A stretch of 64,000 nucleotides of DNA from a virus (lineage: Duplodnaviria > Heunggongvirae > Uroviricota > Caudoviricetes), in IMG/VR virus record IMGVR_UViG_3300002835_000064; one strand, 5' to 3'. The notes beneath the pieces are model-generated. The model saw only the letters and a list, made by a program, of their open reading frames with translations. It was not told the DNA's origin and did not search any database. The position numbers and the translations under genes were made by a program. How positions within the stretch are numbered: the first letter of the stretch is position 1; each line of letters opens with the position of its first letter. Below are positions 1 through 64,000 of this stretch, in pieces.

Positions 1-65
1 TTACTTTCGAAATTAGCTAAATTAGTCGGTAAGCAATTATCTATTAAGTTAATTTAATTAAATAT

Positions 66-97
66 AGAGATGTAGTTTTAATTAAAACTACATCTCT
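66..97. terminator. Perfect 32-bp palindrome (agagatgtagttttaa|ttaaaactacatctct) upstream of the first ORF; possible terminator or operator for a gene left of the window
   Basis: Inverted repeat read directly in the sequence; the flanking T-run is weak. Confidence 0.35.
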
Positions 98-121
98 TTC
101 TCTAGATAAAAAAGGATAATT

Positions 122-334
122 ATGGATTATGTTAATGTTCAATTTACTTCAGATGAATTTAATGATTTTATTTTAAGTATGTTTGCGGCTCATATGTTAA
201 AAGAAATTGATGTTCAAGCTGCGGTTAATAGATTGTTAGAATATATCGACGATCGTAGTGATATCGAAGCAGAAGAAGCTAATCAAGTAGTACTTAATTG
301 TGTAAAACAATTTGAATTAAGAACCGGTGTTTAA
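122..334 (+). CDS. hypothetical small acidic protein (70 aa)
   Basis: ORF with AAGGA Shine-Dalgarno 6 nt upstream; no recognisable motif. Confidence 0.4.
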   Translation: MDYVNVQFTSDEFNDFILSMFAAHMLKEIDVQAAVNRLLEYIDDRSDIEAEEANQVVLNCVKQFELRTGV

Positions 335-953
335 TATGCGAAAATTAAAAATTCATAGTGGCTCAGGCGCTAATTTTGAAAATGATTATGACTTAGAGGG
401 GCGGTTAATTGGATATCGAACAATCGTTGATGGTGATATTATTTTAGAAGAAAAATATCCGATCGATATGTCGGATAGTGCTAGATCAAGATTATTTTGG
501 AGTAATATTGACAGTCAAGGTGAATTTTTTCGTGCGTTTATTTACGAAGATGAACAAGGCGAACGAAACCCAATGGGGGCGACTAAAAAATTAGATGGTC
601 ATGAATGTATGTCGGATTATGACCTTAGTGGTAATTTAGTTAGTTATTCGGATTCGTTAGGAAATTACTTATTCCAAGAGTTCGATGCATTAAATCGATT
701 AATTTATATTGATGATAATGAAGGTGAAGTTATTTGGTATGAGTATAGTAGCGAAGATCTAAATGAACCCAGTAATGTTTCTATTCGCAATACAACTAAT
801 GATATATTAGAATACGATAAAGATGGTAATTGTATCTATATAAAATTAGCTACTGGTTACGAAATACATAAAACATATGACGATCAAGGGAATATATTAT
901 CATATCGAAATTCAGACGGAATTGAATTCTTTAATGAATATATAGATATTTAA
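327..953 (+). CDS. small YD-repeat (Rhs-type repeat) protein, 208 aa
   Basis: At least 5 spaced YD-x-x-G-x-L-h-x-Y motifs (DYDLEGRLIGY, DYDLSGNLVSY, EFDALNRLIYI, EYDKDGNCIYI, TYDDQGNILSY). Confidence 0.55.
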   Translation: MFNMRKLKIHSGSGANFENDYDLEGRLIGYRTIVDGDIILEEKYPIDMSDSARSRLFWSNIDSQGEFFRAFIYEDEQGERNPMGATKKLDGHECMSDYDLSGNLVSYSDSLGNYLFQEFDALNRLIYIDDNEGEVIWYEYSSEDLNEPSNVSIRNTTNDILEYDKDGNCIYIKLATGYEIHKTYDDQGNILSYRNSDGIEFFNEYIDI

Positions 954-954
954 A

Positions 955-979
955 ATATGGGGAGCTTAGCTCCCCATAT
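955..979. terminator. bidirectional rho-independent terminator between convergent genes
   Basis: atatggggagc-tta-gctccccatat hairpin with T/A-rich flanks. Confidence 0.55.
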
Positions 980-982
980 TAA

Positions 983-1279
983 TTACGGCAATTCTCTTAA
1001 TTCTTTCCAAGTCGGCCCAGCCGGATCAGTACAAATCTTTATATGATCTGCAGTTTTATCAAACCATAATTGACCTTTTACTACATTCGCCGGGGCGGAT
1101 GATTTACAAAAATGTTCCATTATATGTAGGAAATTAGAGTTTATCATTTCGCCGTAAACGTCGGTGTCGGGACCGATTAATCCAATACTAACTTTCGCGG
1201 TATCGATACCGGGAGTTGATAATGTCGCTATTGGAGTAGTAATCGTATTATCGAAATGTCTTATATTATACGTACCCAT
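983..1279 (-). CDS. stand-alone paralog of the tail-fibre N-terminal domain (98 aa)
   Basis: Shares the motif YGE..NN.LH..E.F...P...G.LW......W with ORF 10311-10592 and with the N-termini of the fibres at 38267, 53350 and 54962. Confidence 0.45.
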   Translation of the reverse strand: MGTYNIRHFDNTITTPIATLSTPGIDTAKVSIGLIGPDTDVYGEMINSNFLHIMEHFCKSSAPANVVKGQLWFDKTADHIKICTDPAGPTWKELRELP

Positions 1280-1290
1280 TATTTAAATCC

Positions 1291-1752
1291 TTATTTTAAA
1301 AATAACTCAGCTTCTTTTGCTCGACGGACTACCAATCCTTTTAAAACGGTACCGTTAGATTTATTCCATTTTGCAAATTCTTGAGATGCGCCTATAAAAT
1401 CACCAGCATTTACTTTTTTTAATAAAGTTGATGATTTTAAATTACCAACTCCGCAATTATACGCAAAACTAGTTAATGCACCTAATTGATTTTCATTTAA
1501 TTGAACAGTAACTAAAGCTTTAACTTTAGCTTCGAATTCATTTAATAAATTTTCAAATAATTCGTCGGCTTGTTCTTGAGTTATATGATCATGTTCACCA
1601 ACTGGTTTTTTATCAGCATAAAACGTTGAACCCCAACCTATAGTCCAGAATTTTTTATCTCTAGGCAATGATTTTGAGGTTGCGCATTCGTATGCTGCTA
1701 ATTTACATCCTTCAAAGTGTTCTACTAATTGTATCGTTTCTTTATTAGCCAT
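1291..1752 (-). CDS. e: endolysin, GH24 T4-e/lambda-R type lysozyme
   Basis: HFEGCKLAAYECATSKSLPRDKKFWTIGWG... matches the E-x8-D-x5-T catalytic region of phage GH24 lysozymes; soluble, 153 aa. Confidence 0.85.
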   Translation of the reverse strand: MANKETIQLVEHFEGCKLAAYECATSKSLPRDKKFWTIGWGSTFYADKKPVGEHDHITQEQADELFENLLNEFEAKVKALVTVQLNENQLGALTSFAYNCGVGNLKSSTLLKKVNAGDFIGASQEFAKWNKSNGTVLKGLVVRRAKEAELFLK

Positions 1753-1786
1753 GACAAACCCTCTAATTACAAATATGATATTTATC

Positions 1787-1815
1787 TTGATTTTTACCCC
1801 AAAATCCGTTATAAT
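1787..1815 (+). promoter_or_regulatory. sigma70-type (early) promoter: TTGATT -35, 17-nt spacer, TATAAT -10
   Basis: Near-consensus hexamers with optimal spacing in the divergent intergenic region upstream of ORF 1920. Confidence 0.45.
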
Positions 1816-1919
1816 TATTTGTAATTTAATAATTTGGTGTATTTAAATATGATTTGGGTTGTAATAACGTTAATGGTGATAATTATGAGTTTTTATATAA
1901 CATATAATAGGGAAGATTA

Positions 1920-2132
1920 ATGCCTACGGCTTACGTTAAAAAAATGGCTAAGAAACATAATATCTCAGTTGAAAAATCCGAAGAGCATTGGGCTAATGCT
2001 AAAAAAGCTGCTAAAAATAAAGGCGGTGAAGAAAATTGGGGTTTGGTAACTGCGATTTATAAACAAATGATAGGGGAAAGTACTTTTAGTTCTTTCGTTG
2101 ATGATATTAATTCAAATGGAGATAATGAATAA
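1920..2132 (+). CDS. hypothetical basic protein (70 aa)
   Basis: ORF downstream of the sigma70-like promoter, RBS GGGAAG. Confidence 0.4.
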   Translation: MPTAYVKKMAKKHNISVEKSEEHWANAKKAAKNKGGEENWGLVTAIYKQMIGESTFSSFVDDINSNGDNE

Positions 2133-2329
2133 TGCCGCAAGCTGGATCTAGAAACGGTCATAGAAAACGCAATTACGTAGCAACTGAAAAATTAGGTTAT
2201 ATAGATGAGATGTGCCGGGTAACTACGTTAGCTGCTTGTATGCCTGTATTAACTGAACGTAAGTTTTGGTTTGATGTTATGCGAGGTCATCCTAGACAAA
2301 AACAATATTTAATTGAGAAAAAGAAATGA
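2132..2329 (+). CDS. hypothetical protein (65 aa)
   Basis: ORF with start/stop overlaps (ATGA) consistent with translational coupling to its neighbours. Confidence 0.4.
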   Translation: MPQAGSRNGHRKRNYVATEKLGYIDEMCRVTTLAACMPVLTERKFWFDVMRGHPRQKQYLIEKKK

Positions 2330-3219
2330 TTAAAATGCCTTGGGAATTAAAACATACTCCTAATACATTAGATGAGTATATATTTAGTGATCAGGAAATG
2401 CAAGAGTATTTCCTTAGATTATCTGCAGTTCCTGATCTTTTATTAACTGGTTCTCCAGGTACTGGTAAAACATCATTAGCTAAATTATTAGTTAAGCATT
2501 TTAATATAGATGATGAAAATGTTTTGTTTATTGATGCTAGTCATGAAAATAGTGTCGATAATATTAGAACTAGAGTTAGATCTTTTGTTTCAACTAATTC
2601 CTTTTCTGGGGGATATAAGGTTGTTATTTTAGATGAAGCCGATTACTTATCTAGAGATGCGAAAGAGGTATTAAGGGGGTTAATGGTCGAATATACGATG
2701 GTTGCTAAGTTTATCCTAACTGGTAATTATCATCATATGTTTACCGAAGCTATTAAATCTAGATGTAATATCTTTAAAGTTAAACCAATTGACGTAAATG
2801 ATATTAGTATGTTCGCTGCTAATATATTACTTAAAGAAAAAGTTAAATTTGATTTAGATATTTTGGATGAACACGTTGATGCCGCTTACCCAGATATTCG
2901 TAAATTAATTAAAAATTTAGAAAGATTTAGTATTGATGGTAAATTAACTAGTCCGAAAAAAGATTCGTTTGATATTATCAAATATATCGAAAATGATGAT
3001 TGGAGACAATTAAGATTAGATATTATTAATATGCGAGATGTTGATTATGATGGGTTATATACATCATTATATGATAATTTACATAGATCTAAGAAGTTTA
3101 ATGATATGGATTCATATGAAAATGGTATTTTAATTATAGCGGATTATTTAAGTGAAACGGCTAATCCGATGATTAGTTTTGCCGCATGTATTATTGCATT
3201 AAGTCAATTTGGAAAATAA
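2326..3219 (+). CDS. 44: sliding-clamp loader large subunit, T4 gp44-like AAA+ ATPase
   Basis: WELKHTP..LDEYIF, LLLTGSPGTGKTSLAKLL (Walker A), KVVILDEAD (Walker B) and SRC sensor motif line up with T4 gp44. Confidence 0.8.
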   Translation: MIKMPWELKHTPNTLDEYIFSDQEMQEYFLRLSAVPDLLLTGSPGTGKTSLAKLLVKHFNIDDENVLFIDASHENSVDNIRTRVRSFVSTNSFSGGYKVVILDEADYLSRDAKEVLRGLMVEYTMVAKFILTGNYHHMFTEAIKSRCNIFKVKPIDVNDISMFAANILLKEKVKFDLDILDEHVDAAYPDIRKLIKNLERFSIDGKLTSPKKDSFDIIKYIENDDWRQLRLDIINMRDVDYDGLYTSLYDNLHRSKKFNDMDSYENGILIIADYLSETANPMISFAACIIALSQFGK

Positions 3220-3229
3220 AGGAAAGATT

Positions 3230-3508
3230 ATGGTATCGAATGTAAAGCAAGTTTCAAATGTTGCTAATCAAAGTGATAAAAATGCATGGAATCGCAAATT
3301 TGATAATATGCAAAAATTAATTGAGCAAGTTAATGCATTAGCTGATCAAATTATGGATTTAGAAGAACAAAAGATGCCATTAATTGATGAAATTAATCAA
3401 TTAAGAACTATTATGGTGCAAGAATGTATTCATCCAAAAGATATGATCATCGAGTATGATGATCATATCCATTGTAAATTTTGCGATAAAAAGTTTACAG
3501 TTAATTAA
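3230..3508 (+). CDS. small protein with C-terminal zinc-ribbon-like C..H..H..C..C (about 92 aa); start moved to the ATG with AAGGAAAG RBS
   Basis: ORF follows gp44 in the position where T4 has gene 62, but no sequence similarity to gp62 was seen. Confidence 0.4.
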   Translation: MVSNVKQVSNVANQSDKNAWNRKFDNMQKLIEQVNALADQIMDLEEQKMPLIDEINQLRTIMVQECIHPKDMIIEYDDHIHCKFCDKKFTVN

Positions 3509-3571
3509 CTTTAGATTATAGTTATTGAATTTGAGAAAATTGAACTACAGTTACCCGAATTCGAACATAAA

Positions 3572-5446
3572 TTACTGTGGTGATGTGCGATGAATATCAT
3601 ACCCTTGACTTGCTCTAGTAGCCGTAGTAAATGTTACATAGCATGAATATGACGTATTTGGTAATCTATCTGGATGTGCATATGATTTGGAAGCAGTATG
3701 CGGATCGGCTAGACTAGATAGTAATGTAGTTTCTGTTACTCCAGTACTAAGTCCCCCTTCGTACCAATACCAAGTAATATCAGATGTAATAACATCGGTC
3801 GAATTTATAGTTAACGTTGAATTATCAAAATGGGGTGTTCCAGCTACTACATTATTAAAAGTCCAATCAAATGTTGGAATATTTGTCGCTGGTGGTGTGG
3901 GTGGAGTTGGAGCTACTACGTTAGGCCCAGGAACGTCGGCGACACCGGCAGTAGCACTATCAGCATTAGTAAGTGCGGCGCAGTTATCTGGTCTAGTATT
4001 ACCGCCAGTAGCAAATATAAGCTCAGTTCCGGTTGATGAACAGAATGCACTTTTACCGCCTCGCCATGGAACTTCAGTTACGCCATACGGTGGGGCGCCC
4101 CCCGCACTCGGGCCCCTTGGGGCCCCCTGCAAACCACCTTGACCTCCAGCCCCGACTTTAATAGTATAAACCGTTCCTGGAATTACCGCGTAACCAGTAT
4201 ATAATGTAGCACCACCACCTCCACCGCCAGCATTAACACAAGGTCCAATAGCGCCGCCACCGCCGCCGCCGATAACACCAATATCTATTTTAGTTACTCC
4301 GGCCGGAACCGTAAATTGACCAATTAATGCATGATCATACGGATCTACGGCAGTTTTTAGACCAGAACTATTATCCCATTCAATTGCTTTATCGCCAGTA
4401 ATTATTCTAGTTCCAGAAAATGTGGTTAAATCTGCAGGTGTAAATGAATATGATCCAGCGTTTATGGTAATTCTTATCAATCCACCAGTTCCATTACCGC
4501 CCCGAACTTGAGTTAACGTTTGATTCATATTATCAGTTTCTATACCACCCCCACCATTACCAATACCAGTTGCATTAATAGCAACCGCATCATATCCAGG
4601 TAATAAACCAGTACCGGCAACGCCTGCCCAGCTATATCCACCCCCACTACCCCCAGTTCCATACGTCCCATCACTTCCAGTAGCGGATAACCAATTACCC
4701 CCATTACCCCCTACTGGACTTGCGGATCCGCCCCCGCCATTACCATTATGACCGCCGGCTGCACTATATCCGCCGGTATAATTTGCAGTTCCGCCGTACC
4801 CAGCACCACCCCACGCCGCATTCGATGCTGGGATACCGCCTGGTATTACCGGTGGTCCAACAACTGCAGCTTCTACGGTAATTGCAGAACTAGTTACTGA
4901 TTCGGCAGTCCCTTTATCGTCCGTATAACTTACTTTACAGGTTATTGATTGCCCAACATCGCCAGCCACTGTTGCATAATGGTCCTGAGTTTCACCAGTA
5001 ATTAAGGTCGATCCGCGATACCATGCGTAAGTATAAACTGCTTGTAATAAACCATCTAAATCAACTAATGCGGATTTATTTAAGGTTAATGTATTACCGA
5101 CATGAGTATCTCCAGTTAATGTTAAAACTCCAGTTGGGGCGATATTAATTGATTTTAAATCTAATTCGACTATACTTGAATTTTTCTTTAGCCATAATTT
5201 AAAACCATCATATAAAACCTGACCGGGGATCATTTTAGTTTTAATTTCAGTAATTTCATTCGTCGATTTATTAACACATAATGTATAAAAATTAGTCGAT
5301 AGATTTAATACATTTTGTTGTAAAACATCACCGTATTTAAAATAATTAAAACCAATTAAATTTAAATTAGTTTCGTTATTTAAATCTTCAACATAAACAT
5401 TGTACGTTAATGAATCGTCGGATTTTTTTACACTATAATCTGTCAT
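3572..5446 (-). CDS. tail fibre / receptor-binding protein 2 (624 aa), glycine-rich C-terminal half
   Basis: Its first ~130 aa (MTDY..KSD.S.TY.V...LNN...L..IG.NYFKYGDVLQQN...) are paralogous to the upstream gene 5465-7045; poly-Gly tracts IGVIGGGGGGAIGP; last gene of the baseplate operon. Confidence 0.6.
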   Translation of the reverse strand: MTDYSVKKSDDSLTYNVYVEDLNNETNLNLIGFNYFKYGDVLQQNVLNLSTNFYTLCVNKSTNEITEIKTKMIPGQVLYDGFKLWLKKNSSIVELDLKSINIAPTGVLTLTGDTHVGNTLTLNKSALVDLDGLLQAVYTYAWYRGSTLITGETQDHYATVAGDVGQSITCKVSYTDDKGTAESVTSSAITVEAAVVGPPVIPGGIPASNAAWGGAGYGGTANYTGGYSAAGGHNGNGGGGSASPVGGNGGNWLSATGSDGTYGTGGSGGGYSWAGVAGTGLLPGYDAVAINATGIGNGGGGIETDNMNQTLTQVRGGNGTGGLIRITINAGSYSFTPADLTTFSGTRIITGDKAIEWDNSSGLKTAVDPYDHALIGQFTVPAGVTKIDIGVIGGGGGGAIGPCVNAGGGGGGATLYTGYAVIPGTVYTIKVGAGGQGGLQGAPRGPSAGGAPPYGVTEVPWRGGKSAFCSSTGTELIFATGGNTRPDNCAALTNADSATAGVADVPGPNVVAPTPPTPPATNIPTFDWTFNNVVAGTPHFDNSTLTINSTDVITSDITWYWYEGGLSTGVTETTLLSSLADPHTASKSYAHPDRLPNTSYSCYVTFTTATRASQGYDIHRTSPQ

Positions 5447-5464
5447 ATAAAATTACTCTTAAAA

Positions 5465-7045
5465 TTAAACCGGAGTTGTGGCTTTTTTTGGTTTCATATA
5501 TAATTTTCCATTATCATAGGAAACAAAAATATCCCATTTGGATTGATCACTCGCCCCGACATCAACAATTAATTCCGAATCTACGAGTAACGGTGTGCTC
5601 ACTGGAGCTTGAATTGGATTAGCGCCAGATGTTCCAGAAACAAAAAAACTATTGGGTATAGCGGTAACACCACTAACATAGTTAGGTATATTACTACCAG
5701 TTCCAGTATGATCGACCATAACACCATCAACTAACAATATTAATGGATCCGGTGCACTATACATGTTATATGCAATTGAAATTGGAGCAGCGGTCGTTGA
5801 TAAGGTAGCAATGACGAATTTAAATTGAGCATCACCCCATGCTGATGGTTGAAGTGGTGGATCGCCTGCATTTAAGACTAAAAATTCTTCGAATGTGTAT
5901 TTGATTGAATAGGTACTAGCGGAATTATTAGCATCAGTAACAGTTATGGTCAATTCAGATGCTGTAGTTGGCGGATTCATATTTGGGTTCGCACCTGGTA
6001 ACGATCCTTGTGACGTATAATGCAATGTTCCGTCAGGATCGATAGAAAACGTTCCTGCTTGAATATTACTAGTCGGTGTTATAGTGTAATTGTAAACCCC
6101 AGATCCACCACTAACATCAAATGGTTTAAAGGTTAAATTAATATTTGCGAATGTCTGTGTAGCGGCTGCAGACATAGTCGCGGAGAATGGATCATTCGTT
6201 ATAACCGTCGGAGTACTAGTTAATGATTCAGCGGTTCCATGTAAATCAGTATATGATAATTTAACAACTAATGATTTACCTAAATCACCGAAAACTGGTG
6301 TATAACTATCAGTCGTCGAAACGACAGTACCGTCTAATTTCCATTCGTATGTATAGGTAGCTGGCGCCGGTAACCCATCAGCATCAACTAAATTAATAAT
6401 AGATTTAGTTAACGCTACGCCAACTTTACTACCCTGAATAATAATTGATCCAGTCGGTAAAGTATTAACTGCGGTTATGGTTACTTCGGGACTAGTAACT
6501 GTTTCGGTAGAACCGCCTAAATCAGTATATGTAACAGTAATAGATAATTTTTTCCCACCATCCGCAAAAACCGGAGTAAATTTATCAGACGTCGCTCCAC
6601 TAACAGCAACGCCATCAAGTTTCCATTGATATGTAAATGTGCTTGGTAAACCATCTGCGTCAATTAATGCTGTAAGATTTACTGTATCTTCACTATCTGC
6701 ATTATGTGGGCCTGATATAGAAATATTACCAGTAGGTAATGTATTTAATGAGTGCAAATCTAATTTAACTATACTTGAATTTTTTTTAAGCCATAAGTAA
6801 ACTCCGTCGTATAAAATCTGACCTGGAATCATTTTAGCTTTTAATGCATTAATTTCAGTTTGAGATTTTCCAGCACATAATGAATAAAAATTAGTACCTA
6901 AATGTAATTCATTTTGCTGCAAAACATCACCATATTTAAAATAATTATGGCCAATAAACTCTAATAGAGTGTCATTGTTTAATGATGTTTCTAAAACAGA
7001 ATAGGTAGATGAGGTATCTGATTTAGTTAATGTATAATCAGTCAT
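5465..7045 (-). CDS. tail fibre / receptor-binding protein 1 (526 aa) with Ig-like repeats
   Basis: N-terminal domain shared with 3572-5446; three Y-x-W-K-x-DG-x-x-V-S-x-x-T-x-x-TPVF...S.T.TYTD Ig-like repeats. Confidence 0.6.
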   Translation of the reverse strand: MTDYTLTKSDTSSTYSVLETSLNNDTLLEFIGHNYFKYGDVLQQNELHLGTNFYSLCAGKSQTEINALKAKMIPGQILYDGVYLWLKKNSSIVKLDLHSLNTLPTGNISISGPHNADSEDTVNLTALIDADGLPSTFTYQWKLDGVAVSGATSDKFTPVFADGGKKLSITVTYTDLGGSTETVTSPEVTITAVNTLPTGSIIIQGSKVGVALTKSIINLVDADGLPAPATYTYEWKLDGTVVSTTDSYTPVFGDLGKSLVVKLSYTDLHGTAESLTSTPTVITNDPFSATMSAAATQTFANINLTFKPFDVSGGSGVYNYTITPTSNIQAGTFSIDPDGTLHYTSQGSLPGANPNMNPPTTASELTITVTDANNSASTYSIKYTFEEFLVLNAGDPPLQPSAWGDAQFKFVIATLSTTAAPISIAYNMYSAPDPLILLVDGVMVDHTGTGSNIPNYVSGVTAIPNSFFVSGTSGANPIQAPVSTPLLVDSELIVDVGASDQSKWDIFVSYDNGKLYMKPKKATTPV

Positions 7046-7054
7046 TTAATTCGC

Positions 7055-10000
7055 CTATAATATATTTGTTGATGTTAAATATTGAACCATCTCTATATCT
7101 TCCATGTCGATTGACGGTACTAAAATCTCATGCTCCATAGTAAATATCTGAAATAAATTACCAAAATGATTAAATTCGCTTTTTGGTTTTATAACAAATG
7201 AACTTATATTACCATTTAATGAATTATGAACGTAGGTCGATAATTCAGTAAAATTGAAAGTATTACCAAAATCCCAATCTCTAATATTAAAAAATTCATA
7301 TATTAATGTTACAATACTGGATTTAATTTGATTATCCGTAAATGTAGCGAATGGTGATTTCACAACTAAAAATTTAGCCTGTAATTCCTGTGCCGCATAT
7401 TTACCGAATATTACTTTCAACTCACCGGATTTAATAATCATTTCATCAGATATCATCTTATTAGTAATTAATTTATTATAAGATGCTCTTAATTCATGCG
7501 GTAATGGTTTGGCTGGTTTACTACCGATACCATTAATCCAATTCATGGTACTTTGATAATATCCTCTAGTTATAATAAAACAATCTATTATATTAGAACA
7601 TGATGGGTTAATTTTCATATTATCAGTTGGTGTATGTTGCCATAAGAAATTTAATCCTGAGCGTCCTTGTTTGCGTGTATATAATGCTTTTGATGAATCG
7701 AGTAATGCAAAAGCTTCCGCAAACCAATTAATTTTTTTAGAATCATCTATTATAGAATATGGAGTATCGATATCTGGTCTATAAAAATAAACATAGTCTT
7801 TAATTTTAACAGTAATTGTATTATTACTACCGTTATCTATTATAGTAATCTTATTAGTATATTGTAATTTATTAATATCTCGTTCTTTCCAAACTATAGT
7901 ATTATTTTCACCTAGATTCGAATTAGATGAACCTGAAACATCCCCAATAAATTCAACATCAGCTTTACCAGTTACTGGATCTACTATAGTAAATACATCA
8001 TACGGTAATTCAATAGTTGGAGTTTCGACATTAAATGAATCAAATGGCATATCAAAAACTCGATCAAATAATTGATAATAAGCTTTATCTTCGAAAAATT
8101 TATCAGTATCTGGATTAATAGTTATTGTATTAGTAGTTAACTGCAAAACTTCTGCTATATCAGGAACACCATCGTTATTATTATCACTTATTGAAACATT
8201 CAATGTATTATAATCCATTTGACCAATATATTGTGTTGGTTCTCTAAATGTATTAATATTCAAAATCGATAACGAAACTTCATTAGTTAAAAATTTAGTA
8301 TTATTTAATGTTCTATAGTCGGCGGCGTTCGATTTTAATATGGTTATATTATCTTGATTTGCGGCATAATTCCAGAACTTAGTCGATGGGCTATTTGCTA
8401 ATATTCTAGCTATTTTATATTTAATAACCCAATTATTGCCGATAACGTCAATATGAAATAACCAATCATCGCCAGTAATTGCCTGAGGATAATATTTAGT
8501 ATTATAATATATACCGAATGGTAATGTTGCCGGCGGAGCATTCATATCAGATAATGAATAAACTTCGCCCATGAAATTAAATACTATATCGTGTTGTTCG
8601 CTAGTTGCCGAACCACCAGTAAAATAACGTCTAGGTGATATATTATTAAATGCTCTATAATATAATGTATCATTATTCGATAATAATGGTTGAATATGAT
8701 TAATTAAAACCGATAATGCTGAAATTTTATTCGAGACAGTTATAGTACCAATATCATATTCTGTATAAATTGATAAATCAGTCCCAAAATGATTAATATT
8801 TTGGTAAGTATCACTCGGATCATTAAATCCGGTATATTTACTTTCGCCAGCATAGGTTCTATTAATAGACGCTAATTTTAAAATAGTATTATCTTGTAAT
8901 AATAATGAATTATAATCGCGAGCATTAACCATTCGATTTTGAGTATAATAAACCGATGGTGCATTTATTTTAATATGTTCTATATCTTCACTTGGTGCAG
9001 CATTTTGTATTGGTTGAACTAATGAAAATGTAAATATAGCATTTTGAACATTACCTTTACCATCTAAATATGCAAAATTAGATGAGACTTCACTGATCGC
9101 ATTCATTGGGATAGGAATTGGATCCGGATCTGAAGTTCGATACCAAATATCGAATATACCATTAGGTATATTAGCAAAATCACCATCACCAAATAAAATC
9201 GATATTTGGTCATTATCTAAAGTATTAATTTCGTATTTGTTTTTATTTGGATTATTACTAAAAATAATATTTTGTTCATTGATCGTATCGACTGCTTCCC
9301 AAGCGATTGAATCGGTCGAAGTAATTTGATTAACCCAAACATCAGTATTATTAATATTTTTTACATTTATATTAAATGATTGATGTGGGGTTATACCGTC
9401 AAATGAATCGGTTCTAGTTCTTTTTAATATACCTTGTTTAGTTAACATAAAAAAGCCGGTATAATTAGATGAATTACCTAATCCATCAGAACCATATAAT
9501 ATATTAAAATTTTGATTATTATTTGTCGTTATGATTTTTGGTCTTTGTTCGATTGGACCATCCGTTGTTAATTCAACTGATGTTAATTCCATATCAATTG
9601 ATTTATTTTGAACTTGTGTTTTATATTGTATTACACTATTTTCAAACGGCATATTATTAATTGAATATAGTTCAAATATTTGATCAAATACTTGGACTCG
9701 ATCGCTAGGTAAAACATCACCAAACGAACGTAATAATGTAGCGTTAATTACGGCAAAGAATTGTGATTGCCAATTAACATTATTAGAATCATTCCATATA
9801 ATTTTACTATTTGCTAAATTATTACCATTTAAATCATAAACCCGTTCTGATGTAGAAATTGATGTTATTTTTACTAAACCAGAACCTGGAATATTTCTCG
9901 ACGGATTATATGAAATAAATTTAGCTAATTTAAGAACCGAATCTTTACGCTGTGCAGTTGATAACAAATTTTCATTCGCTACCATATCTAATCGATAAGC

Positions 10001-10207
10001 ACTTAATTCGCAGACGTAGGCAAATGCCTCTAAAATCATTACAAATTCGTCGGTTTCAATCCAGTTATTAAATTCAGGATGTGTTAGACGAAAGTAATCT
10101 ATAAGTGATTGTTTTACGGTTGCATAATCAAAGCCGGTAAAATTTATAAATTTACTTGCCTGATATATTGTATCCCAAGATTCCGCTTTAGATAACTGAA
10201 TTGCCAT
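7055..10207 (-). CDS. baseplate wedge protein, gp6 / P2 gpJ family (1050 aa, extended)
   Basis: N-terminus FTGFDYATVKQSLIDYF...EFNNW...DEFVMILEAFAYVCELSAY matches the Baseplate_J / T4 gp6 signature (T4 gp6: IKQNLIEWL..EFLDYDFEGS.LNVLCDLLAY). Confidence 0.75.
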   Translation of the reverse strand: MAIQLSKAESWDTIYQASKFINFTGFDYATVKQSLIDYFRLTHPEFNNWIETDEFVMILEAFAYVCELSAYRLDMVANENLLSTAQRKDSVLKLAKFISYNPSRNIPGSGLVKITSISTSERVYDLNGNNLANSKIIWNDSNNVNWQSQFFAVINATLLRSFGDVLPSDRVQVFDQIFELYSINNMPFENSVIQYKTQVQNKSIDMELTSVELTTDGPIEQRPKIITTNNNQNFNILYGSDGLGNSSNYTGFFMLTKQGILKRTRTDSFDGITPHQSFNINVKNINNTDVWVNQITSTDSIAWEAVDTINEQNIIFSNNPNKNKYEINTLDNDQISILFGDGDFANIPNGIFDIWYRTSDPDPIPIPMNAISEVSSNFAYLDGKGNVQNAIFTFSLVQPIQNAAPSEDIEHIKINAPSVYYTQNRMVNARDYNSLLLQDNTILKLASINRTYAGESKYTGFNDPSDTYQNINHFGTDLSIYTEYDIGTITVSNKISALSVLINHIQPLLSNNDTLYYRAFNNISPRRYFTGGSATSEQHDIVFNFMGEVYSLSDMNAPPATLPFGIYYNTKYYPQAITGDDWLFHIDVIGNNWVIKYKIARILANSPSTKFWNYAANQDNITILKSNAADYRTLNNTKFLTNEVSLSILNINTFREPTQYIGQMDYNTLNVSISDNNNDGVPDIAEVLQLTTNTITINPDTDKFFEDKAYYQLFDRVFDMPFDSFNVETPTIELPYDVFTIVDPVTGKADVEFIGDVSGSSNSNLGENNTIVWKERDINKLQYTNKITIIDNGSNNTITVKIKDYVYFYRPDIDTPYSIIDDSKKINWFAEAFALLDSSKALYTRKQGRSGLNFLWQHTPTDNMKINPSCSNIIDCFIITRGYYQSTMNWINGIGSKPAKPLPHELRASYNKLITNKMISDEMIIKSGELKVIFGKYAAQELQAKFLVVKSPFATFTDNQIKSSIVTLIYEFFNIRDWDFGNTFNFTELSTYVHNSLNGNISSFVIKPKSEFNHFGNLFQIFTMEHEILVPSIDMEDIEMVQYLTSTNIL

Positions 10208-10310
10208 ATATGTCTTTTCTGAAATAAGGGTAAGTTTATAATAAGAGATATTTATGGGAGTTTGTTATCCTCAATAAATACAACTATTACATTTCTCGGT
10301 AATTAAACTT

Positions 10311-10592
10311 ATGGCTTATACACTTAAAATCGATGCGGCCGGTAATTCGTTTACTGTTGATGCTGCCAATAACACTACTAGTACACCATTTACTTTATAT
10401 CCACAAGGAAATGGAGTTGAGTATGGCGAAGGGTTTCAAAATAATTTAGTTCATGTATTAGAGAACTTTGCCGGTCCAACAGAACCAGCTATTAAAATCC
10501 CAGGATTGATGTGGTATAATACTGCTATTACACCACCTAGATTACAATTGTGGACTACCGGCAATGAATGGAAAATGGTTACTCTTATATAA
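10311..10592 (+). CDS. stand-alone paralog of the tail-fibre N-terminal domain (93 aa), opposite strand inside the baseplate operon
   Basis: GLMWYNTAITPPRLQLWTTGNEWK motif shared with the fibre N-termini and with ORF 983-1279. Confidence 0.35.
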   Translation: MAYTLKIDAAGNSFTVDAANNTTSTPFTLYPQGNGVEYGEGFQNNLVHVLENFAGPTEPAIKIPGLMWYNTAITPPRLQLWTTGNEWKMVTLI

Positions 10593-10594
10593 TA

Positions 10595-11077
10595 TTAACT
10601 TACGAATTCAATATTAAAATTCATATTTTTTGTAACATTGAGTTCTATATAAAATAAACTCAATGTTACAGTTAATGCATTATGATCGTAATCCGCGTTA
10701 ACATCAATAGAATTTAGTGATACTCTGGGGTCGTAAGCAACAACAGCTTCTAATTCGCTTCTGCATTGGTCTATAGTTTCTTGATCTAATGGCTCGAAAA
10801 CTAAATACGGAATATTAGTTCCAAATTTAGGCATCATTATTCGCTCGCCTTTTCTCGTAAAAATATGATTTAATATATTACGTTCAACTAATTTAATATC
10901 AGTTAAAACAAAGGTATTATTACCGTCGTTTTCTTTAGCCATAAACGTATCAATAATCGGAGCTATTTTTTTAGTTCCATCTAATTGTTTAGCGGCGAAT
11001 GAACCAGTAGTTTTAAAGCCTAATTTATAATCAATAGACGAAAATCCTTTATATAACGCCATCTTTATCTTCTCCAA
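10595..11077 (-). CDS. 25: baseplate wedge protein gp25 / P2 gpW family
   Basis: HIFTRKGERIMMPKFGTNIPYLVFEP...DP matches the T4 gp25 core (TRKGSRPFDPEFGCDL..LFE); 160 aa. Confidence 0.8.
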   Translation of the reverse strand: MEKIKMALYKGFSSIDYKLGFKTTGSFAAKQLDGTKKIAPIIDTFMAKENDGNNTFVLTDIKLVERNILNHIFTRKGERIMMPKFGTNIPYLVFEPLDQETIDQCRSELEAVVAYDPRVSLNSIDVNADYDHNALTVTLSLFYIELNVTKNMNFNIEFVS

Positions 11078-14000
11078 TATTTACTGCGAGGTGAATTATC
11101 TTTTCCTATTTGTGGATCATCGTATTTATATTTTTGAGTTTTATCAGTATCACTCATATTATCAGATCTAGCCCAAGGTTCATGCTTCGGTATTCTAGTT
11201 GGAAATGCGGCTATTTTAGCAGTCTTTGGAGTCGGTTTAGCATCCATCGTATTTGCATTTGCCATATCTGAAATTTTTTCTGGAGCCATACATGATAATG
11301 CAGTATTCGCCATTTCCGGTGACATATTCGACATAATATTACCCATTTCCAATCCGGGAATATTATTTAATGCATCGCCTAAACCAGGTAATGGAACATT
11401 AGAAAGCATGTCAGTTACATTATTTAATGGTAATTTTGATAATAATCCACTCATATCATTAATTGGTAATTTTGACATTAAATTACCGAAATCCGCACCA
11501 TTTAATTTAGATAAAATACCATTAACATCAGGAATACCGTCTAATACTTTACTAATATCACCACCGGGTAAATTATTAAACATATTACCTAAACTACCAC
11601 CACTAATATCAGATAAGAATTTTTCTGTATTTGGGAATTGATCTAACATATGTGTTAAATCGCCGCCGGGTAATTTTCCTAATAAATCACCGACATGATG
11701 ATCGGCTAAACCATCAAATAAGGTATGTGCATCTGGTATAGCTTTGAGTAATTGACCGGATTGCAATCCTGGTATATTAGTTAATATATCTCCGCATATA
11801 TGTTTAGGTGCATCTAATAATACATTCGCTGCATGAACACCTGGAATATTATTTAAAACATGACCTAAATCCGCACCAGACATAAAATCATGTATTGGAG
11901 CATTAGTTATTTTAGATAATTGAGATGATATACTACTAATATCAACTCTGGGAATTGTACTTTTAATATCGGATACTTTAGCATTTGGAAAATCTGGTAA
12001 TGTATCTAATATATGAGTTGATAACCCGGACATCGCATTTGGAATAACGCCGGATGGTAATTGATGCATTACGTTATTAATTTGCTTAATTGGTAAGGTC
12101 GATAACATACTACCAATATGAGTATCTGGCATTTGCGATAATACGTGGCTAATATTATCAATTGGTAGTCGATTTAAACAATCCCCGACGACATTATGTG
12201 ATAAATTAGTTAAAGTTCCGTTAATATTAGGTAAGCTATTTAAAACCTCAGGTAATAAATTATTAGAAACTTTACCTAAAACATTACCTAAATTACCACT
12301 AGCTAATGCATGAATAGTAGTTCCCATATTAGGTAGTTTATTTAATATAGTATCCATATGCAAATTAGATATATTATTCATAACGCCACCTAAATCTAAG
12401 CTAGGTAGCTTATTCATAATACCACCTAAATCAATATTAGGTAGTTTATTTAATAGATTACCGACGTCTGGTAATTTCGATAATAATCCACCTACATCTG
12501 GCATTTTATTTAATATACCACCAATATCAGGTAACCCACCCATAATATTACTAATATCCGGAATATCTGGTAACATATGAGCTATATCGGGTAAAACATT
12601 ACCTAAATCTGGCATATTAGCTAAAACATCACCAATATTATCAGATATGCTATTCATAATTCCACTCATATCTGGTAATTGATGCATTACGGTATCCATA
12701 ATATTCGGCATTGAATTCATAACGCTATTTAATTGACCCATCGCGGCTGTAAATTCAGTTGATAATGCGCCACCAACTTCGCCGGCTAATGAACTTAATT
12801 CGCCCGTTACATCATTAATAGCGGTCCCTAGTTCGCCCATTACATCACCTAAGGCTCCACTAACTTCACCCATTACTCCACCGATAGTATCAGTAACTGC
12901 ACCCATTGCATCGCCTAATGCACCCATAGCCTCGCCTAATGCCCCACCGATTTCTCCAGCTACTTCTCCTACGGCAGATCCGACTTCACCTAATGCACCA
13001 CTAATTGCTGCACCTACACCACTTAATGCCCCACCTACCGGGTTTGGTTCAACGCCCGTTAATATAGCTGGTGATGCGACGGTTACTAAAGCGCCAGTTA
13101 CATTAGTCATTTTACCGGCTAAGTTTAATGCGCTTTTACTAGATACGCTAGCGGTTCCACCTGACATACTTAACATACCCATACCAGATACACTAGTCAT
13201 AGCGCCAGACATACTCATCATGCCTTTACCACTAACACTAGTCATCAAACTAGAAACACTTGCAGTTCGATCACCGGATACACTAGTTGATTCGCCGGTA
13301 ATACCCATAGATTTTTGAGCGCTAATACCGCAAGTTTTTGACCCGACTGAATAATTATCCGAAGCTGATGATGTTATATTGGTTGCATTTTTATTAATAT
13401 CTTTTGCTGCGGTTAAATTTAAATTATTTTCTGCATTTAAATGAATATCTTTTGCGTTTAATCTAATTGAATTAGCTGCATGCAAATTAATATCTTTATC
13501 CGAATTAATTGATATAGTTTGCGTTCCGAATATATCTATTGTTCCGTCTTGATCTAATTCTATCCAACTATTACCTTCCGCAGTATTAATATAAATTCGT
13601 TCATTAGTATCATCGAATATAACTTGATGACCACTACTAGTTCTTAATCTAACGCGACAATTATCTTGACTATCGTCAAATGATAATGCATGAAATCCTG
13701 GAGTCGTCAATGAATATATTTGACTATCATAATTAGCATCGGTCGCACTATTTTTTAAATTAGGTTGCAATCTAGATTTTTTATAACCGGAAGTTGAATC
13801 TTTTTGTTTTGATGGAGTTGTTTGATTATCTATATGATCCTGAGTTAAACCAGTTACACTAACGTCAGCAGCTCGAGATTTAAACTCATGTTTGCCTTTA
13901 TCATCACCAAACGCCTTTTTAAGATTATCATATAATGGTTGAATTGGTTGTTCTTCTGATGAATAGGGCCCATCATTACCATCTTCGCCGATAAATCTAC

Positions 14001-14364
14001 CGTGGGGCATAGTATGTTCTGCATTAACTGGAGGCATACACCCAATATAAACGCGTCGGGTTGGATCACCACCTAAACACATTACCGCAACTATGGCGCC
14101 TACTTTAGGAGTAGCCCAAAATCCATAAGCGACACCACCTTTCGTTTTATGATCTCCAGAACCTCTAGTCATTTCATCTGAGTTAACTAAACCACCAAAT
14201 GGACTAATATATCGACACCAAGGTAAATTTTCATAATCAGTACTCGGTAAATCGCCGTAATCTTGGCAATATACTTTTATACGGCCTCTATTTTGTGGAT
14301 CATTGGTATCAACTACAGAACCTTCTACAATCGTGGTATATGGGTTAGATGCGCCTGAATACAT
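11065..14364 (-). CDS. baseplate central spike, gp5 / gpV OB-fold family, with a long repetitive C-terminal extension (1099 aa)
   Basis: N-terminal G.VVDTNDPQNRGRIKVY...LPWCRYISPFGG is the Phage_base_V / gp5 OB-fold signature; a beta-helix-like S/T/G-rich middle; >30 degenerate 11-13-aa repeats h-LNKLP-x-h-x-x-G in the C-terminal ~500 aa. Confidence 0.7.
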   Translation of the reverse strand: MYSGASNPYTTIVEGSVVDTNDPQNRGRIKVYCQDYGDLPSTDYENLPWCRYISPFGGLVNSDEMTRGSGDHKTKGGVAYGFWATPKVGAIVAVMCLGGDPTRRVYIGCMPPVNAEHTMPHGRFIGEDGNDGPYSSEEQPIQPLYDNLKKAFGDDKGKHEFKSRAADVSVTGLTQDHIDNQTTPSKQKDSTSGYKKSRLQPNLKNSATDANYDSQIYSLTTPGFHALSFDDSQDNCRVRLRTSSGHQVIFDDTNERIYINTAEGNSWIELDQDGTIDIFGTQTISINSDKDINLHAANSIRLNAKDIHLNAENNLNLTAAKDINKNATNITSSASDNYSVGSKTCGISAQKSMGITGESTSVSGDRTASVSSLMTSVSGKGMMSMSGAMTSVSGMGMLSMSGGTASVSSKSALNLAGKMTNVTGALVTVASPAILTGVEPNPVGGALSGVGAAISGALGEVGSAVGEVAGEIGGALGEAMGALGDAMGAVTDTIGGVMGEVSGALGDVMGELGTAINDVTGELSSLAGEVGGALSTEFTAAMGQLNSVMNSMPNIMDTVMHQLPDMSGIMNSISDNIGDVLANMPDLGNVLPDIAHMLPDIPDISNIMGGLPDIGGILNKMPDVGGLLSKLPDVGNLLNKLPNIDLGGIMNKLPSLDLGGVMNNISNLHMDTILNKLPNMGTTIHALASGNLGNVLGKVSNNLLPEVLNSLPNINGTLTNLSHNVVGDCLNRLPIDNISHVLSQMPDTHIGSMLSTLPIKQINNVMHQLPSGVIPNAMSGLSTHILDTLPDFPNAKVSDIKSTIPRVDISSISSQLSKITNAPIHDFMSGADLGHVLNNIPGVHAANVLLDAPKHICGDILTNIPGLQSGQLLKAIPDAHTLFDGLADHHVGDLLGKLPGGDLTHMLDQFPNTEKFLSDISGGSLGNMFNNLPGGDISKVLDGIPDVNGILSKLNGADFGNLMSKLPINDMSGLLSKLPLNNVTDMLSNVPLPGLGDALNNIPGLEMGNIMSNMSPEMANTALSCMAPEKISDMANANTMDAKPTPKTAKIAAFPTRIPKHEPWARSDNMSDTDKTQKYKYDDPQIGKDNSPRSKYWRR

Positions 14365-14374
14365 GTGGGTTATC

Positions 14375-14884
14375 CTAAAGTGTTAATTGTGTTGAATATT
14401 TTGTATAATCGAATATAAATGGAGTTTTACATACAAAATATAATTTTATAAAATTAAGTTTACCTAATTTAATAGGGGTATGTTGATGTGCGAAATTAGG
14501 CGAGCTCGGAAATATTAATAAATTACCAATTCCTGGTTTAATTATTGTTTTATAATTCTTAAATATTAATTCACCACCATAAACTTCGGTTTCTAAATCA
14601 AATGGTGGTATATTATTATAATCATTTAATGTAATATAACAAGTAAAATCATAATTATTTTTGCGAATCCATTTATATTGATAATAACTATTATCGCATA
14701 TTATTTTATTACTGGGTGATAATATAATAGGTGGTATTATATTATCAATAGTAACATTATAATAATCATTAATTATTGGAATTAATTGTTGAGCTTTTGA
14801 TGTGACGAAATCTAAAACGGTTTCACTACTGCATTTTAATGGCGATATAAATCCATCTATCGTTATAATAGGTGATTTTTGCAT
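14375..14884 (-). CDS. hypothetical baseplate-operon protein (169 aa)
   Basis: ORF tightly packed between the spike and the upstream gene; no motif recognised. Confidence 0.45.
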   Translation of the reverse strand: MQKSPIITIDGFISPLKCSSETVLDFVTSKAQQLIPIINDYYNVTIDNIIPPIILSPSNKIICDNSYYQYKWIRKNNYDFTCYITLNDYNNIPPFDLETEVYGGELIFKNYKTIIKPGIGNLLIFPSSPNFAHQHTPIKLGKLNFIKLYFVCKTPFIFDYTKYSTQLTL

Positions 14885-15483
14885 TGGTCGATAAACTCCT
14901 TAAGATTAGGATCGATTTTGCAATTTAATTTATCAATTAAGTTCATTCCAATTAAAAATGGTTCTAAATTAGACCGATCATTTAAATTAACTTGGATATC
15001 AACTGTATCATTGTTAATTTTACACGTTAATTGAACAACTGGTCTTTCTTCAACTCCACCATCAGCTGTTTGAATTTGTTGTTTACTTACCATTTTTAAT
15101 TTATATGATCTATTATTAAAAGCAAAGGTAACAAACTCATCATCGATTTGAATATTTTTTGCATCTAAACTGCAGCATGCCGCCCCGGTATCAACTTTCC
15201 CATTAATTAATTTACCGTTATTAATACCGATAAGTTCAACATTAACATATGATCCGATAGTTGATTCTAATACAAACGAATTACTAGATTGATATTTACC
15301 ATCAATATAATCATGAGTAACACAATAAGTGATATTATCATGTTCATATATAGAAAAAACTGGAATATTATTATCAAAATCTTCTAATGTTGGGATGTAA
15401 GTATATAATAAGGTAGAGCCATCTTTAATATATTGTTCTTGTTCAGTTTTTGGTTGGTCTTGTTCTAATATTAAATTTGTCAT
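14863..15483 (-). CDS. hypothetical protein with retropepsin-like (clan AA aspartic protease) motif pair, ~206 aa; start reassigned to internal ATG (MTNLILEQ...)
   Basis: LINGKVDTGAACCSLDA ... ~80 aa ... EPFLIGMNLIDKLNCKID resembles the h-h-D-T-G-A and I-L-G-M-D-x-L...ID motifs of the retropepsin/Ddi1 fold; the first 75 codons of the tracked ORF look like antisense read-through of the divergent gene. Confidence 0.45.
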   Translation of the reverse strand: MTNLILEQDQPKTEQEQYIKDGSTLLYTYIPTLEDFDNNIPVFSIYEHDNITYCVTHDYIDGKYQSSNSFVLESTIGSYVNVELIGINNGKLINGKVDTGAACCSLDAKNIQIDDEFVTFAFNNRSYKLKMVSKQQIQTADGGVEERPVVQLTCKINNDTVDIQVNLNDRSNLEPFLIGMNLIDKLNCKIDPNLKEFIDQCKNHLL

Positions 15484-15511
15484 AGGTATTGTAATAGGCC
15501 AATAAATAGTA

Positions 15512-15519
15512 TATTTATA
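15512..15519 (-). promoter_or_regulatory. T4-type late promoter box TATAAATA (minus strand) about 30 nt upstream of the ATG at 15483; likely promoter of the baseplate/fibre operon
   Basis: Exact TATAAATA octamer in the right orientation and spacing; the genome is T4-like (gp21/gp23/gp39/gp52 present), so gp55-dependent late promoters are expected. Confidence 0.4.
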
Positions 15520-15560
15520 TGCATTTTTGCGGGTATTCCAAAAAACATTAAGGTGATAGG

Positions 15561-16688
15561 ATGATTTTTTCAGAATTTTTAAGAGAAGATGGGGAGGCGG
15601 GTTGTGTATCAGCTGGTAATGTTGCTGGAACCCGAGGTTCGCTATTCGGTATGATAACTCGAGATGGTAGTGCCGCCAAAAAGGGCAAAAAAAGAAGATT
15701 AAAAACATTTTTTGAATCAGTTGTTAAATCTGATGAGTTCAGTGCTGAAGATGTATTATCAAAATTAAATGGCGCGGAAAAAGAAAATAAATTAAAAGAT
15801 AACTCTATTGCTTATGGTATCGAAGACGCCGAAGGTAATATTACTAAAGTTTATATCGATAAAGAACAAGACGAAGCTTTTAAAAGAGCATTAGGTGAGT
15901 ATTTAGATGATGATCAAACTTTAGATGTTGCTGAAATTTTATTTAATTTACGCAATTCATTTAATATCTTATTCGTCGAATGGCCTAAATTACCAGAAGA
16001 TGAAGAAGTTGATAATAAATTAGATAACCCAGAAGGTGCACCAGAAGGTGACGAAGGTGAAATGCCTCCCGAGGGTGAACCTGGAACAGAAGGTGATATT
16101 AAACCAGATGATAATACTCCTCAAGAAATTGGTCAACCAGAAGATAGCTCAAGTTTATTATTAAAAGTTATTGATATGTTAAAAGCAGACGCTGATGCTA
16201 AAACGGCGGAGTCTAATGCGAAAGCTAAAGAAGCGGAAGCTGAGCAAGCGAAATTATCTATTCAAATGTCTAATATTAAAGTTAAGAATGAAGAAGATAT
16301 GTTGCGGGCAGAAGAACATTTTAAAAAACAAAACGATGATAAAAAAGAACAAGAACGTGTTGCTAAATTAGCAAAATACAGAAGTGAAATAAACAATAAT
16401 GCTACTTACGAGGGAGCCATGTCAATTTTAGATTTTATGCATTCTGATTTAAAAGATATTAATGAAGATATTAATGATGATGAATTACGTATTCAAACTC
16501 AAATCGCAGATTTAAATGTTCGTAAAAATCGTGCTATGAAAGTTTATGATGATCAAGTTAAAAGATTACAAAATCAACTTTTAAATATTAATAAGCAACA
16601 ACAATCAGCTGGCGGAAGACCACAAGGTAATCCACAACAACAGCAAGGTCAACCACAACAACAACCGCAGGGACAACCACCCCGTTAA
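15561..16688 (+). CDS. acidic coiled-coil protein with PEG-rich and Q/P-rich low-complexity tails (375 aa), opposite strand inside the tail operon
   Basis: AAGGTGA RBS 6 nt upstream of the ATG; PEGAPEGDEGEMPPEGEPGTEGD and QQQQGQPQQQPQGQPPR tracts; converges on the tape-measure stop. Confidence 0.5.
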   Translation: MIFSEFLREDGEAGCVSAGNVAGTRGSLFGMITRDGSAAKKGKKRRLKTFFESVVKSDEFSAEDVLSKLNGAEKENKLKDNSIAYGIEDAEGNITKVYIDKEQDEAFKRALGEYLDDDQTLDVAEILFNLRNSFNILFVEWPKLPEDEEVDNKLDNPEGAPEGDEGEMPPEGEPGTEGDIKPDDNTPQEIGQPEDSSSLLLKVIDMLKADADAKTAESNAKAKEAEAEQAKLSIQMSNIKVKNEEDMLRAEEHFKKQNDDKKEQERVAKLAKYRSEINNNATYEGAMSILDFMHSDLKDINEDINDDELRIQTQIADLNVRKNRAMKVYDDQVKRLQNQLLNINKQQQSAGGRPQGNPQQQQGQPQQQPQGQPPR

Positions 16689-19600
16689 TTTGTTTTAGCT
16701 GCCGGTGGTTGTCTATTATCAGTTGGTTTAATAGGTGGGGTGAGTTCAGCTTGTTTCTCGTCCCACCAAGTTTTTATAATCTTCGCCACTTCATCAAATG
16801 AGTTATTGAATTTTTTAATAGCCATATTCGCATCATTTTGTTTAATATCACCCAATAATTCAATCATTTTAGCTATTTGATCATCTCCAGCATTTGCTAT
16901 TACCTCACTAGGTATAACCGCATTTTGCCGTCCAGTTTCAGTTGGTATTGTTTCAGTGGTACCACTATTATATGGTTTATATCCAGAACCGCCAGTCGCA
17001 TGTCGTTGTGTTTTGGTTGGTGATTCTGCATCACCCCCGGGTAATGACATACTCTTAGAACCTTTACCCTCAGATAAGTATTCGGATGCTAAATATCCAC
17101 CACCGACTAAAATAGCGGCAATCGCTGCAACCACACCACCAACAGCTAACGCACCAACTACACCTTCAGCAACAGCAGCCCCACCTGCGCCCATCATCAT
17201 TCTAGTTAATAATGCAGTCCCACCAATATTTAATGCAGTATTCGCTGCACTAGAAACCGTACTACCACCTAATGTATCAGTCCATGCTTTTAATGTTGCA
17301 TTCGCACTAGCAATACGCTCTATAAAAGTTTGTTGATTCTGCAAACTCATATCAGTTAATAATGGTATTAATTTTTTTTGTTCTTCCGGTATATTCATAC
17401 CCGGCGAAGCAATTGGTGATTTTTTTGCAGTCGATAATGTACCACCGATTGCTTCACCTGCTATTTGAAATGCTTCTGGTAATTTAGATTTAAATTCATC
17501 CATTAATCTATTTAAATTACCAATTTGTTTAGCATCGACTCCAGACACATATCCTGATGAATCTCGTTTTGATTGAGTATACTCTGCTTTAGCTAATTCA
17601 ATTTTTCGAATTAACTCGCGCATAAAATTCATTTCGTCTTCGGTTGCTAATTCTGGACCTTTTCCTGCAATTTCTGCCGCGCGGCGTTTATCAGCTGATG
17701 TTATGTCTTGTAATTCGCCGGCATGTTGTAATATACCGATTAAATTCATCATGCCGCCGGTAGCTTCTGCGCTTTGTTGGGGCGTCATTATTTTAGAACC
17801 GATAGCCATCGCTTCAGCGAATTGCTGAGCAGCTTCATCAGACATTTTTAAACTTTTTGCGTATGCGAAATGTGATGCTATTTCTTCAACTTTCTTTTTA
17901 GCTAATTTATCATCTAATCCAGCTAACATCCGTTGTGCATTAGTCGTTTTAACAATAGCTGATGTAGCGGCTTGTTGGGCTTTTGGATCAGCACCAAACA
18001 TATAATTATTCGCTTGAATACTTCTTTGATAATTTCTTATATCTTGCTCATTCATTGCACCGCCGATGGCTTGATTAATCTGCTCCATCTGCAATGATGC
18101 TTCTAATATATCTTTCGGTAGTGGTCCTAATATTTGTTCCCAAACGTCTCGTTGGCTAGCTAATTTAGCTTTAAATGCTTCATTTCCACCAGCTGCTAAT
18201 GCAGTTGATCTGTTTTCTTGCATTAGTTTAAAGTAATCGGGTTCACCAATTTGCATATCACTCATAAAACCGCGATCAACTCCACCAACAAATCGACTTT
18301 GACCGACGGCTCTACCTTGAATATATGATATATTTTCTTCAAAGAATTTTTTAATCGCTGGTATTAAATTCGCGGCTATTTGGCCTTTAAATCCGGCTAT
18401 TACATCACCTCGATCTCTACCGTCAGAAGTGGTACCAGTTCGGCGAACATCTGCCATATCCGCAATAAAATTACTAAATATACCACCTTGTTCTCTTAAA
18501 TTTCTAGATAAAATAGAACTAAATGTTTTATTATGCTTCGCAAATGCATCCGATGTTTTAATTAAACCATGTTGTATTTGATTACTAACTTCTTCTAATC
18601 GCTCTAATACTCCATTACTAATGGGGCCTGCCGAACCATCACTATTAAATTGATGCAATTTTTCACATAATTCTTCGATTTCCGGCGTAATTAATTTCAT
18701 ACTAGCAGCAAACGCTACATAATTTTCTAATTTAACCGCATTTGCTTCGTTAATATATCCGCCACTAAGGATTAATTCTTTCATAGTAGCTTCGTGCAAA
18801 TCACCGTATCGTCTTAATTTTACAATACCCTCATCTAAACCATTAAATGATAAACCAAGACTTTGCATGTGTTTAGTAAATTCAGATGAAAATTCAGAAT
18901 TCATCTTATCCCAGTTATAAAATACCCCTTTAGCAGTATCAGTTAATTCATCTAATATTTTAGTTAATGATTTATTTGATAATTCGGCTTGATCTATTAA
19001 TCGTTTACTTATTTCTAATTGAGTAGTTCCTAATAGATTAGCTAAAGTATTACGCATTTCAACCATTGATTGAGTAATTTGCCGCTCTAATTCTTGTATA
19101 ACCGTTTGATCTACTCTATTACCGGTATTTAAAAAGTTAGTCATCGGATTAGCTGAAACATCATTGATTGTTCCGGCTGTTTGGCCTGCAGCTAAGTATT
19201 TTTCAGCGGCTTCTTTTGTTACGTTATTTAAAACGCCGGCATTATCTTTTAATGCGTCTATTAAGTTAGCAATCGATTGATCAAAAATAACAAATCGCTG
19301 ATCGCTGTTTAATTTAGCTATCGCATCATTAGAATCCATCCCAGCATCATTTAATTGGCGTAATGATCGTTTGTAACTATTATAAAAATCAGTTATATTT
19401 TTATATTGACTAGATAATGATTGAGTTAAATCAACATTATGTAAATCTTTTGCCATTTTTTCTAATGCATTAGTTGCATCATCGAAAACTTTATTATATT
19501 TGGTTTGATTTTCTTTTGCATCTCTTAATAAAATTGATGCCGCTTGTCTAGTTGCAAAATCTGCTGCTGATATACTACCAAGTATGGATGCATTTGCTTC

Positions 19601-20182
19601 CATTGTGGCTTTAGTCGTATTATTAAATTGTGTTTCGATATCTTTAAATGCAGTCGACATAATATTCGCTGATTTACCCATATCGACAAAACGTTTAACT
19701 ATATTATAATTTTCGTTAGTTATTAAACCGGCACTAGCATTTAAAGATTTAACTAATGTTGCTTGAGCATCAGTAAACTTTTTTAATGTTATAATATTTT
19801 CTAATGGGTTTAATGATTTTTTAAAATAAGCACTTGATGATGCAGCTGCTTTTTGAAATTCTTCTGATGCAGCTCTTAATGATCTAATAGCATTAAGTGA
19901 ATATTGTGTAAATTTAGATGAATTTTTATCTAATGATTTTGATAATGTATCTGTACTTCTCGCCGCAATTTGTTGCTGTTTATTAACTTCTTTTATCTGA
20001 GCTTTAAGATTATCTAATGCAGAAAATGTTTCTTTGGCGCTTTTACTAGCTCCTCTCATGCGAGTATTAAACTCGGCAACTTCTGCCACTGCATCTGCAG
20101 TAATTGATGCTACTGAACTTTGTTGTCTAGCGGCTTCATATAAAAATTGCGTAAATAGGGAGGTTGCGTCTTGAGCTGCCAT
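16685..20182 (-). CDS. tail tape measure protein (1165 aa)
   Basis: Long, largely helical low-complexity protein with a Gly/Ala-rich hydrophobic segment (GGAAVAEGVVGALAVGGVVAAIAAILVGGG) typical of tape-measure proteins; sits immediately upstream of the baseplate genes. Confidence 0.7.
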   Translation of the reverse strand: MAAQDATSLFTQFLYEAARQQSSVASITADAVAEVAEFNTRMRGASKSAKETFSALDNLKAQIKEVNKQQQIAARSTDTLSKSLDKNSSKFTQYSLNAIRSLRAASEEFQKAAASSSAYFKKSLNPLENIITLKKFTDAQATLVKSLNASAGLITNENYNIVKRFVDMGKSANIMSTAFKDIETQFNNTTKATMEANASILGSISAADFATRQAASILLRDAKENQTKYNKVFDDATNALEKMAKDLHNVDLTQSLSSQYKNITDFYNSYKRSLRQLNDAGMDSNDAIAKLNSDQRFVIFDQSIANLIDALKDNAGVLNNVTKEAAEKYLAAGQTAGTINDVSANPMTNFLNTGNRVDQTVIQELERQITQSMVEMRNTLANLLGTTQLEISKRLIDQAELSNKSLTKILDELTDTAKGVFYNWDKMNSEFSSEFTKHMQSLGLSFNGLDEGIVKLRRYGDLHEATMKELILSGGYINEANAVKLENYVAFAASMKLITPEIEELCEKLHQFNSDGSAGPISNGVLERLEEVSNQIQHGLIKTSDAFAKHNKTFSSILSRNLREQGGIFSNFIADMADVRRTGTTSDGRDRGDVIAGFKGQIAANLIPAIKKFFEENISYIQGRAVGQSRFVGGVDRGFMSDMQIGEPDYFKLMQENRSTALAAGGNEAFKAKLASQRDVWEQILGPLPKDILEASLQMEQINQAIGGAMNEQDIRNYQRSIQANNYMFGADPKAQQAATSAIVKTTNAQRMLAGLDDKLAKKKVEEIASHFAYAKSLKMSDEAAQQFAEAMAIGSKIMTPQQSAEATGGMMNLIGILQHAGELQDITSADKRRAAEIAGKGPELATEDEMNFMRELIRKIELAKAEYTQSKRDSSGYVSGVDAKQIGNLNRLMDEFKSKLPEAFQIAGEAIGGTLSTAKKSPIASPGMNIPEEQKKLIPLLTDMSLQNQQTFIERIASANATLKAWTDTLGGSTVSSAANTALNIGGTALLTRMMMGAGGAAVAEGVVGALAVGGVVAAIAAILVGGGYLASEYLSEGKGSKSMSLPGGDAESPTKTQRHATGGSGYKPYNSGTTETIPTETGRQNAVIPSEVIANAGDDQIAKMIELLGDIKQNDANMAIKKFNNSFDEVAKIIKTWWDEKQAELTPPIKPTDNRQPPAAKTN

Positions 20183-20311
20183 TAAATATCACCTAATCAA
20201 AATTAACTTATTACATATTTATTTGGCTAAATATATCTATTCCATAATGGGTAAGATAAATATATAATTATATTTTTTACCCTACTATAATACCAATTAG
20301 GAGTTAACCAA

Positions 20312-20647
20312 ATGACTGAAAAATTAGCTGAAATGCTTGATGCAGTATTAAAAAAAGATGATGCATTAGCTGAAAGTGCATTCCATGATTATTTGACTGG
20401 TAAATTCAAACAAATCATCGAAGAAGATGAAGACGAAGACGAAGACAAATATTCAGATGAAGAAGGCGAATCATCAGAAGAAGATGATGAAGATGCTGAA
20501 TATTCAGATGAAGATGAAGATAAAGAAGAAGATGAAGATGACGATGAGAATTATGAAGATCGTGAATATTCAGATGAAGATGATTTTGATGCAGACAACG
20601 AAGACGACGATTCAATCGAAGACGAAGACGAAGAATGCATGAGATAA
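20312..20647 (+). CDS. hyper-acidic protein (111 aa, about half D/E); candidate DNA mimic or internal protein
   Basis: AGGAG RBS; DEDEDEDKYSDEEGESSEEDDEDAEYSDEDEDKEEDEDDDENYEDREYSDEDDFDADNEDDDSIEDEDEE. Confidence 0.55.
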   Translation: MTEKLAEMLDAVLKKDDALAESAFHDYLTGKFKQIIEEDEDEDEDKYSDEEGESSEEDDEDAEYSDEDEDKEEDEDDDENYEDREYSDEDDFDADNEDDDSIEDEDEECMR

Positions 20648-20650
20648 TAA

Positions 20651-20710
20651 CTAAATATTTAAATATTTAGTTAGATAAAAAGCCGATTTTTAATCGGCTT
20701 TTTCTTTTTA
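20651..20710 (+). terminator. 20-bp perfect A/T palindrome (ctaaatatttaaatatttag) followed by a GC-stem rho-independent terminator (aaagccgatt-ttta-aatcggcttt + T-run)
   Basis: Read directly in the sequence. Confidence 0.6.
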
Positions 20711-20761
20711 CGGGAATAAATAATTCGATATTGTTGCGGTACTAACTGAGGGATCAAAATA

Positions 20762-21445
20762 ATGTCGAAAACTACGAAACGCGTTAAACGAGATCAACAA
20801 CCAAATGAATTGTTGGAATTAGAACCAAAGGAAATTGTAACATTAACAAATACTCAACATCGGTATTTGAATTCAATTAAACACAACATTTTAACCTTTG
20901 GGGTTGGTGTTGCTGGTACTGGTAAATCTTATGTCGCATTATCTTATGCGGCCGAGCAGTTAAAAGCAAAACGTATTTCGAAAATTATTATTACTCGACC
21001 TATAGTAGAAGCGGGTGAAAAATTAGGGCATCTTCCTGGCGAATTAGAGGAAAAAATTGCACCGTATTTTGATCCGATTATATCGATATTAAATAAACGA
21101 TTAGGCCAATCATTTACCGAATATCTTATTAAGCGCAAAATCATCGAAGCTAAACCATTGGCTTATCTTCGTGGTTCTACATTTGAAGATGCTATTGTTA
21201 TATTAGATGAAGCACAAAATACAACTCCAGCTCAAATGAAAATGTTTTTGACTCGCATTGGGGAAAATTGCAAAGTAATTATTGATGGTGATGTTGTTCA
21301 ATCTGATATAAAAGGTGAATCGGGCTTAGCTGACGCATTAACTAGATTAAAATCAGTTAATAACGTCGGATGGGTTAATTTTACAATCGACGATGTTGTT
21401 CGTTCTGGTATTTGTAAAGATATCTTAATCGCTTATTCTCAGTAA
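20762..21445 (+). CDS. phoH: PhoH-like ATPase
   Basis: GVGVAGTGKSYVAL (Walker A), LAYLRGSTFEDAIVILDEAQN, DGDVVQSDI match the PhoH family. Confidence 0.85.
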   Translation: MSKTTKRVKRDQQPNELLELEPKEIVTLTNTQHRYLNSIKHNILTFGVGVAGTGKSYVALSYAAEQLKAKRISKIIITRPIVEAGEKLGHLPGELEEKIAPYFDPIISILNKRLGQSFTEYLIKRKIIEAKPLAYLRGSTFEDAIVILDEAQNTTPAQMKMFLTRIGENCKVIIDGDVVQSDIKGESGLADALTRLKSVNNVGWVNFTIDDVVRSGICKDILIAYSQ

Positions 21446-21450
21446 CAATA

Positions 21451-21476
21451 ATGGGGGCTTTTAGCCCCCATTTTTC
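21451..21476. terminator. bidirectional terminator between phoH and gene 21
   Basis: atgggggct-ttt-agcccccat hairpin followed by TTTTT. Confidence 0.6.
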
Positions 21477-21479
21477 TGC

Positions 21480-22136
21480 TTATTTTTTTACAAATAAACT
21501 ACTATCCAACCATTTTTTAATTTCAGTCACTAAATATTTTTGAGCTGATTGATCTTCTTGTACTGATTCAGCTAGTGTTAAAATACGACGACCTTTAACT
21601 GATTCATCTAATGATTCATAAATTGATGTTGGATATGCGCTTGCGCAGCTTGGTGTTCCAACTATATCAACCGTAATTAAATTAAATCCACTTACTATAC
21701 CTTGCTCGTTTACTTCTCCTGCACCACGGCTACTTACGCCAGGTTTAACACCACTTTCAGTAATTAAAACTTTAGCGATTTGGCCCATTGGAGTATTTAG
21801 AATTTTAGCTTTACCATAAACATTATTACCTTCAACTCGTAATTCTTGTATTACATGGCTTACTCGATCGCTAGCTACTTGTAATGATGGTGGGTGATCT
21901 AATTCACCCCAAACACCGCCGGTTTGTTTAATTTGTTCAGTTAATCTAGCAACGGCATTTTGCATTTCAGTAATTGGATAAATTCTACCGTTTCTGTTTT
22001 TTGTTTCTGCTTGCATAAAGCAACCAGATAAGTATAAATTTTTACCTTCGGTATCTACGACTGATTCTTGGATCAAATTACCCTGATCGTAGGTCAAAGT
22101 CTCAACTAAAAATTGTGTTTTCATTTTGTACGTCAT
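21480..22136 (-). CDS. 21: prohead core protease, T4 gp21 family
   Basis: LYLSGCFMQAETKNRNGRIYP...GELDHPP...GNNVYGKAKIL...GVSSRGAGEV aligns with T4 gp21 (LYIEGIFMQAEVVNRNKRLYP..GELNHPP..GNDVYGRARVI..GVSSRGLGSL). Confidence 0.85.
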   Translation of the reverse strand: MTYKMKTQFLVETLTYDQGNLIQESVVDTEGKNLYLSGCFMQAETKNRNGRIYPITEMQNAVARLTEQIKQTGGVWGELDHPPSLQVASDRVSHVIQELRVEGNNVYGKAKILNTPMGQIAKVLITESGVKPGVSSRGAGEVNEQGIVSGFNLITVDIVGTPSCASAYPTSIYESLDESVKGRRILTLAESVQEDQSAQKYLVTEIKKWLDSSLFVKK

Positions 22137-22221
22137 CCGTTAAATATTAGAATATCCAAATATTTATCAACGAATCTACTGATAAATATCATAATTCATA
22201 TATTTTAATAGGTATCACGCA

Positions 22222-23466
22222 ATGGAATTAGATCGCATTTTACAATTGGCTGGATTACTATCCGAAAGTCAATTGTTACTCGAAGCAAAAGAAGATGATA
22301 TTAATAATGATAAAAGTATCAGCTTACCAGTTTGGCAAAAATACCAATCTGAAGCTAAACGTTTACCCGAAGGATTAGGTGCAGAAAATTTACAAACTTC
22401 ATTAGAAGTTATTAAATGGATTGGTTTGCATATGGTTACTCCGGCAACTAAAGCAAAATACTTAAAACGTATTTGCCAATGGTATGCTCAGCCTAATAGC
22501 TTCTCATTAAATCAATTTAAAGCAGTTAAAGAGGAATTAGCTTATTTTGAAACTCATTCAGCTAATTTACCGCAAAATGATATTAATAACCCAGCATATA
22601 ATGATTTTCATGAGTTTACTCACATATTAGATCAATTTGCTAAAACTTCAACCGCAAAATCATCATTAACTCGTATAGTTAATAAAGGTGGGTTTGGCGC
22701 TTACGGTCAAGTTATTATTAATGATCCACATCACGAAGGCTTTTATGCCGTTAAATTAGGTAGTAAACAACAATCGATTCAATTCGGCCAAACATTCTTA
22801 CGTCCTTTTGATTCTGAAGGTAAAGTAAAATGGTGTACTGCGGTCGATAGTAGTGATAATTTGTTTGATAGTTATAATTCAGGTGGTGAGAATGACGTTA
22901 TCGTTATTTGGGCCGGTAAAAGTGCCAGTTCGAATCCAACTAGTACATCAGTTCGTAAATTTTGTATCATTGTTGCTAAAAACGAATTCCAAAACGAAAA
23001 GAATGAAAATATTATTAAAGTCCCCGGCGATATTACATACTTAAGTCAATTTGAAGGTTATAAAGATCTTTTAAATATATTAATTAAAAAGCATTATCAT
23101 GTTGACGGCGAAGAAGGTGTTCGTGAATCATTCGGCGAATTTTCTTTCTTATCAACACTCGATGATTCAATTACATCAACTGTAATTATTAATGAATCAT
23201 CTGATTTATCATACGAAGAAAAACTTAAATTAGTTGCAGAACGTATTATGAATGAAGCTTGTATGGGGAAATCAAAATCTAAAGCTAAATCGAAAGCTAA
23301 AAAAGCAAGCAAAGACTATGACGGCGATGGTAAAATTGAATCAGGAACTGATGAATATAAAGGTTCAGTTGATAAAGCGATCAAAAAAGCCAAAAAAGAA
23401 AAATGGGTTCCTAAATGGCAGGAAGATTTAAATAAAGAAAAAGCCAAAAAAAAATCTAAAAAATAA
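22222..23466 (+). CDS. hypothetical protein (414 aa) with lysine-rich C-terminus; candidate packaged or internal protein
   Basis: N-terminus MELDRILQLAGLLSESQLLLE has a leader-like shape with L-x-E motifs and shares ILxLAGL with the C-terminus of the gp22-like scaffold. Confidence 0.5.
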   Translation: MELDRILQLAGLLSESQLLLEAKEDDINNDKSISLPVWQKYQSEAKRLPEGLGAENLQTSLEVIKWIGLHMVTPATKAKYLKRICQWYAQPNSFSLNQFKAVKEELAYFETHSANLPQNDINNPAYNDFHEFTHILDQFAKTSTAKSSLTRIVNKGGFGAYGQVIINDPHHEGFYAVKLGSKQQSIQFGQTFLRPFDSEGKVKWCTAVDSSDNLFDSYNSGGENDVIVIWAGKSASSNPTSTSVRKFCIIVAKNEFQNEKNENIIKVPGDITYLSQFEGYKDLLNILIKKHYHVDGEEGVRESFGEFSFLSTLDDSITSTVIINESSDLSYEEKLKLVAERIMNEACMGKSKSKAKSKAKKASKDYDGDGKIESGTDEYKGSVDKAIKKAKKEKWVPKWQEDLNKEKAKKKSKK

Positions 23467-23471
23467 AAACA

Positions 23472-23498
23472 AAAGGGGCTTAAAAAGCCCCTTTTTTA
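23472..23498. terminator. bidirectional terminator
   Basis: aggggctt-aaa-aagcccct hairpin followed by TTTTTT. Confidence 0.6.
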
Positions 23499-23852
23499 TA
23501 TTCTGCGTTTATTTAATGTCGATATTTCATCGTCAGTTAATGGATGGATCAAACTAAGTAAATCATCAAGTTCTGATTTTGTCATGTCAGCCCCAAAATA
23601 ATGATAAGATAATATATTTTTAGTTTGGGTTATTACCCACATCGTAAATTTATCTAATAATTCCCAATCAATAGGATATGAATTGCAAGCATACCGATAA
23701 TCTCTAGGTGACATAGTAATATAAACATCGGGTTCGTTTTTATCTGGTATATATTTAATCGGTAATCCATTACAATCTTTAGTATAAATCGTTATAATTC
23801 CGGGAAGTCCGGTTTTGGTGGCGGTTAAACAAAGTTTATTATCTATACTCAT
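23496..23852 (-). CDS. hypothetical protein (118 aa)
   Basis: ORF downstream of gene 52 on the same strand. Confidence 0.45.
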   Translation of the reverse strand: MSIDNKLCLTATKTGLPGIITIYTKDCNGLPIKYIPDKNEPDVYITMSPRDYRYACNSYPIDWELLDKFTMWVITQTKNILSYHYFGADMTKSELDDLLSLIHPLTDDEISTLNKRRI

Positions 23853-23924
23853 TATCTATCCTTAAATAACATTAATAATAAAAAAAACCTCAACTAACAC
23901 ATATATTTAACTTAACTAATCATT

Positions 23925-25229
23925 TTATATTTCTAGCTCGGCTAGTTCTTTTTTATACATTTTAATACAATTAGTTTTTTCTAATGCTTGTATATCTTTT
24001 TCAATTCTTTCTATATTTTTATCTAGCTTAAATATATCATCTTTCGTTAAATGATACAAGCGTATATCTAACAAATCATTAATATGATTAAAATTATTTT
24101 CAGTTAATAATTGTTCTAATTCTTTTTTACTTTTACTTGAAAATAACTTACTATTTTCAATATACCAATTAATAAATCTACGCTTTTCCGATAACCAAAC
24201 TAATTCTTCGTTTAGTATTTCTAATAATTTAATTCTACGTTCTTCGTATTTCTCTAATCTAAATGCGACAAAATAATCAATAATATCCTGAACTTGTTTA
24301 AAAACTTTAATAAAGCCATCTTCCGTCCACGCAGTTAAATTTTGGGTATCCTTACCTATTAATTTAAATTTAGTTAATATTGCGTCATGCGGTAATTGAG
24401 TCGTTGTTCTAGGAACATTAAAAATATAATCGAATGATGATTCAGTTGACCTATCATCTACGTCTTTAATAAGACCTTGTTCCTGTAATTTAATACAGTG
24501 GGCTTTATAATCATCTTGATAAATGCCGATAGGTAATTCAGTAACTCTAATGGTCGTTGAATTTACTATTTCATAAACGCCTATATTTAAAACTTGATCA
24601 CCATTCATACTAATGGTTCCTTTAAAACCATTATACCAAGGCATTAATTGCTGCGGTTCTTTGCCCGATAACAAAGCTAATATATTTTCTTTTAATTCTA
24701 TTGGATTATATTTTAATATATGAGTCGCATAACCAGTTCCCATACCTCGCGCCCCATTTATTAATATATTTGGTAATATAGGTAAATAATAATCGGGTTC
24801 GATTGATTGCCCATCAGAATCTAAATGATTTAAAATAATATCATCTTCTTTTTTAAATATTTTTCTAAAATTATCAGTAAATTCAGTAAAAATATAACGA
24901 GGAGCCGATGACTCACTAGATAACCGGCTTCCGAATTGGCCATTTGGTTTAAAATAATTAATATTATTACTACCAGTATAATTCTGCGCTAAACCTACTA
25001 TAGTCTCGTTTAAACTGGCTTCGCCGTGATGGTAATCACTTACTTGGGATATATACCCAGAAACCTGAGCTACCTTAATTTCGCCCGCATTTTCACCACG
25101 TTTAATCATTCCGAAGATACATTTTCGTTGCGATGGTTTAAATCCATCAACGACTGAGGGAATAGAACGTATACAATCAGCAATAGAAAATTGCTTGAAT
25201 TCATTATCAAAAAAATCTTTAACTTTCAT
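23925..25229 (-). CDS. 52: DNA topoisomerase II medium subunit, T4 gp52 (GyrA-like cleavage-religation subunit)
   Basis: DGFKPSQRK motif and active-site region; 434 aa, the T4 gp52 size class. Confidence 0.85.
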   Translation of the reverse strand: MKVKDFFDNEFKQFSIADCIRSIPSVVDGFKPSQRKCIFGMIKRGENAGEIKVAQVSGYISQVSDYHHGEASLNETIVGLAQNYTGSNNINYFKPNGQFGSRLSSESSAPRYIFTEFTDNFRKIFKKEDDIILNHLDSDGQSIEPDYYLPILPNILINGARGMGTGYATHILKYNPIELKENILALLSGKEPQQLMPWYNGFKGTISMNGDQVLNIGVYEIVNSTTIRVTELPIGIYQDDYKAHCIKLQEQGLIKDVDDRSTESSFDYIFNVPRTTTQLPHDAILTKFKLIGKDTQNLTAWTEDGFIKVFKQVQDIIDYFVAFRLEKYEERRIKLLEILNEELVWLSEKRRFINWYIENSKLFSSKSKKELEQLLTENNFNHINDLLDIRLYHLTKDDIFKLDKNIERIEKDIQALEKTNCIKMYKKELAELEI

Positions 25230-25476
25230 CCGCTCTTTTTTCCTCTATTTGCTGTAAAAATTCGAGCAATTTATTATAATCGTCTTGTTCAAAATATGAC
25301 ATATCTCTAGCAACGTCATTTAAACACCCTAAAACATTATAACGCATAATTGCGCCAGATGTAAAGGTTAATGATATAGTCCCATTATCATTAACCGAAT
25401 ACGATCTAATATTATTAGTCCTAAATAAAACCGGATTCATTAATAATGAATACCGCTTCGATGTAAAATGATTCAT
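25219..25476 (-). CDS. small hypothetical protein (~85 aa) between genes 39 and 52; start reassigned to the ATG with GGAG RBS
   Basis: The first 47 codons of the tracked ORF are low-complexity I/V read-through. Confidence 0.4.
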   Translation of the reverse strand: MNHFTSKRYSLLMNPVLFRTNNIRSYSVNDNGTISLTFTSGAIMRYNVLGCLNDVARDMSYFEQDDYNKLLEFLQQIEEKRADES

Positions 25477-25659
25477 CTTATCTCCAACGATTACCGTAAT
25501 ATTGATAATGATGTTCATGTCTATGTATCGGGGTTGGTATATAATAATTATGATGATATTCAGTATAATTATTATAACCAGTATAACCCGGATGTGGATA
25601 ATATGTCGCACAACCACTTAATAAACCACACAATAATATAATTTTTTTCATAATGTTAC

Positions 25660-27546
25660 CTATTCGTCAGTGCCTAAAATGTTTAACCAATTTTTACGTT
25701 CGCCAGTTTTACCATTATCTTTACTAAATGCTAATTTAATCGCGTCCGCATCCGTTACATCGTCAATCTCATACTTAATTAAATTCTTATCGAAATTAGC
25801 TAAGTAAGTTTTAAAATCCGCTGCTGTACTAGTACCTAACCCCTTAAAATATTTCGATGTATATTTTTTAGTAGTTTTATTTTTCCATTTAATAAAATCT
25901 TGTTCTTCATAAAATTCAATTAACTCCTTACCGCAAGTTACTTTAATTAACGGCGTTTTAAATCTATGGATAACACCTAAATCAAATAACTCAGGCCAAA
26001 ATGTATGGATCATATTAATTAATAAACCGTTAATATGCAATCCATCTAAATCTTGATCGGTTAAAAAACATATTTTACCGTAACGCAATTGCTTTACATC
26101 AGTTATCTTTTCTCCGATTTTTAATCCAGTTATTGTTAATATATTCTGAAATTCTTCATTATCCATTAAATTTCTAGGTTTAACGGTACTTACATTAACT
26201 GGCTTACCTTTTAATGGAAAAATACCGTGCAATTGTGGGTCTCTAGCACTACTAACAGCCTTGGCTGCAGAATCTCCCTCAGTTAAAAATAAAATACATT
26301 TAGATCTATCTTTCTTTTCTAATGCATCATTTAATTTAATAATCTTACTAGGATCAACTTTATCCGTATTTTTATTTAATTTTCGCATTTCTGCTAATAA
26401 ATTAGCATTTGCTTTCGCTTCGGCCCAATCTAATATACTTTGAACAATAGATGACTTAATAATATTTTTAATAAACTTATCAGAAACTTCAAATGATGTT
26501 CCGAAATTTTTAATTTCAGTTATCATATCTTCTTTAGTCTGACTTGAATATCTAGGTTTAATAATATTACAATTAATAAACAAATTTAAATGATTTTTAA
26601 TCTCACTCGGTTTTATCTGAATCTTATGCTTCTTTTCAATAAACTCACGCAACTTAACTATAATTTGATCCGCTATATAACTAACATGTAACCCACCGAT
26701 AGTAGTTTCTGTACTATTTACAAATGAAACATGAGAAAATCCACCATCTGATTTGCTAATACCTACTTTCCAATTATCATTTTGATCGTAGATATATTCA
26801 TCTACGTACATCTTAATATAATCTTCGAAATTTTTAATATCTATTTTTTTATCATTAAAATAAATCTTTAATTGAGGATTACATCCAGCAACATCATAAA
26901 CCCGTTTTTCTATTTTACGAAAATCGCCGTCGGATAAATTTTCTAAATTTAATTTAGGATAATCTGGAATAAAAGTAATTTTAGTATAATGCTCTTTACT
27001 TTTCTTTATAATCGGAGTAGTCTTATCCCGACTATTATTTGTATGAGTCTGTAAAAATTTATTCTTACCATCAGCCGTATCGACTATAAATGAGGTCGAG
27101 AAAATAGAGGTTAATGCAGCACCTTCACCATTTTGACCAGTTAAAGTCGAATCCTCATCATCATTAAAATTACTACCAGCTCGCAATTCAAAAATCATCT
27201 CCGGAATATATTGATCATGCTCCGGATGTTTAACTACGACAATACCGCCATTATCATAAACCGATATAGCTCCGGTTGTTTTATCAACATTAACTTTAAT
27301 CGTATCTAAATGAGTCCCTGAATCAGTTTTTGAATAATCAACACTATTACTAATAATCTCATCGAATATTTTTAATAATGCTGGGCACCAAGTAAGTTCA
27401 TCTGATATCATCTTATGTTTATCATCGGCTATAGTATAAGATACAGCCGTATGCGGATTGATACTACCAATATATCTACCCGGTCTTAATAAGACGTGAG
27501 ATATCTCATCTAACTTTTTAAATTTTTGACTAATATGTGCTGTCAT
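25660..27546 (-). CDS. 39: DNA topoisomerase II large subunit, T4 gp39 family (GyrB-like), unsplit gp39+gp60 equivalent
   Basis: GHKL ATPase N-domain, Toprim FLTEGDSA, and DQDLDGLHINGLLIN motifs; 628 aa. Confidence 0.85.
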   Translation of the reverse strand: MTAHISQKFKKLDEISHVLLRPGRYIGSINPHTAVSYTIADDKHKMISDELTWCPALLKIFDEIISNSVDYSKTDSGTHLDTIKVNVDKTTGAISVYDNGGIVVVKHPEHDQYIPEMIFELRAGSNFNDDEDSTLTGQNGEGAALTSIFSTSFIVDTADGKNKFLQTHTNNSRDKTTPIIKKSKEHYTKITFIPDYPKLNLENLSDGDFRKIEKRVYDVAGCNPQLKIYFNDKKIDIKNFEDYIKMYVDEYIYDQNDNWKVGISKSDGGFSHVSFVNSTETTIGGLHVSYIADQIIVKLREFIEKKHKIQIKPSEIKNHLNLFINCNIIKPRYSSQTKEDMITEIKNFGTSFEVSDKFIKNIIKSSIVQSILDWAEAKANANLLAEMRKLNKNTDKVDPSKIIKLNDALEKKDRSKCILFLTEGDSAAKAVSSARDPQLHGIFPLKGKPVNVSTVKPRNLMDNEEFQNILTITGLKIGEKITDVKQLRYGKICFLTDQDLDGLHINGLLINMIHTFWPELFDLGVIHRFKTPLIKVTCGKELIEFYEEQDFIKWKNKTTKKYTSKYFKGLGTSTAADFKTYLANFDKNLIKYEIDDVTDADAIKLAFSKDNGKTGERKNWLNILGTDE

Positions 27547-27773
27547 ACGATATTTTTATAATTCCAAGTTATTTCATAATTAGTTGTATATATGATATAG
27601 CAATTTTGTAGTAAAAACAAGCATTAATTGTATTATGGTATTATTTTATAAAATTTCGGGAGAAAGCCAAGCATCAAGCCTATATATTATATTATAGTAA
27701 TGGTCTGGTTTATTTTGGGTTAACCTATTGTTTTATATAAAATTCAATTTATTTTTAAGGATATTCCGATGTT

Positions 27774-27789
27774 GGTATAAATATTTAAA
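27774..27789 (+). promoter_or_regulatory. T4-type late promoter, extended box GTATAAATATTTAAAT, about 28 nt upstream of ORF 27810
   Basis: TATAAATA at 27776-27783; an identical 16-mer recurs at 34841. Confidence 0.45.
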
Positions 27790-27809
27790 TTTGTAGGGTG
27801 TAGGTCGGT

Positions 27810-28457
27810 ATGAAACTTAATGAATTATTATTTGAAAACCCGCAATTGATTGACCCCATTGATTCGAAAAAATTTGTTAATGATCACGACCATAATCATA
27901 AATTATACGATACTTTGATTATGCAATCGCATCAATTAATTAAGCAGATCAATGATCATATTATATTAGTTCGAATCGATGCGAAACGAGGTAAAGATTT
28001 TAACTTCCAATATGTTGGATTAGATAATAAAAACGAACAAGTCTGTTTTTTATCTAGATGTGTGGTTAAAACCGATAAAATTTTAGGTAGATATGTTTTC
28101 CAAAATTTTTTATGGGTTAGCCCACAACATAAAAAAGAATTCCATGGTTGGCCTAGTAAATTAGTATTCGAGCAGTTATTACCTAAATACGGAACTATTA
28201 CCACTGATGAATTTCATACACCGAAGGGTATGAATTATTGGGCGAAATTAGTTAAACAAACTCATACCGAACATGATGGTGCATTTTATGTTTATCATTT
28301 TAATAAAAAACAAGAACAAATTCATTTGGTAAAAACAGTTCATCATTTAATTGAATTACAAAAAGAACATAAGATTTGGGATCACGGTCCAAGCGGAGCT
28401 CATCAATTAGTAGTTATATCTACTAAAAAATTACATCAGAAAAAACACAGTGGTTAA
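27810..28457 (+). CDS. hypothetical protein (215 aa), His-rich
   Basis: ORF immediately downstream of the late-promoter box. Confidence 0.5.
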   Translation: MKLNELLFENPQLIDPIDSKKFVNDHDHNHKLYDTLIMQSHQLIKQINDHIILVRIDAKRGKDFNFQYVGLDNKNEQVCFLSRCVVKTDKILGRYVFQNFLWVSPQHKKEFHGWPSKLVFEQLLPKYGTITTDEFHTPKGMNYWAKLVKQTHTEHDGAFYVYHFNKKQEQIHLVKTVHHLIELQKEHKIWDHGPSGAHQLVVISTKKLHQKKHSG

Positions 28458-28483
28458 CACTAATTTATAAGCGAGATTTTAAT

Positions 28484-30349
28484 ATGTTATTAAGTGAAGT
28501 TGTAACTAAAATGAGTAAGATCGGCGAAACGCCTGAAGGTGATGGTGTTTATAAGCATGAACCGATTATGCATGATATGGAAGATAATGGTAAGTTTGTA
28601 GCTGGTAGTAATTCCGATTTATCAACTATGGGATGTGAAAAACTAGAAGTTAATTATACAAAAGAAGAACGCGATTTCTTTAAGAATTTAGAGGATAATT
28701 TAAGAAAGCAACGTCAATCATTAGAAGCTGATGGTAAATTCGACGAAGCTAAAAAAATTAATTATAAAATGAAATCACCGCAACAAATAATTAAAGTATT
28801 TCATGCTTATCAATTATTTAAAAATCCATTAACTAGAGAAGAAATGTTAAAAACTCACGGGTTTATGTCTGCAGTAAAAGAACGCGATCCGAGACATTTA
28901 ATGGATAAGAAAGATATTCAATCTATCGTTGATCATAGCGTGACTAGATTAATTAATGCTATGAAAGAACCACCAGTTTTAAAAGGATTCGATAGAGCAG
29001 ATTTTAGTAAGGCGTATACCGATTTTATCCAACCATTTATGGAAACGGGCAAACAAGCAGATAAAAAAAGAAATAATATCATTATTGTCCCATTATCATC
29101 TAGTTCTAAATTAGTTAGTTCGTTCGCCCATACGCTTAGTGAAAGGTTAGGTGGAGCTCAAATTGAATCAGGTGCATTATTAAAAAATTCATGGCCCCGA
29201 TTATCCAAATGGACAACAACTATCAAACATGGGGATTTACTTAGATTACCATCTAATTTCCATATTAAAATGGTTGATGAGATGGATAATCATACTTATT
29301 CGCCAAATATTACTAAATTATTGCGTCAAATTAAAGATTTAATGAGAATTTTAGGTGATGCGGCGAGAAATGTTGCGGATGATGGTGAAGAAGTTGTTAA
29401 TGCGGCGACACCAACCGATAAATTAAAAGAATTGTTAATCGCGTTGCGTCATGCAATAACTGATGAATATATTGATTTAAAAGATCAAATTAATGCGAAG
29501 TTAAATGAATTAGCGACTTATAATAGAACTCATAAGTTAGATAGCGATTTAGCTATTAAACAACATAGACATACACCACAATATACAAAGATTATTAAAG
29601 ATATTGACGTTTTACGTAAAAAACGAGATTCACTACCTAAAGCGGATATTGCTATAACTAGACCATCAGGTAAAGAAACTATCCAATATCAAAAACAAGT
29701 TCATATCGTTAATATTCAAAGATTTGCTAAACATTATGATAGTTTACAACAAGCATATGAATATGCATTAATTAATTGGGAAGATGATCCGGATAATGCA
29801 GCTAAATTAAAAGCAGCTGAGGATTTAGAAGCTCAACTTAAATCATTATCGAATGAATATAATAAATCATTGGAAACATTATACGATGCGGTATTATCAA
29901 ACCCATTTAAAATTCATAATGCGTATGCTAGATCTGGTGGGGATCGTGGTAAAGGATATTATAGATTTCAAATATTACATGAAGATTATGCAGATAAATT
30001 AAACGGAAAAAGTATTATATTAGTTGATGATAATGTTGATACTGGTAAATCTATTATTGATGCAGTTAAATCTATGGCAGCGGTTGGAGTTATACCAGAA
30101 CGTATTATAGCAATGACGCCTCATAAATTTAATACTTCAGCTGAAAATACTAAGAAAACTGCGGCTTTACCTGCAGCTAGACGTGAAGAATTAGCTAATA
30201 TACGTAGTCAATTAGCTTCTAATGCGAGACAGTATAAAAACGAGAAATTACAAGCGAAAAAAACAGCACCTGATTATAATGAAAAGAAAGAAACATTCGG
30301 TCAGCATGTGGCAAGAACTGGTAAATTACCAGGACATGGTCTGTATTAA
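28484..30349 (+). CDS. 621-aa protein with type-I phosphoribosyltransferase (PRPP-binding) motif near the C-terminus and a large helical insertion
   Basis: GKSIILVDDNVDTGKSIIDAV fits the PRTase/Prs PRPP motif (h4-DD-x-x-D/T-T-G-x-S/T); an upstream NNIIIVPLSSSSKLVSS segment is a possible PP-loop region; ~300 aa lie between them. Confidence 0.5.
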   Translation: MLLSEVVTKMSKIGETPEGDGVYKHEPIMHDMEDNGKFVAGSNSDLSTMGCEKLEVNYTKEERDFFKNLEDNLRKQRQSLEADGKFDEAKKINYKMKSPQQIIKVFHAYQLFKNPLTREEMLKTHGFMSAVKERDPRHLMDKKDIQSIVDHSVTRLINAMKEPPVLKGFDRADFSKAYTDFIQPFMETGKQADKKRNNIIIVPLSSSSKLVSSFAHTLSERLGGAQIESGALLKNSWPRLSKWTTTIKHGDLLRLPSNFHIKMVDEMDNHTYSPNITKLLRQIKDLMRILGDAARNVADDGEEVVNAATPTDKLKELLIALRHAITDEYIDLKDQINAKLNELATYNRTHKLDSDLAIKQHRHTPQYTKIIKDIDVLRKKRDSLPKADIAITRPSGKETIQYQKQVHIVNIQRFAKHYDSLQQAYEYALINWEDDPDNAAKLKAAEDLEAQLKSLSNEYNKSLETLYDAVLSNPFKIHNAYARSGGDRGKGYYRFQILHEDYADKLNGKSIILVDDNVDTGKSIIDAVKSMAAVGVIPERIIAMTPHKFNTSAENTKKTAALPAARREELANIRSQLASNARQYKNEKLQAKKTAPDYNEKKETFGQHVARTGKLPGHGLY

Positions 30350-30368
30350 TAAAAAATAGTTGATTTTT

Positions 30369-30410
30369 AAGTTAAGAAGTGTTATACTTTAATACTTCTT
30401 AACTTTATTG
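30369..30410 (+). terminator. hairpin terminator after the PRTase-motif gene
   Basis: aagttaagaagt - 13 nt loop - acttcttaactt followed by T-rich sequence. Confidence 0.4.
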
Positions 30411-30421
30411 TTTTATAAATT

Positions 30422-30739
30422 ATGATACTTAACAATTATAAGTATTTTATAGCGCCGATCGAATCAATCGATTTAACATATCCCGAAGCTCTTATGTATT
30501 GCGCCTTTCTTAATATAGATGATTATTTTGATTGGTATATTCCGTCATTAAAAGAATGGCAGTTTATTTTACAAGAAAATAAAAATATATTATCGCAAGA
30601 TAGTTCATATTGGTCCGGATCTAATGCAGTTAGTCAAAAACGAATTTGGACAATATCTGAAAATTCTAAAAATATTAAAGTTAGACATATATTAGATAAA
30701 TGCAAAGTAAGAGCAATTCGGAAAGAATTATTATCTTGA
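30422..30739 (+). CDS. hypothetical protein (105 aa)
   Basis: ORF only. Confidence 0.4.
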   Translation: MILNNYKYFIAPIESIDLTYPEALMYCAFLNIDDYFDWYIPSLKEWQFILQENKNILSQDSSYWSGSNAVSQKRIWTISENSKNIKVRHILDKCKVRAIRKELLS

Positions 30740-30787
30740 TTTTATTATACTAATATAGTATACTATATCTTTTAACGAGAATATATT

Positions 30788-31228
30788 ATGGCAACTGAAC
30801 GATTAGATATATTTGAAGTTCTTCGAAATATTAATAAAAAGAATTATAATTACGTCCAAGATTTGGAAGATGACCAGAGAAAACAATTTTCTCCGTTCGT
30901 CGTAAATCAATGGTTGTGTTGTTCAAATAGCCCATTACAAATAGTATTAATGGACAAGTTAGTAAATCGACGATTCTTTAAATTATCAAGACATCCAAAT
31001 TTAATTTATAAATTATTCTGTATTACGGCAGTTGATAAAAATGCTAGATATAATTGGCTATTTAAAAAAGCCGAGAAAAGTGATGCGATAGATATTATTG
31101 CAAAATATCTAAATTGTTCTAGACGCGACGCTAGTAGATATAAAGATTCTTTTAGTCAGGATGATATAAAAGAAATGATTAAGATATTAGGATATCAACC
31201 ATCTGAAATTAAGAAATTAAAGGTTTAA
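30788..31228 (+). CDS. hypothetical protein (146 aa), possibly DNA-binding
   Basis: ORF only; basic C-terminal half. Confidence 0.4.
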   Translation: MATERLDIFEVLRNINKKNYNYVQDLEDDQRKQFSPFVVNQWLCCSNSPLQIVLMDKLVNRRFFKLSRHPNLIYKLFCITAVDKNARYNWLFKKAEKSDAIDIIAKYLNCSRRDASRYKDSFSQDDIKEMIKILGYQPSEIKKLKV

Positions 31229-31230
31229 AA

Positions 31231-31422
31231 ATGAAAACATATTTTAAAATATTAGGTATTACGTTATTATTTAGTTTGCAGTATATTTTTGTATTGCCGT
31301 ATTATTTTTCATCTGATAATTGGTGGGAATTTTTATTAGGTTGGTTTATTTTATTAGTTATAGACCCAATTATTATTTGGAAATTAACGGAAAATTATCG
31401 GATTAAAAAGGAGGTTGAGTGA
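31231..31422 (+). CDS. small membrane protein (63 aa, two predicted TM helices)
   Basis: Hydrophobic ILGITLLFSLQYIFVLPYYF and LLGWFILLVIDPIIIW segments. Confidence 0.45.
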   Translation: MKTYFKILGITLLFSLQYIFVLPYYFSSDNWWEFLLGWFILLVIDPIIIWKLTENYRIKKEVE

Positions 31423-31562
31423 TTTATGTCGTTAGTTTATTGATTGCATTGGGTATCGCCTCGTTTATTGTTGTAGTTATTGCGGTTAGTATATTAACTT
31501 GTTTTGCATTTATTATATTCATTTGCAAATTGTTTAATATGGTAATTGATTGGGATGAGTAG
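31419..31562 (+). CDS. 47-aa hydrophobic membrane peptide (GTG start, AAGGAGG RBS 4 nt upstream); not in the ORF track
   Basis: Translation MIYVVSLLIALGIASFIVVVIAVSILTCFAFIIFICKLFNMVIDWDE; overlaps the upstream stop (GTGA); immediately precedes the SPFH gene. Confidence 0.3.
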   Translation: MIYVVSLLIALGIASFIVVVIAVSILTCFAFIIFICKLFNMVIDWDE

Positions 31563-31579
31563 TTTTAATTAAAATTATA

Positions 31580-32446
31580 TTGGAAAAATATTTTATGAAA
31601 AAGGTATTATTAGTATCGGCTATTTTATTAGTTTTAACTGGGTGTTCGAATGTTAATGTCGGGGAAGTCGGCATTAAAGTTCATTTATTGGGTGGTGATA
31701 AAGGTGTTGATTCGGAACAATTAGGACCCGGTAGATATTGGATTGGTGTGAATGAACAATTATATACTTTCCCAACCTTTATGCAGAATTATACCTGGAC
31801 TAAATCTAGAAGTGAAGGACGAGATGAAGATGAATCAATTACATTTCAGACAAAAGAAGGTTTATCAGTAAATGCGGATATTGGTATTACTTATACCTTA
31901 CAACCTGATAAAATTCCAGTTCTATTTCAAAAATATCGTAAAGGTATTGATGAAATTACGCATATCTACTTACGTAATTTAGTTCGTGATGCTATTAATA
32001 CGGAATCATCAACTAAACCAATTGAATCAGTTTACGGCGAAGGTAAAGCAGAATTAATTAAAGCTGCCGAAGGTCGTGTTCGAGTTGAGATTGAACCCTA
32101 CGGTATTCATTTAGATCATTTATCTTGGGTTGGTAATATTAGATTGCCAGAAACAGTTACTGATGCAATTGATGCGAAAATTTCAGCATCACAAATTGCA
32201 ATAACAAGACAAAATGAAATCGAAACTGCTAAAGCCGAAGCTCAAAAAGCAATTGCCGTTGCAGAAGGCGAAGCTAATGCTAGATTATTAGTTGCTGAAG
32301 CTGAAGCAAAAGCTATTCGATTAAAAGGTGAAGCGGTTCGTAATAATCCAGGTGTTGCAGAATTAAATGCTATCGAAAAATGGAATGGTGTTTTGCCGGT
32401 AACTATGTTACCAAATTCAACTTTACCATTGATTGGCGTTAAGTAA
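31580..32446 (+). CDS. SPFH/band-7 (HflC/prohibitin-like) lipoprotein
   Basis: Signal peptide plus lipobox LLVLTGCS; SPFH-like core followed by an Ala/Glu-rich coiled-coil (AKAEAQKAIAVAEGEANARLLVAEAEAKAIRLKGEA) as in HflK/C and prohibitins. Confidence 0.7.
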   Translation: MEKYFMKKVLLVSAILLVLTGCSNVNVGEVGIKVHLLGGDKGVDSEQLGPGRYWIGVNEQLYTFPTFMQNYTWTKSRSEGRDEDESITFQTKEGLSVNADIGITYTLQPDKIPVLFQKYRKGIDEITHIYLRNLVRDAINTESSTKPIESVYGEGKAELIKAAEGRVRVEIEPYGIHLDHLSWVGNIRLPETVTDAIDAKISASQIAITRQNEIETAKAEAQKAIAVAEGEANARLLVAEAEAKAIRLKGEAVRNNPGVAELNAIEKWNGVLPVTMLPNSTLPLIGVK

Positions 32447-32458
32447 TATTAAATTAGT

Positions 32459-32508
32459 AGTACCAAAGTATTGATTTTTTGATACTTTGGTACTATAATA
32501 TTATTTTT
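32459..32508 (+). terminator. rho-independent terminator after the SPFH gene
   Basis: agtaccaaagtat - 10 nt loop - atactttggtact, then a T-rich tail. Confidence 0.5.
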
Positions 32509-32518
32509 AGGGGGAATT

Positions 32519-32683
32519 ATGACGTATTATGTTTTAGCTACAATTATTCATGGGTTTTTAACTATATCTGAACCGATGACTTTTAGTGAGTGTATGCATA
32601 AAAAAATGATTTTTTTAGATCAAGAACATTCATTACCGATAAGCGAACAAATGCATAGATCAGTGGAATGCCGTAAACTATGA
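32519..32683 (+). CDS. small protein (54 aa), AGGGGG RBS, translationally coupled (ATGA) to ORF 32680; not in the ORF track
   Basis: Translation MTYYVLATIIHGFLTISEPMTFSECMHKKMIFLDQEHSLPISEQMHRSVECRKL. Confidence 0.35.
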   Translation: MTYYVLATIIHGFLTISEPMTFSECMHKKMIFLDQEHSLPISEQMHRSVECRKL

Positions 32684-33351
32684 TGTTTTTACAATGTCGA
32701 TTTTGTGGAAAAGGATTTAAACGCGAATCTGCTTTCGTTTCTCATTATTGCAATGAACGTAAGAAGCATGAAGATTTATCATCAATTAATGGACAAATTG
32801 CATTTTCATTATATGAAAAATGGGTTCATATAAGACATACACGAAAAGTTGATTTTGAAGATTTTAAAGCATCTAGATTTTTTAATGCGTTTATTAAATT
32901 TGCTAATTATTATAAAAAGATAAAAGGTTTATCTGATGTTGATGAATTTCTTAGAATAATGATTGGTAAAAATATACAACCAAGTAATTGGTTAAATGAA
33001 AAAGTTTTAAGTTTTTATTTAGATTTTATAGATCAAAATCCACCGTATAAAAAAATTCAAGTTACTTGTGATTATATTATTAAAATTTGTGACGGTTATG
33101 ATTGCGAAACATCGGAATTTTTTGATCATTTAGAATTTCATGTTTTAATTGATTTTATTAAATTACATAAATTATCACCTTGGGTTTTATTAAATAGTAA
33201 AAAATTTATTAAATGGGTTCGTCATTTATCGGACGAAGAGCAAGATATTATCGATTTAATTATAGATAGTCCAACTTGGTTAAATACGTTTAATAAAGAT
33301 GCAAAGAATTTAAAATTAGCGAGATTGTGTTGTGGGGAGTTAGGATTATGA
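32680..33351 (+). CDS. hypothetical protein with N-terminal zinc-finger-like CRFCGKGF..HYC motif (223 aa)
   Basis: C-x2-C-x12-H-x2-C arrangement at the N-terminus. Confidence 0.45.
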   Translation: MMFLQCRFCGKGFKRESAFVSHYCNERKKHEDLSSINGQIAFSLYEKWVHIRHTRKVDFEDFKASRFFNAFIKFANYYKKIKGLSDVDEFLRIMIGKNIQPSNWLNEKVLSFYLDFIDQNPPYKKIQVTCDYIIKICDGYDCETSEFFDHLEFHVLIDFIKLHKLSPWVLLNSKKFIKWVRHLSDEEQDIIDLIIDSPTWLNTFNKDAKNLKLARLCCGELGL

Positions 33352-33599
33352 GTTTAGATACCTCAATTATACCAAAAGGAATGTATTGTTATACATCATT
33401 AGGTGATTTTGTTGATGGGAAAATGCCGATTAAACTTTGCCCGTATTGGAGTAGAGATGAAACGAAATCTGAACAAGAAAGCGGGTATTGTGAGTTTTTA
33501 AAAAAAGGTGATTGGATGGAAAATGGAACTTGGTTATTATGGGATCAAGTTAAAGCATGCGATATAAACGCGGAGTGGGAAGATGAATTTGAAATATAG
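33327..33599 (+). CDS. hypothetical Cys-containing small protein (90 aa)
   Basis: ORF only. Confidence 0.35.
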   Translation: MLWGVRIMSLDTSIIPKGMYCYTSLGDFVDGKMPIKLCPYWSRDETKSEQESGYCEFLKKGDWMENGTWLLWDQVKACDINAEWEDEFEI

Positions 33600-33765
33600 A
33601 AATTATGTTGCTCAGAATCCATTACTTAGAAAAAGTCATGTTCATACTGAGAAACAAGAAGATGTTAAACGATGGATTGATGATGAAATTCGAAAATGGG
33701 ATTTTGATACGCCAGAAGGTCGATTGATGTATGTTCAATCGTTTAATAGAGATAATGGGGTTTAA
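33583..33765 (+). CDS. hypothetical small protein (60 aa)
   Basis: ORF only. Confidence 0.3.
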   Translation: MNLKYRNYVAQNPLLRKSHVHTEKQEDVKRWIDDEIRKWDFDTPEGRLMYVQSFNRDNGV

Positions 33766-33832
33766 TTATGAAATTATATCATTTACTTATTATTTTAATA
33801 GGTAAATTATATACTTTTAATGGAGACTTACT

Positions 33833-34498
33833 TTGAAAATTGTTGTTTTAACTGGAGCTGGTATTAGTGCGGAATCTGGAATTTCTACATTTCGTGATTC
33901 GAATGGATTATGGGAAAATCATAATATTGAAGAAATCGCAACTCCTTGGGGTTGGGAAATGAATCCAGATTTAGTCTTAGAGTTTTATAATCAAAGACGA
34001 AGACAATTACATGAAGTAACTCCTAATTTAGCGCATTATGCATTAGCAGAATTAGAAAAACATCATGATGTCGTTGTTATAACTCAGAATGTTGATGATT
34101 TGCATGAACGTGCTGGTTCGACTAATATTATTCATTTGCACGGCGAATTATTAAAAGCTAGAGATGAAGTAACTGATGATGTTTATGATAATCCGGGTGA
34201 TATTAATTTAGGTGATTTTAGTCCGAATGGTCATCAATTAAGACCCCATATCGTTTGGTTTTATGAGCCGGTTCCGTTATTAGATAAAGCAGTTGACGAA
34301 GTTCGTAATGCAGATCATTTAGTTGTTATTGGAACTAGTTTGGTTGTTTACCCGGCGGCGAGTCTTTTATTTTTTACACCTCCCGATTGTAAGATTACTA
34401 TTATTGATAAATCAATACCTGAAACAGCAATTAAAGTTGATTCATTAGAAGGATCGGCTTGCGAAAAAGTACCTCAGTTTGTAAATAGTATTATCTAA
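33833..34498 (+). CDS. Sir2-family (sirtuin) NAD-dependent enzyme without a zinc-ribbon module
   Basis: GAGISAESGISTFRDSNGLW (Rossmann/NAD motif), ITQNVDDLHERAGS, and catalytic IIHLHGEL; no Cys pairs where sirtuins carry C-x2-C...C-x2-C. Confidence 0.8.
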   Translation: MKIVVLTGAGISAESGISTFRDSNGLWENHNIEEIATPWGWEMNPDLVLEFYNQRRRQLHEVTPNLAHYALAELEKHHDVVVITQNVDDLHERAGSTNIIHLHGELLKARDEVTDDVYDNPGDINLGDFSPNGHQLRPHIVWFYEPVPLLDKAVDEVRNADHLVVIGTSLVVYPAASLLFFTPPDCKITIIDKSIPETAIKVDSLEGSACEKVPQFVNSII

Positions 34499-34520
34499 AT
34501 TTAAATCATAATACAACAAA

Positions 34521-34560
34521 AAGGCAAAGATTTTATTAATCTTTGCCTTTTTTCTTTTTT
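34521..34560. terminator. bidirectional terminator between the sirtuin gene and the convergent small ORF
   Basis: aaggcaaagat - 7 nt - atctttgcctt hairpin followed by a T-run. Confidence 0.55.
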
Positions 34561-34730
34561 TTCTTCTTTTGTTTTTTATCTATCTGCTGATAAGCTTGTA
34601 ATTTTTGAGCTAATTCAGCTATCGTCGTCTGCATACAATTAATCGTTTTATTACATCTACTAAGCTCTAATTCATGTTGGGCAATTAACGTCTGCTTCTC
34701 GAAATCATCCTCTAATTTAGTGTTATCCAT
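34536..34730 (-). CDS. small coiled-coil protein (64 aa); the poly-Lys tail is read from the terminator T-run, so the true C-terminus is uncertain
   Basis: ORF only. Confidence 0.3.
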   Translation of the reverse strand: MDNTKLEDDFEKQTLIAQHELELSRCNKTINCMQTTIAELAQKLQAYQQIDKKQKKKKKKKGKD

Positions 34731-34840
34731 AGCTTCTTATCCAAATCCATTACTTTGATAAAAATTTAGGTTTAGATCGGTTTAATTAGTAAAAAACCAT
34801 ATGATTTCCCCCATTTAATACAAATATTTATTTTCCATTA

Positions 34841-34856
34841 GTATAAATATTTAAAT
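34841..34856 (+). promoter_or_regulatory. T4-type late promoter, extended box GTATAAATATTTAAAT, upstream of the head-gene cluster
   Basis: TATAAATA at 34842-34849; identical to the 16-mer at 27774. Confidence 0.45.
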
Positions 34857-34969
34857 TACAATTTTTAAAGACATATTTGTAAACAATTGAAAATTCCTGC
34901 ATCAGGTTATAGCTCATAAATAAACCAAATATGGCAACATCTAAATTATATTCCCGGGAGATTTTTTAT

Positions 34970-35905
34970 ATGAATGAAATTCTTAAAAAATTACTTGCAG
35001 AATCAGGTATCCTGACAGATGAAAGTAAACAAGAATTAGAAGAAGCATTTTCTGCTTCATTAACTGCTGCGGTCGACGCTGCAGTAGCAGAAGCTAAAGC
35101 TGAAACTATTGCTCAAACAAAAATCGAATTGCATGAACAATATACAACTCAACGTGAGATGTTAATTGAAGCAATTGATAGTAAAGTTAATGATTTCTTA
35201 TTGGCGGAAATGAAAGTGTTGCGCAATGACATTAAAGCATTTCGCGATCTAGAAGCAGAAAAAATTGTTGAAATTGCTAAAGAAAAGAAAGCATTAGGCA
35301 AACAATTGAAAGAAGAAATGGTTCAGTTAGTAAAACAGCTTGACATTTTCTTAGAAACTCGTTTACATGAAGAATTTAAATCATTAAAAGCTGATATTCA
35401 TGAAGCGAAAAAATTAGACTTCGGTCGTAAAGTATTTGAAGCTTTTGCTCACGAATACAATAAACATTATGTTAATCCAAGCGAAACTGAAGCTCAATTA
35501 GTTGAAGCTAAAACAAAATTGGATAAATTGTTTAAAAATTATAAAAACGTTAAGAAAGAAAAAGAAGAATTGTATCGTAAAGTTAAATTAGAATCAGTTC
35601 TTGCTCCTCTTTCTGGCTATCAAAAAGATTTGATGGAATCTATTCTTTCTAGTGTAGCCACTGATAAATTAGAAGAAGCATATAAATTATATGTTAAAAA
35701 AGTAATTAAAGAATCCATTGATCAATCGACTGGGTCAAAATCGGCTCAACTTGACGAATCAGCTGCTCCAGTAGATGTAACAACTACTGAAACTATTATT
35801 ATTGATGGTGATACGCAAGGCCAAGAACAACCTGCTGCAACTACTGTTGTAAGCGAAGCCGTCGATATTAAAGCACAAATTCTTAGATTAGCCGGACTCG
35901 GTTGA
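34970..35905 (+). CDS. 22: prohead scaffolding core protein, T4 gp22-like; start moved to the ATG with GGGAGA RBS
   Basis: Acidic, all-helical, coiled-coil 311-aa protein with L-x-E motifs, directly upstream of gene 23 as in T4. Confidence 0.6.
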   Translation: MNEILKKLLAESGILTDESKQELEEAFSASLTAAVDAAVAEAKAETIAQTKIELHEQYTTQREMLIEAIDSKVNDFLLAEMKVLRNDIKAFRDLEAEKIVEIAKEKKALGKQLKEEMVQLVKQLDIFLETRLHEEFKSLKADIHEAKKLDFGRKVFEAFAHEYNKHYVNPSETEAQLVEAKTKLDKLFKNYKNVKKEKEELYRKVKLESVLAPLSGYQKDLMESILSSVATDKLEEAYKLYVKKVIKESIDQSTGSKSAQLDESAAPVDVTTTETIIIDGDTQGQEQPAATTVVSEAVDIKAQILRLAGLG

Positions 35906-35964
35906 TTTTAGTACGATTCAATAAATATATTTAATTTTTTAAAGAAACTAGGAGTATTTACACA

Positions 35965-37365
35965 ATGATTACAGAATTAAACGAAAACTGGGGTGATCTT
36001 AAAAGCAAATTGCTTGAAGGTTTACCAGAAAACAAACGCAAAATGGTTGCACCTTTATTAGAAAACCAAAAACAAATGCTGACGGAAACAGCTGCTGATG
36101 GTTCTACAAGTGCTTCTGCAATTGCAGGCTTACGTAAAATTATGATTCCAATGATTCGCCGGGTTATTCCTAATGCGATTGCAACTGAGTTAGTTGGTGT
36201 TCAACCAATGACCGGTCCAGTTGGATTAGTTTATTCTATGCGTTTAAAATATCAAGATTCAATTGCGGCACCTAGTGCATTTAGTGATATCGATGGTGGT
36301 ATTGGTGCAATTGATACAGCAACTGACTCAGAAGCGTTCGGTAACGTTAATTTGATCCGTCGTTTTTATTCTGGTCAAATTGGCGGTGCTCAAACTGCTG
36401 GTACTGGTGGTTTTGGTGGTGGTACTTTCTCAAGCGCTACTGCACCATCTGGTACAGGTTGGGGTTCAGCTTTAGATGCAACTGCCGGTGCTACTATCAC
36501 TGGTTTAGGCGCAACTGGTCCGTTATACGGCGGTGGTGGTACTTACTTAGAAGGTTCAGGTGGTCGTCGTTTTGGTATGGAAATCGTATCACAAGCGGTT
36601 GAAGCTAACTCACGTAAATTACAAGCTAGCTGGACTGTTGAAGCAATGCAAGATTTGTCTTCGCAACACGGTTTAGATATCGAAAACGAAATGACACAAG
36701 CTATGTCAGCTGAAATCGTTCAAGAGATTGATAATGAAATCATCACTGACTTATTGTCATTAGCTGGTACTATTTCAACATTTGATGGTTCAGTTCCTGC
36801 AGCAGCTGGTTACTACAAACCAACATTCGTCGGTGATCGTTTAGCTAACTTAGGCGTTCAAATCAACTATGTAGCGAATGAGATTGGTCGTAGAACACGT
36901 CGTAATTCAGCAAACTGGATCGTTGTTTCTCCAATGATCGTTTCTGTATTGCAAACAGCTTCTAAATCAGTTTTTGCACCTGCAGTTGAAGGTTCATTCC
37001 AAGGTCCAAACAATACAAAATTGGTTGGTACTTTAAATGGTCAAATCAAAGTTTACAGCTACTTGTGGAACAACGTTCGTTCAACTGATGCATTAGCATC
37101 TGGTTTATATTCACAAGGTACAGGCGATGATGCTATCTTAGTTGGTTATAAAGGTGGTAATGGCGAAACTGATACAGGTTATTTCTACTGTCCATATATT
37201 CCATTGATGTCTTCTGGTATCATTATGAATCCATCAACAACTCAACCAATGATTTCATTGATGACACGTTATGGTAAAGCATCATTTACTGATCGTCGTA
37301 GTTCATTAGCTAACAGCTCTGACTACTATGGTAAATTGACTGTTACTAACTTAAGCTTACAATAA
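35965..37365 (+). CDS. 23: major capsid protein, T4 gp23 family
   Basis: LLEGLPENKRKMVAPLLENQK, MIPMIRRVIPNAIATELVGVQPMTGPVGLVYSMRLKY and C-terminal YFYCPYIPLMS...TRYGKA align with T4 gp23 (VMGMVRRAIPNLIAFDICGVQPMNSPTGQVFALRAVY ... IYYAPYVAL...KTRYGIG). Confidence 0.85.
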   Translation: MITELNENWGDLKSKLLEGLPENKRKMVAPLLENQKQMLTETAADGSTSASAIAGLRKIMIPMIRRVIPNAIATELVGVQPMTGPVGLVYSMRLKYQDSIAAPSAFSDIDGGIGAIDTATDSEAFGNVNLIRRFYSGQIGGAQTAGTGGFGGGTFSSATAPSGTGWGSALDATAGATITGLGATGPLYGGGGTYLEGSGGRRFGMEIVSQAVEANSRKLQASWTVEAMQDLSSQHGLDIENEMTQAMSAEIVQEIDNEIITDLLSLAGTISTFDGSVPAAAGYYKPTFVGDRLANLGVQINYVANEIGRRTRRNSANWIVVSPMIVSVLQTASKSVFAPAVEGSFQGPNNTKLVGTLNGQIKVYSYLWNNVRSTDALASGLYSQGTGDDAILVGYKGGNGETDTGYFYCPYIPLMSSGIIMNPSTTQPMISLMTRYGKASFTDRRSSLANSSDYYGKLTVTNLSLQ

Positions 37366-37393
37366 AATCTAATTTTATAAATTAGCTTAATCA

Positions 37394-37427
37394 AAACCCG
37401 CTTGATGAAAATCAAGCGGGTTTTTTA
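37394..37427 (+). terminator. strong rho-independent terminator after gene 23
   Basis: aaacccgcttgat-gaaa-atcaagcgggttt followed by TTTTTT. Confidence 0.7.
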
Positions 37428-37486
37428 TTGCCTAATTAGTTGGTTAATTTATAACGGGTAATAAATATAACTTATATTAAGTAATA

Positions 37487-38209
37487 ATGGATAATAACAC
37501 TCATATGATTATCGATAAATTAAATACATTAATGGGTACTAGTACATCCCATATAATTCAAAATACTACTAATGCTTTATATGCCACCGCAACGTTTACT
37601 GATGGGTTAATTTTACTAACCGATAATCCATATAAGTTATATAAAAAAACTGGCGGAACTAAAACTGCAGTAGCTGAACCAACTAATACTGACGTAGTTA
37701 ATGCAACCGTTAATATGATGCAGCCTGATGGTTATATAGGCGTAACTATCGATGATATAATAGATCCTACGTGGCCACCGAAAATCCCAAATAGTAGAAC
37801 GTATGTTTGTAATTCATTTACAACATTATTTGGATTAACTGGTATTAAAAAAGGTGAAATTGCCATAATCGGTGATTATACGTATTTGTTAATAACGTTT
37901 AATTATCGAAATACTGCAGATTGGATCCAATTAAAATCCAGAATAACTGATTTTACTTTAATTTCAGGATTCACTAAAGATAATGTTGGTTTGCCAAACG
38001 CAGATAATACTTCAGATTTGAATAAACCTATTAGCACGGCGACCCAAACGGCTTTAGGGTTAAAAGCAGATCAAACAGCAATGGCGACTGCTTTAGGATT
38101 AAAATCAGATAAATCAACAACATATACAAAAACCGAAGTCGATTCATTATTGGCAGCAAAACAAACACAAATAACGGCATTGCAAACAGCGGTAGCTGCA
38201 TTGCAATAA
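37487..38209 (+). CDS. fibre / fibritin-like protein (240 aa) with C-terminal coiled-coil
   Basis: C-terminus TATQTALGLKADQTAMATALGLKSDKSTTYTKTEVDSLLAAKQTQITALQTAVAALQ resembles fibre shaft/trimerisation repeats. Confidence 0.5.
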   Translation: MDNNTHMIIDKLNTLMGTSTSHIIQNTTNALYATATFTDGLILLTDNPYKLYKKTGGTKTAVAEPTNTDVVNATVNMMQPDGYIGVTIDDIIDPTWPPKIPNSRTYVCNSFTTLFGLTGIKKGEIAIIGDYTYLLITFNYRNTADWIQLKSRITDFTLISGFTKDNVGLPNADNTSDLNKPISTATQTALGLKADQTAMATALGLKSDKSTTYTKTEVDSLLAAKQTQITALQTAVAALQ

Positions 38210-38266
38210 TAAAATTTTAGCAATTAATACTCGTTTGGGTATTTAACATACAAGGATATAATTAAT

Positions 38267-41200
38267 ATGTTAGTAGATGGGTTTAAATTCATTGATGGTT
38301 CCACTTCGGTTAATTTTGTATTACCGGTAATGTCTAAACTCGACCGTTTAGCTATGACCTCGTTAGATATGGGTGAAATTGTTTACCAATATGATGGTGA
38401 TGCTACTGCTGAAAGTGGGTTATACTTATGGTCTACCACTGCAGGTTGGGAACGATTTGGTTCAGGAACTTTAGATATATCTAAAATGCAAACCGGTAGA
38501 TTGCTACCTAGCTTTAATTCACCAATTTCTGGTGATATGGAATCTTCGGTAGATGGAACTAATTTAAAATTAGAGTTAAAATCGCATACTATCCCAGATG
38601 GTGATTTACAAGCGGATGGCTTAGCTGAATATAATTTCGTTAAAGTAAATACTAAAGGTTTAGTTGTTAGTGGTGCAAAATATACGGATATTAGACGAAC
38701 TGGTATTACGAATGTTTACACTGCAGATGAAATTAATACTAAACTTGCCGGTTACTTATCAACAAGCCAAAAAAATGTTGATGGTGGTTATGTAGCTTGC
38801 GTTAATGGTAAAATTGATCCAACCATGTTACCAGTTTATTCATCTGGTGGTGATATTATTTCAGTCGGTGGAACTTTACGATTAATTTCTAGAGGTATTG
38901 ATGCATCTAAAAAATACGATCGTGTTATTTTAAATGATGCTGGGGTCGTAGTTAGCGCAGAACAATATCACTCTATTTCTGAAGTTGCACCAGATGCAGT
39001 TACTGCGGCTGAGTTTAATGTTTTATCTAATAGTGCAATTAAAACGACACAAAAAAATCAACCAAATGGTTACGTTTCATTAGAGCCAAATGGTAAAATT
39101 AATGCATCATTTTTACCGAGTATTACGACTAATAATATTCAAGTTATTGCATTAGACGCGGATCTTATTAATGTAGTAAGTCAGGTTGGTGATGTTGTTC
39201 TTACTTTAGATCAACGTAAAACTTATATTAGACGACATGTTTCATCTCCAGTTGCGATAGGTGATTGGGTTGAATTATTGCAACCGGTTAGCCAAGTTAG
39301 CTCAATTAATAATAAAGCCGGAACTATATCGCGTTTAGATTATGATGATATCAATAATTTAGCAGAATCAGCTCGAGTTGATACAACAAATGCTAGTTTA
39401 ATTTCTAAAGGAACGTTATCTGTTGGTAGATTACCTCTATTTTGGGGTGATGTTGAATCAGTCGCCGGTAGTAATGAATTGACATTAAAACAAAAAAGTT
39501 TACTTCCAGGCTGGTATAATTCAGTTCATGTCGATAATAAAGGTTTAGTTTATGAAGGTGAACTTAAATCAACTATCGCCGATCTTGGTATTAAAGACGT
39601 TTATAATAAAACCGAAATTGACTCACAATCATTAGCATTCGAACGTTTATATAATAAAAATAGAGCAAATGGTTATGCTGGGTTAAATGCAGACGGCTTA
39701 ATTAATACAAATCAATTACCACCTTTATCAATTACTAATGTTCATTTAATTGATGTTAAATTAGATGCAGTTAATTTAACTAATGCTAAAAAAGGTGATG
39801 TTGCTATTGCAAATACTGATAAAAAATCATATATTTTGATTGATAGTGATTATGCAAATCAATATAATTGGCAACCATTATTAACCCCAGAAACTGGAGT
39901 TATTTCAATTAATGGTAAAAAAGGTAGTTTGCGCTATTTGGAAGCTGCTGATATTAATGGTTTATCTCGATCAGCAATAGTTGATACGACAAATGCATCT
40001 AATATTACATCTGGAAAATTAATTCCTGCAGTGTTACCTGATTTTACTGGCGATGTTATTTCATCTAACGGTACCGTTTTAAAATTAACTGATAAATTTT
40101 TAGTTGATCCAGCTGTTAAATTTAATTGGGTTCGAGTCGGTAAAGATGGTCGTGTTTATGACGGCGGTGCGTACAATACTATTAGTGAAGCTTGTGCTGA
40201 TGCCGTATCAACAACCGAATTATCAAATCAATTGCAAAATTATGTTTTAGCAAAAGATTATAATTTACCAGGAACTTACGCTCGATTAGGCAATGACGGT
40301 AAAATTGATATTCATTTATTACCTGATTTAGCATTAACTGATACTTTTGTTATTAGTGATGATATTTCAACTTATGATGGATATGTCGTCGGTAATACAG
40401 CAAGCGATCTTAGTTTACAATCAGTTCTAAAAAAATTAAATGGCTTTTCACCATCTAATTTAACTGGTCATAATTACGGAACTACCATTCCAAATAAAGG
40501 TGACGTTGTTATTGCTCAAGCCGCATCAAGAACTTTCATCTTAGCTGATAATTCATTATATGACGGCGCTTGGAAAGAAATGTTATCTCCTATGGATGGG
40601 GTATTTACTATTGGGGCTGGGGCTGATTTACAAAAAGGTTATATTAATAAAATTAAAGTTGCTAATATTGATGGTTTAGCTCCATCTGCTACTATTAATA
40701 CAACAAACGCTACTAATATCACAACTGGAACTTTAGCATTTGAAAGATTACCAGTTTTTGATAGCGAAACTGTCGCATTTAATAGAAATAATGTAGCAAT
40801 GTCGCCTGATTTCGTTCATAGCGATGTTTCATCTTATTCTAGTAAATATCCAAATTTATTAATATTAAATGATGTTTCTTCATTGAATAATATAGACGCA
40901 TCAAAAACGTATACTAAAGTTAAATTTAATAAAAAAGGTTTAATCGTCGATGCATCAAACCCAACAACATTAAATGGTTATGATATTACCGATGCTATTT
41001 GGCAATCACAAATTCATAATACAACCATTAAACGTAATATTGCTGGTAATCCATTAGATGTGAATAATGTTATTATTCCAACTGATGCAAATGGTAAAAT
41101 AGCAACTGGTGATTTGCATAAAGCGGTTATATTAACTAATGGATCAACTCCATTAAAAGGTATTGCGGAATTAGATGCAAATAACTACATTATGTTAGAT

Positions 41201-42802
41201 CAAATTCCATTCTCAGTTGGTGCTCATGTTGTTTGGAGTGATATTCCAGATCGCCCTCGCGGAACTTCGGTTGATTATAATGTCGGTTCACAATCATCAT
41301 CTAAAGGCGTATTTGCATTAGACGGAACTACCATCGATCCAGTTACTAATTTAGCTATTAAACCAGAAGTTGTTTTAGGTAATGATTATCGTTTAACTGA
41401 CGATCGTTATCCAACCGCACATAAACATGCATGGGATGATATTAATAATGGTATAGTAAATACTGATGCTGCATATAGAACTTTACCTGAATTAATGGAT
41501 GGTAAATTAATTAATGGTGTTTTAACTGGCGGTAAAGCAGATAAGTCAGAATTGCGAGATGCTATTGAAAATATTACTGGTGTCTATACCTATATAGATG
41601 AAAATGCAGCAGACGGTTCAACTTCAACAGTTCCAGCTTTGGGTAATTATGATACTTTAGCTAGATTGTACGGTTGGATTATGGGTAAAGTAAAAGAAGT
41701 TGTTATTGATAATAATAGCGATATTTTAACTACTCAACTTGATTTATCAGTAAAAGCACCATTTACATTATTCGTCAAACATGATGATAATGATCCAGAT
41801 CAAAACAATTGGGCGTTATATAGAGTTTTTAAAATTAAAACCGTCGGCTCTATTAGTACTATCGAAAGTTTAAATGATATAACTAAAGTAACTGATAATA
41901 GTTTATATACCGCATTATCAGATCAAACATTTAAAGAAAAATATAATACTTTAACAGGTTGGAATACTGATAGTAATCATAAACGTATCGAAGTAACTGC
42001 AATGGCCGGTGATGCGAATATTGCGATTACAGATGGTGAATATTATAAATGGTATATTAGTACATTATCAGCCAAAAAACGTCCAGTATTTGAAGATTGG
42101 GCTAAAGCACCTTATTTTGAATCAACTACAACCGTTGCTGGTGAAGCACCACTTAAAGTTGCATCTAAAGTAAAAGTCGATAATTTTAATACTGATTTAA
42201 TTAACGGTGTTCAAGTCGGACCAACCCCAACTGCTGAAAATTTAGTGTTAGTAACTAAAGCTCCAGTTGCTGGTCAAACTATTACTTCAGAATGGAAAGC
42301 TCATATTAATGGCGGTGAGAATTTTACATCAGGAACAGTAAATCATGTTCCTTATGTTAGTGCTGCATATACTATGAATTCTATGACTGGCGTTACATAT
42401 AATTCAACTGATGATGTATTAACTATCGCAAAATCAGAATTGACTTATACTAAGTTTAAAGGTTATAGTGAAACTGTTATTAAAACCGCGGCTAATACTT
42501 TAACAATTGATTTAACTGCAGCTACGGTATTTAAATTAAATGCGAATTCCGATAATATTACTATCGCATTCCATTCTAATTTTACAATGACAATGGCGGC
42601 CGGTAGATCATTTACTATTATTCTTAAATATGGTAACTATCCAAACGGTAATACAATAACTTGGCCATCTCAAGTTATTTGGACTGAAAATAATACCAGA
42701 CCAACACCGTCTGGCGCTAACGCAACTGATATTTTTAATTTTATTTGTGATGGTGATTATGTTTACGGTAGTATTTCAGGTCAGTTGTATAATGCAAACT
42801 AA
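38267..42802 (+). CDS. long tail fibre protein (1511 aa)
   Basis: N-terminal domain shared with the fibres at 53350 and 54962; recurring modules (VDTTNAS..I..G.L....LP.F.GDV.S..G...L.L.); R-x-TD-D-R-x-P-x-x-H-K-H motif (YRLTDDRYPTAHKHAWDDI). Confidence 0.7.
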   Translation: MLVDGFKFIDGSTSVNFVLPVMSKLDRLAMTSLDMGEIVYQYDGDATAESGLYLWSTTAGWERFGSGTLDISKMQTGRLLPSFNSPISGDMESSVDGTNLKLELKSHTIPDGDLQADGLAEYNFVKVNTKGLVVSGAKYTDIRRTGITNVYTADEINTKLAGYLSTSQKNVDGGYVACVNGKIDPTMLPVYSSGGDIISVGGTLRLISRGIDASKKYDRVILNDAGVVVSAEQYHSISEVAPDAVTAAEFNVLSNSAIKTTQKNQPNGYVSLEPNGKINASFLPSITTNNIQVIALDADLINVVSQVGDVVLTLDQRKTYIRRHVSSPVAIGDWVELLQPVSQVSSINNKAGTISRLDYDDINNLAESARVDTTNASLISKGTLSVGRLPLFWGDVESVAGSNELTLKQKSLLPGWYNSVHVDNKGLVYEGELKSTIADLGIKDVYNKTEIDSQSLAFERLYNKNRANGYAGLNADGLINTNQLPPLSITNVHLIDVKLDAVNLTNAKKGDVAIANTDKKSYILIDSDYANQYNWQPLLTPETGVISINGKKGSLRYLEAADINGLSRSAIVDTTNASNITSGKLIPAVLPDFTGDVISSNGTVLKLTDKFLVDPAVKFNWVRVGKDGRVYDGGAYNTISEACADAVSTTELSNQLQNYVLAKDYNLPGTYARLGNDGKIDIHLLPDLALTDTFVISDDISTYDGYVVGNTASDLSLQSVLKKLNGFSPSNLTGHNYGTTIPNKGDVVIAQAASRTFILADNSLYDGAWKEMLSPMDGVFTIGAGADLQKGYINKIKVANIDGLAPSATINTTNATNITTGTLAFERLPVFDSETVAFNRNNVAMSPDFVHSDVSSYSSKYPNLLILNDVSSLNNIDASKTYTKVKFNKKGLIVDASNPTTLNGYDITDAIWQSQIHNTTIKRNIAGNPLDVNNVIIPTDANGKIATGDLHKAVILTNGSTPLKGIAELDANNYIMLDQIPFSVGAHVVWSDIPDRPRGTSVDYNVGSQSSSKGVFALDGTTIDPVTNLAIKPEVVLGNDYRLTDDRYPTAHKHAWDDINNGIVNTDAAYRTLPELMDGKLINGVLTGGKADKSELRDAIENITGVYTYIDENAADGSTSTVPALGNYDTLARLYGWIMGKVKEVVIDNNSDILTTQLDLSVKAPFTLFVKHDDNDPDQNNWALYRVFKIKTVGSISTIESLNDITKVTDNSLYTALSDQTFKEKYNTLTGWNTDSNHKRIEVTAMAGDANIAITDGEYYKWYISTLSAKKRPVFEDWAKAPYFESTTTVAGEAPLKVASKVKVDNFNTDLINGVQVGPTPTAENLVLVTKAPVAGQTITSEWKAHINGGENFTSGTVNHVPYVSAAYTMNSMTGVTYNSTDDVLTIAKSELTYTKFKGYSETVIKTAANTLTIDLTAATVFKLNANSDNITIAFHSNFTMTMAAGRSFTIILKYGNYPNGNTITWPSQVIWTENNTRPTPSGANATDIFNFICDGDYVYGSISGQLYNAN

Positions 42803-42823
42803 TTAATAGTTTCGTATTCTATT

Positions 42824-42856
42824 AAATGGGGTTAATTATATTAACCCCATTTTTTA
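42824..42856 (+). terminator. rho-independent terminator after the 1511-aa fibre gene
   Basis: aaatggggttaat-tat-attaaccccattt followed by TTT. Confidence 0.55.
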
Positions 42857-42941
42857 TGCCCTCGATAAATCAATTTTACCCATAAATAACATATTATGAC
42901 TAATTAGTACTTACCTTAAGTCCCATTCATTATGAGTAATT

Positions 42942-45900
42942 ATGTTTATATCTAAACCCCTATTAAATACTAGATTATTTACTGCCGCCACTATATTATT
43001 ACCATCAGATCCGTTACCGGCGGTTGTAGCTTCTGTTTTTTCGTATTCGCCTATAGATACATTAACGGTTAGAGGCGGAACTAAATATCGGGCAGATAAT
43101 GGAATACATCCATATCGATATAAATTAGTTGGATCTAATGATGTTGGTATTACTATCGATGAGTTTACTGGTGCAATAACAGGAACTATATCTCGAATTA
43201 ATGCTAAATTTTTAAATATAACATTAAGATTAGAAGTCGCGGATTTCCATAATATTCGAGCTAATTTTAATGATCCTATTGTTAATTTAGGAACAAAAAA
43301 ATATTGCACTATCGATATTAAAGTTTCATGGCCTGCCATAGTCGTTACTACACCAGCAAATAAAGCAACATTAAATAAAAATATGGATGATACTGTTAGT
43401 TTCAATCCATTTACTTATGCTGACGGTCATTATGATATAGTCGGTGGTGCAAGTGCGGGTGGGACTTTTGCTGATGCCGATTTTAAATATTATTTCGACT
43501 CGGAAAGTTTACAATTAGCGTTTCCCGAAGCAGTCCACGGTTCAGCTTTTTTTAATACTATAACCGAAACTTCGTTCGGTGATTTAATTTTAAATCCAGA
43601 TACTGGTGAAATTACTGGGCGATTAAATCATTATTTTAATCCTATGTTTAATCATACAGCCGGAACGAAGAATATGACGTTACCGGTATTCGTTCGAGAT
43701 AAATTTAGAAATAGCAGTAATGTTATTAACGTTCAATTTAATTTAACTTTAGAGCCGATTGCGATTATACCTGCACCACCTATTGATATTCATGTTACGG
43801 ATGGTAACCCAACTGATATATCTATACCGATAACTAATGGTAACGGTAATGGTGGTGTTGGGCCTTTTGATTATACATTTAATGATAATAGATTAACTGA
43901 TGAAGGTTTTAGAATTGTAACCGGAGATGATGGTGTTACTCGATTAGTAAGAGATGATGCTAGTTCTGGAGGTACTGGCGGATCAGGAGGTACTGGTGGA
44001 TCAGGAGGTACTGGTGGATCGGGAGGTACTGGTGGATCAGGAGGTACTGGTGGATCAGGAGGTACTGGTGGATCAGGTGGATCAGGTGGTACTGGAGGAA
44101 CTGGTGGATCAGGTGGATCAGGTGGTACTGGAGGAACTGGTGGATCTGGAGGAACTGGTGGATCAGGAGGTACTGGCGGAACTGGTGGAACTGGCGGAAC
44201 TAGTTCGACTATAACTGTTACCGACGGAGCTGGTCAAACCACAACTATAACGATTTGGGTTGAAGTCGTACCTGATATCGTATTAACAGCAACTAATCAA
44301 ACTATTATATTAGTAGTAAATGATCCATTAAGTTATTATGATGATAATTCTAAATCATATTATAACAAATATGTTTTAGATCCGTTTAATGGCACGACGG
44401 GTGGGTATCCAGTAAGTACCGCCGGCGGAGTTAGTGTTTATAAATCATATACTAGTTCGAATGTTTCTGTCCCGATCGGTTTAACCACTGGTATAGTAAC
44501 TAGAACATCATCGTTTGCAAATCCTAGCACCGATGGTTCGACTAAAAGTATTTTTACATTAACTGATAATTATGGGTTTACTAAAACTATCACCCATACA
44601 TATTTAATTTATCCAGCATTAGCCGCTTCGGTCGTTACTAGTTTACCATTAAAGGGTAATAATACGCAGTATAGAACTAAATCATTTTATAATGAATCAT
44701 CATTAGCTATATTCGAACCAATTACAGTAACAGCCGGTTCTGGTTCATATGTTTATCATATAAAAAGTACGACTGACGGTGCTATTATAAACGGAACTAC
44801 AACCGATACAACCGACAAATATCAATTAGATATTAGAACTGGCGAATTATCATCAATTACGCAAGTTACTGGCGTCGGTCAAAAATTAATTGAAATTGAA
44901 GTTACCGATACTATCACTAAACGGGTAGTTAATGGATTATTTGTTCAACTATCCGTCGATTATAAACCATTTATTGTTGTTGATAACCCGGTCACGATAC
45001 CGGCGACCGAAACTATTCGAGGAAGTGCGTCTACTTATACTCCGAATACTATAACTAGTGGTAATGGTTCTTATACTTGGACCGTATCGGTCGAATCAAC
45101 GAATTCTCATAATACGACAGATTATGGTAATGTTTCTATCGATGCTAGTGGTATTGTTACTTATACTCCACCAATAACGTTACCGTCGGATATAAGAACT
45201 AATCCATCGGTTAATATAACAGTTACAGTTACTGATGTCGCATTAAGTGATTTACCGTCCGGAACACATACATATACATTTACCAGACCATTAGCATTAC
45301 CGGCAAATACTCCAGGAACTATTATATTAACTGGAGCTATTTCGGGTGCATATTATTCAGATACTGCAATTACTGCATCACTATCTGATTTCGATGATGT
45401 TGTTGGTAATGTTATTTGGTCTTTAATTCCATCTAATAATGCGGCACCGACTATAAATCAAACATTAGATAATGCATCAAGCGTTACTTACAATTCTAGT
45501 GTCGGGACTGACGTTACAGTAACCGCGACATATACCGATACCTTAGCTTCTAATCAAAGAGCTCAAACAACATTTAATATAAGACAAAGTTCAACCAAAA
45601 TAACAGATTTACCGACTGACGGTCCGTTCATAGATTATCCAGTTCCGCCGGGTATTATATCGATTGATGTCATCGTAAATGGTGGCGGTGGTGGTGGCGG
45701 TGGCTGGGATTTATTAACCGGAGGTGATGGTTGCGATGGTGATTCTATCACTGCCACTTTCGATGTTAATGTCGGTGAAAATCTACAAATTTATATTGGT
45801 GCTGGTGGTGCTGGCGGTACAGTTGTATACGACCAATTCCATTGGGATCAAATCAATAGAATACCGAATGATAAATTACCAAATATTATAAATCCAGCTA

Positions 45901-48404
45901 AATTAGTTGCATTATCAACTCCAACCCAACCGCTAGTAAATGTATCATCATTTGTAAATGGTGGTTGTAAATGGTATAATGATAATGCAATATGGGATAG
46001 CACTACTGATTGGGGTAGTACTCCGCGAGTTTGGACTAGAACTATTAATTTCCCACGCGATTCAAATTACGTATTTACGTTCTGCGCAGATAATATCGGA
46101 ACTGTATCAGTCGATTCAAATATTGTCGTTGATATATCAATTATGACTTCGACTAATCCTAATTTTACTAATACCAATTGGGGCCATCAATATTTAACGA
46201 AAGGTGATCATGTTATAACTATTGAAGCTAAAAACGCCGGCGGTGATGCTATTTCCGGCCACGCTGGATTTGCTTTAGATATAGTCGATTCTGGTTCTGG
46301 TTATACAGCTGGTGGTGTTGGTGGTAGAGCTGGGAAAGCTGGTGATTCTGGTTCTGGTGGTTGGGGTGGCGGTTCTTCAGCTATTTTACGAGCGGATGGA
46401 ACAGTTATGGTTGTTGCGGCTGGTGGAGCCGGTGGTGGTGGTGGTGGTAATCAAGCCAAAGGTAAATCAGCAGATTGGAATGTGATTAATATCGGTGGGG
46501 CAATAGATGGCGGTAATAAAGGAACTGGTGATGGTGGCGGTGGCGGTGCTGGGGGTGGTGGAGCGCCAGCCGGGTACGGTAGTATTTTAATTGGTCATGG
46601 TACTGGTGGTTTAGTTAATACTGGCGATAAAGGTGGTGAGGCAGGTAGTAAAGGTAGATCTTATATTAACCCAATAATTGAAGATTGGGCTATAAACCCA
46701 GCTGGCAATAAAGGTTTACTTAGTACCAAAACTATTACCGGTGATGCCGGAAATGGGGGCGTATGGATTACTGCAATACCAAAACCACCAATGACAAAAA
46801 TGCTTCCTGATGATGTTGCTAATCAAGCCGGAGCTAACTTCGGAACGGTTATTGCTTATAGTGGAGATGGTACCAGAGTTGTTATTGGATCACCATTAGC
46901 GGGACCGACGGATACTGGGGCTGTGTATATATTTGTGGGTAATGGTAATACATGGACTCAAGAAGCTAAATTAGTTTCGTCTAATATAGTAGATGGTGAT
47001 CATTTTGGTTCTGCTGTCGATATAACTTATAATGGCGATCGCATTATAGTCGGAGCCCCTAATGCTAATGCATTGCCTTATAATCAAAATGATTCCGGTG
47101 GTGCTTATATATTCAAACGTAATGGAACCTCATGGACCGAAGAGTTTTATATTACTGGTGGTAATGGCGGAGCCAACGATTATTTTGGTAGTGCAGTTTC
47201 TATTAATAGTGATGGGTCTATTGTAATTATTGGTGCCAGTGGTGATGATACTGGGGAATTAGCGCAAGTCGGTTATGTTTATGCGTATTATCGAGCCGGT
47301 AGTGTTTGGGCTAATTTAGATTGGAAAACTGATGCAGAAATAATACCAGCCCATGGTTCTGAAGCTGGAGCGATGCATGGTTCTGCAACGGCATGTAATT
47401 TAGCTGGCGATCGGGCTATTGAAGGTTCACCAACTGATAATAATAACGTAAAAAATGTAACTAATTGCGGAACCGTAACTATTCATCATAAAAATAAAGG
47501 CATTCCTGGCTGGAAACATGTTAGTTATGGTAGTTGGGGTTCATTTATGAATAAGTATGCGATCTGGTCCGGTCCATTTACTGCAAATAGAACGGTTACT
47601 ATAACCACACCCATAACTTTTCCAGCTTTCGGCTTGTATTGGGTACAAATGGCTGCGGATAATAATGTAGAGTATTATATGCTCGATATGGGGTCAAATA
47701 ATTATTCGGGATTTACGGGCTCGCAAACTTGGTTTATTAACATTCATAATCAACTTACTCAAGATTTAACATTAACTATTCGTAATGGTAGTGGATCAGG
47801 TGGTAATCCGGCAGGTGTTGCAGTTAGAATTACGACATACGAAGATAATAGTGAAGTATGGACTACCTTAAATTTAGTTGATTCTGAATGGACTAGAGAA
47901 TTATGGATCGATGCCCCGTTCCCAATAAAAGATGGTCATTTTGGTGCTAGTGTCGATATGGATGGTAACGGTGATCGTGTTGTTATTGGGGCTCCGGATG
48001 AAACGCAATCTGGTTTAGTTAAAGCTGGCGCAGCTTATGTTTATAGACGAGCCAATTCAACTTGGATTTATGAAGGTAAATTAACAGCATCGGATAAGGA
48101 AGCCAATACTAATTTTGGTTCGGCCGTTTCGATTAATGGGGCGGGTGATGTTATCGCGGTAGGTGAAATGAAAGCAAATGCGATTGGATTAGTTGCTTGT
48201 GGTGCAGTTTATATTTACAAGCGAGTCGGTAAGGTATGGACTCAGTATACTAAATTAATGGCGAATGATAAAGCGGCGGGAGATAATTTTGGATGTTCGG
48301 TTTCTTTAAATAATGCCGGAACACAAGTAGTAGTGGGAGCTAAAAACAAAAATCGCCAAGCAATTGGAAATGCTGGCGCAGTTTATTATATACCAATAAA
48401 TTAA
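42942..48404 (+). CDS. multi-domain adhesin-like virion protein (1820 aa): N-terminal Ig/cadherin-like (He_PIG-like) module, (GGTGGS)n linker, Ig-like domains, PA14-like domain, Gly-rich segments, C-terminal FG-GAP beta-propeller
   Basis: He_PIG-like D.FNPF..GG.G.F.Y.FD...LP.G..L....G.I.G motifs; PA14-like SNYVFTFCADNIGTVSVDSNIVVD...KGDHVITIEAKNAGGDA; at least 6 FG-GAP repeats (HFGSAVDITYNGDRIIVGAP...GGAYIF, YFGSAVSINSDGSIVIIGAS, HFGASVDMDGNGDRVVIGAP...GAAYVY, NFGSAVSINGAGDVIAVGE, NFGCSVSLNNAGTQVVVGA). Confidence 0.6.
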   Translation: MFISKPLLNTRLFTAATILLPSDPLPAVVASVFSYSPIDTLTVRGGTKYRADNGIHPYRYKLVGSNDVGITIDEFTGAITGTISRINAKFLNITLRLEVADFHNIRANFNDPIVNLGTKKYCTIDIKVSWPAIVVTTPANKATLNKNMDDTVSFNPFTYADGHYDIVGGASAGGTFADADFKYYFDSESLQLAFPEAVHGSAFFNTITETSFGDLILNPDTGEITGRLNHYFNPMFNHTAGTKNMTLPVFVRDKFRNSSNVINVQFNLTLEPIAIIPAPPIDIHVTDGNPTDISIPITNGNGNGGVGPFDYTFNDNRLTDEGFRIVTGDDGVTRLVRDDASSGGTGGSGGTGGSGGTGGSGGTGGSGGTGGSGGTGGSGGSGGTGGTGGSGGSGGTGGTGGSGGTGGSGGTGGTGGTGGTSSTITVTDGAGQTTTITIWVEVVPDIVLTATNQTIILVVNDPLSYYDDNSKSYYNKYVLDPFNGTTGGYPVSTAGGVSVYKSYTSSNVSVPIGLTTGIVTRTSSFANPSTDGSTKSIFTLTDNYGFTKTITHTYLIYPALAASVVTSLPLKGNNTQYRTKSFYNESSLAIFEPITVTAGSGSYVYHIKSTTDGAIINGTTTDTTDKYQLDIRTGELSSITQVTGVGQKLIEIEVTDTITKRVVNGLFVQLSVDYKPFIVVDNPVTIPATETIRGSASTYTPNTITSGNGSYTWTVSVESTNSHNTTDYGNVSIDASGIVTYTPPITLPSDIRTNPSVNITVTVTDVALSDLPSGTHTYTFTRPLALPANTPGTIILTGAISGAYYSDTAITASLSDFDDVVGNVIWSLIPSNNAAPTINQTLDNASSVTYNSSVGTDVTVTATYTDTLASNQRAQTTFNIRQSSTKITDLPTDGPFIDYPVPPGIISIDVIVNGGGGGGGGWDLLTGGDGCDGDSITATFDVNVGENLQIYIGAGGAGGTVVYDQFHWDQINRIPNDKLPNIINPAKLVALSTPTQPLVNVSSFVNGGCKWYNDNAIWDSTTDWGSTPRVWTRTINFPRDSNYVFTFCADNIGTVSVDSNIVVDISIMTSTNPNFTNTNWGHQYLTKGDHVITIEAKNAGGDAISGHAGFALDIVDSGSGYTAGGVGGRAGKAGDSGSGGWGGGSSAILRADGTVMVVAAGGAGGGGGGNQAKGKSADWNVINIGGAIDGGNKGTGDGGGGGAGGGGAPAGYGSILIGHGTGGLVNTGDKGGEAGSKGRSYINPIIEDWAINPAGNKGLLSTKTITGDAGNGGVWITAIPKPPMTKMLPDDVANQAGANFGTVIAYSGDGTRVVIGSPLAGPTDTGAVYIFVGNGNTWTQEAKLVSSNIVDGDHFGSAVDITYNGDRIIVGAPNANALPYNQNDSGGAYIFKRNGTSWTEEFYITGGNGGANDYFGSAVSINSDGSIVIIGASGDDTGELAQVGYVYAYYRAGSVWANLDWKTDAEIIPAHGSEAGAMHGSATACNLAGDRAIEGSPTDNNNVKNVTNCGTVTIHHKNKGIPGWKHVSYGSWGSFMNKYAIWSGPFTANRTVTITTPITFPAFGLYWVQMAADNNVEYYMLDMGSNNYSGFTGSQTWFINIHNQLTQDLTLTIRNGSGSGGNPAGVAVRITTYEDNSEVWTTLNLVDSEWTRELWIDAPFPIKDGHFGASVDMDGNGDRVVIGAPDETQSGLVKAGAAYVYRRANSTWIYEGKLTASDKEANTNFGSAVSINGAGDVIAVGEMKANAIGLVACGAVYIYKRVGKVWTQYTKLMANDKAAGDNFGCSVSLNNAGTQVVVGAKNKNRQAIGNAGAVYYIPIN
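43966..44207 (+). repeat. about 13 tandem copies of an 18-nt unit (GGAGGTACTGGTGGATCA) encoding (GGTGGS)n, with a few 12-nt variants
   Basis: Tandem periodicity read directly in the sequence; in frame inside ORF 42942-48404. Confidence 0.8.
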
Positions 48405-48413
48405 TTTAGTAAT

Positions 48414-49529
48414 ATGCATATATCAAAACCAAATTCCGAAGATAGAATTTTTGCAGCAACTAATATACTGATGCCCGAAAATGGTAAAGTTATTTTAGTT
48501 CGTGATACTATTATTTACTATCCAATCGATGCGTATACCGTACAAGGTGGAACTAGATTTAAAACTAATCCATGGACTAGTCCATATCGCTACAAGTTAG
48601 TCGGTCCTAATGCTCTTGGTTTAGTTATTAATTCTAAAAACGGTAAGATATCCGGAACTGTAAATCCAATATCAACTAAAACAAAAATAGTTCCGGTAAA
48701 AATAGCGATATTTGATAGTATTAATAAAAAATGTAATTTTTCCGACCCGCTAAATAATTTCACTAGAATAAAATTTTGTACTATTTATTTTGACGTTAGA
48801 TGGCCGCCTATTAGTGCAGCTATAACTAAAACATCATTAATTATTAATATTAACGATACTATAGACTTTAATCCATTTGTTAATAATGGGGTTTCTGTTG
48901 TTACTGGCGGAACTGGTAAAAGTTTTAAATATGAATTCGATGTCGACTATTTAAAATTATTATATCCGCATATTTCATTCGGACCTAATATTACAAAAAA
49001 AACATTCGGTAGTTTATCACTTAATAATAATACCGGAAAAATTACTGGGACTATATCAACAGAGTTCTTAGAATTTTTTAATAACAATAAATTCGGAACT
49101 AAAATAATTCCATTATATTTTATCATTAAAGATAGATTAAATAATATTAGTGGTGTTGATAATGACGGTAAAATTTACAGTAGAATTAAGATTGATTTAT
49201 CATTAACTGTAGATGAATTATATATTTTAACTCCTCCAAATCCAATTAATTTAACCTTAGCCAAAGCGGTTGATAATACTAACCAATCATTTACTGTTAT
49301 ATCTAAAATTGGCGGGGGATTAAAACCGTATACAGTTTCCTTCGAATCTAAAACTTTCGATAAACATTTTCAATTGATAATTCAGTCAGATGATTCGGTT
49401 ATTATCAAACCTAAAACGGTCAATTTGCCGGAAATACCCCGCATTAACAATCAATCGTCGGCAAAAGTTAACGTTATTGATTCTATGGGGCAATTCGCCT
49501 ATATTACTGCGTTTATAGAAGTTCATTAA
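48414..49529 (+). CDS. 371-aa paralog consisting only of the shared N-terminal Ig/cadherin-like module
   Basis: MHISKPNSEDRIFAATNIL..., RYKLVGPNALGL, DFNPFVNNG...GKSFKYEFDVDYLKLLYP... are colinear with the first ~370 aa of ORFs 42942 and 49615. Confidence 0.55.
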   Translation: MHISKPNSEDRIFAATNILMPENGKVILVRDTIIYYPIDAYTVQGGTRFKTNPWTSPYRYKLVGPNALGLVINSKNGKISGTVNPISTKTKIVPVKIAIFDSINKKCNFSDPLNNFTRIKFCTIYFDVRWPPISAAITKTSLIININDTIDFNPFVNNGVSVVTGGTGKSFKYEFDVDYLKLLYPHISFGPNITKKTFGSLSLNNNTGKITGTISTEFLEFFNNNKFGTKIIPLYFIIKDRLNNISGVDNDGKIYSRIKIDLSLTVDELYILTPPNPINLTLAKAVDNTNQSFTVISKIGGGLKPYTVSFESKTFDKHFQLIIQSDDSVIIKPKTVNLPEIPRINNQSSAKVNVIDSMGQFAYITAFIEVH

Positions 49530-49614
49530 TATGATAGAACAGGTAAAATTACCGTTGATAAAGATAAATATCATATTATCCATTTATACCATTTTAACCA
49601 TACCGTGAGTAATT

Positions 49615-52600
49615 ATGTTTATATCAAAACCATTATTAAATACTAGATTATTTACTGCAGCTACTGCTAGTTTACCGGCGAATAATACAGTAGAAGTCGA
49701 AGTAAATTCATTAGTATCATTCTCACCAGTTAATTCTCTTACTATAAGAGGTGGTACTAAATATAGAGCAAATAACTACGCATTCCCGTATAGATATCAA
49801 TTTATCGGAACTAATACATTAAATTTAACTATCAATAACCAAACCGGATTAGTTAGTGGAACTATTCCAAGAATTAATGCAAAATCGATAACTTCAGATG
49901 CAATGAAAATAGAAGTTGTTGATTTTCAAAAATATCGAGCTAATTTTGCGGATAGATTAGATAATTTCAAAAAAAATCGATATTGTGAAGTTTTATTTAA
50001 AGTTGTTTGGCCGGCTATCGTCGTTTCAATACCCCAAAATAAATTATCATTTGCTCAAAATATGGATGATACTGTTAGTTTTAATCCATTTATTGATGCG
50101 AATAATAATTATGTGGTTTCTGGTGGGGCAATGGCGGGCGGAACTTATGCGGATGCCGGATTTAAATATGAATTTGATATTGATAAATTAAAAGAAGTTT
50201 ATCCATCAGTTCCATTCCTTAATGATATATCGGCGACTACTTTTGGTGATCTATCTATTAATAACGATACTGGTTTAATAACTGGGAAATTAAATGATAA
50301 ATTTTTAACATTTTTTTCAGATCATGTTCCTGCTACTAAAAATAAAGCATTATATTTTATAGTTAAAGATAAATTCGATAACAAATATGGTGTGGATAGA
50401 GATGGGAATATTAATAACCGAATTAGTATTAATTTAGCGTTAACTCTAACTGAATTAACGGTCGATGCGCCAGCAACCGCGGCTAATTTATTTTATTTAA
50501 AAAGTTGGTTTAATCCACAAAATCCATCTCCAATAAAATTAATTAATAATGTAACATTAGGTATTAAACCATATACATATACTTTCGCATCAACAGTTTT
50601 TCCGGATAATGGTTTAGCATTAGCCCAACAAGCTGATGGGTCTGTTAATTTAACCCGACCTTTAGGTGCAACAAATCAAATATTAGCTGCAAATAACGGA
50701 ACAACTGCAGTTATTAATATAACAGATAAAGTAGGCCAACAAAAATCAATAACTGCATTTATTGAGATTCGAGATAATATTTGGTGGGATGATGGGAACA
50801 CTGGTACTAGAAATTTTGATATTGCTGTCGGTGATGGATTATTGACGATATATGACGATAATACAAAATCATATTATAATAAATTTGTAAAATCACCATT
50901 TCCTAACTTGACTGGCGGTTATCCGGTTTATGCATTTACTGCATCAAATAATTCAACGACTATCAACGCAACTACCGGATTGGTAAATAATCAATCATTT
51001 GCTACGGTCGGATCATATACTAATGATTATACAGTCACTGATTCGAAATCGTATACATGGTGGGTAAGACATAATTATAAAGTTTGGCCAAAATTAATTG
51101 CAGTTATTGATTCTACCTTACCGTTAGTAAATAATAAAAAAACAAAAATATATTTTGCAGAAACTAATTTATCTAATTTTAAACCATTCGAAATAACGAC
51201 TGCTGGTTCTGGAACTTATAAGTATGCGATAACTGCATCTAGCGGAACATATGCTAGTCGTTATTCAATGAATGAGGATACTGGCGCCATATCAACTGCT
51301 ACTATAGTAATGGATGACGCCGCAGTTACTAATTTTACAGTTATGATAACGGATATAGTTACTCATGTCGTAATAACGGGCGAAGTTCAGATTAATACCA
51401 AACCAGCTAAAGTTTCAATCAATCCATTAACCTTTACTTATCCATTAAATGAAGTTAATGGATTTTCTCCATTTACTGATGTTTCTTCGAATAATACAAT
51501 AACATCTAAATTATCTGGCGTTCCCGTATTTAAATATAGTTTTGTTACGTCGGCGTCTGATACTGATTCTGGCGTCGCAACCAAAGATTATTATACCATC
51601 GACTCAACTGGTAAAATTACATATACTGGTAATGGTTTACCATTCGATATGGCAAAAACAATTCTATATGTTAAAGTAGCTGATAATGATTCACCTACTG
51701 TAGTTAAACCAGCAATTGCAACGATTACCTTATTTGGATTAACTATTACTTTTTCTGGTTTAGCTCCTCAAATTGGAAGTTCTCTTTCAGTCAGTGGATT
51801 ACCGTCTGGCGCCTCAGGTATGACATATCAATGGTATACTGTTGATAATGGTGTAGCGTCTATATTATCTGGATCTACTGGGACTACATTTACGCCTGCT
51901 GCAACCGAAACCCATAAAAGTATAGCAGTCGTAGTAAATTACGTATCCGACGGTTTTAAATATTCGGTTAGTTCATTAAACTCGGTTACTGTTTTAGCAG
52001 CAGATGAAACACCAATTTCATTCTCGTATCCAGTATTTGCATATAAATGGAGTAAAACAAATGTAAATAATTTTGGTCAGGCTGATATGGATGGTTATTT
52101 TGCGGTTTATGGTCAAGGGACGATAACTAATGCGCCTAGAATTGGCGGCGGCGGTTTTAGCGCTCAAGGTGGGGCGAGTGTTTGTTACGTAACTAATATA
52201 TCAGGTCATCCATCCGCGAATACTGCTGCGGATTTAACAGCAGCTAGTTATTCGTCTAGTGGGTATATCGACGTTCAAAAAACTAATATTTACGAAGCAT
52301 TTAAATTCGAATTAAAAACTATATTAACAGACCCCACATTTAAAAATATTAAATATTTTGCATTCGTAGTTCATGACTTAGCATCAGTTTTGCGGACTGT
52401 CGGTTCACAATTAACCTATAAGTTATATGATTTCGAGAATCCTAGTGTTATTTTAGATAGTACGGCAATGCAGGAACCAGGTAATGGTTATATATTTAAA
52501 ACCAATATGGCGTATGATGGTAGTGCAGCATCTGCAGTCGTTTTAGGATATTTTACTAGATACGAATCGGTTTGGGTTTATACGCCGAAAATGGTTTATT

Positions 52601-53280
52601 TACCTGGTTCTGGTGATAGCGACCCGAATATATCCGGATTACATTTAGATGCACCGAAAGTAGTAGTTCCTCCTAATCATGCACCGACTGGTTCAATTAC
52701 TATAACTAGTAATAATGCAGCTAATGCCGCCGGTTGTACATTATCATTAACTAATACCGTAGCTGATGCTGATGGATTAGGGACTTTCTCATATCAATGG
52801 AAAGCCGACGGAACTGCAATTGCGAACGCAACAGCGGCTACTTATAAAACAGTAGCTTCGGATAACGGTAAAGTTATGACTTGCGAAATGAAGTATACTG
52901 ACGGTATTGGAAATTTAGAGACTATTACAAGTTCAAATTCAATTACCATTACACAAAATCATCCAGCAACTCTTACGGTTACTCTAACGGGAACCGGTAA
53001 AATAGGCGAGAATTTAACCGCTACTATAACTAATGCATCGGATGCGGAAGGATTAGATTCAAACGCATATCAGTACATGTGGAGTTATAGCTCGAATAAT
53101 CAATTGCGAAATGGTTTCAACGCACCAAATTCGGGGTCGTATTATAATAGTTCTACGTATCCAGTTCAAGCTCCACTAGTAGTGGGCAATGCGGTTTATG
53201 TCCGTGTTTGGGTAACCGACGCATTGGGTGTAGCGAGTGGGTGGGCTGAAAGTAATGATATTATAGTTGCTGCGGCGTAA
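49615..53280 (+). CDS. 1221-aa paralog: shared N-terminal module plus C-terminal Ig-like (Y-Q-W...GAT..TYT) repeat domains
   Basis: MFISKPLLNTRLFTAAT start identical to ORF 42942; the 20-nt context including the ATG (GAGTAATTATGTTTATATC) is duplicated; C-terminal repeats MTYQWYTVDNGVASILSGSTGTTFTP and FSYQWKADGTAIANATAATYKTV resemble those in fibre 5465-7045. Confidence 0.6.
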   Translation: MFISKPLLNTRLFTAATASLPANNTVEVEVNSLVSFSPVNSLTIRGGTKYRANNYAFPYRYQFIGTNTLNLTINNQTGLVSGTIPRINAKSITSDAMKIEVVDFQKYRANFADRLDNFKKNRYCEVLFKVVWPAIVVSIPQNKLSFAQNMDDTVSFNPFIDANNNYVVSGGAMAGGTYADAGFKYEFDIDKLKEVYPSVPFLNDISATTFGDLSINNDTGLITGKLNDKFLTFFSDHVPATKNKALYFIVKDKFDNKYGVDRDGNINNRISINLALTLTELTVDAPATAANLFYLKSWFNPQNPSPIKLINNVTLGIKPYTYTFASTVFPDNGLALAQQADGSVNLTRPLGATNQILAANNGTTAVINITDKVGQQKSITAFIEIRDNIWWDDGNTGTRNFDIAVGDGLLTIYDDNTKSYYNKFVKSPFPNLTGGYPVYAFTASNNSTTINATTGLVNNQSFATVGSYTNDYTVTDSKSYTWWVRHNYKVWPKLIAVIDSTLPLVNNKKTKIYFAETNLSNFKPFEITTAGSGTYKYAITASSGTYASRYSMNEDTGAISTATIVMDDAAVTNFTVMITDIVTHVVITGEVQINTKPAKVSINPLTFTYPLNEVNGFSPFTDVSSNNTITSKLSGVPVFKYSFVTSASDTDSGVATKDYYTIDSTGKITYTGNGLPFDMAKTILYVKVADNDSPTVVKPAIATITLFGLTITFSGLAPQIGSSLSVSGLPSGASGMTYQWYTVDNGVASILSGSTGTTFTPAATETHKSIAVVVNYVSDGFKYSVSSLNSVTVLAADETPISFSYPVFAYKWSKTNVNNFGQADMDGYFAVYGQGTITNAPRIGGGGFSAQGGASVCYVTNISGHPSANTAADLTAASYSSSGYIDVQKTNIYEAFKFELKTILTDPTFKNIKYFAFVVHDLASVLRTVGSQLTYKLYDFENPSVILDSTAMQEPGNGYIFKTNMAYDGSAASAVVLGYFTRYESVWVYTPKMVYLPGSGDSDPNISGLHLDAPKVVVPPNHAPTGSITITSNNAANAAGCTLSLTNTVADADGLGTFSYQWKADGTAIANATAATYKTVASDNGKVMTCEMKYTDGIGNLETITSSNSITITQNHPATLTVTLTGTGKIGENLTATITNASDAEGLDSNAYQYMWSYSSNNQLRNGFNAPNSGSYYNSSTYPVQAPLVVGNAVYVRVWVTDALGVASGWAESNDIIVAAA

Positions 53281-53349
53281 ATGGTAAATTAACCGTCGGA
53301 TAAATACAATATTATAATCATATTTCCCTATTTTTGGAGTTAATTTAAT

Positions 53350-54864
53350 ATGTTATCCGACGGCTTACAATTTCTCGCGGGAGCAGTAAATACAAATTTT
53401 TCACTTCCGTTTACTAATAATTTATCCACTGTCGTTAACGCGACCCGAGGGGATTTAGTTTACAATACTGGGATTAACCCAGGTCTTTATATTCATGATG
53501 GAGCTAAATGGGTTTTAGGCTTAGATTTAGGACCACAAACCGCTACACCCGATGCTGAAGTAACTACAAATAAAGGCATTGCTGGTGGATATGCTGCATT
53601 AGATACTAATAGTTTATTATTAACAGCTAACTTACCAGCATTTACTGGAGATGTTACTTCAAATGCCGGTTCTAATACTCTATCATTAAATGCAATTCCT
53701 TGGAGTAAACTATCAGGTAAACCAACCACATTATCAAATTACGGTATTATCGAAACTGATGATTTATTAGTTGGTTTAATGAATAGTAAAGTTTCAAAAT
53801 CTGGTGTTGCATTAGCCGCAGGCACGGCAATTAAAGTTACCTTTAATTCAAATGGTTTAATCACAGCTGCTGGTTCATTAGCATTATCTGATATTCCGGA
53901 TTTACCTTGGAATAAAATTACAACTGGTAAACCGACTGCATTAACTGGTTATGGTATCACTGAAGCTGATCCATTATTAATGGCGATATCTAACTCTAAA
54001 ATAAATAAACCAAGTACCGCTTTAACGCCAACTACAGCCACCAAAATTTCATTTAATGAAAATGGTTTAGTTACTAGTTCTGGTTCATTATCAGCTAATG
54101 ATATTCCTATTATACCTTGGTCTAAATTAAATAATACTCCGACTTTATTAACTAATTATGGTATTAGTGAAGCTGATCCATTATTAATGGCATTATATAA
54201 TGCCAAAGTTCAAAAATCGGGTGCTATGTTGACAGCCGGAACTGCAACTAAAGTTACTTTTAATGCTAGTGGTTTAATAACTGCATCTAGTCCATTAACC
54301 GTTTCTGATTTACCTGCCGGTTCATTAACTACGACGTCAGATTTAAATTGGGATAGAATTACCAATCATCCAACTACATTAGCTGGTTATGGTATAATTG
54401 CAACTGATACTATATTAACGGCTATTACTGATTTGATTACTGGTGTTAATGGTGGATCATCTGCTATTACAGCAGATCCAACTATTAAAATAGTTCGAGT
54501 AAATGGCGATAATTATAATATAACAGTTGCTGATAATGGTAAATTTTTACAAGTAAACGATGAAGTTAATAGATCAATTATAGTTCCTGCGGTTGGTGTT
54601 TTAACTATAGGTAAAAACTTTACCGTTTATAATCAATCACCTAATTATATAACAAACGTAGTAATTCCGGTTGGTTATACAGTTCGTCAAAGTGGGGATG
54701 CAACTATAAAAATTAATGGTGCTAATGGTGGTAAAATTGTCATCGCCCCATTCTGTAAAGTTACTTTATTATTTACGTCGGAAGATGGAACATCAACTGG
54801 ACCAACATCAGCAGTTAATCAAATTATTGTAGATGGTGTTTTTGATACTGCATCATTAACCTAA
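53350..54864 (+). CDS. tail fibre protein (504 aa) with repeated LPAFTGDVTS-type modules
   Basis: N-terminal MLSDGLQFLAGAVNTNFSLPF...GDLVYNTGINPGLYIHDGAKW is paralogous to 38267 and 54962; four ~45-aa repeats (S.L.A.DIP.LPW.KI...PTTL..YGI.E.D). Confidence 0.6.
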   Translation: MLSDGLQFLAGAVNTNFSLPFTNNLSTVVNATRGDLVYNTGINPGLYIHDGAKWVLGLDLGPQTATPDAEVTTNKGIAGGYAALDTNSLLLTANLPAFTGDVTSNAGSNTLSLNAIPWSKLSGKPTTLSNYGIIETDDLLVGLMNSKVSKSGVALAAGTAIKVTFNSNGLITAAGSLALSDIPDLPWNKITTGKPTALTGYGITEADPLLMAISNSKINKPSTALTPTTATKISFNENGLVTSSGSLSANDIPIIPWSKLNNTPTLLTNYGISEADPLLMALYNAKVQKSGAMLTAGTATKVTFNASGLITASSPLTVSDLPAGSLTTTSDLNWDRITNHPTTLAGYGIIATDTILTAITDLITGVNGGSSAITADPTIKIVRVNGDNYNITVADNGKFLQVNDEVNRSIIVPAVGVLTIGKNFTVYNQSPNYITNVVIPVGYTVRQSGDATIKINGANGGKIVIAPFCKVTLLFTSEDGTSTGPTSAVNQIIVDGVFDTASLT

Positions 54865-54961
54865 TAAAATCGTTTAAAATTAAGTAGTTCGTGGTAGTTC
54901 TAGCCGGTAGAATAAATAAAATATTACAATACAAATTTACATCATTTGGAGTTAATATTAT

Positions 54962-57900
54962 ATGTTATCTGCCGGCTTACAATTTATTGGTGGAGCAGTA
55001 AGTTCCAATCTTATCTTACCGTTTACCAACAATTTAGCATCCATTACACCAGAACGCGGGTCAATCGTTTATAATACAGGTGTTAATCCTGGTATTTACA
55101 TATATAATGGAACCACATGGATGGACGTAGTCCCAGTTCCAGACGGCGACCCATCAAAAATTATTTCATCAAATACACTTCCAGCATTTACAGGTGATGT
55201 TCGTTCGGTAGCCGGATCTGCAACATTATTATTAAATGATATTTTACCAGACTTAATTGGTGATGAAGCTACTTATAATTCAGTCGTAGTTAATAGTAAA
55301 GGTCAGATTATTGATGGGTATTACTATACCACATTAACCGATATGGGTATATCTGATGCGGATGAATTATTATTAAACAAAGAAATAATTGATAATAAAG
55401 GTATGCCGGATGGTTACGCCGGTTTAGATTCCGATGCATATTTGTTAGCTGAAAATTTTCCGGGATTTACTGGAGACGTAGTTTCAGTTCCCGGTACTAA
55501 TATATTAACCTTAAAATCATTAAATAATGCATCTAACCCATTAGTTTCAATTACCGGAACTTATAATTCAGTTATCGTTAATAATAAAGGTTTAGTAATT
55601 GGTGGTACTAAATTAGATTTATATACAAAATCGGAAGTTGATTTTTTAATTGGTAGTAATGTTTATCAACTCGATACTCAATTAGTTAATATAGCTGGAA
55701 CTCAAACTCCAATTAATTATAAAAATTCAAAATATGCTATATTAAATAATACCGCTGCAGCTAGTGCAAAAAAGGGTGATATTGCTGTCGTTACTGCAGT
55801 TAATACTACTTACGTTAGAAAACAAATAACTGAAGATATTTTATCTGATTGGATTGAATTACCTCAGCGCGATAATGGATTAAGTGGCGTCGATATTACA
55901 TCTAGATTAACCCTTGATCTTAGATTAACTAATACTTCAGCTGGATTGCAGATTATTAATTCAGCTAATCCGGGTCGTAGATTTTCATTACCTGCTCCAT
56001 CTACAGTTCAAACTGGCGGACCATTATTCATCTTTAAAAATAAAGATATTACTAATGGATTTAAATTATTTACATCGACTGGTAATTTCTTATTTGATGT
56101 GAATAGTGATTCTACTGTTAGTGTTTATCTAGCCGGATCAACTGACTTAGATTGGATGTTCGTCGATCATAGCTTAAAAGGTCGCGAATTATCAAGTAAT
56201 AAATCAGCCAATACATCATTAGTTGGAACTAATAATGTTTCTAGTGATACTTTATATCCGACTCAAAAAGCAGTTAAAACTTACGTCGATAATAAAATAT
56301 CTGACAATATTACCAGTATAAAAGGAACCTCTATTACAACTGGCGGTAATGCCCCAGAATTAATTAATGCTGGTTTAGCCACATTAGATAAAAATAATTT
56401 ATTAACAATTGAGCAATTACCGCCTCAAGCTATTGCTAAAGTTTATAGTTTACCTGCGACGTATGATAAAGATGGTCAAACGTATACAACTTCTACGATA
56501 AATTATTTGGATGCATTATATGCTTATGCATCGACCAATAATATTGAATACAATATCGGTGATACTTTAGTTATCGATAGTCTTAAAAAGACTTTTATTG
56601 TTCAATCTGTTGGGCCAGTTCATTTCCTTGATTTACCGGTTGGTGTTACTTCTGTTAATGGTCGAATTGGTGCCGTTACTATAGATGCAAGTGATGTTTC
56701 TACTGGTGTATTTGACCCTAGTTTAATACCGAACGTTACATCTATTAGCTCAGTTAGAAATCATGGTCCTATCACCGAATCGTTAGTACTAACCAAGGAT
56801 TCTGAAAATATTCAGTTGTTTAGTACACAAACCGATAATTTAAATATTAAATTACCAGCTGTATCGTCAATGTCTGCGGTCGGCGTTAAATTTATTATTA
56901 AAAATACAGGTTTCGTTACTGAAAAATCAATAGATATTAAAAATTCAGCTAATACTACATTATATACATTAGCTCCAAACCAAGCAGTTACTGCGATATT
57001 AGTTAATAAGGATATTGATGATGCCTCATCTTGGATTGTAGCTGGTTATGCGGTTCCGGATCGATTTGCTGAATTAGATCGCAATAAAAAAATATTAGCA
57101 GCTCAATTACCGACCTTTACTGGTGATGTTACTTCTGATGGAACTGATATTACGATTAAAGATGCACCATTTTATAATGAATCGTATACTGATGAGTTTT
57201 ATGGTTATACGAAAGTTAATAGACAAGGTTTAATTACCGACGTTAAAAATAGATTAGTTACTATATCAGATATCAATCAATTACCAGAATTGAGTGATGA
57301 TACTTTTGATCCAGATATTAGATATTCAATAGCGGATACAAAATTAGTTTATACTTGGGATGGAAGTAAATATGTTCTAGTAGATAACTTATATGCAGCC
57401 CATAATTATATTATAAGTACATTAGGGGCCGATAAATCACACATCATTAAACCAGGATCGAAAGCATTATTAGCAACTAAAGGTGATTTAGTTCATATTT
57501 TATCCGAGAAAAAAACCTATTATTTAAATAGCCCTAATTCATCCGTTTTAGCTAATTGGGTTGAATTGTTTGCTAATTTAGAGGGTGTTGAATTTGCAGC
57601 GAATAAAAATAAAATCGATGGTTATGCTGGTTTAGATGCATCGGGTAAATTAGATTTAACTCAAATCCCAGCTTTTGCGTATACTAAAGTAGAATCAGAT
57701 GCTAAATATGCAGATAAAACATTATTAGGTGATCGAAATACAGCTGGTGGTTATTTAGGTTTAAATTTAGATAATAAAATAGATTCTGCTTATTTACCTG
57801 CGATTACAACTAATAATATCGCAACTGTTACTACTATAGCAGAACGTGATGCATTAGTTGCATCTATTGGTGATATGGCTATAGTGATGGGGTCTGTAAA

Positions 57901-60900
57901 TAAGAATTATATCTTATCTGCAACCGAGCCTAATGTTTGGACTGAATTAGCTAATCCGACCGGAGGTGTAACCTCAATAAACGGTAATACGGGGGTTATT
58001 AGTTTAACATTAGCGAATATATCGGGAACCTTACCTGCGACTGCTTTACCGACGTTTACTGGTGATATTTTACGAGCAAATGGCTCAGCTGAACTGACTA
58101 TTGCTAAATTAAACGGTATCGTATTAGATTCATCGTTTAATGGAACAACATTGCCATCAGACGGTGCAGTTTTTACTTATTCGGTAGCTGGCGGTAAAGC
58201 AACTTGGCGCCCATTAACAATCAATAATTTATCTGGAACATTAAGCCCGACTGCATTACCTGCATTGATCGGTGATGTTACTTCTATCGCTGGAACTAAT
58301 AATTTAGCAATTAATAAATTAAACGGTATTAATTTAGATCCAGCATTTAGTGATTCAGTTTTACCTGACGATGGTGATGTATTTACTTTCTCTGCGACCG
58401 GCGCTAAAGCAACTTGGAAACCATTAAATGCGAGTAGCTTTACTACCGGAACATTATCAATTAATATTTTACCAGCATTCGCTGGCGATGTTTCATCAGT
58501 TGCTGGAACAAACGAATTAGTTATATCTAAAATTAACGGTATTGCATTAGATACTGAATTTAATAAAGATAACTTACCAATTGATGGTTCCATTTTAACT
58601 TATTCGTCATCTACTTCTAAAATAGCATGGAAAGCATTTGATGCAAGTATAATGGTAACTGGAACGTTAGGAATCGGTAGGTTACCAGCGTTTACTGGAG
58701 ATGTAACGTCTACTTTAGGAACCAATACTTTAACCTTATCGAATACTGGAGTCGTTGCTGGAACGTATAATTCAGTAACGGTGGATGCAAAAGGTCGTGT
58801 TACTGCTGGATCATCATTTGAAACCTATTCAAAAACAGAAGCCGATGCAAAATACTTACTAAAAACAGCTCTAGGTAATAGAGATGAAGCGGGTGGATAT
58901 GTCGGTTTAAATAATGCGAAAAAAATCGACCCTTCTTTCTTACCAGCAATTACATTAAATACGTCATATAGTGTTACTACATTAGAAGAAAGAGATGCAT
59001 TAACAACCACTAATATTGGCGATATCGCTATTGTAACTGGTGATATAAATGCGACTTATATTTTATCGAATGCGTCACCAAAGACTTGGACTTTATTATC
59101 AAATCCATTAAGTGCAGGATCTGGTTTTAACCCAGATAGTTTTGTTTTAGCTGATATTAAAGGTAATTTATCAGCGGAAGCATTACCAGCATTTACTGGT
59201 GATGTTACTTCAGTTGCTGGGACTAATATATTAACATTATCTAATACTAATGCAATTGCCGGTACTTATAATAATGACGCTAGTGCAATAACTCCATTTA
59301 CTGTCGATACTAAAGGTCGAATTGTTAGTGTTGGATCTCCAGTTACTATCAAACCACATTTTACTGATATTATTGGGATGCCTGCATCATTAGCCGATTT
59401 CGGTATTGGTGATTTATATACTAAAGCACAAATAGATACCTTAATAACTAATAAATTAGAAAAAAATGCGGATATTGTTGCTGGTTCAGGTTTTAAAATT
59501 ACTTATGACACAAAAGGTTTAATTACTGGCAGTTCAGATTTATTATTAGCTGATATCCCAGCATTACCGGCAGATAAAATTACATCTGGCATCATTGATA
59601 TTAATAGATTACCAGCTAATTTAGTATTTAAAGATGAATCTGGTAGTATTCCATCATCGTTAATTCCATCAGTTTCATTAACTAGTACAGTAACTCCAGC
59701 TACCACTGCGGATATGACTTCGTCTACTGCATCTACTGGTACTTTAGCTATTATTACGAACGACCCAGATCCGACTAAAAATGGATCTTATATTAAAGCG
59801 GATGATGGTTCATGGAAACAATTATCAGTACCGACTGGAACAGTTGCTTCGATTAACGGCAAATCAGGTAATATTGAAAAAATATTACCAGAAGATATAG
59901 CCGGTTTATTTGCAGATGATTTAAATAAAACATTATTAACTTCAAAATTACCGTTATTTGATGGTGATATAGTTTCAACTGCAAATAATAGAAATATATT
60001 AACTTTAAAAGATATTCCGACTATAACCGAAAATATTAGTTATACTTCAGTTAAAGTAAATAGTAAAGGTATAGTAATTGGCGGTATAATTGGCGATAAT
60101 TATAATAAAGCTGATATCGATGATAAATTTGTTACTAAATTATCTTTAGGTGAGAAAAATGCAATTGGTGGTTATGTTAGTTTAAATCTATCGAATGCAA
60201 TTCCAGCAGAACATTTACCGATATTTGACGGCGATGTTGTTTCTACATCATTTGCGAGAAATACATTAACATTAAAAGATATGCCTGGTTTAGTAGAAGG
60301 CGCTTCTTATTCTTCTATTACTGTAAACAAAAAAGGTTTAGTAATTGGTGGTTCAATCGGAACTAACTACTCCAAAGAAGAAATCGATACTAAATTTTTA
60401 TCGAAATCAATTGCTGGCGATCGTAATGCACCAGATGGTTTTGCCGGATTAAATTCAGACGGTAAAATCGATTCGGCTTATTTACCATCTATTACATTAA
60501 ACAATATCAAATCAGTTACTACAATTGCTGCGAGAGATGCATTAGTAGCAAAAATTGGTGATATTGCTATCGTATCCGGTAATATCAATAAAACCTATAT
60601 ATTATCGTCATTAACACCAAAAATTTGGAACGAAATGTTAAGTCCAACTGGTGGTGTTACGTCAGTTAATGGTAATATCGGGGCTGTTACTTTAGATTTA
60701 TCTAATTTACCTGGTAATTTAGCAATGGAAAATGCGCCAGTTTATACAACTGGCGATGTAATAACTAATGTTGATACCCATGAATTATCATTAAATACAA
60801 TTGATGGATTAGCGGCCGGGACTTATAGTAAAGTTACGGTTAATAATAAAGGTTTAGTAATAGCAGCAACTCAATTGACATTAGCTGATATTCCAGATTT

Positions 60901-63900
60901 ATCTTGGGATAAAATTAAATTAAATAAACCCACTACCTTAGCAGAATTTGGTATTACTGATGTTGTATCTGCGAGTGATGTTAGATTAACTGATTCTAGA
61001 ACACCATTAGCTCATACTCATGCTATTGCAGATATTATCGATTTAAGATCCGAATTAGACAGTAAAATGATCGGTAACCCGACTATTATTGCAAAAACCG
61101 GATTTAAAATATCATATGATGCAAAAGGTTTAGTAACAAGTAGTTCAGAACTCACATTAGCTGATATTCCTGAGTTATCTGCAGATAAAATTACATCTGG
61201 ATTAATTGATGTTAATCGATTACCGACTAATGTAGTTTTGATGGATTCTAATGGTAATTTACCATCTAATTTAATTCCTACGGTTTCATTAACTGGAACC
61301 ATTACTGTTGCTTCTTATGCTGCGATGATAGGTAGTACATCATCTGCGGTAGGAACTGCAGCTATAGTAACATCGGACCCAGATCCATCTAAAAACGGAA
61401 CATATATTAAAGCTGCCGGTAATATCTGGCGTACTTTAGTTACTCCAACTAATACGGTTTTATCAATTAATAGTAAATTTGGCCATATTGGTAAAATTAC
61501 TCCAGATGATATATCGGGTGTGTTTGCCGATGATGCAAATAAAACAATATTACCATCTAAATTACCTGATTTTGATGGCGATGTGATTTCTTCTACTTCA
61601 TCTAAAAATACTTTATTATTAAAAGAAATTCCTGGTTTATCTGAAAATGTTAGTTATTCATCCGTTCGAGTAAATAGCAAAGGTTTAGTTATCAGCGGTA
61701 TAGTCGGCGATAATTATACTAAAACGGAAATTGATAGTAAATTTATTCCAAAAACTGCATTAGGTGAACGCAATATAGCTGGCGGATACGCAGGATTAAA
61801 TCCATCTAATACTATAGATGCAGATCAATTACCAGCATTTGAAGGAGATGTAATATCATCAGCTTCTCATAAAAATGTTTTAACCTTAAAAGAAGTTCCT
61901 GGTTTAATTGAAAATATTAATTATGCATCAGTTAAAGTAAATAGTAAAGGTATAGTAATTGGTGGTATAGTCGGTGAAAATTATACTAAGGATGAAATAG
62001 ATAGCAAATTCTTATTAAAATCGGTTTCTGGTGATAAAAATGCAGCTGGTGGTTTCGTAGGATTAAATTCATCATTAAAAATAGATCCAGCGTATTTACC
62101 AGCAATTACATTAAATTCAATTAAAGCAGTTACTACAATTGCAGAACGAGATTTATTATCAGTTCGAGTTGGTGATGTTGCTATAGTTGCTGGTTCAGTT
62201 AATAAGACCTTTATCTTAGCAGATACATCACCAAAAACTTGGATTGAAATGTTAAATCCAGTTGGTGGTGTTGCTTCAGTTAATGGTAATACTGGAGCTG
62301 TTGTTTTAGATTTATCTAATTTATCGGGAACTTTATCAATTGATAAATTGCCTGCATTTACAACTGGAGATGTAATTACTAATTCAACAACAAAAGAATT
62401 AGAATTAAAAACGATTGGTGGTTTAATCGCAGGTACGTATAGTAAAGTAACTATCAATAATAAAGGGTTGGTAACTAATGCATCTCAATTATCAGCATCA
62501 GATATTCCAGATTTATCCTGGGATAAAATTATTAATAAACCGACTACGTTGGCTGAATTTGGTGTCGGTGATGTCGTTTTAACGACTGATGTTAGATTAA
62601 ATAATGCAAGAGAACCATTAGCTCATACGCATACGATTAGTAATATTCTTGGATTGCAAGATACCTTAGATAATGTATTATCTAAAAATATTGATATTAC
62701 ACCGAATACTGCAACTAAAGTAACATATGATAATAAAGGTTTGATAACTGGTAGTGAATCATTAGCGGCGGCTGATATTCCTAATTTAGATATTAGTAAA
62801 ATTACCGGATTACAAGATACATTAACTTTATTACAAACTTCATCTAGTACTGGCTTAGCTAAAAATGCAGATATCGTAGCTGGAGTCGGCACTAAAATAT
62901 CATATGATATTAAAGGTTTGGTAACTGGTAGTTCTAATTTAACCGCAACCGATATTCCAACGTTACCGATTAATAAAATTTCTGGTCTGCAATTAGCGTT
63001 CGATGATAAAGTTACTAAAAATGCAAATATACCTGCGGGATCCGGGTTTAAAATTACATATGATGCTAAAGGTTTAGTAACTGGTAGTTCTAATTTAACA
63101 TCATTGGATATACCACTATTAAGCATTAATCAGGTTGATGGTTTACAAGCTAGTTTAGATACTAAATTAACAAAACCTAGTCAAATTACTGCTGGTTCCG
63201 GTACTAAAATTACATTTAATGCCGACGGTTTAGTAACCTCAGGTACTGCGATGACTGATGCCGATTTACCGAATCTAGCCATTTCAAAAATTACTGGATT
63301 GCAATCAGCATTAGATAATAAATTAACTAAAAATGTAAATGTTATTGCTGGTACTGGCGTTAAAATTACATATGATGCTAAAGGTTTAGTAACTGGTAGT
63401 TCAATATTAACATCGACTGATATTCCGACTTTGCCGTCAACTAAAATTAGTGGGTTACAAAATATATTAGATTCCGTTATGTATGCTAATGTTCCTATTA
63501 CATCAGGCACTGCAGCTAAAATAACATATGATGAAAAAGGATTAGTAACTGCCGGTACATCATTAATCGCATCCGACATACCAGATTTAAACATCAGTCA
63601 AATTACTGGATTACAAGATGCATTATCTGGTGGGGCAACTGCCGATTTATTAAATACCGCAATTGATGCATTGAAAGATAATGTTGCGGCTGAAGGTGAT
63701 ACACTTAAAAAATTATACGATTTAATCGTTGCTAGTTTTAAAGAGATTACAGTAGCTGATACTGCAGCTAGAGATGCATTTGATGTTAAAACTTTACCGA
63801 CTAATTTATTCGTTTCTGATGATGGTGATGGTCATTGGGCATTATATAAAGCAACGTCTACTGGAATTGGAGCTACTTTCATTAAGTTATCAGATCCAGA

Positions 63901-64000
63901 TTTATTAAATTCGTCTATTGGTTTTAATCCAGAAAACGTTATTAATAAATCAGCTGATACTACGTTAGGTGGTTTAACGCCAGACGATATTAAATACCCA
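54962..64000 (+). CDS. giant tail fibre protein, more than 3012 codons, open at the window end (3' partial)
   Basis: Uninterrupted reading frame from the ATG at 54962 to the end of the window; N-terminus MLSAGLQFIGGAVSSNLILPFTNN..GSIVYNTGVNPGIYIYNGTTW is paralogous to 53350; the upstream TTTGGAGTTAAT...ATG context is duplicated; two R-x-P-L-A-H-T-H motifs. Confidence 0.65.
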   Translation, partial: MLSAGLQFIGGAVSSNLILPFTNNLASITPERGSIVYNTGVNPGIYIYNGTTWMDVVPVPDGDPSKIISSNTLPAFTGDVRSVAGSATLLLNDILPDLIGDEATYNSVVVNSKGQIIDGYYYTTLTDMGISDADELLLNKEIIDNKGMPDGYAGLDSDAYLLAENFPGFTGDVVSVPGTNILTLKSLNNASNPLVSITGTYNSVIVNNKGLVIGGTKLDLYTKSEVDFLIGSNVYQLDTQLVNIAGTQTPINYKNSKYAILNNTAAASAKKGDIAVVTAVNTTYVRKQITEDILSDWIELPQRDNGLSGVDITSRLTLDLRLTNTSAGLQIINSANPGRRFSLPAPSTVQTGGPLFIFKNKDITNGFKLFTSTGNFLFDVNSDSTVSVYLAGSTDLDWMFVDHSLKGRELSSNKSANTSLVGTNNVSSDTLYPTQKAVKTYVDNKISDNITSIKGTSITTGGNAPELINAGLATLDKNNLLTIEQLPPQAIAKVYSLPATYDKDGQTYTTSTINYLDALYAYASTNNIEYNIGDTLVIDSLKKTFIVQSVGPVHFLDLPVGVTSVNGRIGAVTIDASDVSTGVFDPSLIPNVTSISSVRNHGPITESLVLTKDSENIQLFSTQTDNLNIKLPAVSSMSAVGVKFIIKNTGFVTEKSIDIKNSANTTLYTLAPNQAVTAILVNKDIDDASSWIVAGYAVPDRFAELDRNKKILAAQLPTFTGDVTSDGTDITIKDAPFYNESYTDEFYGYTKVNRQGLITDVKNRLVTISDINQLPELSDDTFDPDIRYSIADTKLVYTWDGSKYVLVDNLYAAHNYIISTLGADKSHIIKPGSKALLATKGDLVHILSEKKTYYLNSPNSSVLANWVELFANLEGVEFAANKNKIDGYAGLDASGKLDLTQIPAFAYTKVESDAKYADKTLLGDRNTAGGYLGLNLDNKIDSAYLPAITTNNIATVTTIAERDALVASIGDMAIVMGSVNKNYILSATEPNVWTELANPTGGVTSINGNTGVISLTLANISGTLPATALPTFTGDILRANGSAELTIAKLNGIVLDSSFNGTTLPSDGAVFTYSVAGGKATWRPLTINNLSGTLSPTALPALIGDVTSIAGTNNLAINKLNGINLDPAFSDSVLPDDGDVFTFSATGAKATWKPLNASSFTTGTLSINILPAFAGDVSSVAGTNELVISKINGIALDTEFNKDNLPIDGSILTYSSSTSKIAWKAFDASIMVTGTLGIGRLPAFTGDVTSTLGTNTLTLSNTGVVAGTYNSVTVDAKGRVTAGSSFETYSKTEADAKYLLKTALGNRDEAGGYVGLNNAKKIDPSFLPAITLNTSYSVTTLEERDALTTTNIGDIAIVTGDINATYILSNASPKTWTLLSNPLSAGSGFNPDSFVLADIKGNLSAEALPAFTGDVTSVAGTNILTLSNTNAIAGTYNNDASAITPFTVDTKGRIVSVGSPVTIKPHFTDIIGMPASLADFGIGDLYTKAQIDTLITNKLEKNADIVAGSGFKITYDTKGLITGSSDLLLADIPALPADKITSGIIDINRLPANLVFKDESGSIPSSLIPSVSLTSTVTPATTADMTSSTASTGTLAIITNDPDPTKNGSYIKADDGSWKQLSVPTGTVASINGKSGNIEKILPEDIAGLFADDLNKTLLTSKLPLFDGDIVSTANNRNILTLKDIPTITENISYTSVKVNSKGIVIGGIIGDNYNKADIDDKFVTKLSLGEKNAIGGYVSLNLSNAIPAEHLPIFDGDVVSTSFARNTLTLKDMPGLVEGASYSSITVNKKGLVIGGSIGTNYSKEEIDTKFLSKSIAGDRNAPDGFAGLNSDGKIDSAYLPSITLNNIKSVTTIAARDALVAKIGDIAIVSGNINKTYILSSLTPKIWNEMLSPTGGVTSVNGNIGAVTLDLSNLPGNLAMENAPVYTTGDVITNVDTHELSLNTIDGLAAGTYSKVTVNNKGLVIAATQLTLADIPDLSWDKIKLNKPTTLAEFGITDVVSASDVRLTDSRTPLAHTHAIADIIDLRSELDSKMIGNPTIIAKTGFKISYDAKGLVTSSSELTLADIPELSADKITSGLIDVNRLPTNVVLMDSNGNLPSNLIPTVSLTGTITVASYAAMIGSTSSAVGTAAIVTSDPDPSKNGTYIKAAGNIWRTLVTPTNTVLSINSKFGHIGKITPDDISGVFADDANKTILPSKLPDFDGDVISSTSSKNTLLLKEIPGLSENVSYSSVRVNSKGLVISGIVGDNYTKTEIDSKFIPKTALGERNIAGGYAGLNPSNTIDADQLPAFEGDVISSASHKNVLTLKEVPGLIENINYASVKVNSKGIVIGGIVGENYTKDEIDSKFLLKSVSGDKNAAGGFVGLNSSLKIDPAYLPAITLNSIKAVTTIAERDLLSVRVGDVAIVAGSVNKTFILADTSPKTWIEMLNPVGGVASVNGNTGAVVLDLSNLSGTLSIDKLPAFTTGDVITNSTTKELELKTIGGLIAGTYSKVTINNKGLVTNASQLSASDIPDLSWDKIINKPTTLAEFGVGDVVLTTDVRLNNAREPLAHTHTISNILGLQDTLDNVLSKNIDITPNTATKVTYDNKGLITGSESLAAADIPNLDISKITGLQDTLTLLQTSSSTGLAKNADIVAGVGTKISYDIKGLVTGSSNLTATDIPTLPINKISGLQLAFDDKVTKNANIPAGSGFKITYDAKGLVTGSSNLTSLDIPLLSINQVDGLQASLDTKLTKPSQITAGSGTKITFNADGLVTSGTAMTDADLPNLAISKITGLQSALDNKLTKNVNVIAGTGVKITYDAKGLVTGSSILTSTDIPTLPSTKISGLQNILDSVMYANVPITSGTAAKITYDEKGLVTAGTSLIASDIPDLNISQITGLQDALSGGATADLLNTAIDALKDNVAAEGDTLKKLYDLIVASFKEITVADTAARDAFDVKTLPTNLFVSDDGDGHWALYKATSTGIGATFIKLSDPDLLNSSIGFNPENVINKSADTTLGGLTPDDIKYP
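59466..62690 (+). repeat. tandem segmental duplication of a ~1.6-kb module (about 59466-61080 and 61080-62690) inside the giant fibre gene, followed by about seven ~150-nt tandem repeats (62690-63600)
   Basis: Colinear protein modules with roughly 60-70% identity (e.g. LPLFDGDIVSTANNRNILTLKDIPTITENISYTSVKVNSKGIVIGGIIGDNY vs LPDFDGDVISSTSSKNTLLLKEIPGLSENVSYSSVRVNSKGLVISGIVGDNY; both end in PLAHTH); a near-identical 40-mer aaaattacatatgatgctaaaggtttagtaactggtagttc occurs at about 63051 and 63361. Confidence 0.7.

Follow-up and report, generated by a model that had tools for sequence, protein, structure and literature searches.

What does a phage spike do with about 500 residues of repeats beyond its beta-helix? 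The usual description of a central spike is an OB-fold and a beta-helix, to which a lysozyme and a small tip may or may not be added. The window (the whole stretch of viral DNA analyzed here, 64,000 nucleotides, IMG/VR record IMGVR_UViG_3300002835_000064) encodes a protein of 1099 amino acids that departs from this plan. Positions 11065-12700 encode residues 555-1099, for which a preliminary description of the sequence had proposed a long C-terminal array of degenerate repeats on a gp5/gpV-type spike. That description had suggested that the array might form an extended needle, act on membranes or be released as cargo. As grounds against it, the description had named evidence for two ORFs joined by a sequencing frameshift, or a repeat that close relatives do not conserve.

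Results

Identity and layout of the spike gene

The gene product is the central cell-puncturing spike, of gp5/VgrG type, and the phage is an uncultured T4-related myovirus of low GC content. The OB-fold family PF04717 (Phage_base_V) matched with 40.1 bits against a cutoff of 23.8, and it matched 15 of 15 family members. The OB-fold domain is 61-68% identical to that of relatives and also matches gp5-like hubs of the jumbo phages XacN1, Xoo-sp13 and PA5oct. The beta-helix was recognized by phrog_13211 (baseplate hub, residues 233-394), by the VgrG chain 8gra (residues 230-392, E = 3.6e-4), by strands in the AF2 model (residues 216-423, pLDDT 60-83), and by Foldseek, which returned the VgrG/eCIS spikes 7aef, 8gra and 9jg9 with probability 1.0. 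A conserved upstream cluster flanks the gene on one side and gp25 and gp6 on the other (Table 1), this baseplate-cluster synteny is kept in homolog contigs, and T4-type gp23 and gp21 are encoded in the same window. The OB-fold, the beta-helix and the baseplate cluster together bear out the earlier assignment to the gp5/gpV type.

No lysozyme, SLT or M23 family matched anywhere in the spike protein in a Pfam search, and no peptidoglycan hydrolase was found in any of the window's other large ORFs. A megablast search with 20 kb of the window against INPHARED gave no match; that collection thus contains no deposited isolate of this phage.

The beta-helix is joined to the repeats by a linker of about 120 residues that is probably flexible. 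Residues 441-545 contain 27 Gly and no Lys or Arg, and Gly recurs with periods of 3-4, 7 and 11 (GxxxG-type). The sequence of the linker varies, homologs do not conserve the Gly/Ala segment, and its database matches were weak and tape-measure-like or coiled-coil-like. The order of OB-fold, beta-helix, Gly/Ala-rich segment (about residues 440-545) and repeats is as first described.

Table 1. Positions of the spike gene, its parts and neighboring genes in the window.
Feature	Positions	Strand	Basis
Whole spike gene, 1099 codons plus stop	11065..14364	-	single ORF; N-terminus aligns with homolog N-termini
gp5/VgrG OB-fold domain, aa 1-130	13975..14364	-	PF04717 (aa 14-58), E = 4.8e-10
Inter-domain region without enzyme domain, aa 131-230	13675..13974	-	conserved family-wide; AF2 confidence low
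Triple-stranded beta-helix region (DUF2345/VgrG-like), aa 231-425	13090..13674	-	PHROG, VgrG, AF2, Foldseek
Gly/Ala/Met-rich acidic linker, aa 426-545	12730..13089	-	composition; AF2 pLDDT 22-43
Array of about 36-40 degenerate 12-residue repeats, aa 546-1040	11245..12729	-	motif statistics, period 12, PF03448, AF2
Conserved portable C-terminal module (…FPTRIPKHEPWARS…PRSKYWRR, stop), aa 1041-1099	11068..11244	-	invariant residues
gp25-like baseplate wedge protein, downstream neighbor of spike	10595..11077	-	PF04965, E = 1.8e-11; phrog_261; synteny conserved
gp6-like baseplate wedge protein	7055..10207	-	phrog_10646, E = 3e-228; adjoins gp25 in relatives too
Tape-measure candidate separate from spike, 1165 aa	16685..20182	-	phrog_167 tail length tape measure protein, E = 2.8e-10

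The repeats have a period of 12 residues and are old

The repeat consensus was Phi-G-[DNH]-Phi-L-[NSD]-[KNQ]-Phi-P-[DNG]-x-[GDN], a unit with hydrophobic residues at i, i+3, i+4 and i+7 followed by Pro. The motif [LIVMF]xx[LIVMF]P occurred 28 times in residues 541-1030, for which 2000 shuffles gave 4.9 ± 2.1 occurrences (maximum 15), and a single time in residues 1-540. Occurrences were spaced by 10-12 residues or multiples thereof, and autocorrelation peaked at 12 and 24 for both hydrophobic residues and Pro. These strict motifs, the 12-residue period and the 36 helices of the AF2 model uphold the earlier count of more than 30 degenerate repeats of 11-13 residues.

The repeats are old at the DNA level, because TRF found only short, weak arrays and the median DNA identity from unit to unit was 0.5. 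Some adjacent units are locally similar at the DNA level.

Net charge is -24 for the array, -13 for the linker (residues 441-545) and +6 for the tail. The maximum KD19 value was 1.39, with no hydrophobic window of transmembrane grade. This value and the charge of the array speak against the direct membrane insertion suggested earlier.

The array is predicted to be an ARM-like solenoid

Family searches and structure prediction both pointed to a helical solenoid. PF03448 (MgtE_N) matched the window spike with 47.5 bits (cutoff 25.9) and scored above gathering in all 15 family members tested (best E = 2.2e-33); FliG_C matched five of the 15, FliG_M three and FliG_N one. When a profile of the array family was compared with the PDB, the sole significant matches were MgtE and FliG structures: MgtE 2oux (9.5e-6), FliG 3hjl (6.7e-5), 3usw (9.3e-4) and MgtE 2yvy (1.3e-3). 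They were reached by the family profile only, and a single-sequence PDB search with the C-terminal half gave nothing significant.

AlphaFold, which the preliminary description had suggested as a check, gave confident helices for the array. The AF2 models, all of monomers, contained 36 short helices in residues 604-1040, about 12.1 residues per helix and one per repeat, with pLDDT of 80-88 across residues 645-1030 and low values in the linker (Table 1) and the tail (below 40). Foldseek matched the array model to ARM/HEAT solenoids. On the basis of these matches and models, the repeats are predicted to form an elongated, acidic, ARM-like alpha-superhelix of the MgtE_N/FliG type. The earlier idea of an extended needle is unlikely, as the prediction is an alpha-solenoid with one arm per chain and not a trimeric beta-structure.

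The array differs in its setting and size from cellular proteins with this type of repeat. Its approximately 36 helices form one continuous array, the other domains of the protein are the OB-fold and the beta-helix only, no CBS, MgtE transmembrane, FliG or MotE-type parts accompany it, and its size is not that of a compact MgtE_N-like domain. The MgtE_N match could stem from convergent evolution of 12-residue helical repeats and not from shared ancestry. Because of the repeat, public pipelines give such spikes the name 'Mg/Co/Ni transporter MgtE' or 'MotE', an annotation error that the analysis of the array corrects.

The array is rare and is kept by all close relatives

A search of 1.84 billion representative proteins with the repeat region after the beta-helix gave 42 matches at E <= 0.001, and array-type spikes were absent from the phages of the INPHARED collection and from BFVD. 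A long repetitive region in this position is therefore as unusual as had been suggested. The nearest non-phage matches were unrelated secreted repeat proteins, and literature searches found no paper on MgtE-like domains on phage hubs.

The array is kept in about 25 independent metagenomic homologs from several sources, at 31-40% identity, and therefore is not a frameshift artefact. It is present in every close relative, as expected if the repeat is conserved. The head-array-tail architecture is collinear end to end among homologs (full-length proteins P0001-P0014 and P0017; loci L008-L014 and L017), and it is encoded by one ORF in all of them, as it is in the window, where the ORF is uninterrupted. 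We rejected the idea of two ORFs on the basis of this uninterrupted frame, the same architecture in about 25 independent assemblies and the end-to-end collinearity; an artefact of any kind, whether two genes fused by a sequencing frameshift or a misassembly, has virtually no probability.

Close relatives aligned over 428 array columns with 0 gaps and 50% identity. Across the family, identity in the array was 20-30%, about seven columns were invariant and the surface was poorly conserved, which would suit a spacer as well as a binder. The repeat region is 438-645 residues long among homologs, with varying repeat number and sequence, and evolution is much faster in the array than elsewhere in the spike protein. 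The N-terminal 330 residues and the C-terminal module are the two most conserved parts.

A conserved module ends the spike, and the array lies ahead of it

The last approximately 55 residues of the spike are distinct, basic, non-repetitive and strongly conserved, with the motif RIPxHEPWxR...YWRR directly before the stop codon. The invariant residues are P, H, E, P, W, R … R, W, R, and the single invariant His lies within P-x-H-E-P-W; there is no HxH. In 60 of 60 complete ORFs surveyed, the module was at the extreme C-terminus. Comparison with the spikes of related phages, another suggested check, was informative: in short spikes of 390-628 residues that have the module and lack the array, the beta-helix runs directly into the same tail, with about 10-20 residues between the end of the beta-helix and the module. 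The description of a C-terminal array was thus correct regarding the repeats and incorrect regarding their position, as the array is an insertion and the protein ends in a short module common to short spikes.

The module also occurs outside of spikes. Standalone module proteins of about 109 residues (109-110) are encoded between an SLT-type spike and gp25. The module ends the M23 peptidases of XacN1 and Xoo-sp13, and an M23 fusion is also found at locus L127. In XacN1, the spike and tip genes are ORF321 and ORF322, and the product of ORF322 was found in virions by mass spectrometry (PMC5852040); in its M23 fusions, the module brings a peptidase into the virion. At locus L075, a whole module of the standalone type is fused after the beta-helix. 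SLT_3 is located after the beta-helix in XacN1, Xoo-sp13 and P0025, so that sister clades have SLT where the window spike has its array.

The module resembles no family that we searched. It had no relatives in Pfam, PHROG or the PDB; the standalone proteins matched nothing in Pfam at E <= 1, including PAAR; and PDB searches with two tail profiles gave one chance match (E = 0.35) and nothing more. AF2 predicted almost no secondary structure or strands for the standalone module. We considered and rejected identity of the tail with a PAAR or HxH apex, given the lack of a PAAR Pfam match, the near-strandless model and the one invariant His. Neither a second copy of the module nor a PAAR gene was found elsewhere in the window. 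We also rejected a RimB-like retropepsin gene, two genes upstream of the spike gene, as an array-specific processing protease, since the same cluster flanks short spikes that have no array.

Array-bearing spikes formed one clade in an NJ tree, and its sister was a short spike of 390 residues. The tree and the direct junction in short spikes show a single ancient insertion of the array between the beta-helix and the module. By its distribution, the module is a portable element for spike ends or virion attachment. Given its other forms in relatives, the beta-helix/module junction is a payload slot, occupied in sister clades by an SLT lysozyme or an M23 peptidase and here by a repeat arm.

Discussion

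A proposed delivered, non-enzymatic payload

On balance, we lean toward the view that this is a spike with a non-enzymatic binding or spacer payload, inserted once and delivered into the host envelope from the distal end. In one clade, a payload of about 600 residues (a variable flexible linker and about 36 repeats) was inserted once before the approximately 55-residue module. As a trimer, the spike would have a solenoid arm on each chain, three in all, at its distal end, and sheath contraction would drive them through the outer membrane into the periplasm. There, the arms would act through protein-protein binding or as a spacer that extends reach, and not by catalysis, and would bring the spike tip module to a target in the envelope or hold it there. 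The spike tip of T4 binds PpiD (PMC7600766), and periplasmic MgtE_N-type ARM-like domains (MotE, FlgY and FlbB) act by binding partner proteins (PMC13023049). The earlier suggestion of a released cargo is close to this reading and fits the evidence, since the same slot is occupied by peptidoglycan hydrolases in related phages.

The acidic arms might instead run back around the beta-helix, with the basic module docked on the proximal spike or hub, such that the array is a protective or assembly collar that is shed at tail firing and has no role inside the host. We consider this unlikely. The strong conservation of both the module and the N-terminal 330 residues, the length (about 120 residues) and probable flexibility of the linker, and the complementary charges of array, linker and tail all fit such a shield, as does the packing of the T4 gp5 lysozyme domains beside the beta-helix; but the module in short spikes sits only about 10-20 residues past the beta-helix, out of reach of the proximal end, and the whole standalone-type module at L075 is fused distally. 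It is also distinctly unlikely that the array is a neutral expansion, that is, a slippage-prone, low-complexity linker tolerated between the beta-helix and the module with no further specific role. Its retention throughout a deep clade with identities of 31-40%, the age of the units (median DNA identity 0.5), the exact maintenance of length and register between close relatives, the confident fold prediction and the coding cost of about 1.5 kb all argue against neutrality, even though variation in repeat number, sequence and length (438-645 residues), rapid evolution, the natural 390-residue sister spike without an array, and a few similar adjacent units suggestive of duplication are what neutrality would produce.

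Two further readings assign the array a more specialized role. As a delivered effector, it would imitate host MgtE_N-type modules (FliG, MotE/FlgY/FlbB or MgtE) and bind their partners (for example, scaffolds of the flagellar motor or stator, or a regulator of Mg2+ transport), either to manipulate the host or to make the motor region its point of entry. The profile similarity is specific to MgtE and FliG, the slot is otherwise occupied by enzymes that act in the periplasm, and MgtE_N-type domains work in the periplasm around the flagellar MS-ring, where they bind TPR partners (PMC13023049). However, the array is no closer to any single host family, its surface is poorly conserved, its nearest non-phage matches are unrelated secreted repeat proteins, and its 36 helices are far from the small cellular domains (a four-helix head in FlgY and FlbB; PMC13023049), making mimicry very unlikely. 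We find it scarcely believable that the Gly/Ala-rich helices and the repeats are extruded like a tape measure as part of a DNA conduit across the periplasm or inner membrane. Weak matches to PHROG tape-measure families over residues 442-822 and to the 80alpha tape measure 6v8i (E = 0.08), together with the GxxxG-type periodicity of the linker, hint at such a channel, but all of the tape-measure matches are non-significant or driven by composition, the window encodes a separate tape-measure candidate of 1165 residues, the region is strongly acidic with no transmembrane-grade segment, and the Gly/Ala segment is not conserved in homologs. A spike that doubles as the tape measure was rejected as well, given the weak matches and the separate candidate.

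This family presents the distal end of the spike as a modular slot for an SLT lysozyme, an M23 peptidase or an ARM-like scaffold of about 500 residues, closed by one conserved end module. The slot family would provide a handle on what the spike does after crossing the outer membrane, and it points to a natural design principle by which contractile injection devices could be loaded with cargo. Few examples of spike action past the outer membrane are known; the contact of the T4 spike tip with PpiD is one. A broader version of the proposal is possible, and we offer it tentatively: the HEPW…WRR module might be a previously unrecognised, PAAR-independent spike-end adaptor that defines a general payload slot in many T4-related and jumbo myoviruses, with the array as its first non-enzymatic payload, an injected arm that binds one particular host protein in the periplasm or inner membrane and in this way guides delivery of the genome. 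In that version, the adaptor can be fused, split off or used for loading of enzymes.

Comparison with known systems

The spike resembles T4 gp5 (with gp5.4) in its N-terminal OB-fold, its presumably trimeric beta-helix region toward the C-terminus and a hub gene beside wedge genes; in addition, some of the relatives described here encode a separate small tip element right after the spike gene. It differs in that gp5 has a lysozyme between the OB-fold and the beta-helix, whereas no enzyme is found there in the window spike and the payload follows the beta-helix. Its end element is the HEPW…WRR module and not a PAAR protein, and the ARM-like array has no T4 counterpart.

Among named jumbo phages, the spike resembles those of XacN1, Xoo-sp13 and Stenotrophomonas phages CM1 and RAS14, in which the N-terminal 300 residues are 37-40% identical and the pairs of spike and tip genes share gp25 and gp6 synteny and the same C-terminal module. 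Those spikes differ from the window spike in having an SLT_3 lysozyme behind the beta-helix and another ending, with the module on a separate M23 peptidase or on a protein of about 109 residues. In the window spike, the repeat array fills the slot and the module is fused to the spike.

The module is small and would sit at the distal end of the spike, as do PAAR and gp5.4 tips and the apex of P2 gpV and phi92 gp138, and like PAAR it can have a gene of its own behind the spike gene and can bear an enzyme domain (M23). This is a likeness of position and not homology: the module has no PAAR Pfam match and is predicted to be largely irregular, with no beta-cone. The apex of P2 gpV and phi92 gp138 carries an HxH metal-binding motif. 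Unlike that iron-loaded apex, the module has one invariant His and no HxH, and unlike all of these tips, the fused module is present once per chain.

The array shares with MgtE_N, FliG and MotE-FlgY-FlbB the 12-residue helix-turn units and the L-x-x-L-P/S pattern. MgtE_N has about ten helices. Cellular MgtE_N-type domains differ in being attached to CBS or transmembrane, FliG M/C or coiled-coil parts. A right-handed ARM-like superhelix has been described for the MgtE_N/FliG class, and FlgY and FlbB have a four-helix head (PMC13023049).

The window spike is also similar to the evolved VgrG of type VI secretion, a spike that takes a C-terminal extension beyond its beta-helix into the target envelope; the beta-helix of the window spike matches VgrG. 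Evolved VgrG proteins carry C-terminal effector domains. Unlike these, the window spike lies in a phage context and not in a T6SS locus, and its extension is a predicted non-enzymatic solenoid followed by a conserved end module.

The spike gene and conservation of its repeat array

The window protein is a gp5/VgrG-type spike by its defining features. The interval 11065-12700 corresponds to residues 555-1099 of its ORF. The order of parts proposed in the preliminary description, an OB-fold, a beta-helix, a Gly/Ala-rich segment and then repeats, held up. The OB-fold is Phage_base_V (PF04717, 40.1 bits in Pfam), and the beta-helix matched PHROG 13211, 'baseplate hub subunit and tail lysozyme' (residues 233-394), the solved VgrG 8gra (residues 230-392), and VgrG and eCIS spikes in Foldseek. 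Pfam detected no hydrolase domain in the spike, and none was found among the other large window ORFs examined. The Gly/Ala/Met-rich segment is acidic: residues 441-545 lack both Lys and Arg and carry a net charge of -13. Membrane insertion of the repeat-bearing part was rejected, since it has no hydrophobic window of transmembrane grade. In the window protein the Gly/Ala-rich segment precedes the array, whereas homologs P0003-P0008 and P0011 have a hydrophobic Gly/Ala-rich insert within it (columns ~1100-1260 of the family alignment, A1). Either this segment is mobile or it has arisen more than once.

The array is conserved among homologs and is therefore not an artefact of assembly. Searching 5.8 billion protein clusters gave 17 homologs with an OB-fold and MgtE_N repeats (P0001-P0017; 31-40% identity, the majority full length), and the family alignment was collinear end to end. 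The spike is one uninterrupted ORF, and neither of the doubts raised beforehand, that the gene is really two ORFs or that the repeat is missing from relatives, was borne out. The exact protein was not found in a 15-billion-sequence collection, and 20 kb of the window had no megablast match among deposited phages. Public pipelines name P0001, P0006, P0010, P0014 and P0017 'Mg/Co/Ni transporter MgtE' or 'flagellar motility protein MotE', a systematic misannotation of phage spikes caused by the repeat.

Conservation was uneven along the protein. Identity between the window protein and its relatives was 61-68% in the N-terminal domain, 60-70% in the proximal beta-helix, 20-30% in the array and 41-57% in the C-terminal module. 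Array length was nonetheless identical in close pairs (P0012 and P0013: 428 columns, 0 gaps, 50% identity). This is the signature of a folded domain whose surface evolves rapidly.

The repeats belong to the MgtE_N/FliG class

The repeat units are old at the DNA level: TRF found only short, weak tandem arrays, and median unit-to-unit DNA identity was 0.5. In the protein, the strict motif [LIVMF]xx[LIVMF]P occurred 28 times in residues 541-1030, compared to 4.9 ± 2.1 (maximum 15) in same-residue shuffles and a single occurrence in residues 1-540; no other window ORF was enriched for it. Motifs were spaced by 10-12 residues or multiples, and autocorrelation peaked at 12 and 24 for both hydrophobic residues and proline. 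The unit consensus, Phi-G-[DNH]-Phi-L-[NSD]-[KNQ]-Phi-P-[DNG]-x-[GDN], has hydrophobic positions at i, i+3, i+4 and i+7, as in a short amphipathic helix closed by proline.

Pfam assigned the window array to MgtE_N (PF03448; 47.5 bits, gathering score 25.9), which was matched in 15/15 aligned members (best E 2.2e-33), with additional matches to FliG_C in five, FliG_M in three and FliG_N in one. Independent of Pfam, a profile built from the final ~90 array residues of 11 members had significant PDB matches only to MgtE N-domains and FliG (2oux, 9.5e-6; 3hjl, 6.7e-5; 3usw, 9.3e-4; 2yvy, 1.3e-3). An AF2 model from a 15-sequence alignment had pLDDT 80-88 over residues 645-1030 and 36 short helices over residues 604-1040, one per repeat, and Foldseek grouped this part with ARM/HEAT solenoids, among them importins and designed armadillo proteins. 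In BFVD, no phage spike has an array of this kind. According to a recent review (PMC13023049), the PF03448 fold is a right-handed, ARM-like superhelix that the MgtE N-domain has in common with FliG and with E-ring proteins of the periplasm (MotE, FlgY and FlbB). Based on the profile matches, the model and this published description, we conclude that the array belongs to this class in sequence and predicted fold, as a much enlarged representative. Long arrays of the class also exist outside phages, because the non-phage proteins P0054, P0055 and P0057 have 10-12-residue L-x-x-L-P-x-x-D repeats of the same kind; among the carriers are a secreted CxxCH protein, a 1190-aa protein resembling lipoproteins and a polytopic membrane protein whose repeats read ASKIPDVSNL.

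A portable module ends the spike

Contrary to the preliminary description, the array is an insertion and not the C-terminal end of the protein. The last ~55 residues form a strongly conserved, basic (+6) stretch without repeats, with invariant P-x-H-E-P-W-x-R … R-x-x-x-W-x-R residues reaching the stop codon. Among relatives this module spans ~55-110 residues with the pattern WTNRVPxHEPWxR…G.VEG….R..FWRR-stop. Residues 541-1099 retrieved only 42 proteins at E <= 0.001 from 1.84 billion representatives (HMMER), several of them 390-490-aa spikes with the beta-helix joined directly to the same tail. A tail profile also recovered a family of standalone ~107-113-aa proteins, whose genes sit between gp25 and the gene for an SLT-type spike on two contigs, one of 53 kb and one of 368 kb. 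In the jumbo phages XacN1 and Xoo-sp13, the spike gene is followed by one for an M23 peptidase, which has a poly-Pro linker and then the same module at its end; mass spectrometry detected XacN1 ORF322 in virions (PMC5852040).

A DNA scan with a degenerate pattern for W-T-N-R-V-P-x-H-E-P-W identified 73 loci, and the module was at the extreme C-terminus in 60/60 complete ORFs (37 spikes, 22 standalone proteins and one M23 fusion, L127). The 652-aa spike of locus L075 has an entire standalone-type sequence fused after the beta-helix; it and the standalone genes are a fusion/fission pair, which argues for association of the module with the distal spike end. The module had no relatives in Pfam, PHROG or the PDB. 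A PAAR-like identity was ruled out by the absence of a PAAR match and a largely irregular AF2 model (mean pLDDT 69). The module is portable and virion-associated, and looks like a previously unrecognised spike-end or virion-attachment adaptor.

The 55 IMG/VR spike loci surveyed were of three types: short or medium spikes with the module directly after the beta-helix (about 42 loci), array-bearing spikes with the module after the array (8 complete, 2 truncated), and SLT-lysozyme spikes without the module, followed immediately by a gene for a 109-114-aa tail protein (3 loci). In an NJ tree built on 311 columns of the conserved N-terminal part, all array-bearing spikes fell in one clade with a 390-aa short spike as sister, tail-fused short spikes were basal, and SLT-type spikes formed a separate clade. 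This topology supports one ancient insertion of the array ahead of the module. XacN1, Xoo-sp13 and P0025 have DUF2345 at about residues 364-538 and an SLT_3 lysozyme after the beta-helix, at about residues 594-690. The layout of the group is beta-helix, optional payload, module, with a gene break before or after the payload; known payloads are SLT lysozyme, M23 peptidase and, in the window clade, the ARM-like array.

Neighbouring genes

The RimB-like, 169-aa and 375-aa genes form a conserved cluster upstream of the spike, not only in the array clade but also among sister phages with short spikes. The cluster is therefore not tied to the array, and an array-specific protease partnership with the RimB-like protein was ruled out. 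The 1165-aa protein is likely the tail tape measure. Given this separate candidate, and the lack of transmembrane-grade hydrophobicity, a tape-measure or channel role for the array region was ruled out. The 1820-aa and 624-aa proteins are possible fibres or adhesins. ORFs of 3179 and 3673 aa, comparable to the giant one at the window end, come after the gp6-like gene in L005 and L006, which are SLT-type jumbo loci. The 93-aa ORF has weak PHROG 'virion structural protein' matches and a tblastn homolog in locus L008.

Features of the window and module loci in related contigs
Feature	Position	Strand	Remarks
208-aa ORF	327-953	plus	near window start; RHS-repeat match, E = 2.9e-8
624-aa protein	3572-5446	minus	Gly_rich_2 domain
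93-aa ORF	10311-10592	plus	opposite strand, between gp25-like and gp6-like genes
Spike ORF	11065..14364	minus	single, 1099 codons
End module	11068-11244	minus	conserved
169-aa protein	14375-14884	minus	
RimB-like protein	14863-15708	minus	retropepsin-type, PF05618
375-aa protein	15561-16688	plus	
1165-aa protein	16685-20182	minus	phrog_167 tape-measure match, E = 2.8e-10; no Pfam match
1820-aa protein	42942-48404	plus	six FG-GAP repeats (E = 3.5e-48) and Gly_rich_2
ORF of at least 3014 aa	54956-64000	plus	runs off window end; sole match weak 'phage tail repeat like'
Module locus	L001:8852-9664		
Module locus	L002:8721-9560		
Module locus	L005:8001-8330		
Module locus	L006:8001-8333		

Possible function and comparison with known systems

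We propose that the array forms three solenoid arms on the distal end of the spike trimer, linking the beta-helix to the end module. Upon contraction the arms would enter the periplasm first, and there they might act non-catalytically, by binding proteins or by extending reach. There are precedents: in T4, the tip made of gp5C and gp5.4 binds PpiD, a chaperone of the periplasm (PMC7600766), MgtE_N-type domains work as periplasmic binding modules, and MotE, FlgY and FlbB act by binding partner proteins (PMC13023049).

An exactly kept length combined with a fast-evolving surface is compatible with a binder that faces the host or with a spacer of structural kind, and argues against a disordered neutral linker. 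We also retain the possibility that the array is a neutral spacer. Two further explanations are retained, that the array folds back as a shield around the beta-helix, and that it is a mimic effector directed at flagellar or Mg2+-transport partners.

We found no description in the searchable literature of an OB-fold/beta-helix spike with an ARM-like array and this module, and the HEPW…WRR module with its payload slot is a more general and more novel element than the array. Without a lysozyme, the window spike does not qualify as T4 gp5 sensu stricto. Its module occupies a place analogous to that of gp5.4/PAAR but is related to them neither in sequence nor in predicted fold. The array departs from the usual size and domain context of the MgtE_N/FliG family: the heads of FlgY and FlbB have four helices (PMC13023049), whereas the window array has about 36.

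Follow-up and report, generated by a model that had tools for sequence, protein, structure and literature searches.

Gene organization at the locus

The gene under study occupies positions 28484..30349 (plus strand, stop codon included) of the 64,000-nt stretch of phage DNA analysed here, referred to as the window. It starts with ATG and encodes a 621-aa protein that is most probably ComF-like and of the type-I PRTase fold. A sequence-only reading of this DNA had described an ORF with a PRPP loop toward the C-terminus and a candidate nucleotide-binding strand about 300 residues upstream, and both elements are found in 28484..30349 at a separation of 314 residues. Comparison with a 99%-identical copy revealed 63 synonymous and only 5 non-synonymous codon differences, of which 17 and 3, respectively, fall in the insertion described below. 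Thus, the ORF is a functional coding sequence under strong purifying selection. A frameshift or a fusion of two genes was rejected: the ORF is uninterrupted in each of three independent contigs that are near-identical, and over residues 41-620 it aligns collinearly with relatives of ~30% identity.

A 215-aa ORF (27810..28457, plus strand) matching phrog_1349 (function unassigned; E 6e-12) ends 26 nt before the PRTase-like gene and is probably co-transcribed with it. The T4-type late-promoter-like motif TATAAATA (27776..27783, plus strand) is located 26 nt upstream of this ORF. The motif is rarer in the window than expected (4 occurrences vs 27.7 +/- 5), and its 7-mer core ATAAATA is found 19-53 nt in front of the genes for the gp23-like capsid protein and the gp21-like protease and of the large ORFs that flank them, whereas the control 7-mer CTAAATA was not placed in this way. 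The large flanking ORFs are unannotated and presumed to be structural. The motif TATAAATA also precedes the family genes at loci L003 and L005 by 22-32 nt, and no late motif was found upstream of the jumbo-phage family member P0020. The PhoH gene is likewise preceded by the late motif, and late expression therefore does not imply a structural role. A terminator-like hairpin with a 16-pair stem and a T-rich tail (30369..30415, plus strand) is located 20 nt past the stop codon; it is the sole terminator-like site in 27400-30900, a count that is not above the shuffled expectation. Judged from these sequence signals, the PRTase-like gene is apparently expressed late.

The N-terminus of the 215-aa ORF, MKLNELLFE, resembles that of the PRTase-like family. 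Its orthologues adjoin topoisomerase II in L003 and L008, where they start with MKLNDILMEV and MKLSEVSILHE. The N-terminal pattern fits 2 of the 391 ATG-started ORFs in the window, and the two are adjacent, as is also the case in L003. Common ancestry of the neighbour and the family N-terminal domain is unsupported, as the hhalign comparison found no similarity past the first 13 residues.

The gene is situated in a phage DNA-metabolism region adjoining topoisomerase II, and the clamp loader, gp23 and gp21 are present in family contexts. Genes for thymidylate synthase, DHFR, NAD-ligase, RNR and NT5C are located near the family gene at several loci; the linkage to thymidylate synthase, DHFR, RNR and NT5C would fit a small-molecule nucleotide enzyme equally well. 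At three syntenic loci, a Sir2 gene (the window) or a NADAR gene (L003, L008) is found within a few kb of the family gene. The window also encodes a Peptidase_S77 prohead protease. Neither a DprA-like neighbour nor an adjacent ComFA-like gene was seen among the neighbouring ORFs.

A small family restricted to phages

The family was collected by an exhaustive HMMER scan, which identified 45 distant relatives, and conservation was read from 36 sequences. Word-indexed homologue searches with the single protein and with the 36-sequence alignment retrieved just three near-identical copies each. All family contexts are phage, with topoisomerase II as the usual neighbour. The protein belongs to a small, previously unannotated, phage-restricted family carried by uncultured T4-like and jumbo phages. 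Conservation of the architecture in related phages, which the sequence-only reading had suggested checking, holds for these uncultured phages but does not extend to the 50,697 GenBank phage records, in which tblastn found no match for the 621-aa protein, four other family members or the 215-aa neighbour. Around the topoisomerase II genes of Xanthomonas phage BUDD and in a T4 internal-protein region, the family HMM detected no relative. A pattern scan of IMG/VR found nothing; the family alignment is too divergent for a pattern search. In PHROGs, the 621-aa protein had no significant match, and phrog_16932 and phrog_8417 (function unassigned) weakly matched 8 and 6, respectively, of 35 members. 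Fusion to an HTH domain was rejected as a general feature of the family, being seen only in P0024, which is encoded on a 2-kb contig.

Both sequence motifs are conserved in the family, and S206, D515, D516 and N517 are invariant in the 36 sequences. Invariance or near-invariance specific to the family is seen at K132, R134, K234, N517 and H547.

Domain organization

Five segments were delineated from the predicted model and from family conservation. The family-specific N-terminal region (residues 1-117; 28484..28834, plus strand) opens with the conserved peptide MLLxE[IV]; at least 90% of the members keep L3, and 27 of 36 have LxE at positions 3-5. The predicted model places beta strands at residues 8-15, 21-27, 50-55 and 102-112 and a helix at 60-82.

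The N-terminal half of the PRTase core (residues 118-258; 28835..29257, plus strand) has a pI of 9.8 and carries the invariant K132 and the near-invariant R134 in SAVKERD. According to the model and the alignment, it comprises β1 (199-203), a PPi loop LSSSS with the invariant S206, a helix (209-221), β2 (232-234) with the near-invariant K234, and a β-hairpin (243-253). The segment NNIIIVPLSSSSKLV (residues 197-211; 29072..29116, plus strand) represents β1 and the PPi loop in the model, and its equivalent in P0020 aligns to the PF00156 profile. The strand NNIIIVPLSSSS, which had been put forward as the nucleotide-binding strand, hence corresponds to the first core strand and the PPi loop.

The helical-bundle insertion (residues 259-478; 29258..29917, plus strand) is followed by the C-terminal half of the core (residues 479-552; 29918..30139, plus strand), the best-conserved segment with 42% identity within the long class. 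This half contains a conserved RGxYxxQ block (488-496), β3 (510-514), the PRPP loop, a helix (522-533) and β4 (540-550), together with the near-invariant P538 and H547. The PRPP loop, IILVDDNVDTGKSI (residues 511-524; 30014..30055, plus strand), begins ~110 residues from the C-terminus, and includes the acidic pair D515-D516, N517 and T520-G521-x-S523. The hydrophobic strand, acidic pair and phosphate loop of a PRPP-loop signature are all present (IILV-D515-D516-N-V-D-T520-G521-K-S523), and IILVDDNVDTGKS strongly resembles, for example, the HGPRT loop. The motifs NNIIIVPLSSSSKLV and IILVDDNVDTGKSI are 314 residues apart, and the spacing from β1 to β3 is 311 residues as compared to ~60-80 in classical type-I PRTases. 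A predicted basic helical tail (residues 553-621; 30140..30346, plus strand; pI 10) completes the protein. The length of the tail varies across the family, from 38 to 341 aa past the DDN motif.

Fold assignment

The 621-aa protein scored below all curated family thresholds, and its profile matches were confined to ~50 residues. The match to PF00156 (22.7 bits, E 6.7e-5) covered residues 505-556 and was below the gathering score of 26.3 bits. The best equivalog and subfamily models reached 14-23 bits against cut-offs of 107-656, and TIGR00201 (ComF) 13.6-16.4 bits against a cut-off of 233.55, over the PRPP loop only. In searches of PDB sequences, the 621-aa protein and two family profiles had matches to the PRPP loop only, none of them significant for the 621-aa protein, and a Foldseek search of BFVD returned nothing at E <= 0.001. 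The PRPP motif alone is therefore insufficient for an assignment, the PF00156 match being weak and local and the PDB sequence search without a significant match.

The relatives provided matches over a longer span. In P0020, which lacks the insertion, PF00156 aligned across both motifs (residues 145-276 vs profile positions 16-108). For PF00156, 18 of 36 members had matches at E <= 0.01, with the best members at 25.1-25.2 bits, still below 26.3. For PF24390 (PRTase-CE), 11 of 36 members reached E <= 0.01, and the scores among the members scanned were 12.7-20.4 bits, all below the gathering threshold of 27; the 621-aa protein scored 18.0 bits and a construct with the insertion spliced out 19.9. 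The PF24390 match covered both halves of P0018 and of the spliced protein, and was the best sequence match to include the two halves. The ShosT model (PADLOC PDLC03962) matched both halves of P0046 (E 5e-6, residues 102-291). The 621-aa protein itself had no ShosT match and was hit by PRTase_III-A only (E 2e-4), over the PRPP loop.

Structure prediction, the check suggested by the sequence-only reading, yielded a PRTase fold: the predicted model has a parallel β-sheet core with flanking helices and was recognised as a type-I PRT fold by structure comparison. Judged by the order of elements in the models, β1 leads into a PPi loop, and an expanded flexible-loop segment connects β2 to β3. The models show an intact predicted core: β1 is followed by the PPi loop, a helix and β2, then come the flexible-loop segment and β3, and the PRPP loop, a helix and β4 complete the order. 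The resemblance to PRTases is thus not restricted to a 14-residue string, a restriction that had been named, like the lack of a PRTase fold, as speaking against the proposal.

A fusion of an unrelated N-terminal domain with a C-terminal fragment of a PRTase, the second architecture considered in the sequence-only reading, would be in line with the confinement of the profile matches to residues 505-556 of the 621-aa protein. This arrangement is contradicted by the short relatives, in which the two conserved halves lie within ~96 residues of each other, and by the PF00156 alignment over both halves in P0020. Furthermore, a C-terminal fragment with β3 and β4 cannot build a five-stranded core. We consider the fusion ruled out, with a negligible probability of being correct. 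The other architecture considered, a PRTase core with a large insert, agrees with the P0020 profile alignment and with the distance between the conserved halves, which is 8-13 residues in some members and ~220 in the 621-aa protein. Regarding structural identity alone, we conclude with high confidence that the 621-aa protein is a very divergent, ComF-like protein of the type-I PRTase fold.

The helical insertion

The region between the motifs is almost entirely alpha-helical in the predicted model (residues 274-296, 310-349, 355-361, 365-382, 400-430 and 437-472). The insertion is predicted to be a packed antiparallel helical bundle of ~220 aa, the size of which varies by lineage. It is the least conserved portion of the protein, with a net charge of -3 and a pI of 6.3. 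The conserved blocks are separated by 8-13, 38-94 or 162-240 aa in the family. The insertion is missing in some members and is a single hairpin in most.

By the order of secondary-structure elements in the models, the insertion site is the flexible-loop segment between β2 and β3. This placement follows from the agreement of both models with the published layout of ComFC, which has β-strand 85-89, PPi loop 89-100, β-strand 113-115, flexible loop 120-144, β-strand 153-157 and PRPP loop 157-166 (PMC9005727). The insert had been anticipated as a coiled coil or a 'hood'; its helical nature is borne out by the predicted bundle, but its position is not that of the classical N-terminal 'hood'. An origin of the insertion from an intein or a mobile element was rejected, since the segment is purely helical, has no recognisable domain and is under purifying selection.

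Proposed role and alternatives

The alignment shows conservation of every residue class that type-I PRTases use for Mg-PRPP or a nucleoside 5'-monophosphate (D515-D516, T520-G521-x-S523 and S206), and we infer that the canonical site of the protein accommodates PRPP or a nucleotide. The bundle of helices would grow from the loop that normally closes over the PRPP site. Because it is neutral, well packed and rooted in this loop, the bundle would most likely be a rigid arm or lid, through which ligand binding is coupled to a partner or the access of a large acceptor is gated. The bundle itself is unlikely to bind DNA; a function as DNA-binding arm was rejected because of its charge and pI, and the DNA-binding idea receives no direct support from an insertion that is non-basic. 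The basic core half and the tail could contact nucleic acid, by analogy with the ssDNA-binding ComFC. We favour a ligand-binding, possibly catalytic, role in phage DNA handling, either at a late stage of infection or when DNA next enters, and disfavour a housekeeping base-salvage enzyme. The joint statement of a ComF-like PRTase identity and a ligand-binding role tied to phage DNA may equally well be right or wrong in our estimate, and for the DNA-linked functional reading alone, an argument by analogy, we put the chances somewhat below even.

A true small-molecule PRTase with a new acceptor specificity, which would turn a base or amine and PRPP into a nucleotide or release PPi, would feed or alter the nucleotide pool, with the bundle as an oligomerisation or regulatory appendage. 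The elements for PRPP binding are all invariant, and several loci lie among the genes for thymidylate synthase, DHFR, NAD-ligase, NT5C and RNR, as such an enzyme would suggest; the late-promoter placement, however, is atypical for nucleotide-supply genes, which in T4 are early or middle. The equivalog and subfamily scores are far below their cut-offs, and the catalytic flexible loop is broken by up to 240 residues. Host-defence PRTase-like effectors do work via PRPP (PMC12746101; PMC12961424), but ComF, the closest fold, is without known catalysis (PMC9005727), and we consider such an enzyme rather unlikely. The protein could also be a Prs-like pyrophosphokinase, such as Adps of phage NARP1, working with the nearby NAD/ADP-ribose genes. 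Both Prs and Adps carry PRT-type domains as a tandem pair, as compared to a single one in the 621-aa protein. Ribose-phosphate diphosphokinases were the best NCBIfam matches to the PRPP loop, but at 20-23 bits against cut-offs of 113-438 (113 for TIGR01251). A phage NAD+ reconstitution pathway with Adps is outlined for NARP1 (10.1101/2024.02.11.579819); the Sir2 and NADAR genes at the three syntenic loci would be compatible with a similar setting, but a NAMPT/Namat-like partner was not seen among the ORFs scanned. We regard a pyrophosphokinase as very improbable.

A different possibility, which overlaps with the favoured DNA-handling role, is a late-made protein that is packaged in the head, injected and acts on the next host as the DNA enters, for example in counter-defence, in parallel with T4 Alt, the T4 internal proteins and the PRTase domains joined to MuF in polyvalent phage proteins. 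The MLLxE peptide, common to the protein and its 215-aa neighbour, would then be a capsid-targeting and prohead-protease (LxE) signal. The late motif also precedes the gp23-like and gp21-like genes, the large and presumably structural genes that flank them and the family genes of L003 and L005, which is consistent with packaging, but PhoH shares the motif and the jumbo-phage member P0020 is without it. The N-terminal pattern is confined to the adjacent pair of genes in the window and in L003, and its peptide is the sole similarity of the neighbour and the family according to hhalign; however, the pattern was set after the family was known, and the N-terminus may be merely part of the fold. The T4 proteins IPII and IPIII begin with MKTYQEFIAE, as checked in their sequences, but the likeness to this peptide is loose, and a cut after E5 would remove 5 residues as compared to 10-19 in T4. 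The prohead protease encoded in the window also points to packaging, as do the T4 internal proteins, which are diverse defence proteins that likewise have only the capsid-targeting sequence in common (PMC3012670), and the phage PRTase domains fused to MuF in polyvalent proteins (PMC5512222). Packaging and injection is in our view a minority possibility. An extended version is doubtful: the family would be a new class of late-made phage proteins that the short shared N-terminal LxE peptide targets to the capsid and that are injected with the genome, so that a ComF-like module for PRPP or nucleotide binding, with a coiled-coil arm, acts at DNA entry. Such a module might protect or hand over the incoming DNA, or neutralise PRPP-centred defences such as ShosTA and retron type III-A. 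If packaged and injected, the protein would add a new kind of effector delivered by phages. If the injected class exists, it would be what T4-like phages have in place of the polyvalent proteins with their MuF-fused PRTase domains, and would provide the first functional handle on ComF-type PRTase domains.

Comparison with known systems

The classical type-I PRTases (the PRTase domain of PurF, HGXPRT, APRT, OPRT and UPRT) share the core fold and the strand order with the 621-aa protein. A hydrophobic residue usually follows the acidic pair in the type-I PRTase motif, whereas the family has the invariant N517 at this position and, in addition, extra N- and C-terminal regions. The graded insertion lengths around an invariant PRPP site provide a natural experiment on the flexible loop in non-classical PRTases, and the family gives a recognisable group among the 'hypothetical' genes in the replication regions of T4-like and jumbo phages.

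ComF-type domains recur in conflict systems, including ShosT, retron effectors and polyvalent phage proteins. In the PRTase-like effectors of ShosT and retron type III-A, the binding or depletion of PRPP is central (PMC12961424; PMC12746101). [quoted passage not shown] The partner of ShosT, the adjacently encoded ShosA, is DprA-like, which echoes the link between ComF and DprA. ShosT is a host defence toxin with an N-terminal pyrophosphatase domain, whereas no such domain was identified in the 621-aa protein. The retron type III-A effectors are host-encoded and have a winged-HTH domain and retron partners, none of which apply to the 621-aa protein, and the family matches to the ShosT and PRTase_III-A models are weak.

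The phage and plasmid PRTases, solo and polyvalent, described by Iyer et al. 2017 are encoded by mobile elements or phages, as is the 621-aa protein. They form a ComFC-related clade in which strand 2 is followed by a conserved basic residue; their function is called 'enigmatic', and it has been proposed that they produce or sense a nucleotide when DNA enters (PMC5512222). The 621-aa protein differs in having no MuF or other fusion, and its helical insertion and N-terminal region are not described for that clade. A literature search by the name 'PRTase-CE' (PF24390) found no paper.

ComF-type PRTase domains are essential for natural transformation. ComF of H. pylori (PDB 7p0h; TIGR00201) is the closest in shape to the 621-aa protein, at 12% identity. 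ComFC and the 621-aa protein have in common one type-I PRT domain in which all three loops are present, a PPi loop longer than the canonical one, N-terminal strands that extend the sheet and a DNA-related biological context. ComFC has an N-terminal 4-Cys zinc finger, which is absent from the 621-aa protein and its family, as evidenced by a count of 0-2 Cys per member up to residue 120; C51 is the only Cys in the entire 621-aa protein. The flexible loop of 25 residues in ComFC is replaced by the 220-aa helical bundle, and the 621-aa protein has an extra N-terminal region of ~117 aa and the basic helical C-terminal tail. ComFC is encoded in a competence operon with ComFA, the 621-aa protein in a phage genome. 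ComFC binds PRPP, NMPs and ssDNA, although its ligand and catalytic activity are not known (PMC9005727). Seen against ComFC, the family represents a phage-encoded, apparently late-expressed branch of the ComF-type fold in which the active-site loop has been repeatedly remodelled.

A phosphoribosyltransferase core with a helical insertion

The phosphoribosyltransferase (PRTase)-like gene was found in the ORF listing of the window exactly where a sequence-only reading had placed it, at 28484..30349 on the + strand, with an ATG start and a product of 621 aa. The segment NNIIIVPLSSSSKLV occupies aa 197-211 and IILVDDNVDTGKSI aa 511-524, starting approximately 110 residues before the C-terminus. 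The distance between the two is 314 residues, confirming that the PRPP loop lies near the C-terminus and the candidate N-terminal strand about 300 residues upstream. Compared with a 99% identical copy in contig L001, 63 of the 68 differing codons were synonymous, and the insertion showed 17 synonymous and 3 conservative codon changes. Thus, the whole ORF, including the insertion, is a functional coding sequence.

In Pfam, PF00156 matched residues 505-556 only (22.7 bits, E 6.7e-5; gathering score 26.3), and PRTase-CE, UPRTase and PRTase_2 matched the same stretch. No significant match to the protein was found in PHROGs or among PDB sequences. Judged from its sequence, the PRTase signal of the protein by itself is weak and local.

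The AlphaFold2 model, obtained with an alignment of 36 sequences, was confident (pLDDT 86.5, pTM 0.86). The predicted elements are a β strand (aa 199-203, IIIVP) followed by the loop LSSSS, a helix (aa 209-221), a β strand (aa 232-234), a β-hairpin (aa 243-253), the helices of the insertion (aa 259-472), short elements (aa 488-506), a β strand (aa 510-514, IILVD) followed by the PRPP loop, a helix (aa 522-533), a β strand (aa 540-550) and C-terminal helices (aa 553-612). Since the model is confident and has the core elements in order, it displays the PRTase fold, the absence of which had been named as grounds for dropping the proposal. The closest solved relative is ComF, and nothing comparable was found among the BFVD viral structures. 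In ComFC, the layout is β85-89, PPi loop 89-100, β113-115, flexible loop 120-144, β153-157 and PRPP loop 157-166 (PMC9005727). Comparison of the element order with this layout would place the insertion in the flexible-loop segment between core strands β2 and β3, from which the variable helical bundle is predicted to emerge. The spacing from β2 to β3 is approximately 38 residues in ComFC, 63 in the family member P0020 and 276 in the window protein.

With a net charge of -3 and a pI of 6.3, the insertion is close to neutral. The N-terminal half of the core and the C-terminal tail are basic, with pI values of 9.8 and 10.0, respectively. No zinc finger was found; the window protein has one Cys, and the family members have 0-2 Cys in the first 120 residues.

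A phage family with an insertion of variable length

A word-indexed protein search with the window protein returned just three near-identical copies, whereas an exhaustive HMMER scan of 1.84 billion representatives identified 45 proteins with E <= 0.001, including eight with E <= 1e-30. The long relatives (563-836 aa) are collinear with residues ~41-620 of the window protein, and many others (275-400 aa) match it in two stretches. All members share the blocks MLLxE[IV] (the N-terminal peptide), DAxKxR (K132 invariant, R134 in at least 90%), VxVPLxSSS (S206 invariant), GAFxK (K234), FxIK, RGxYxxQ, IxLVDDNxxSGxT (D515, D516 and N517 invariant) and PK...PH (P538, H547). The VPLSSS and DDN blocks are 96 to 330 residues apart. 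With two conserved anchors as its bounds, the variable segment forms length classes of 8-13 aa (n=3), 38-94 aa (n=22) and 162-240 aa (n=11), with 219 aa in the window protein. In the long class, identity is 30-42% in the core halves, 16% in the insertion and 13% in the C-terminal tail, such that the insertion is the least conserved segment apart from the tail.

The sequence-only reading had weighed a PRTase core with a large inserted helical domain against an unrelated N-terminal domain fused to the C-terminus of a PRTase. The family supports the former and refines it: the same conserved blocks occur with 8-13 to 162-240 aa between them, and the apparent 300-aa gap is therefore a lineage-variable insertion within one conserved domain. 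In the naturally insertion-free P0020, positions 16-108 of PF00156 aligned to residues 145-276 (E 1.2e-5, 25.1 bits), covering the VPLASSS block as well as the DDN loop. PRTase-CE covered both halves in P0018, and also in an artificial construct of the window protein with residues 259-477 spliced out, and the PADLOC ShosT model matched residues 102-291 of P0046 (E 5e-6). All of these two-halves matches are under the curated thresholds. The NCBIfam models (including comF, Prs and every salvage PRTase) matched the PRPP loop only, at 12-23 bits versus cut-offs of 107-656, and PDB sequence searches with two family profiles gave matches confined to this loop. Given the conserved blocks and the alignments of PF00156 and PRTase-CE across both halves, the similarity extends beyond a 14-residue string. 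The window protein thus has the type-I PRTase fold. Its family is phage-specific and ComF-like, a new branch of a known fold, and carries a helical insertion that varies between lineages and is predicted to lie in the flexible loop. Membership of the window protein in ComF, PF00156, PRTase-CE, ShosT and Prs was rejected by each family's own criteria.

Database names of the members are all "hypothetical protein", except for one fragment named "predicted phosphoribosyltransferase". Six tblastn queries against GenBank phages (the window protein, four family members and the 215-aa neighbour described below) gave no match, and the family HMM likewise gave none around the topoisomerase II genes of phage BUDD. 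The closest distant relative, P0004 (33% identity), ends like the window protein (30300-30346, aa 606-621) in the peptide [KH]LPG[HQ]GL, which follows an otherwise poorly conserved basic tail and could be a short docking motif. P0024 (L009 43-1914, a single 2-kb contig) has a short insertion and a C-terminal extension of ~290 aa in which HTH_23-like helix-turn-helix motifs are repeated (27.6 bits, gathering score 24.6), a sequence feature that hints at DNA binding.

Genomic context

The window derives from a T4-like phage. It encodes a gp23 major capsid protein, a Peptidase_S77 prohead protease, PhoH, a clamp-loader ATPase and the large and medium subunits of topoisomerase II, with 42-52% identity to large phages of Ralstonia, Xanthomonas and Pseudomonas. 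The family is restricted to phages and linked to topoisomerase II. In the window, the PRTase-like gene is located divergently beside the large subunit gene and 3' of a 215-aa ORF (27810..28457, +; phrog_1349). Contigs L003 and L008, with family members ~30% identical to the window protein, are syntenic: topoisomerase II, a ~200-aa ORF, NADAR, the family gene, a clamp-loader-like gene and Sir2, followed by gp23 in L003. The mid- and short-class members are located on other large-phage contigs, one of 322 kb, in the order NAD-ligase, DHFR, (Acb1), family gene, (ClpP-like), topoisomerase II subunits, then NT5C and RNR.

Each of the three syntenic loci has a Sir2-family gene ~3.5 kb 3' of the PRTase-like gene (window 33833-34498, +; L003 12454-13125; L008 13206-13871). 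The ADP-ribose-processing NADAR gene, just upstream of the family gene in L003 (6927-7463) and L008 (6618-7154), is absent from this position in the window. These NAD/ADP-ribose genes form a recurrent set around a phosphoribosyl-binding protein; any functional link would be hypothetical. In mid-class loci, a ClpP/NfeD-like protease gene starts 55-60 nt after the family gene (L002 9142-9804; L005, L006 8950-9762; L007 2726-3538); in the window, an SPFH/Band-7 lipoprotein gene (31580-32446, TTG start) is found instead. SPFH proteins usually partner with NfeD proteins.

The topoisomerase II large subunit is undivided in the window (628 aa, 25660-27546), with an unannotated 132-aa ORF (25219-25617) between it and the medium subunit. 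In L008 (2125-5688, -), a 414-aa ORF without a Pfam match separates the HATPase/GyrB part of the subunit (596 aa) from its TOPRIM_C part (182 aa), reminiscent of the T4 gene 39/60 split or of a mobile insertion. Elsewhere in the window, a 208-aa ORF at the left end (327-953, +) has an RHS-repeat match, and two very large ORFs of 1511 and 1820 aa (38267-42802 and 42942-48404, both +) are located 3' of the head genes. The GC content is mostly 0.29-0.39, with maxima of 0.41-0.42 within large ORFs at 4001-6000 and 46001-48000.

Probable late expression and a shared N-terminal peptide

The sequence TATAAATA, the T4 late-promoter consensus, is depleted approximately sevenfold in the window (4 copies versus 27.7 +/- 5 expected). 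Its 7-mer core ATAAATA occurs 23 times, for example at 1785(-), 10255(-), 20222(-), 20716(+), 22167(-), 22182(+), 27777(+), 34843(+), 35921(+), 37461(+), 42882(+), 49564(+) and 53300(+), and 18 of the copies are intergenic. Most are located 19-53 nt 5' of a gene start on the same strand; the genes concerned include the gp23-like capsid gene, the gp21-like protease gene, five unannotated, presumed structural large ORFs flanking these, PhoH and the 215-aa ORF (motif at 27776-27783, +, 26 nt upstream of the ATG). The control 7-mer CTAAATA (21 copies in the window) was mostly coding and showed no comparable placement upstream of genes. By its placement, ATAAATA behaves as a late-promoter core, and its copies appear to map the late transcription units of the phage.

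The PRTase-like gene is behind this late-promoter motif, starting 26 nt after the 215-aa ORF, and the sole terminator-like hairpin of the region (30369-30405) is 3' of it. Perfect copies of TATAAATA were found 32 nt (L003) and 22 nt (L005) upstream of family genes, and one-mismatch versions in L008 and L002; the prohead protease gene is also preceded by TATAAATA in L003 and L008. None was found upstream of the jumbo-phage family member. The promoter motifs suggest late transcription in at least three lineages. Directly 3' of the hairpin, a 105-aa ORF (30422-30739, +) had sub-threshold similarity to the Lcl C-terminal domain (PF07603; 25.1 versus 34.9 bits) and to the C-terminal end of a PHROG profile (583 positions, unknown function).

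The N-terminus of the family is unusually conserved: at least 90% of members have L3, and 27 of 36 have LxE at positions 3-5. The 215-aa neighbour and its orthologues start with MKLNELLFE, MKLNDILME and MKLSEVSILHE. The pattern M-[KL]-L-x-[ED]-[ILV]-[ILV] with LxE, defined after the family was seen, is common to the PRTase-like protein and the adjacent phrog_1349-type ORF of ~200 aa (window 27810-27840 and 28484-28510; L003 6256 and 8001; L008 5939), and these two alone fit it among 391 ATG starts in the window and 142 in L003. Comparison by hhalign revealed no similarity between the 215-aa neighbour and the family outside this peptide. In T4, the prohead protease removes the capsid-targeting sequence at L/I-x-E sites. 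IPII and IPIII of T4 start with MKTYQEFIAE, which the family peptide resembles loosely. The N-terminal capsid-targeting sequence is the sole common feature of the T4 internal proteins (PMC3012670). The shared peptide may by analogy be a capsid-targeting or prohead-protease signal; given how loosely the sequences agree and that the pattern was set post hoc, we treat packaging of the PRTase-like protein as a speculative hypothesis.

Likely role

The ComF-like core is intact and its PRPP-site residues are invariant, and we infer that the protein binds either PRPP or a nucleotide in the canonical site. The helical bundle, neutral and rigid, would project from the loop whose usual role is to close this site and act as an arm or lid that couples ligand binding to a partner or gates a large acceptor. 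The core and tail, both basic, may interact with nucleic acid, much as ComFC binds ssDNA (PMC9005727). Neither the architecture nor the probable late expression was expected.

A housekeeping salvage role is less favoured than a DNA-linked ligand-binding role, which we prefer by analogy with known systems. A ComFC-related clade of phage and plasmid PRTases has a role described as "enigmatic", and these domains were proposed to make or sense a nucleotide at DNA entry (Iyer et al., PMC5512222). The host PRTase-like effectors ShosT and retron III-A3 act via PRPP binding or depletion (PMC12961424; PMC12746101).

Follow-up and report, generated by a model that had tools for sequence, protein, structure and literature searches.

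The locus lies within a 64,000-nucleotide stretch of DNA, referred to below as the window, from a large T4-like phage; the phage context is evident from topoisomerase II, clamp-loader, baseplate and capsid genes, and the GC content is 33%. The closest capsid, at 56%, belongs to Xanthomonas phage XacN1, and a megablast comparison of the 3-kb region with 50,697 phage records gave no match and no close isolate. At the locus itself, the ORF list and a direct reading of the sequence place three genes on the plus strand, the features of which are collected in Table 1.

Table 1. Genes and sequence features at the locus (coordinates are those of the window)
Feature	Position	Strand	Remarks
Promoter-like site TTGATTTT-N15-TATACT	30736..30764	+	Upstream of gp62-like clamp-loader gene
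63-aa two-helix protein, predicted inner-membrane hairpin	31231..31422	+	phrog_1130 family, conserved partner
AAGGAGG ribosome-binding site	31408..31414	+	4 nt ahead of GTG 31419
47-aa hydrophobic mini-protein	31419..31562	+	GTG start within GTGA, overlapping TGA stop of the 63-aa ORF
283-aa SPFH/Band_7 lipoprotein (lipidation predicted)	31595..32446	+	Band_7 E 2.8e-26, phrog_200 E 5.4e-79
Predicted signal peptide with lipobox LTGC	31595-31645	+	Cys17 at 31643-31645
SPFH domain	about 31652-32242	+	
Long coiled-coil helix (predicted)	about 32150-32344	+	
C-terminal motif LNAIEKWNGxLP	about 32363-32398	+	Conserved columns
Intrinsic-terminator-like hairpin	32457..32496	+	18-pair stem, then T-rich tail AATATTATTTTTA

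Layout and transcription of the cassette

The cassette follows a gp62-like clamp-loader gene (30788-31228) whose stop codon lies 2 nt before the first gene of the unit, and the gap between the two (31228-31231) leaves no room for a promoter. The promoter-like site upstream of the clamp-loader gene is probably the promoter of a transcript that includes all three genes. This site is one of four exact matches in the window to the pattern TTGATT-N17-TATAMT, all of which fall within or beside inter-ORF gaps. When one mismatch is permitted, the window holds 9 matches against 5.7 expected, an enrichment that is not significant, and our promoter assignments are therefore tentative. A further promoter-like site precedes the SPFH gene (31546-31575), and another, for the next genes (32471-32499), overlaps the terminator-like hairpin.

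The hairpin itself is strong, with a folding energy of -26.4 kcal/mol (z = -6.5), and none of 200 shuffled sequences folded equally well. The terminator that the original prediction had assigned to the unit is thus borne out. With respect to initiation, that prediction needs one correction, in that a separate promoter for the unit is absent. An additional terminator-like site within the SPFH gene (31653-31677) was taken as chance.

The SPFH lipoprotein and its small companions

The ORF list begins the SPFH ORF at a TTG codon (31580); we prefer the plausible ATG start at 31595 (MKKVLLVSAILLVLTGC followed by S) because relatives begin at the equivalent Met. For this protein an SPFH-like core followed by an Ala/Glu-rich coiled coil had been predicted, and both were recovered. 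Specifically, the Pfam Band_7 profile (PF01145) gave 93.1 bits, well above its gathering score of 23.6, and residues 20-216 align with positions 3-176 of the 176-position profile. Since a sequence search of the PDB returned only weak coiled-coil matches to prohibitin-2, a fold search was needed, for which we used an AlphaFold2 monomer model (mean pLDDT 75.7). In this model, strands (residues 16-102) and an alpha/beta region (104-180) are followed by a 65-residue helix (186-250) over the Ala/Glu-rich stretch. Foldseek matched the model with a probability of 1.00 to HflK/C, prohibitin, erlin, stomatin, QmcA and flotillin, and the full-length matches were all cage-forming SPFH proteins. Taken together, the profile match and the modelled fold show that the lipoprotein genuinely belongs to the SPFH/Band_7 proteins and has a long coiled coil.

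In terms of membrane attachment, the N-terminal anchor is predicted to be a lipoprotein signal peptide that would be lipidated at Cys17. The Pfam LPAM_1 model scored 17.2 bits, below its cut-off of 20, so the lipobox, which had also been proposed originally, is called from its sequence pattern and from its conservation in nearly all viral homologues. About 5 residues only separate the lipid-carrying Cys from the first SPFH strand. The residue following the Cys (+2) is Ser in the window protein, which corresponds to outer-membrane sorting under the enterobacterial rule, a rule that may not be that of this host. Asp or Glu occupies this position in the homologues of the E. coli group formed by P1-like, P2-like and Stx elements, and in those of Klebsiella P18-100, Serratia Spe5P4 and Raoultella Ro1; only 2 to 3 independent enterobacterial lineages have the acidic residue.

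The 63-aa protein encoded ahead of the lipoprotein, described originally as a two-helix membrane protein, has two hydrophobic segments and proved to be a real and conserved partner. It matches family phrog_1130 with an E-value of 5.5e-4, as do 19 of 22 aligned partner proteins (best E 2.6e-29), and Pro23, Ser27 and Gly37 are invariant in two partner alignments. Lys and Arg residues are enriched at both ends of the partner, and the loop between the helices is acidic; the predicted topology is N-in/C-in, so that the periplasmic end of helix 1 would carry the conserved motif. Pfam has no model for phrog_1130-type tiny partners, and a Pfam search at E up to 0.01 returned no family for either the 63-aa or the 47-aa protein. 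When 22 homologues of the partner were searched with profiles at E up to 0.1, no match to NfeD or Imm_superinfect was obtained, and homology to NfeD and to T4 Imm was rejected on these searches. A partner-SPFH fusion was sought among the best 150 partner homologues and none was found, nor was any of these proteins longer than 154 aa. The tiny two-helix partner is often left out of genome annotations.

The 47-aa ORF, its GTG start and its strong ribosome-binding site can all be read from the sequence as first described. The ORF is intact in two relatives, with 98% (L192) and 94% (L193) amino acid identity, and in these same relatives the 63-aa partner is merely 81-95% identical. Changes relative to L192 and L193 comprise 7-8 synonymous and 3-4 non-synonymous substitutions (pN/pS 0.09-0.14), and the remaining two frames across the ORF are stop-rich. 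As judged from these sequences, the ORF is under purifying selection in close relatives. Colinear hydrophobic ORFs of 43-44 aa occupy the equivalent slot at L007/L008 and in a sister lineage (L200-L204), in the latter of which they are called as genes and share ATGA overlaps with both neighbours. The homology of these variants is supported solely by a colinear alignment with four invariant positions, pairwise BLASTP among them being weak (E 0.005-0.013) and not establishing it.

It is also conceivable that the 47-aa ORF is untranslated, that 31423-31594 is an AT-rich spacer or the promoter of the SPFH gene, and that the cassette comprises two genes only. Gene callers leave the ORF uncalled in the two closest relatives, the promoter-like site ahead of the SPFH gene falls in the region of the slot, and many relatives are without any ORF there; the weak similarity among the variants points in the same direction. 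Nonetheless, the strong ribosome-binding site with its GTGA overlap, the conservation and substitution pattern outlined above and the called genes of the sister lineage all argue for translation, and we consider a two-gene cassette unlikely. Within the set of sequences compared, the 47-aa peptide is an accessory confined to certain lineages and does not count among the core partners.

Linkage and distribution of the module

A partner-family ORF lies directly upstream of the SPFH gene, on the same strand, at 105 of 115 viral SPFH loci, and in 29 of 36 clusters when these are grouped at 80% identity to represent non-redundant phage lineages. The two genes mostly overlap by 1-20 nt, usually with overlapping start and stop codons, and the window differs in that the 47-aa ORF stands between them. 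The reverse test gave the same picture, as partner homologues recovered by profile search alone sit upstream of a Band_7 gene in all five cases (5/5). Because this arrangement is conserved in many unrelated phages, it is not a product of chance. Some SPFH lipoproteins, namely those of FelixO1-like, Bruynoghevirus and phiCbK-like phages, have no phrog_1130-type partner.

With regard to distribution, SPFH lipoprotein genes occur in 596 phage records, and about 8% of complete E. coli genomes carry the module, in P1-like plasmids, P2-like prophages and Stx prophages. Virulent and temperate phages both contain it, always amid early, replication or recombination genes. In a P2-like phage it sits within the early operon, between cox and a replication gene; in a Stx phage it is found on the cI-to-int side; and in other phages it lies beside ERF, primase, exonuclease, MazG or RNA ligase genes. 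P1-like elements carry it in place of tciABC, which is annotated as tellurite/colicin resistance. Two phages, an N4-like phage of E. coli and the Vi01-like PhiSH19 (PMC3220722), have an adjoining gene annotated as superinfection exclusion, this label and that of tci being the depositors' annotations.

Overall, the cassette is genuine and represents a phage module of wide occurrence, already annotated in many genomes. Genome papers, as late as 2026, term the function of the phage SPFH gene unclear (PMC13239085, PMC8540360). The literature searched contained no study that addresses what phage SPFH proteins or the partner do and no account of phrog_1130 and phrog_200 as a linked module, and a 2026 paper on P. 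aeruginosa SPFH proteins mentions neither phages nor lipoproteins.

Proposed function and comparison with known systems

The best explanation for these observations, to which we assign a probability of roughly one half, is that the SPFH lipoprotein forms a periplasmic ring around the hairpin partner on the inner membrane and protects the envelope early in infection. Under this model, the SPFH protein would be exported and lipidated and would lie flat on the membrane, facing the periplasm, and its long helix would drive oligomerization into a ring or cage by analogy with HflK/C, prohibitin, stomatin and QmcA. The hairpin partner would be produced in step with the SPFH protein and inserted into the inner membrane, where its conserved Pro/Ser loop would be exposed on the periplasmic side, and would serve either as a membrane-embedded subunit or as a client of the ring; in this lineage the complex would gain a further peptide, about 45 aa long. 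The three genes would then constitute one envelope module co-transcribed with replication genes. In the weakest step of the model, the ring would fence off or stiffen a patch of inner membrane in the infected cell at an early stage; the role that we favour is a shielding of the envelope from superinfecting phage DNA entry, colicin-like agents and premature permeabilization, and not an action on one host enzyme.

Periplasmic anchoring is consistent with the near-universal lipobox and the short tether after the Cys, and an inner-membrane site with the acidic +2 residues in several lineages where the enterobacterial sorting rule applies. Early or lytic expression is suggested by the clamp-loader genes here, the P2-like early operon, the cI-to-int location in a Stx phage and the replication and recombination neighbours elsewhere. 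The envelope-protection theme is circumstantial and comes from the replacement of tciABC and the superinfection-exclusion neighbours. Given its Ser at +2, the window protein may instead be sorted to the outer membrane, and this would part the SPFH protein from its inner-membrane partner. Also counting against the model are the small number of independent acidic-+2 lineages, the SPFH lipoproteins that have no partner, the lack of fusions among the best 150 partner homologues, and the finding of a Pasteurella multocida prophage SPFH protein in outer-membrane vesicles (PMC9872710).

A broader proposal is that of a minimal 'split' SPFH system present in phages of many families, in which a separate hairpin of ~60 aa (sometimes with a ~45-aa peptide) and a lipid-anchored SPFH part build a periplasmic inner-membrane cage as a general shield against superinfection, membrane-attacking host defences and colicins. 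We put this forward as speculative and rather doubtful; if true, phage SPFH proteins would gain a first defined function, as would a family of >1000 unannotated mini-proteins.

Other roles can be weighed against the shielding model. A phage mimic of HflK/C, whose ring would trap or modulate host FtsH from the periplasm and stabilize its phage or host substrates, with the small proteins as adaptors or pseudo-substrates, would agree with the HflK/C-FtsH structures (7vhq, 7wi3, 9cz2) among the top fold matches and with the periplasmic bulk of HflK/C. It would also suit the lambdoid Stx phage, where the module occupies the leftward early region, which in lambda carries the FtsH inhibitor cIII. However, prohibitin, erlin and stomatin match the fold equally well, so the fold has no specificity for FtsH, and the lipoprotein has no NCBIfam equivalog, its scores being far below the cut-offs for hflK (TIGR01933, 19.7 bits vs 159.4) and hflC (TIGR01932, 13.9 vs 134.4). 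Moreover, the cassette lacks a K/C pair, and strictly virulent phages, for which an FtsH-dependent step is not known, commonly carry the module (PMC8540360). The likeness to HflK/C in the original prediction therefore holds for the fold and fails for sequence and gene number. Among the roles originally suggested (FtsH modulation, membrane integrity, superinfection exclusion), nothing in our analysis points to FtsH in particular, and we judge such mimicry improbable.

A lysis-timing device, in which a holin- or pinholin-like two-helix protein is restrained or timed by the SPFH lipoprotein, appears very unlikely. The size and two-helix layout of the partner resemble those of class II holins, and SPFH cages are known to sequester membrane proteins; weak Phage_holin_2 matches were also obtained for 2 of the 22 partners (best E 0.004), but their score of 14.9 bits lies below the Pfam threshold of 32, and on these profile searches a holin role was rejected. 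Further, the neighbours from 28484 to 34498 include no endolysin, spanin or other lysis gene, and those in other phages are replication and recombination genes, the lone exception seen being a neighbour with a Hydrolase_2 domain 1.3 kb away at L210. We regard as remote indeed the prospect of a host-facing surface factor, sorted to the outer membrane or to vesicles and altering the host surface through lysogenic conversion or immune stimulation, as for Pmorf0222. Sorting of this kind would follow from the Ser at +2 if the enterobacterial rule applies, and the prophage-encoded SPFH/HflK/C-like protein PM0222, a putative homologue, is located in outer-membrane vesicles and lowers virulence when deleted (PMC9872710). 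Nonetheless, the source is a large virulent-type myovirus with the module embedded in replication genes, temperate phages carry it in lytic early operons and not in lysogen-expressed positions, and a translationally coupled alpha-helical inner-membrane partner fits an outer-membrane role poorly.

Whatever its role, the SPFH gene almost never travels alone, since a gene for a tiny membrane protein with two helices is coupled to it, and what had been a vague annotation becomes a clearly delimited unit of two or three genes. This unit is open to cloning, deletion and purification from tractable E. coli phages (P88, RCS47, N4-like), and the module offers a small, simple model for SPFH cages engaging membrane clients.

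When set beside known systems, the module is not HflK/C, an SPFH-NfeD pair, a lysis cassette or a known defence system; PADLOC-DB 2.0 models gave no match to the three cassette proteins at E up to 0.01. HflK/HflC-FtsH shares with it an SPFH fold that leads into a long helix and, as predicted for the module, a periplasmic bulk on the inner membrane, but sequence identity to the window protein is 17-21%, and HflK/C is a hetero-pair with transmembrane anchors, whereas the cassette has one SPFH gene, a predicted lipid anchor and a separate tiny transmembrane protein. SPFH-NfeD operons (E. coli QmcA-YbbJ, PDB 8z5g; Pyrococcus PH1511/PH1510) similarly contain an SPFH gene co-oriented with a small membrane-protein gene, and QmcA is a fold match. 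The SPFH domain of QmcA is cytoplasmic, whereas that of the window protein is predicted to be exported, and the 63-aa partner, encoded first, has neither the NfeD OB-fold nor a protease domain. The NfeD-type partnership first suggested is thus apt as an analogy in gene arrangement and does not extend to shared domains. Prohibitins PHB1/PHB2 have the best sequence similarity of any solved structure, in the coiled coil and 'GEAxxxNPG' region (PDB 6iqe, 8rrh), although with E-values of only 1.6e-3 to 4e-3, and differ as eukaryotic mitochondrial hetero-oligomers with transmembrane anchors; NCBI names for relatives of the window protein read 'prohibitin family protein'.

T4 Imm and Sp, small early envelope proteins from a replication-gene neighbourhood that shield the envelope of the infected cell, provide a functional analogy only, with no homology and no SPFH component in T4. 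The P1 proteins TciA, TciB and TciC, annotated as tellurite/colicin resistance or cell-division inhibition, are unrelated to the module but occupy the same trnT to trnI/ban slot in P1-like genomes, where the SPFH module is alternative cargo. Direct homologues of the window SPFH protein and partner are found in phrog_200 ('lipoprotein') and phrog_1130 ('membrane protein'), with named relatives in E. coli phages P88, phiP27, RCS47, Stx2a phages and the N4-like vB_Eco_SPSP, and in the rV5-like Raoultella phage Ro1; the SPFH genes of these phages are labelled SPFH or 'putative serine protease'. The window departs from these phages in its extra 47-aa peptide and in having Ser, not Asp, after the lipid Cys, but shares with them an SPFH protein 38-52% identical over its full length, the same lipobox, the EKWNGxLP C-terminal motif and the upstream two-helix partner.

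The small upstream partner of the SPFH gene

The main new result of this analysis is a conserved 63-aa partner of the SPFH gene. The loci inspected first represent N4-like, P1-like, P2-like, Stx, rV5-like and Myosmarvirus phages as well as high-GC prophages. At each of them the SPFH gene is immediately preceded by a two-helix ORF of 55-90 aa, usually with an overlap of 1-20 nt. Twenty-two diverse partners could be aligned without difficulty, with invariant Pro, Ser and Gly residues (P23, S27 and G37 in the window protein), and the same three positions were invariant in a second alignment of database hits. Of the 22 partners, 19 fall in phrog_1130 ('membrane protein'; best E 2.6e-29), and the database names of homologues are 'hypothetical' without exception. 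A partner HMM located a same-strand upstream ORF of this family at 105 of 115 viral or phage loci, which upholds the original prediction of a two-helix membrane partner, and in 29 of 36 SPFH clusters defined at 80% identity. The seven clusters without the family are more distant; those of phiCbK-like phages and Bruynoghevirus have another small membrane protein upstream, and FelixO1-like phages have none. The linkage also holds in reverse: among 1.84 billion representative proteins, a profile of the partner picked out 1,014 homologues, almost all of 56-97 aa, and for each of the five sampled at different ranks the next gene downstream encodes a Band_7 protein of 277-302 aa. Annotation often misses the partner, as it does in P1-like plasmids of RefSeq and in the Stx2a phage entry of GenBank; two such ORFs, at the SPFH-bearing loci L189 and L191, are included in the table below. 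The NfeD-type pairing that had been invoked was not borne out: the SPFH gene is paired instead with a tiny non-NfeD hairpin protein whose family has no match in Pfam.

With respect to topology, the partners carry on average 1.36 Lys/Arg and 0.09 Asp/Glu per sequence at the N-terminus, 0.62 and 1.32 in the loop, and 2.6 and 1.13 at the C-terminus. This distribution supports a predicted N-in/C-in hairpin, which would put the conserved Pro/Ser motif where helix 1 ends at the periplasm, the predicted side of the exported lipoprotein as well.

The second small protein, the 47-aa peptide, is probably real but is a lineage-specific accessory and no core component of the module, since it is conserved in relatives, colinear in a sister lineage and absent elsewhere. 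The two closest relatives both keep it intact (98% and 94% aa identity, against 95% and 81% for the 63-aa partner), with 7-8 synonymous to 3-4 non-synonymous changes (pN/pS 0.09-0.14, from small counts), and the remaining two frames are full of stops. In the sister lineage the same slot holds hydrophobic 43-44-aa ORFs, called as genes, that have ATGA overlaps with both neighbours. Six mini-ORF variants align colinearly with four invariant positions and show weak similarity by pairwise BLASTP. In other close relatives the slot is without an ORF, and the partner, which has a charged extension of about 15 residues, abuts the SPFH gene; in rV5-like phages the slot holds an unrelated soluble 54-aa ORF.

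Cassette layout and the SPFH lipoprotein

The surrounding genes show that the window phage is a large T4-like myovirus. These encode topoisomerase II subunits, a gp62-like clamp-loader subunit, baseplate wedge and hub proteins, and a major capsid protein whose closest isolated relatives are Xanthomonas and Stenotrophomonas jumbo phages (54-56%). Metagenomic relatives reach 372 kb, and the GC content of the window is 33%. All three cassette ORFs are present on one strand at exactly the coordinates originally predicted, and the GTG start and AAGGAGG site of the 47-aa ORF can both be read at the locus, the former overlapping the TGA stop of the 63-aa ORF (GTGA). A 32-nt AT-rich spacer then leads to the SPFH gene, whose product has an apparent signal peptide with the L-T-G-C lipobox that had been claimed. 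The cassette starts 2 nt past the gp62-like clamp-loader gene, without a promoter-like gap of its own, and is closed, as proposed, by its own terminator-like hairpin (-26.4 kcal/mol, z = -6.5; equally good folds in 0 of 200 shuffles).

Features of the cassette region, with partner ORFs from two further loci
Feature	Position	Strand	Description
621-aa protein	28484-30349	+	C-terminal part phosphoribosyltransferase-like
Elements of a promoter-like site overlapping a long hairpin	30360-30405; 32457-32499	+	Hairpins of 16 and 18 pairs
105-aa protein	30422-30739	+	Weak Lcl_C-terminal-domain match (E 2.2e-5, under cut-off); own promoter-like site and hairpin upstream
Promoter-like site	30736-30764	+	Sequence motif TTGATTTT-N15-TATACT
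63-aa ORF	31231-31422	+	Two hydrophobic segments
AAGGAGG	31408-31414	+	Upstream of GTG of 47-aa ORF
47-aa ORF	31419-31562	+	Residues nearly all hydrophobic; GTG start
SPFH lipoprotein gene	ATG 31595	+	283 aa; predicted N-terminus MKKVLLVSAILLVLTGC|S
Terminator-like hairpin	32457-32496	+	18 pairs; T-rich tail
54-aa ORF	32519-32683	+	Directly after terminator/promoter element; strong GGGGG ribosome-binding site; hydrophobic N-terminus
Sir2-family protein	33833-34498	+	PF02146 E 1.3e-40; phrog_2162
Unannotated partner ORF, L189	4001-4217		Conserved; overlaps SPFH start
Unannotated partner ORF, L191	3816-4004		Conserved; overlaps SPFH start

Exact TTGATTTT-N15-TATAMT promoter-like sites occur in the window at 1787, 30360, 30736 and 32471; two of them coincide in part with a long hairpin, so that a terminator and the promoter that follows it seem to be fused in one element. 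The 621-aa protein (E 6.7e-5 against Pfam Pribosyltran, under the cut-off; E 2e-4 against PADLOC PRTase_III-A, a retron-associated effector type) is kept in L192 and L193, the closest relatives of the window locus, and is encoded directly upstream of the module in L007 and L008. Also conserved in L192 and L193 are the Sir2-family gene, 1.4 kb downstream of the module, and the 54-aa ORF, which is called there and has no family match.

The 283-aa protein scores 93.1 bits against Pfam Band_7 (threshold 23.6; E 2.8e-26), confirming its SPFH identity, and belongs to phrog_200 'lipoprotein' (PHROGs, E 5.4e-79). An AlphaFold2 model built on 41 homologues (mean pLDDT 75.7) comprises a beta-rich N-terminal domain, an alpha/beta domain and a single 65-residue helix at 186-250; this predicted helix spans the Ala/Glu-rich stretch, consistent with the coiled coil suggested earlier. 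Foldseek against the PDB gave full-length matches at probability 1.00, namely HflK/C (7vhq, 7wi3, 9cz2), prohibitin (8rrh, 9o9z) and QmcA-YbbJ (8z5g), as well as erlin, stomatin, flotillin and major vault protein, and all of the matched assemblies are cage-forming. The proposed HflK/C likeness thus stands for the fold but not for orthology, as there is one SPFH gene and the NCBIfam models score below their cut-offs (HflK, 19.7 bits against 159; HflC, 13.9 against 134). The C-terminal clade motif LNAIEKWNGxLP is nearly invariant, and the tether from lipid Cys to first strand is only about 5 residues.

Under the +2 rule of enterobacteria, a lipoprotein stays in the inner membrane when its lipid Cys is followed by Asp. 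The residue in this position is Asp in the E. coli P1-like, P2-like and Stx group, Klebsiella P18-100 and Serratia Spe5P4, Glu in Raoultella phage Ro1, Tyr-Asp in the N4-like E. coli phage, Asn in Salmonella phage PMBT37, and Ser in non-enterobacterial versions and the window protein. These residues, from only two or three independent lineages, are suggestive of a position on the periplasmic side of the inner membrane; they say nothing for the host of the window phage.

Distribution, genomic setting and possible role

The SPFH family is already in databases and annotated across many genomes, and the window instance is therefore not unusual as a gene. By tblastn, a homologue occurs in 596 of 50,697 phage records. 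Homologues are found in N4-like Schitoviridae (as much as 52% identical), in P1-like, Stx-converting, rV5-like, FelixO1-like, Bruynoghevirus, phiCbK-like, crAss-like and Lak phages and, more distantly, in Staphylococcus K-like phages and haloviruses. Among complete E. coli genomes, 460 of 5,426 have a relative of the E. coli version at DNA level, whether on a P1-like plasmid or in a prophage of the chromosome. Database names vary ('prohibitin family protein', 'band 7 lipoprotein', 'serine protease', 'transposase fusion protein'), and genome papers call the role of the phage protein unclear (PMC13239085, PMC8540360). The only functional paper found concerns an SPFH/HflK/C-like protein, a possible member of this clade, that is encoded by a Pasteurella multocida prophage; it occurs in vesicles of the outer membrane and has a part in virulence (PMC9872710). 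Distant cellular relatives in bacterial genome contigs (L030-L107; 23-41% identical) have the C-terminal EKWNG motif in common, some being lipoproteins and others having an N-terminal transmembrane helix. Since many have an unrelated small 2-3-helix ORF upstream (e.g. Gastranaerophilales, Steroidobacteraceae), association with small membrane proteins may be a general trait of this SPFH clade.

In the window phage lineage the cassette moves as a unit, and is found after clamp-loader genes, a 600-aa PRTase-like gene or a T4 dsbA-like gene. The module lies in the early operon of P2-like phages, with cox on one side and a replication gene on the other, and between cI and xis/int in the Stx2a phage. 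In the N4-like phage it is flanked by terminators and has a neighbour annotated superinfection exclusion; it also adjoins a gene so annotated in the Vi01-like phage PhiSH19 (PMC3220722). P1-like elements (L003, L189 and database hits H88-H94) carry it between trnT and trnI/ban, where canonical P1 has tciA-tciB-tciC; the SPFH module and tciABC are alternative cargo of one P1 slot. Other neighbours are ERF, primase, exonuclease, MazG or RNA ligase genes. All of these positions are early or lytic, and none is lysogen-expressed.

In terms of mechanism, the SPFH-fold protein, predicted to be exported, lipid-anchored and held close to the membrane, would assemble, like all of its structural relatives, into a ring or cage, here on the periplasmic side of the inner membrane. 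Its co-encoded partner, a predicted two-helix inner-membrane protein that is usually translationally coupled and has a putative periplasm-facing conserved motif, may be a membrane-embedded subunit or a client of this ring; the window phage lineage encodes an additional small membrane peptide. On circumstantial grounds, namely the early-gene context, carriage by virulent as well as temperate phages, and genes nearby or in the same slot that are annotated for exclusion or colicin/tellurite resistance, we tentatively favor a role in which the module might protect or insulate the infected cell's inner membrane, for example by excluding superinfecting phages or resisting membrane attack. Less likely rivals, none of which finds specific support in these data, are modulation of FtsH, as entertained in the original prediction, a device that times lysis, and a surface role towards the host.

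No description of the combined partner and SPFH module was found in the searchable literature. The finding is real and moderately interesting, and offers an experimentally tractable unit for the modest question of why phages carry SPFH proteins. Relative to characterised HflK/C and SPFH-NfeD systems, what is new in the phage module is that the SPFH protein has a predicted lipid anchor, that it is almost always paired with a tiny hairpin protein not of the NfeD type and that, in the window lineage, a third mini-peptide is added.
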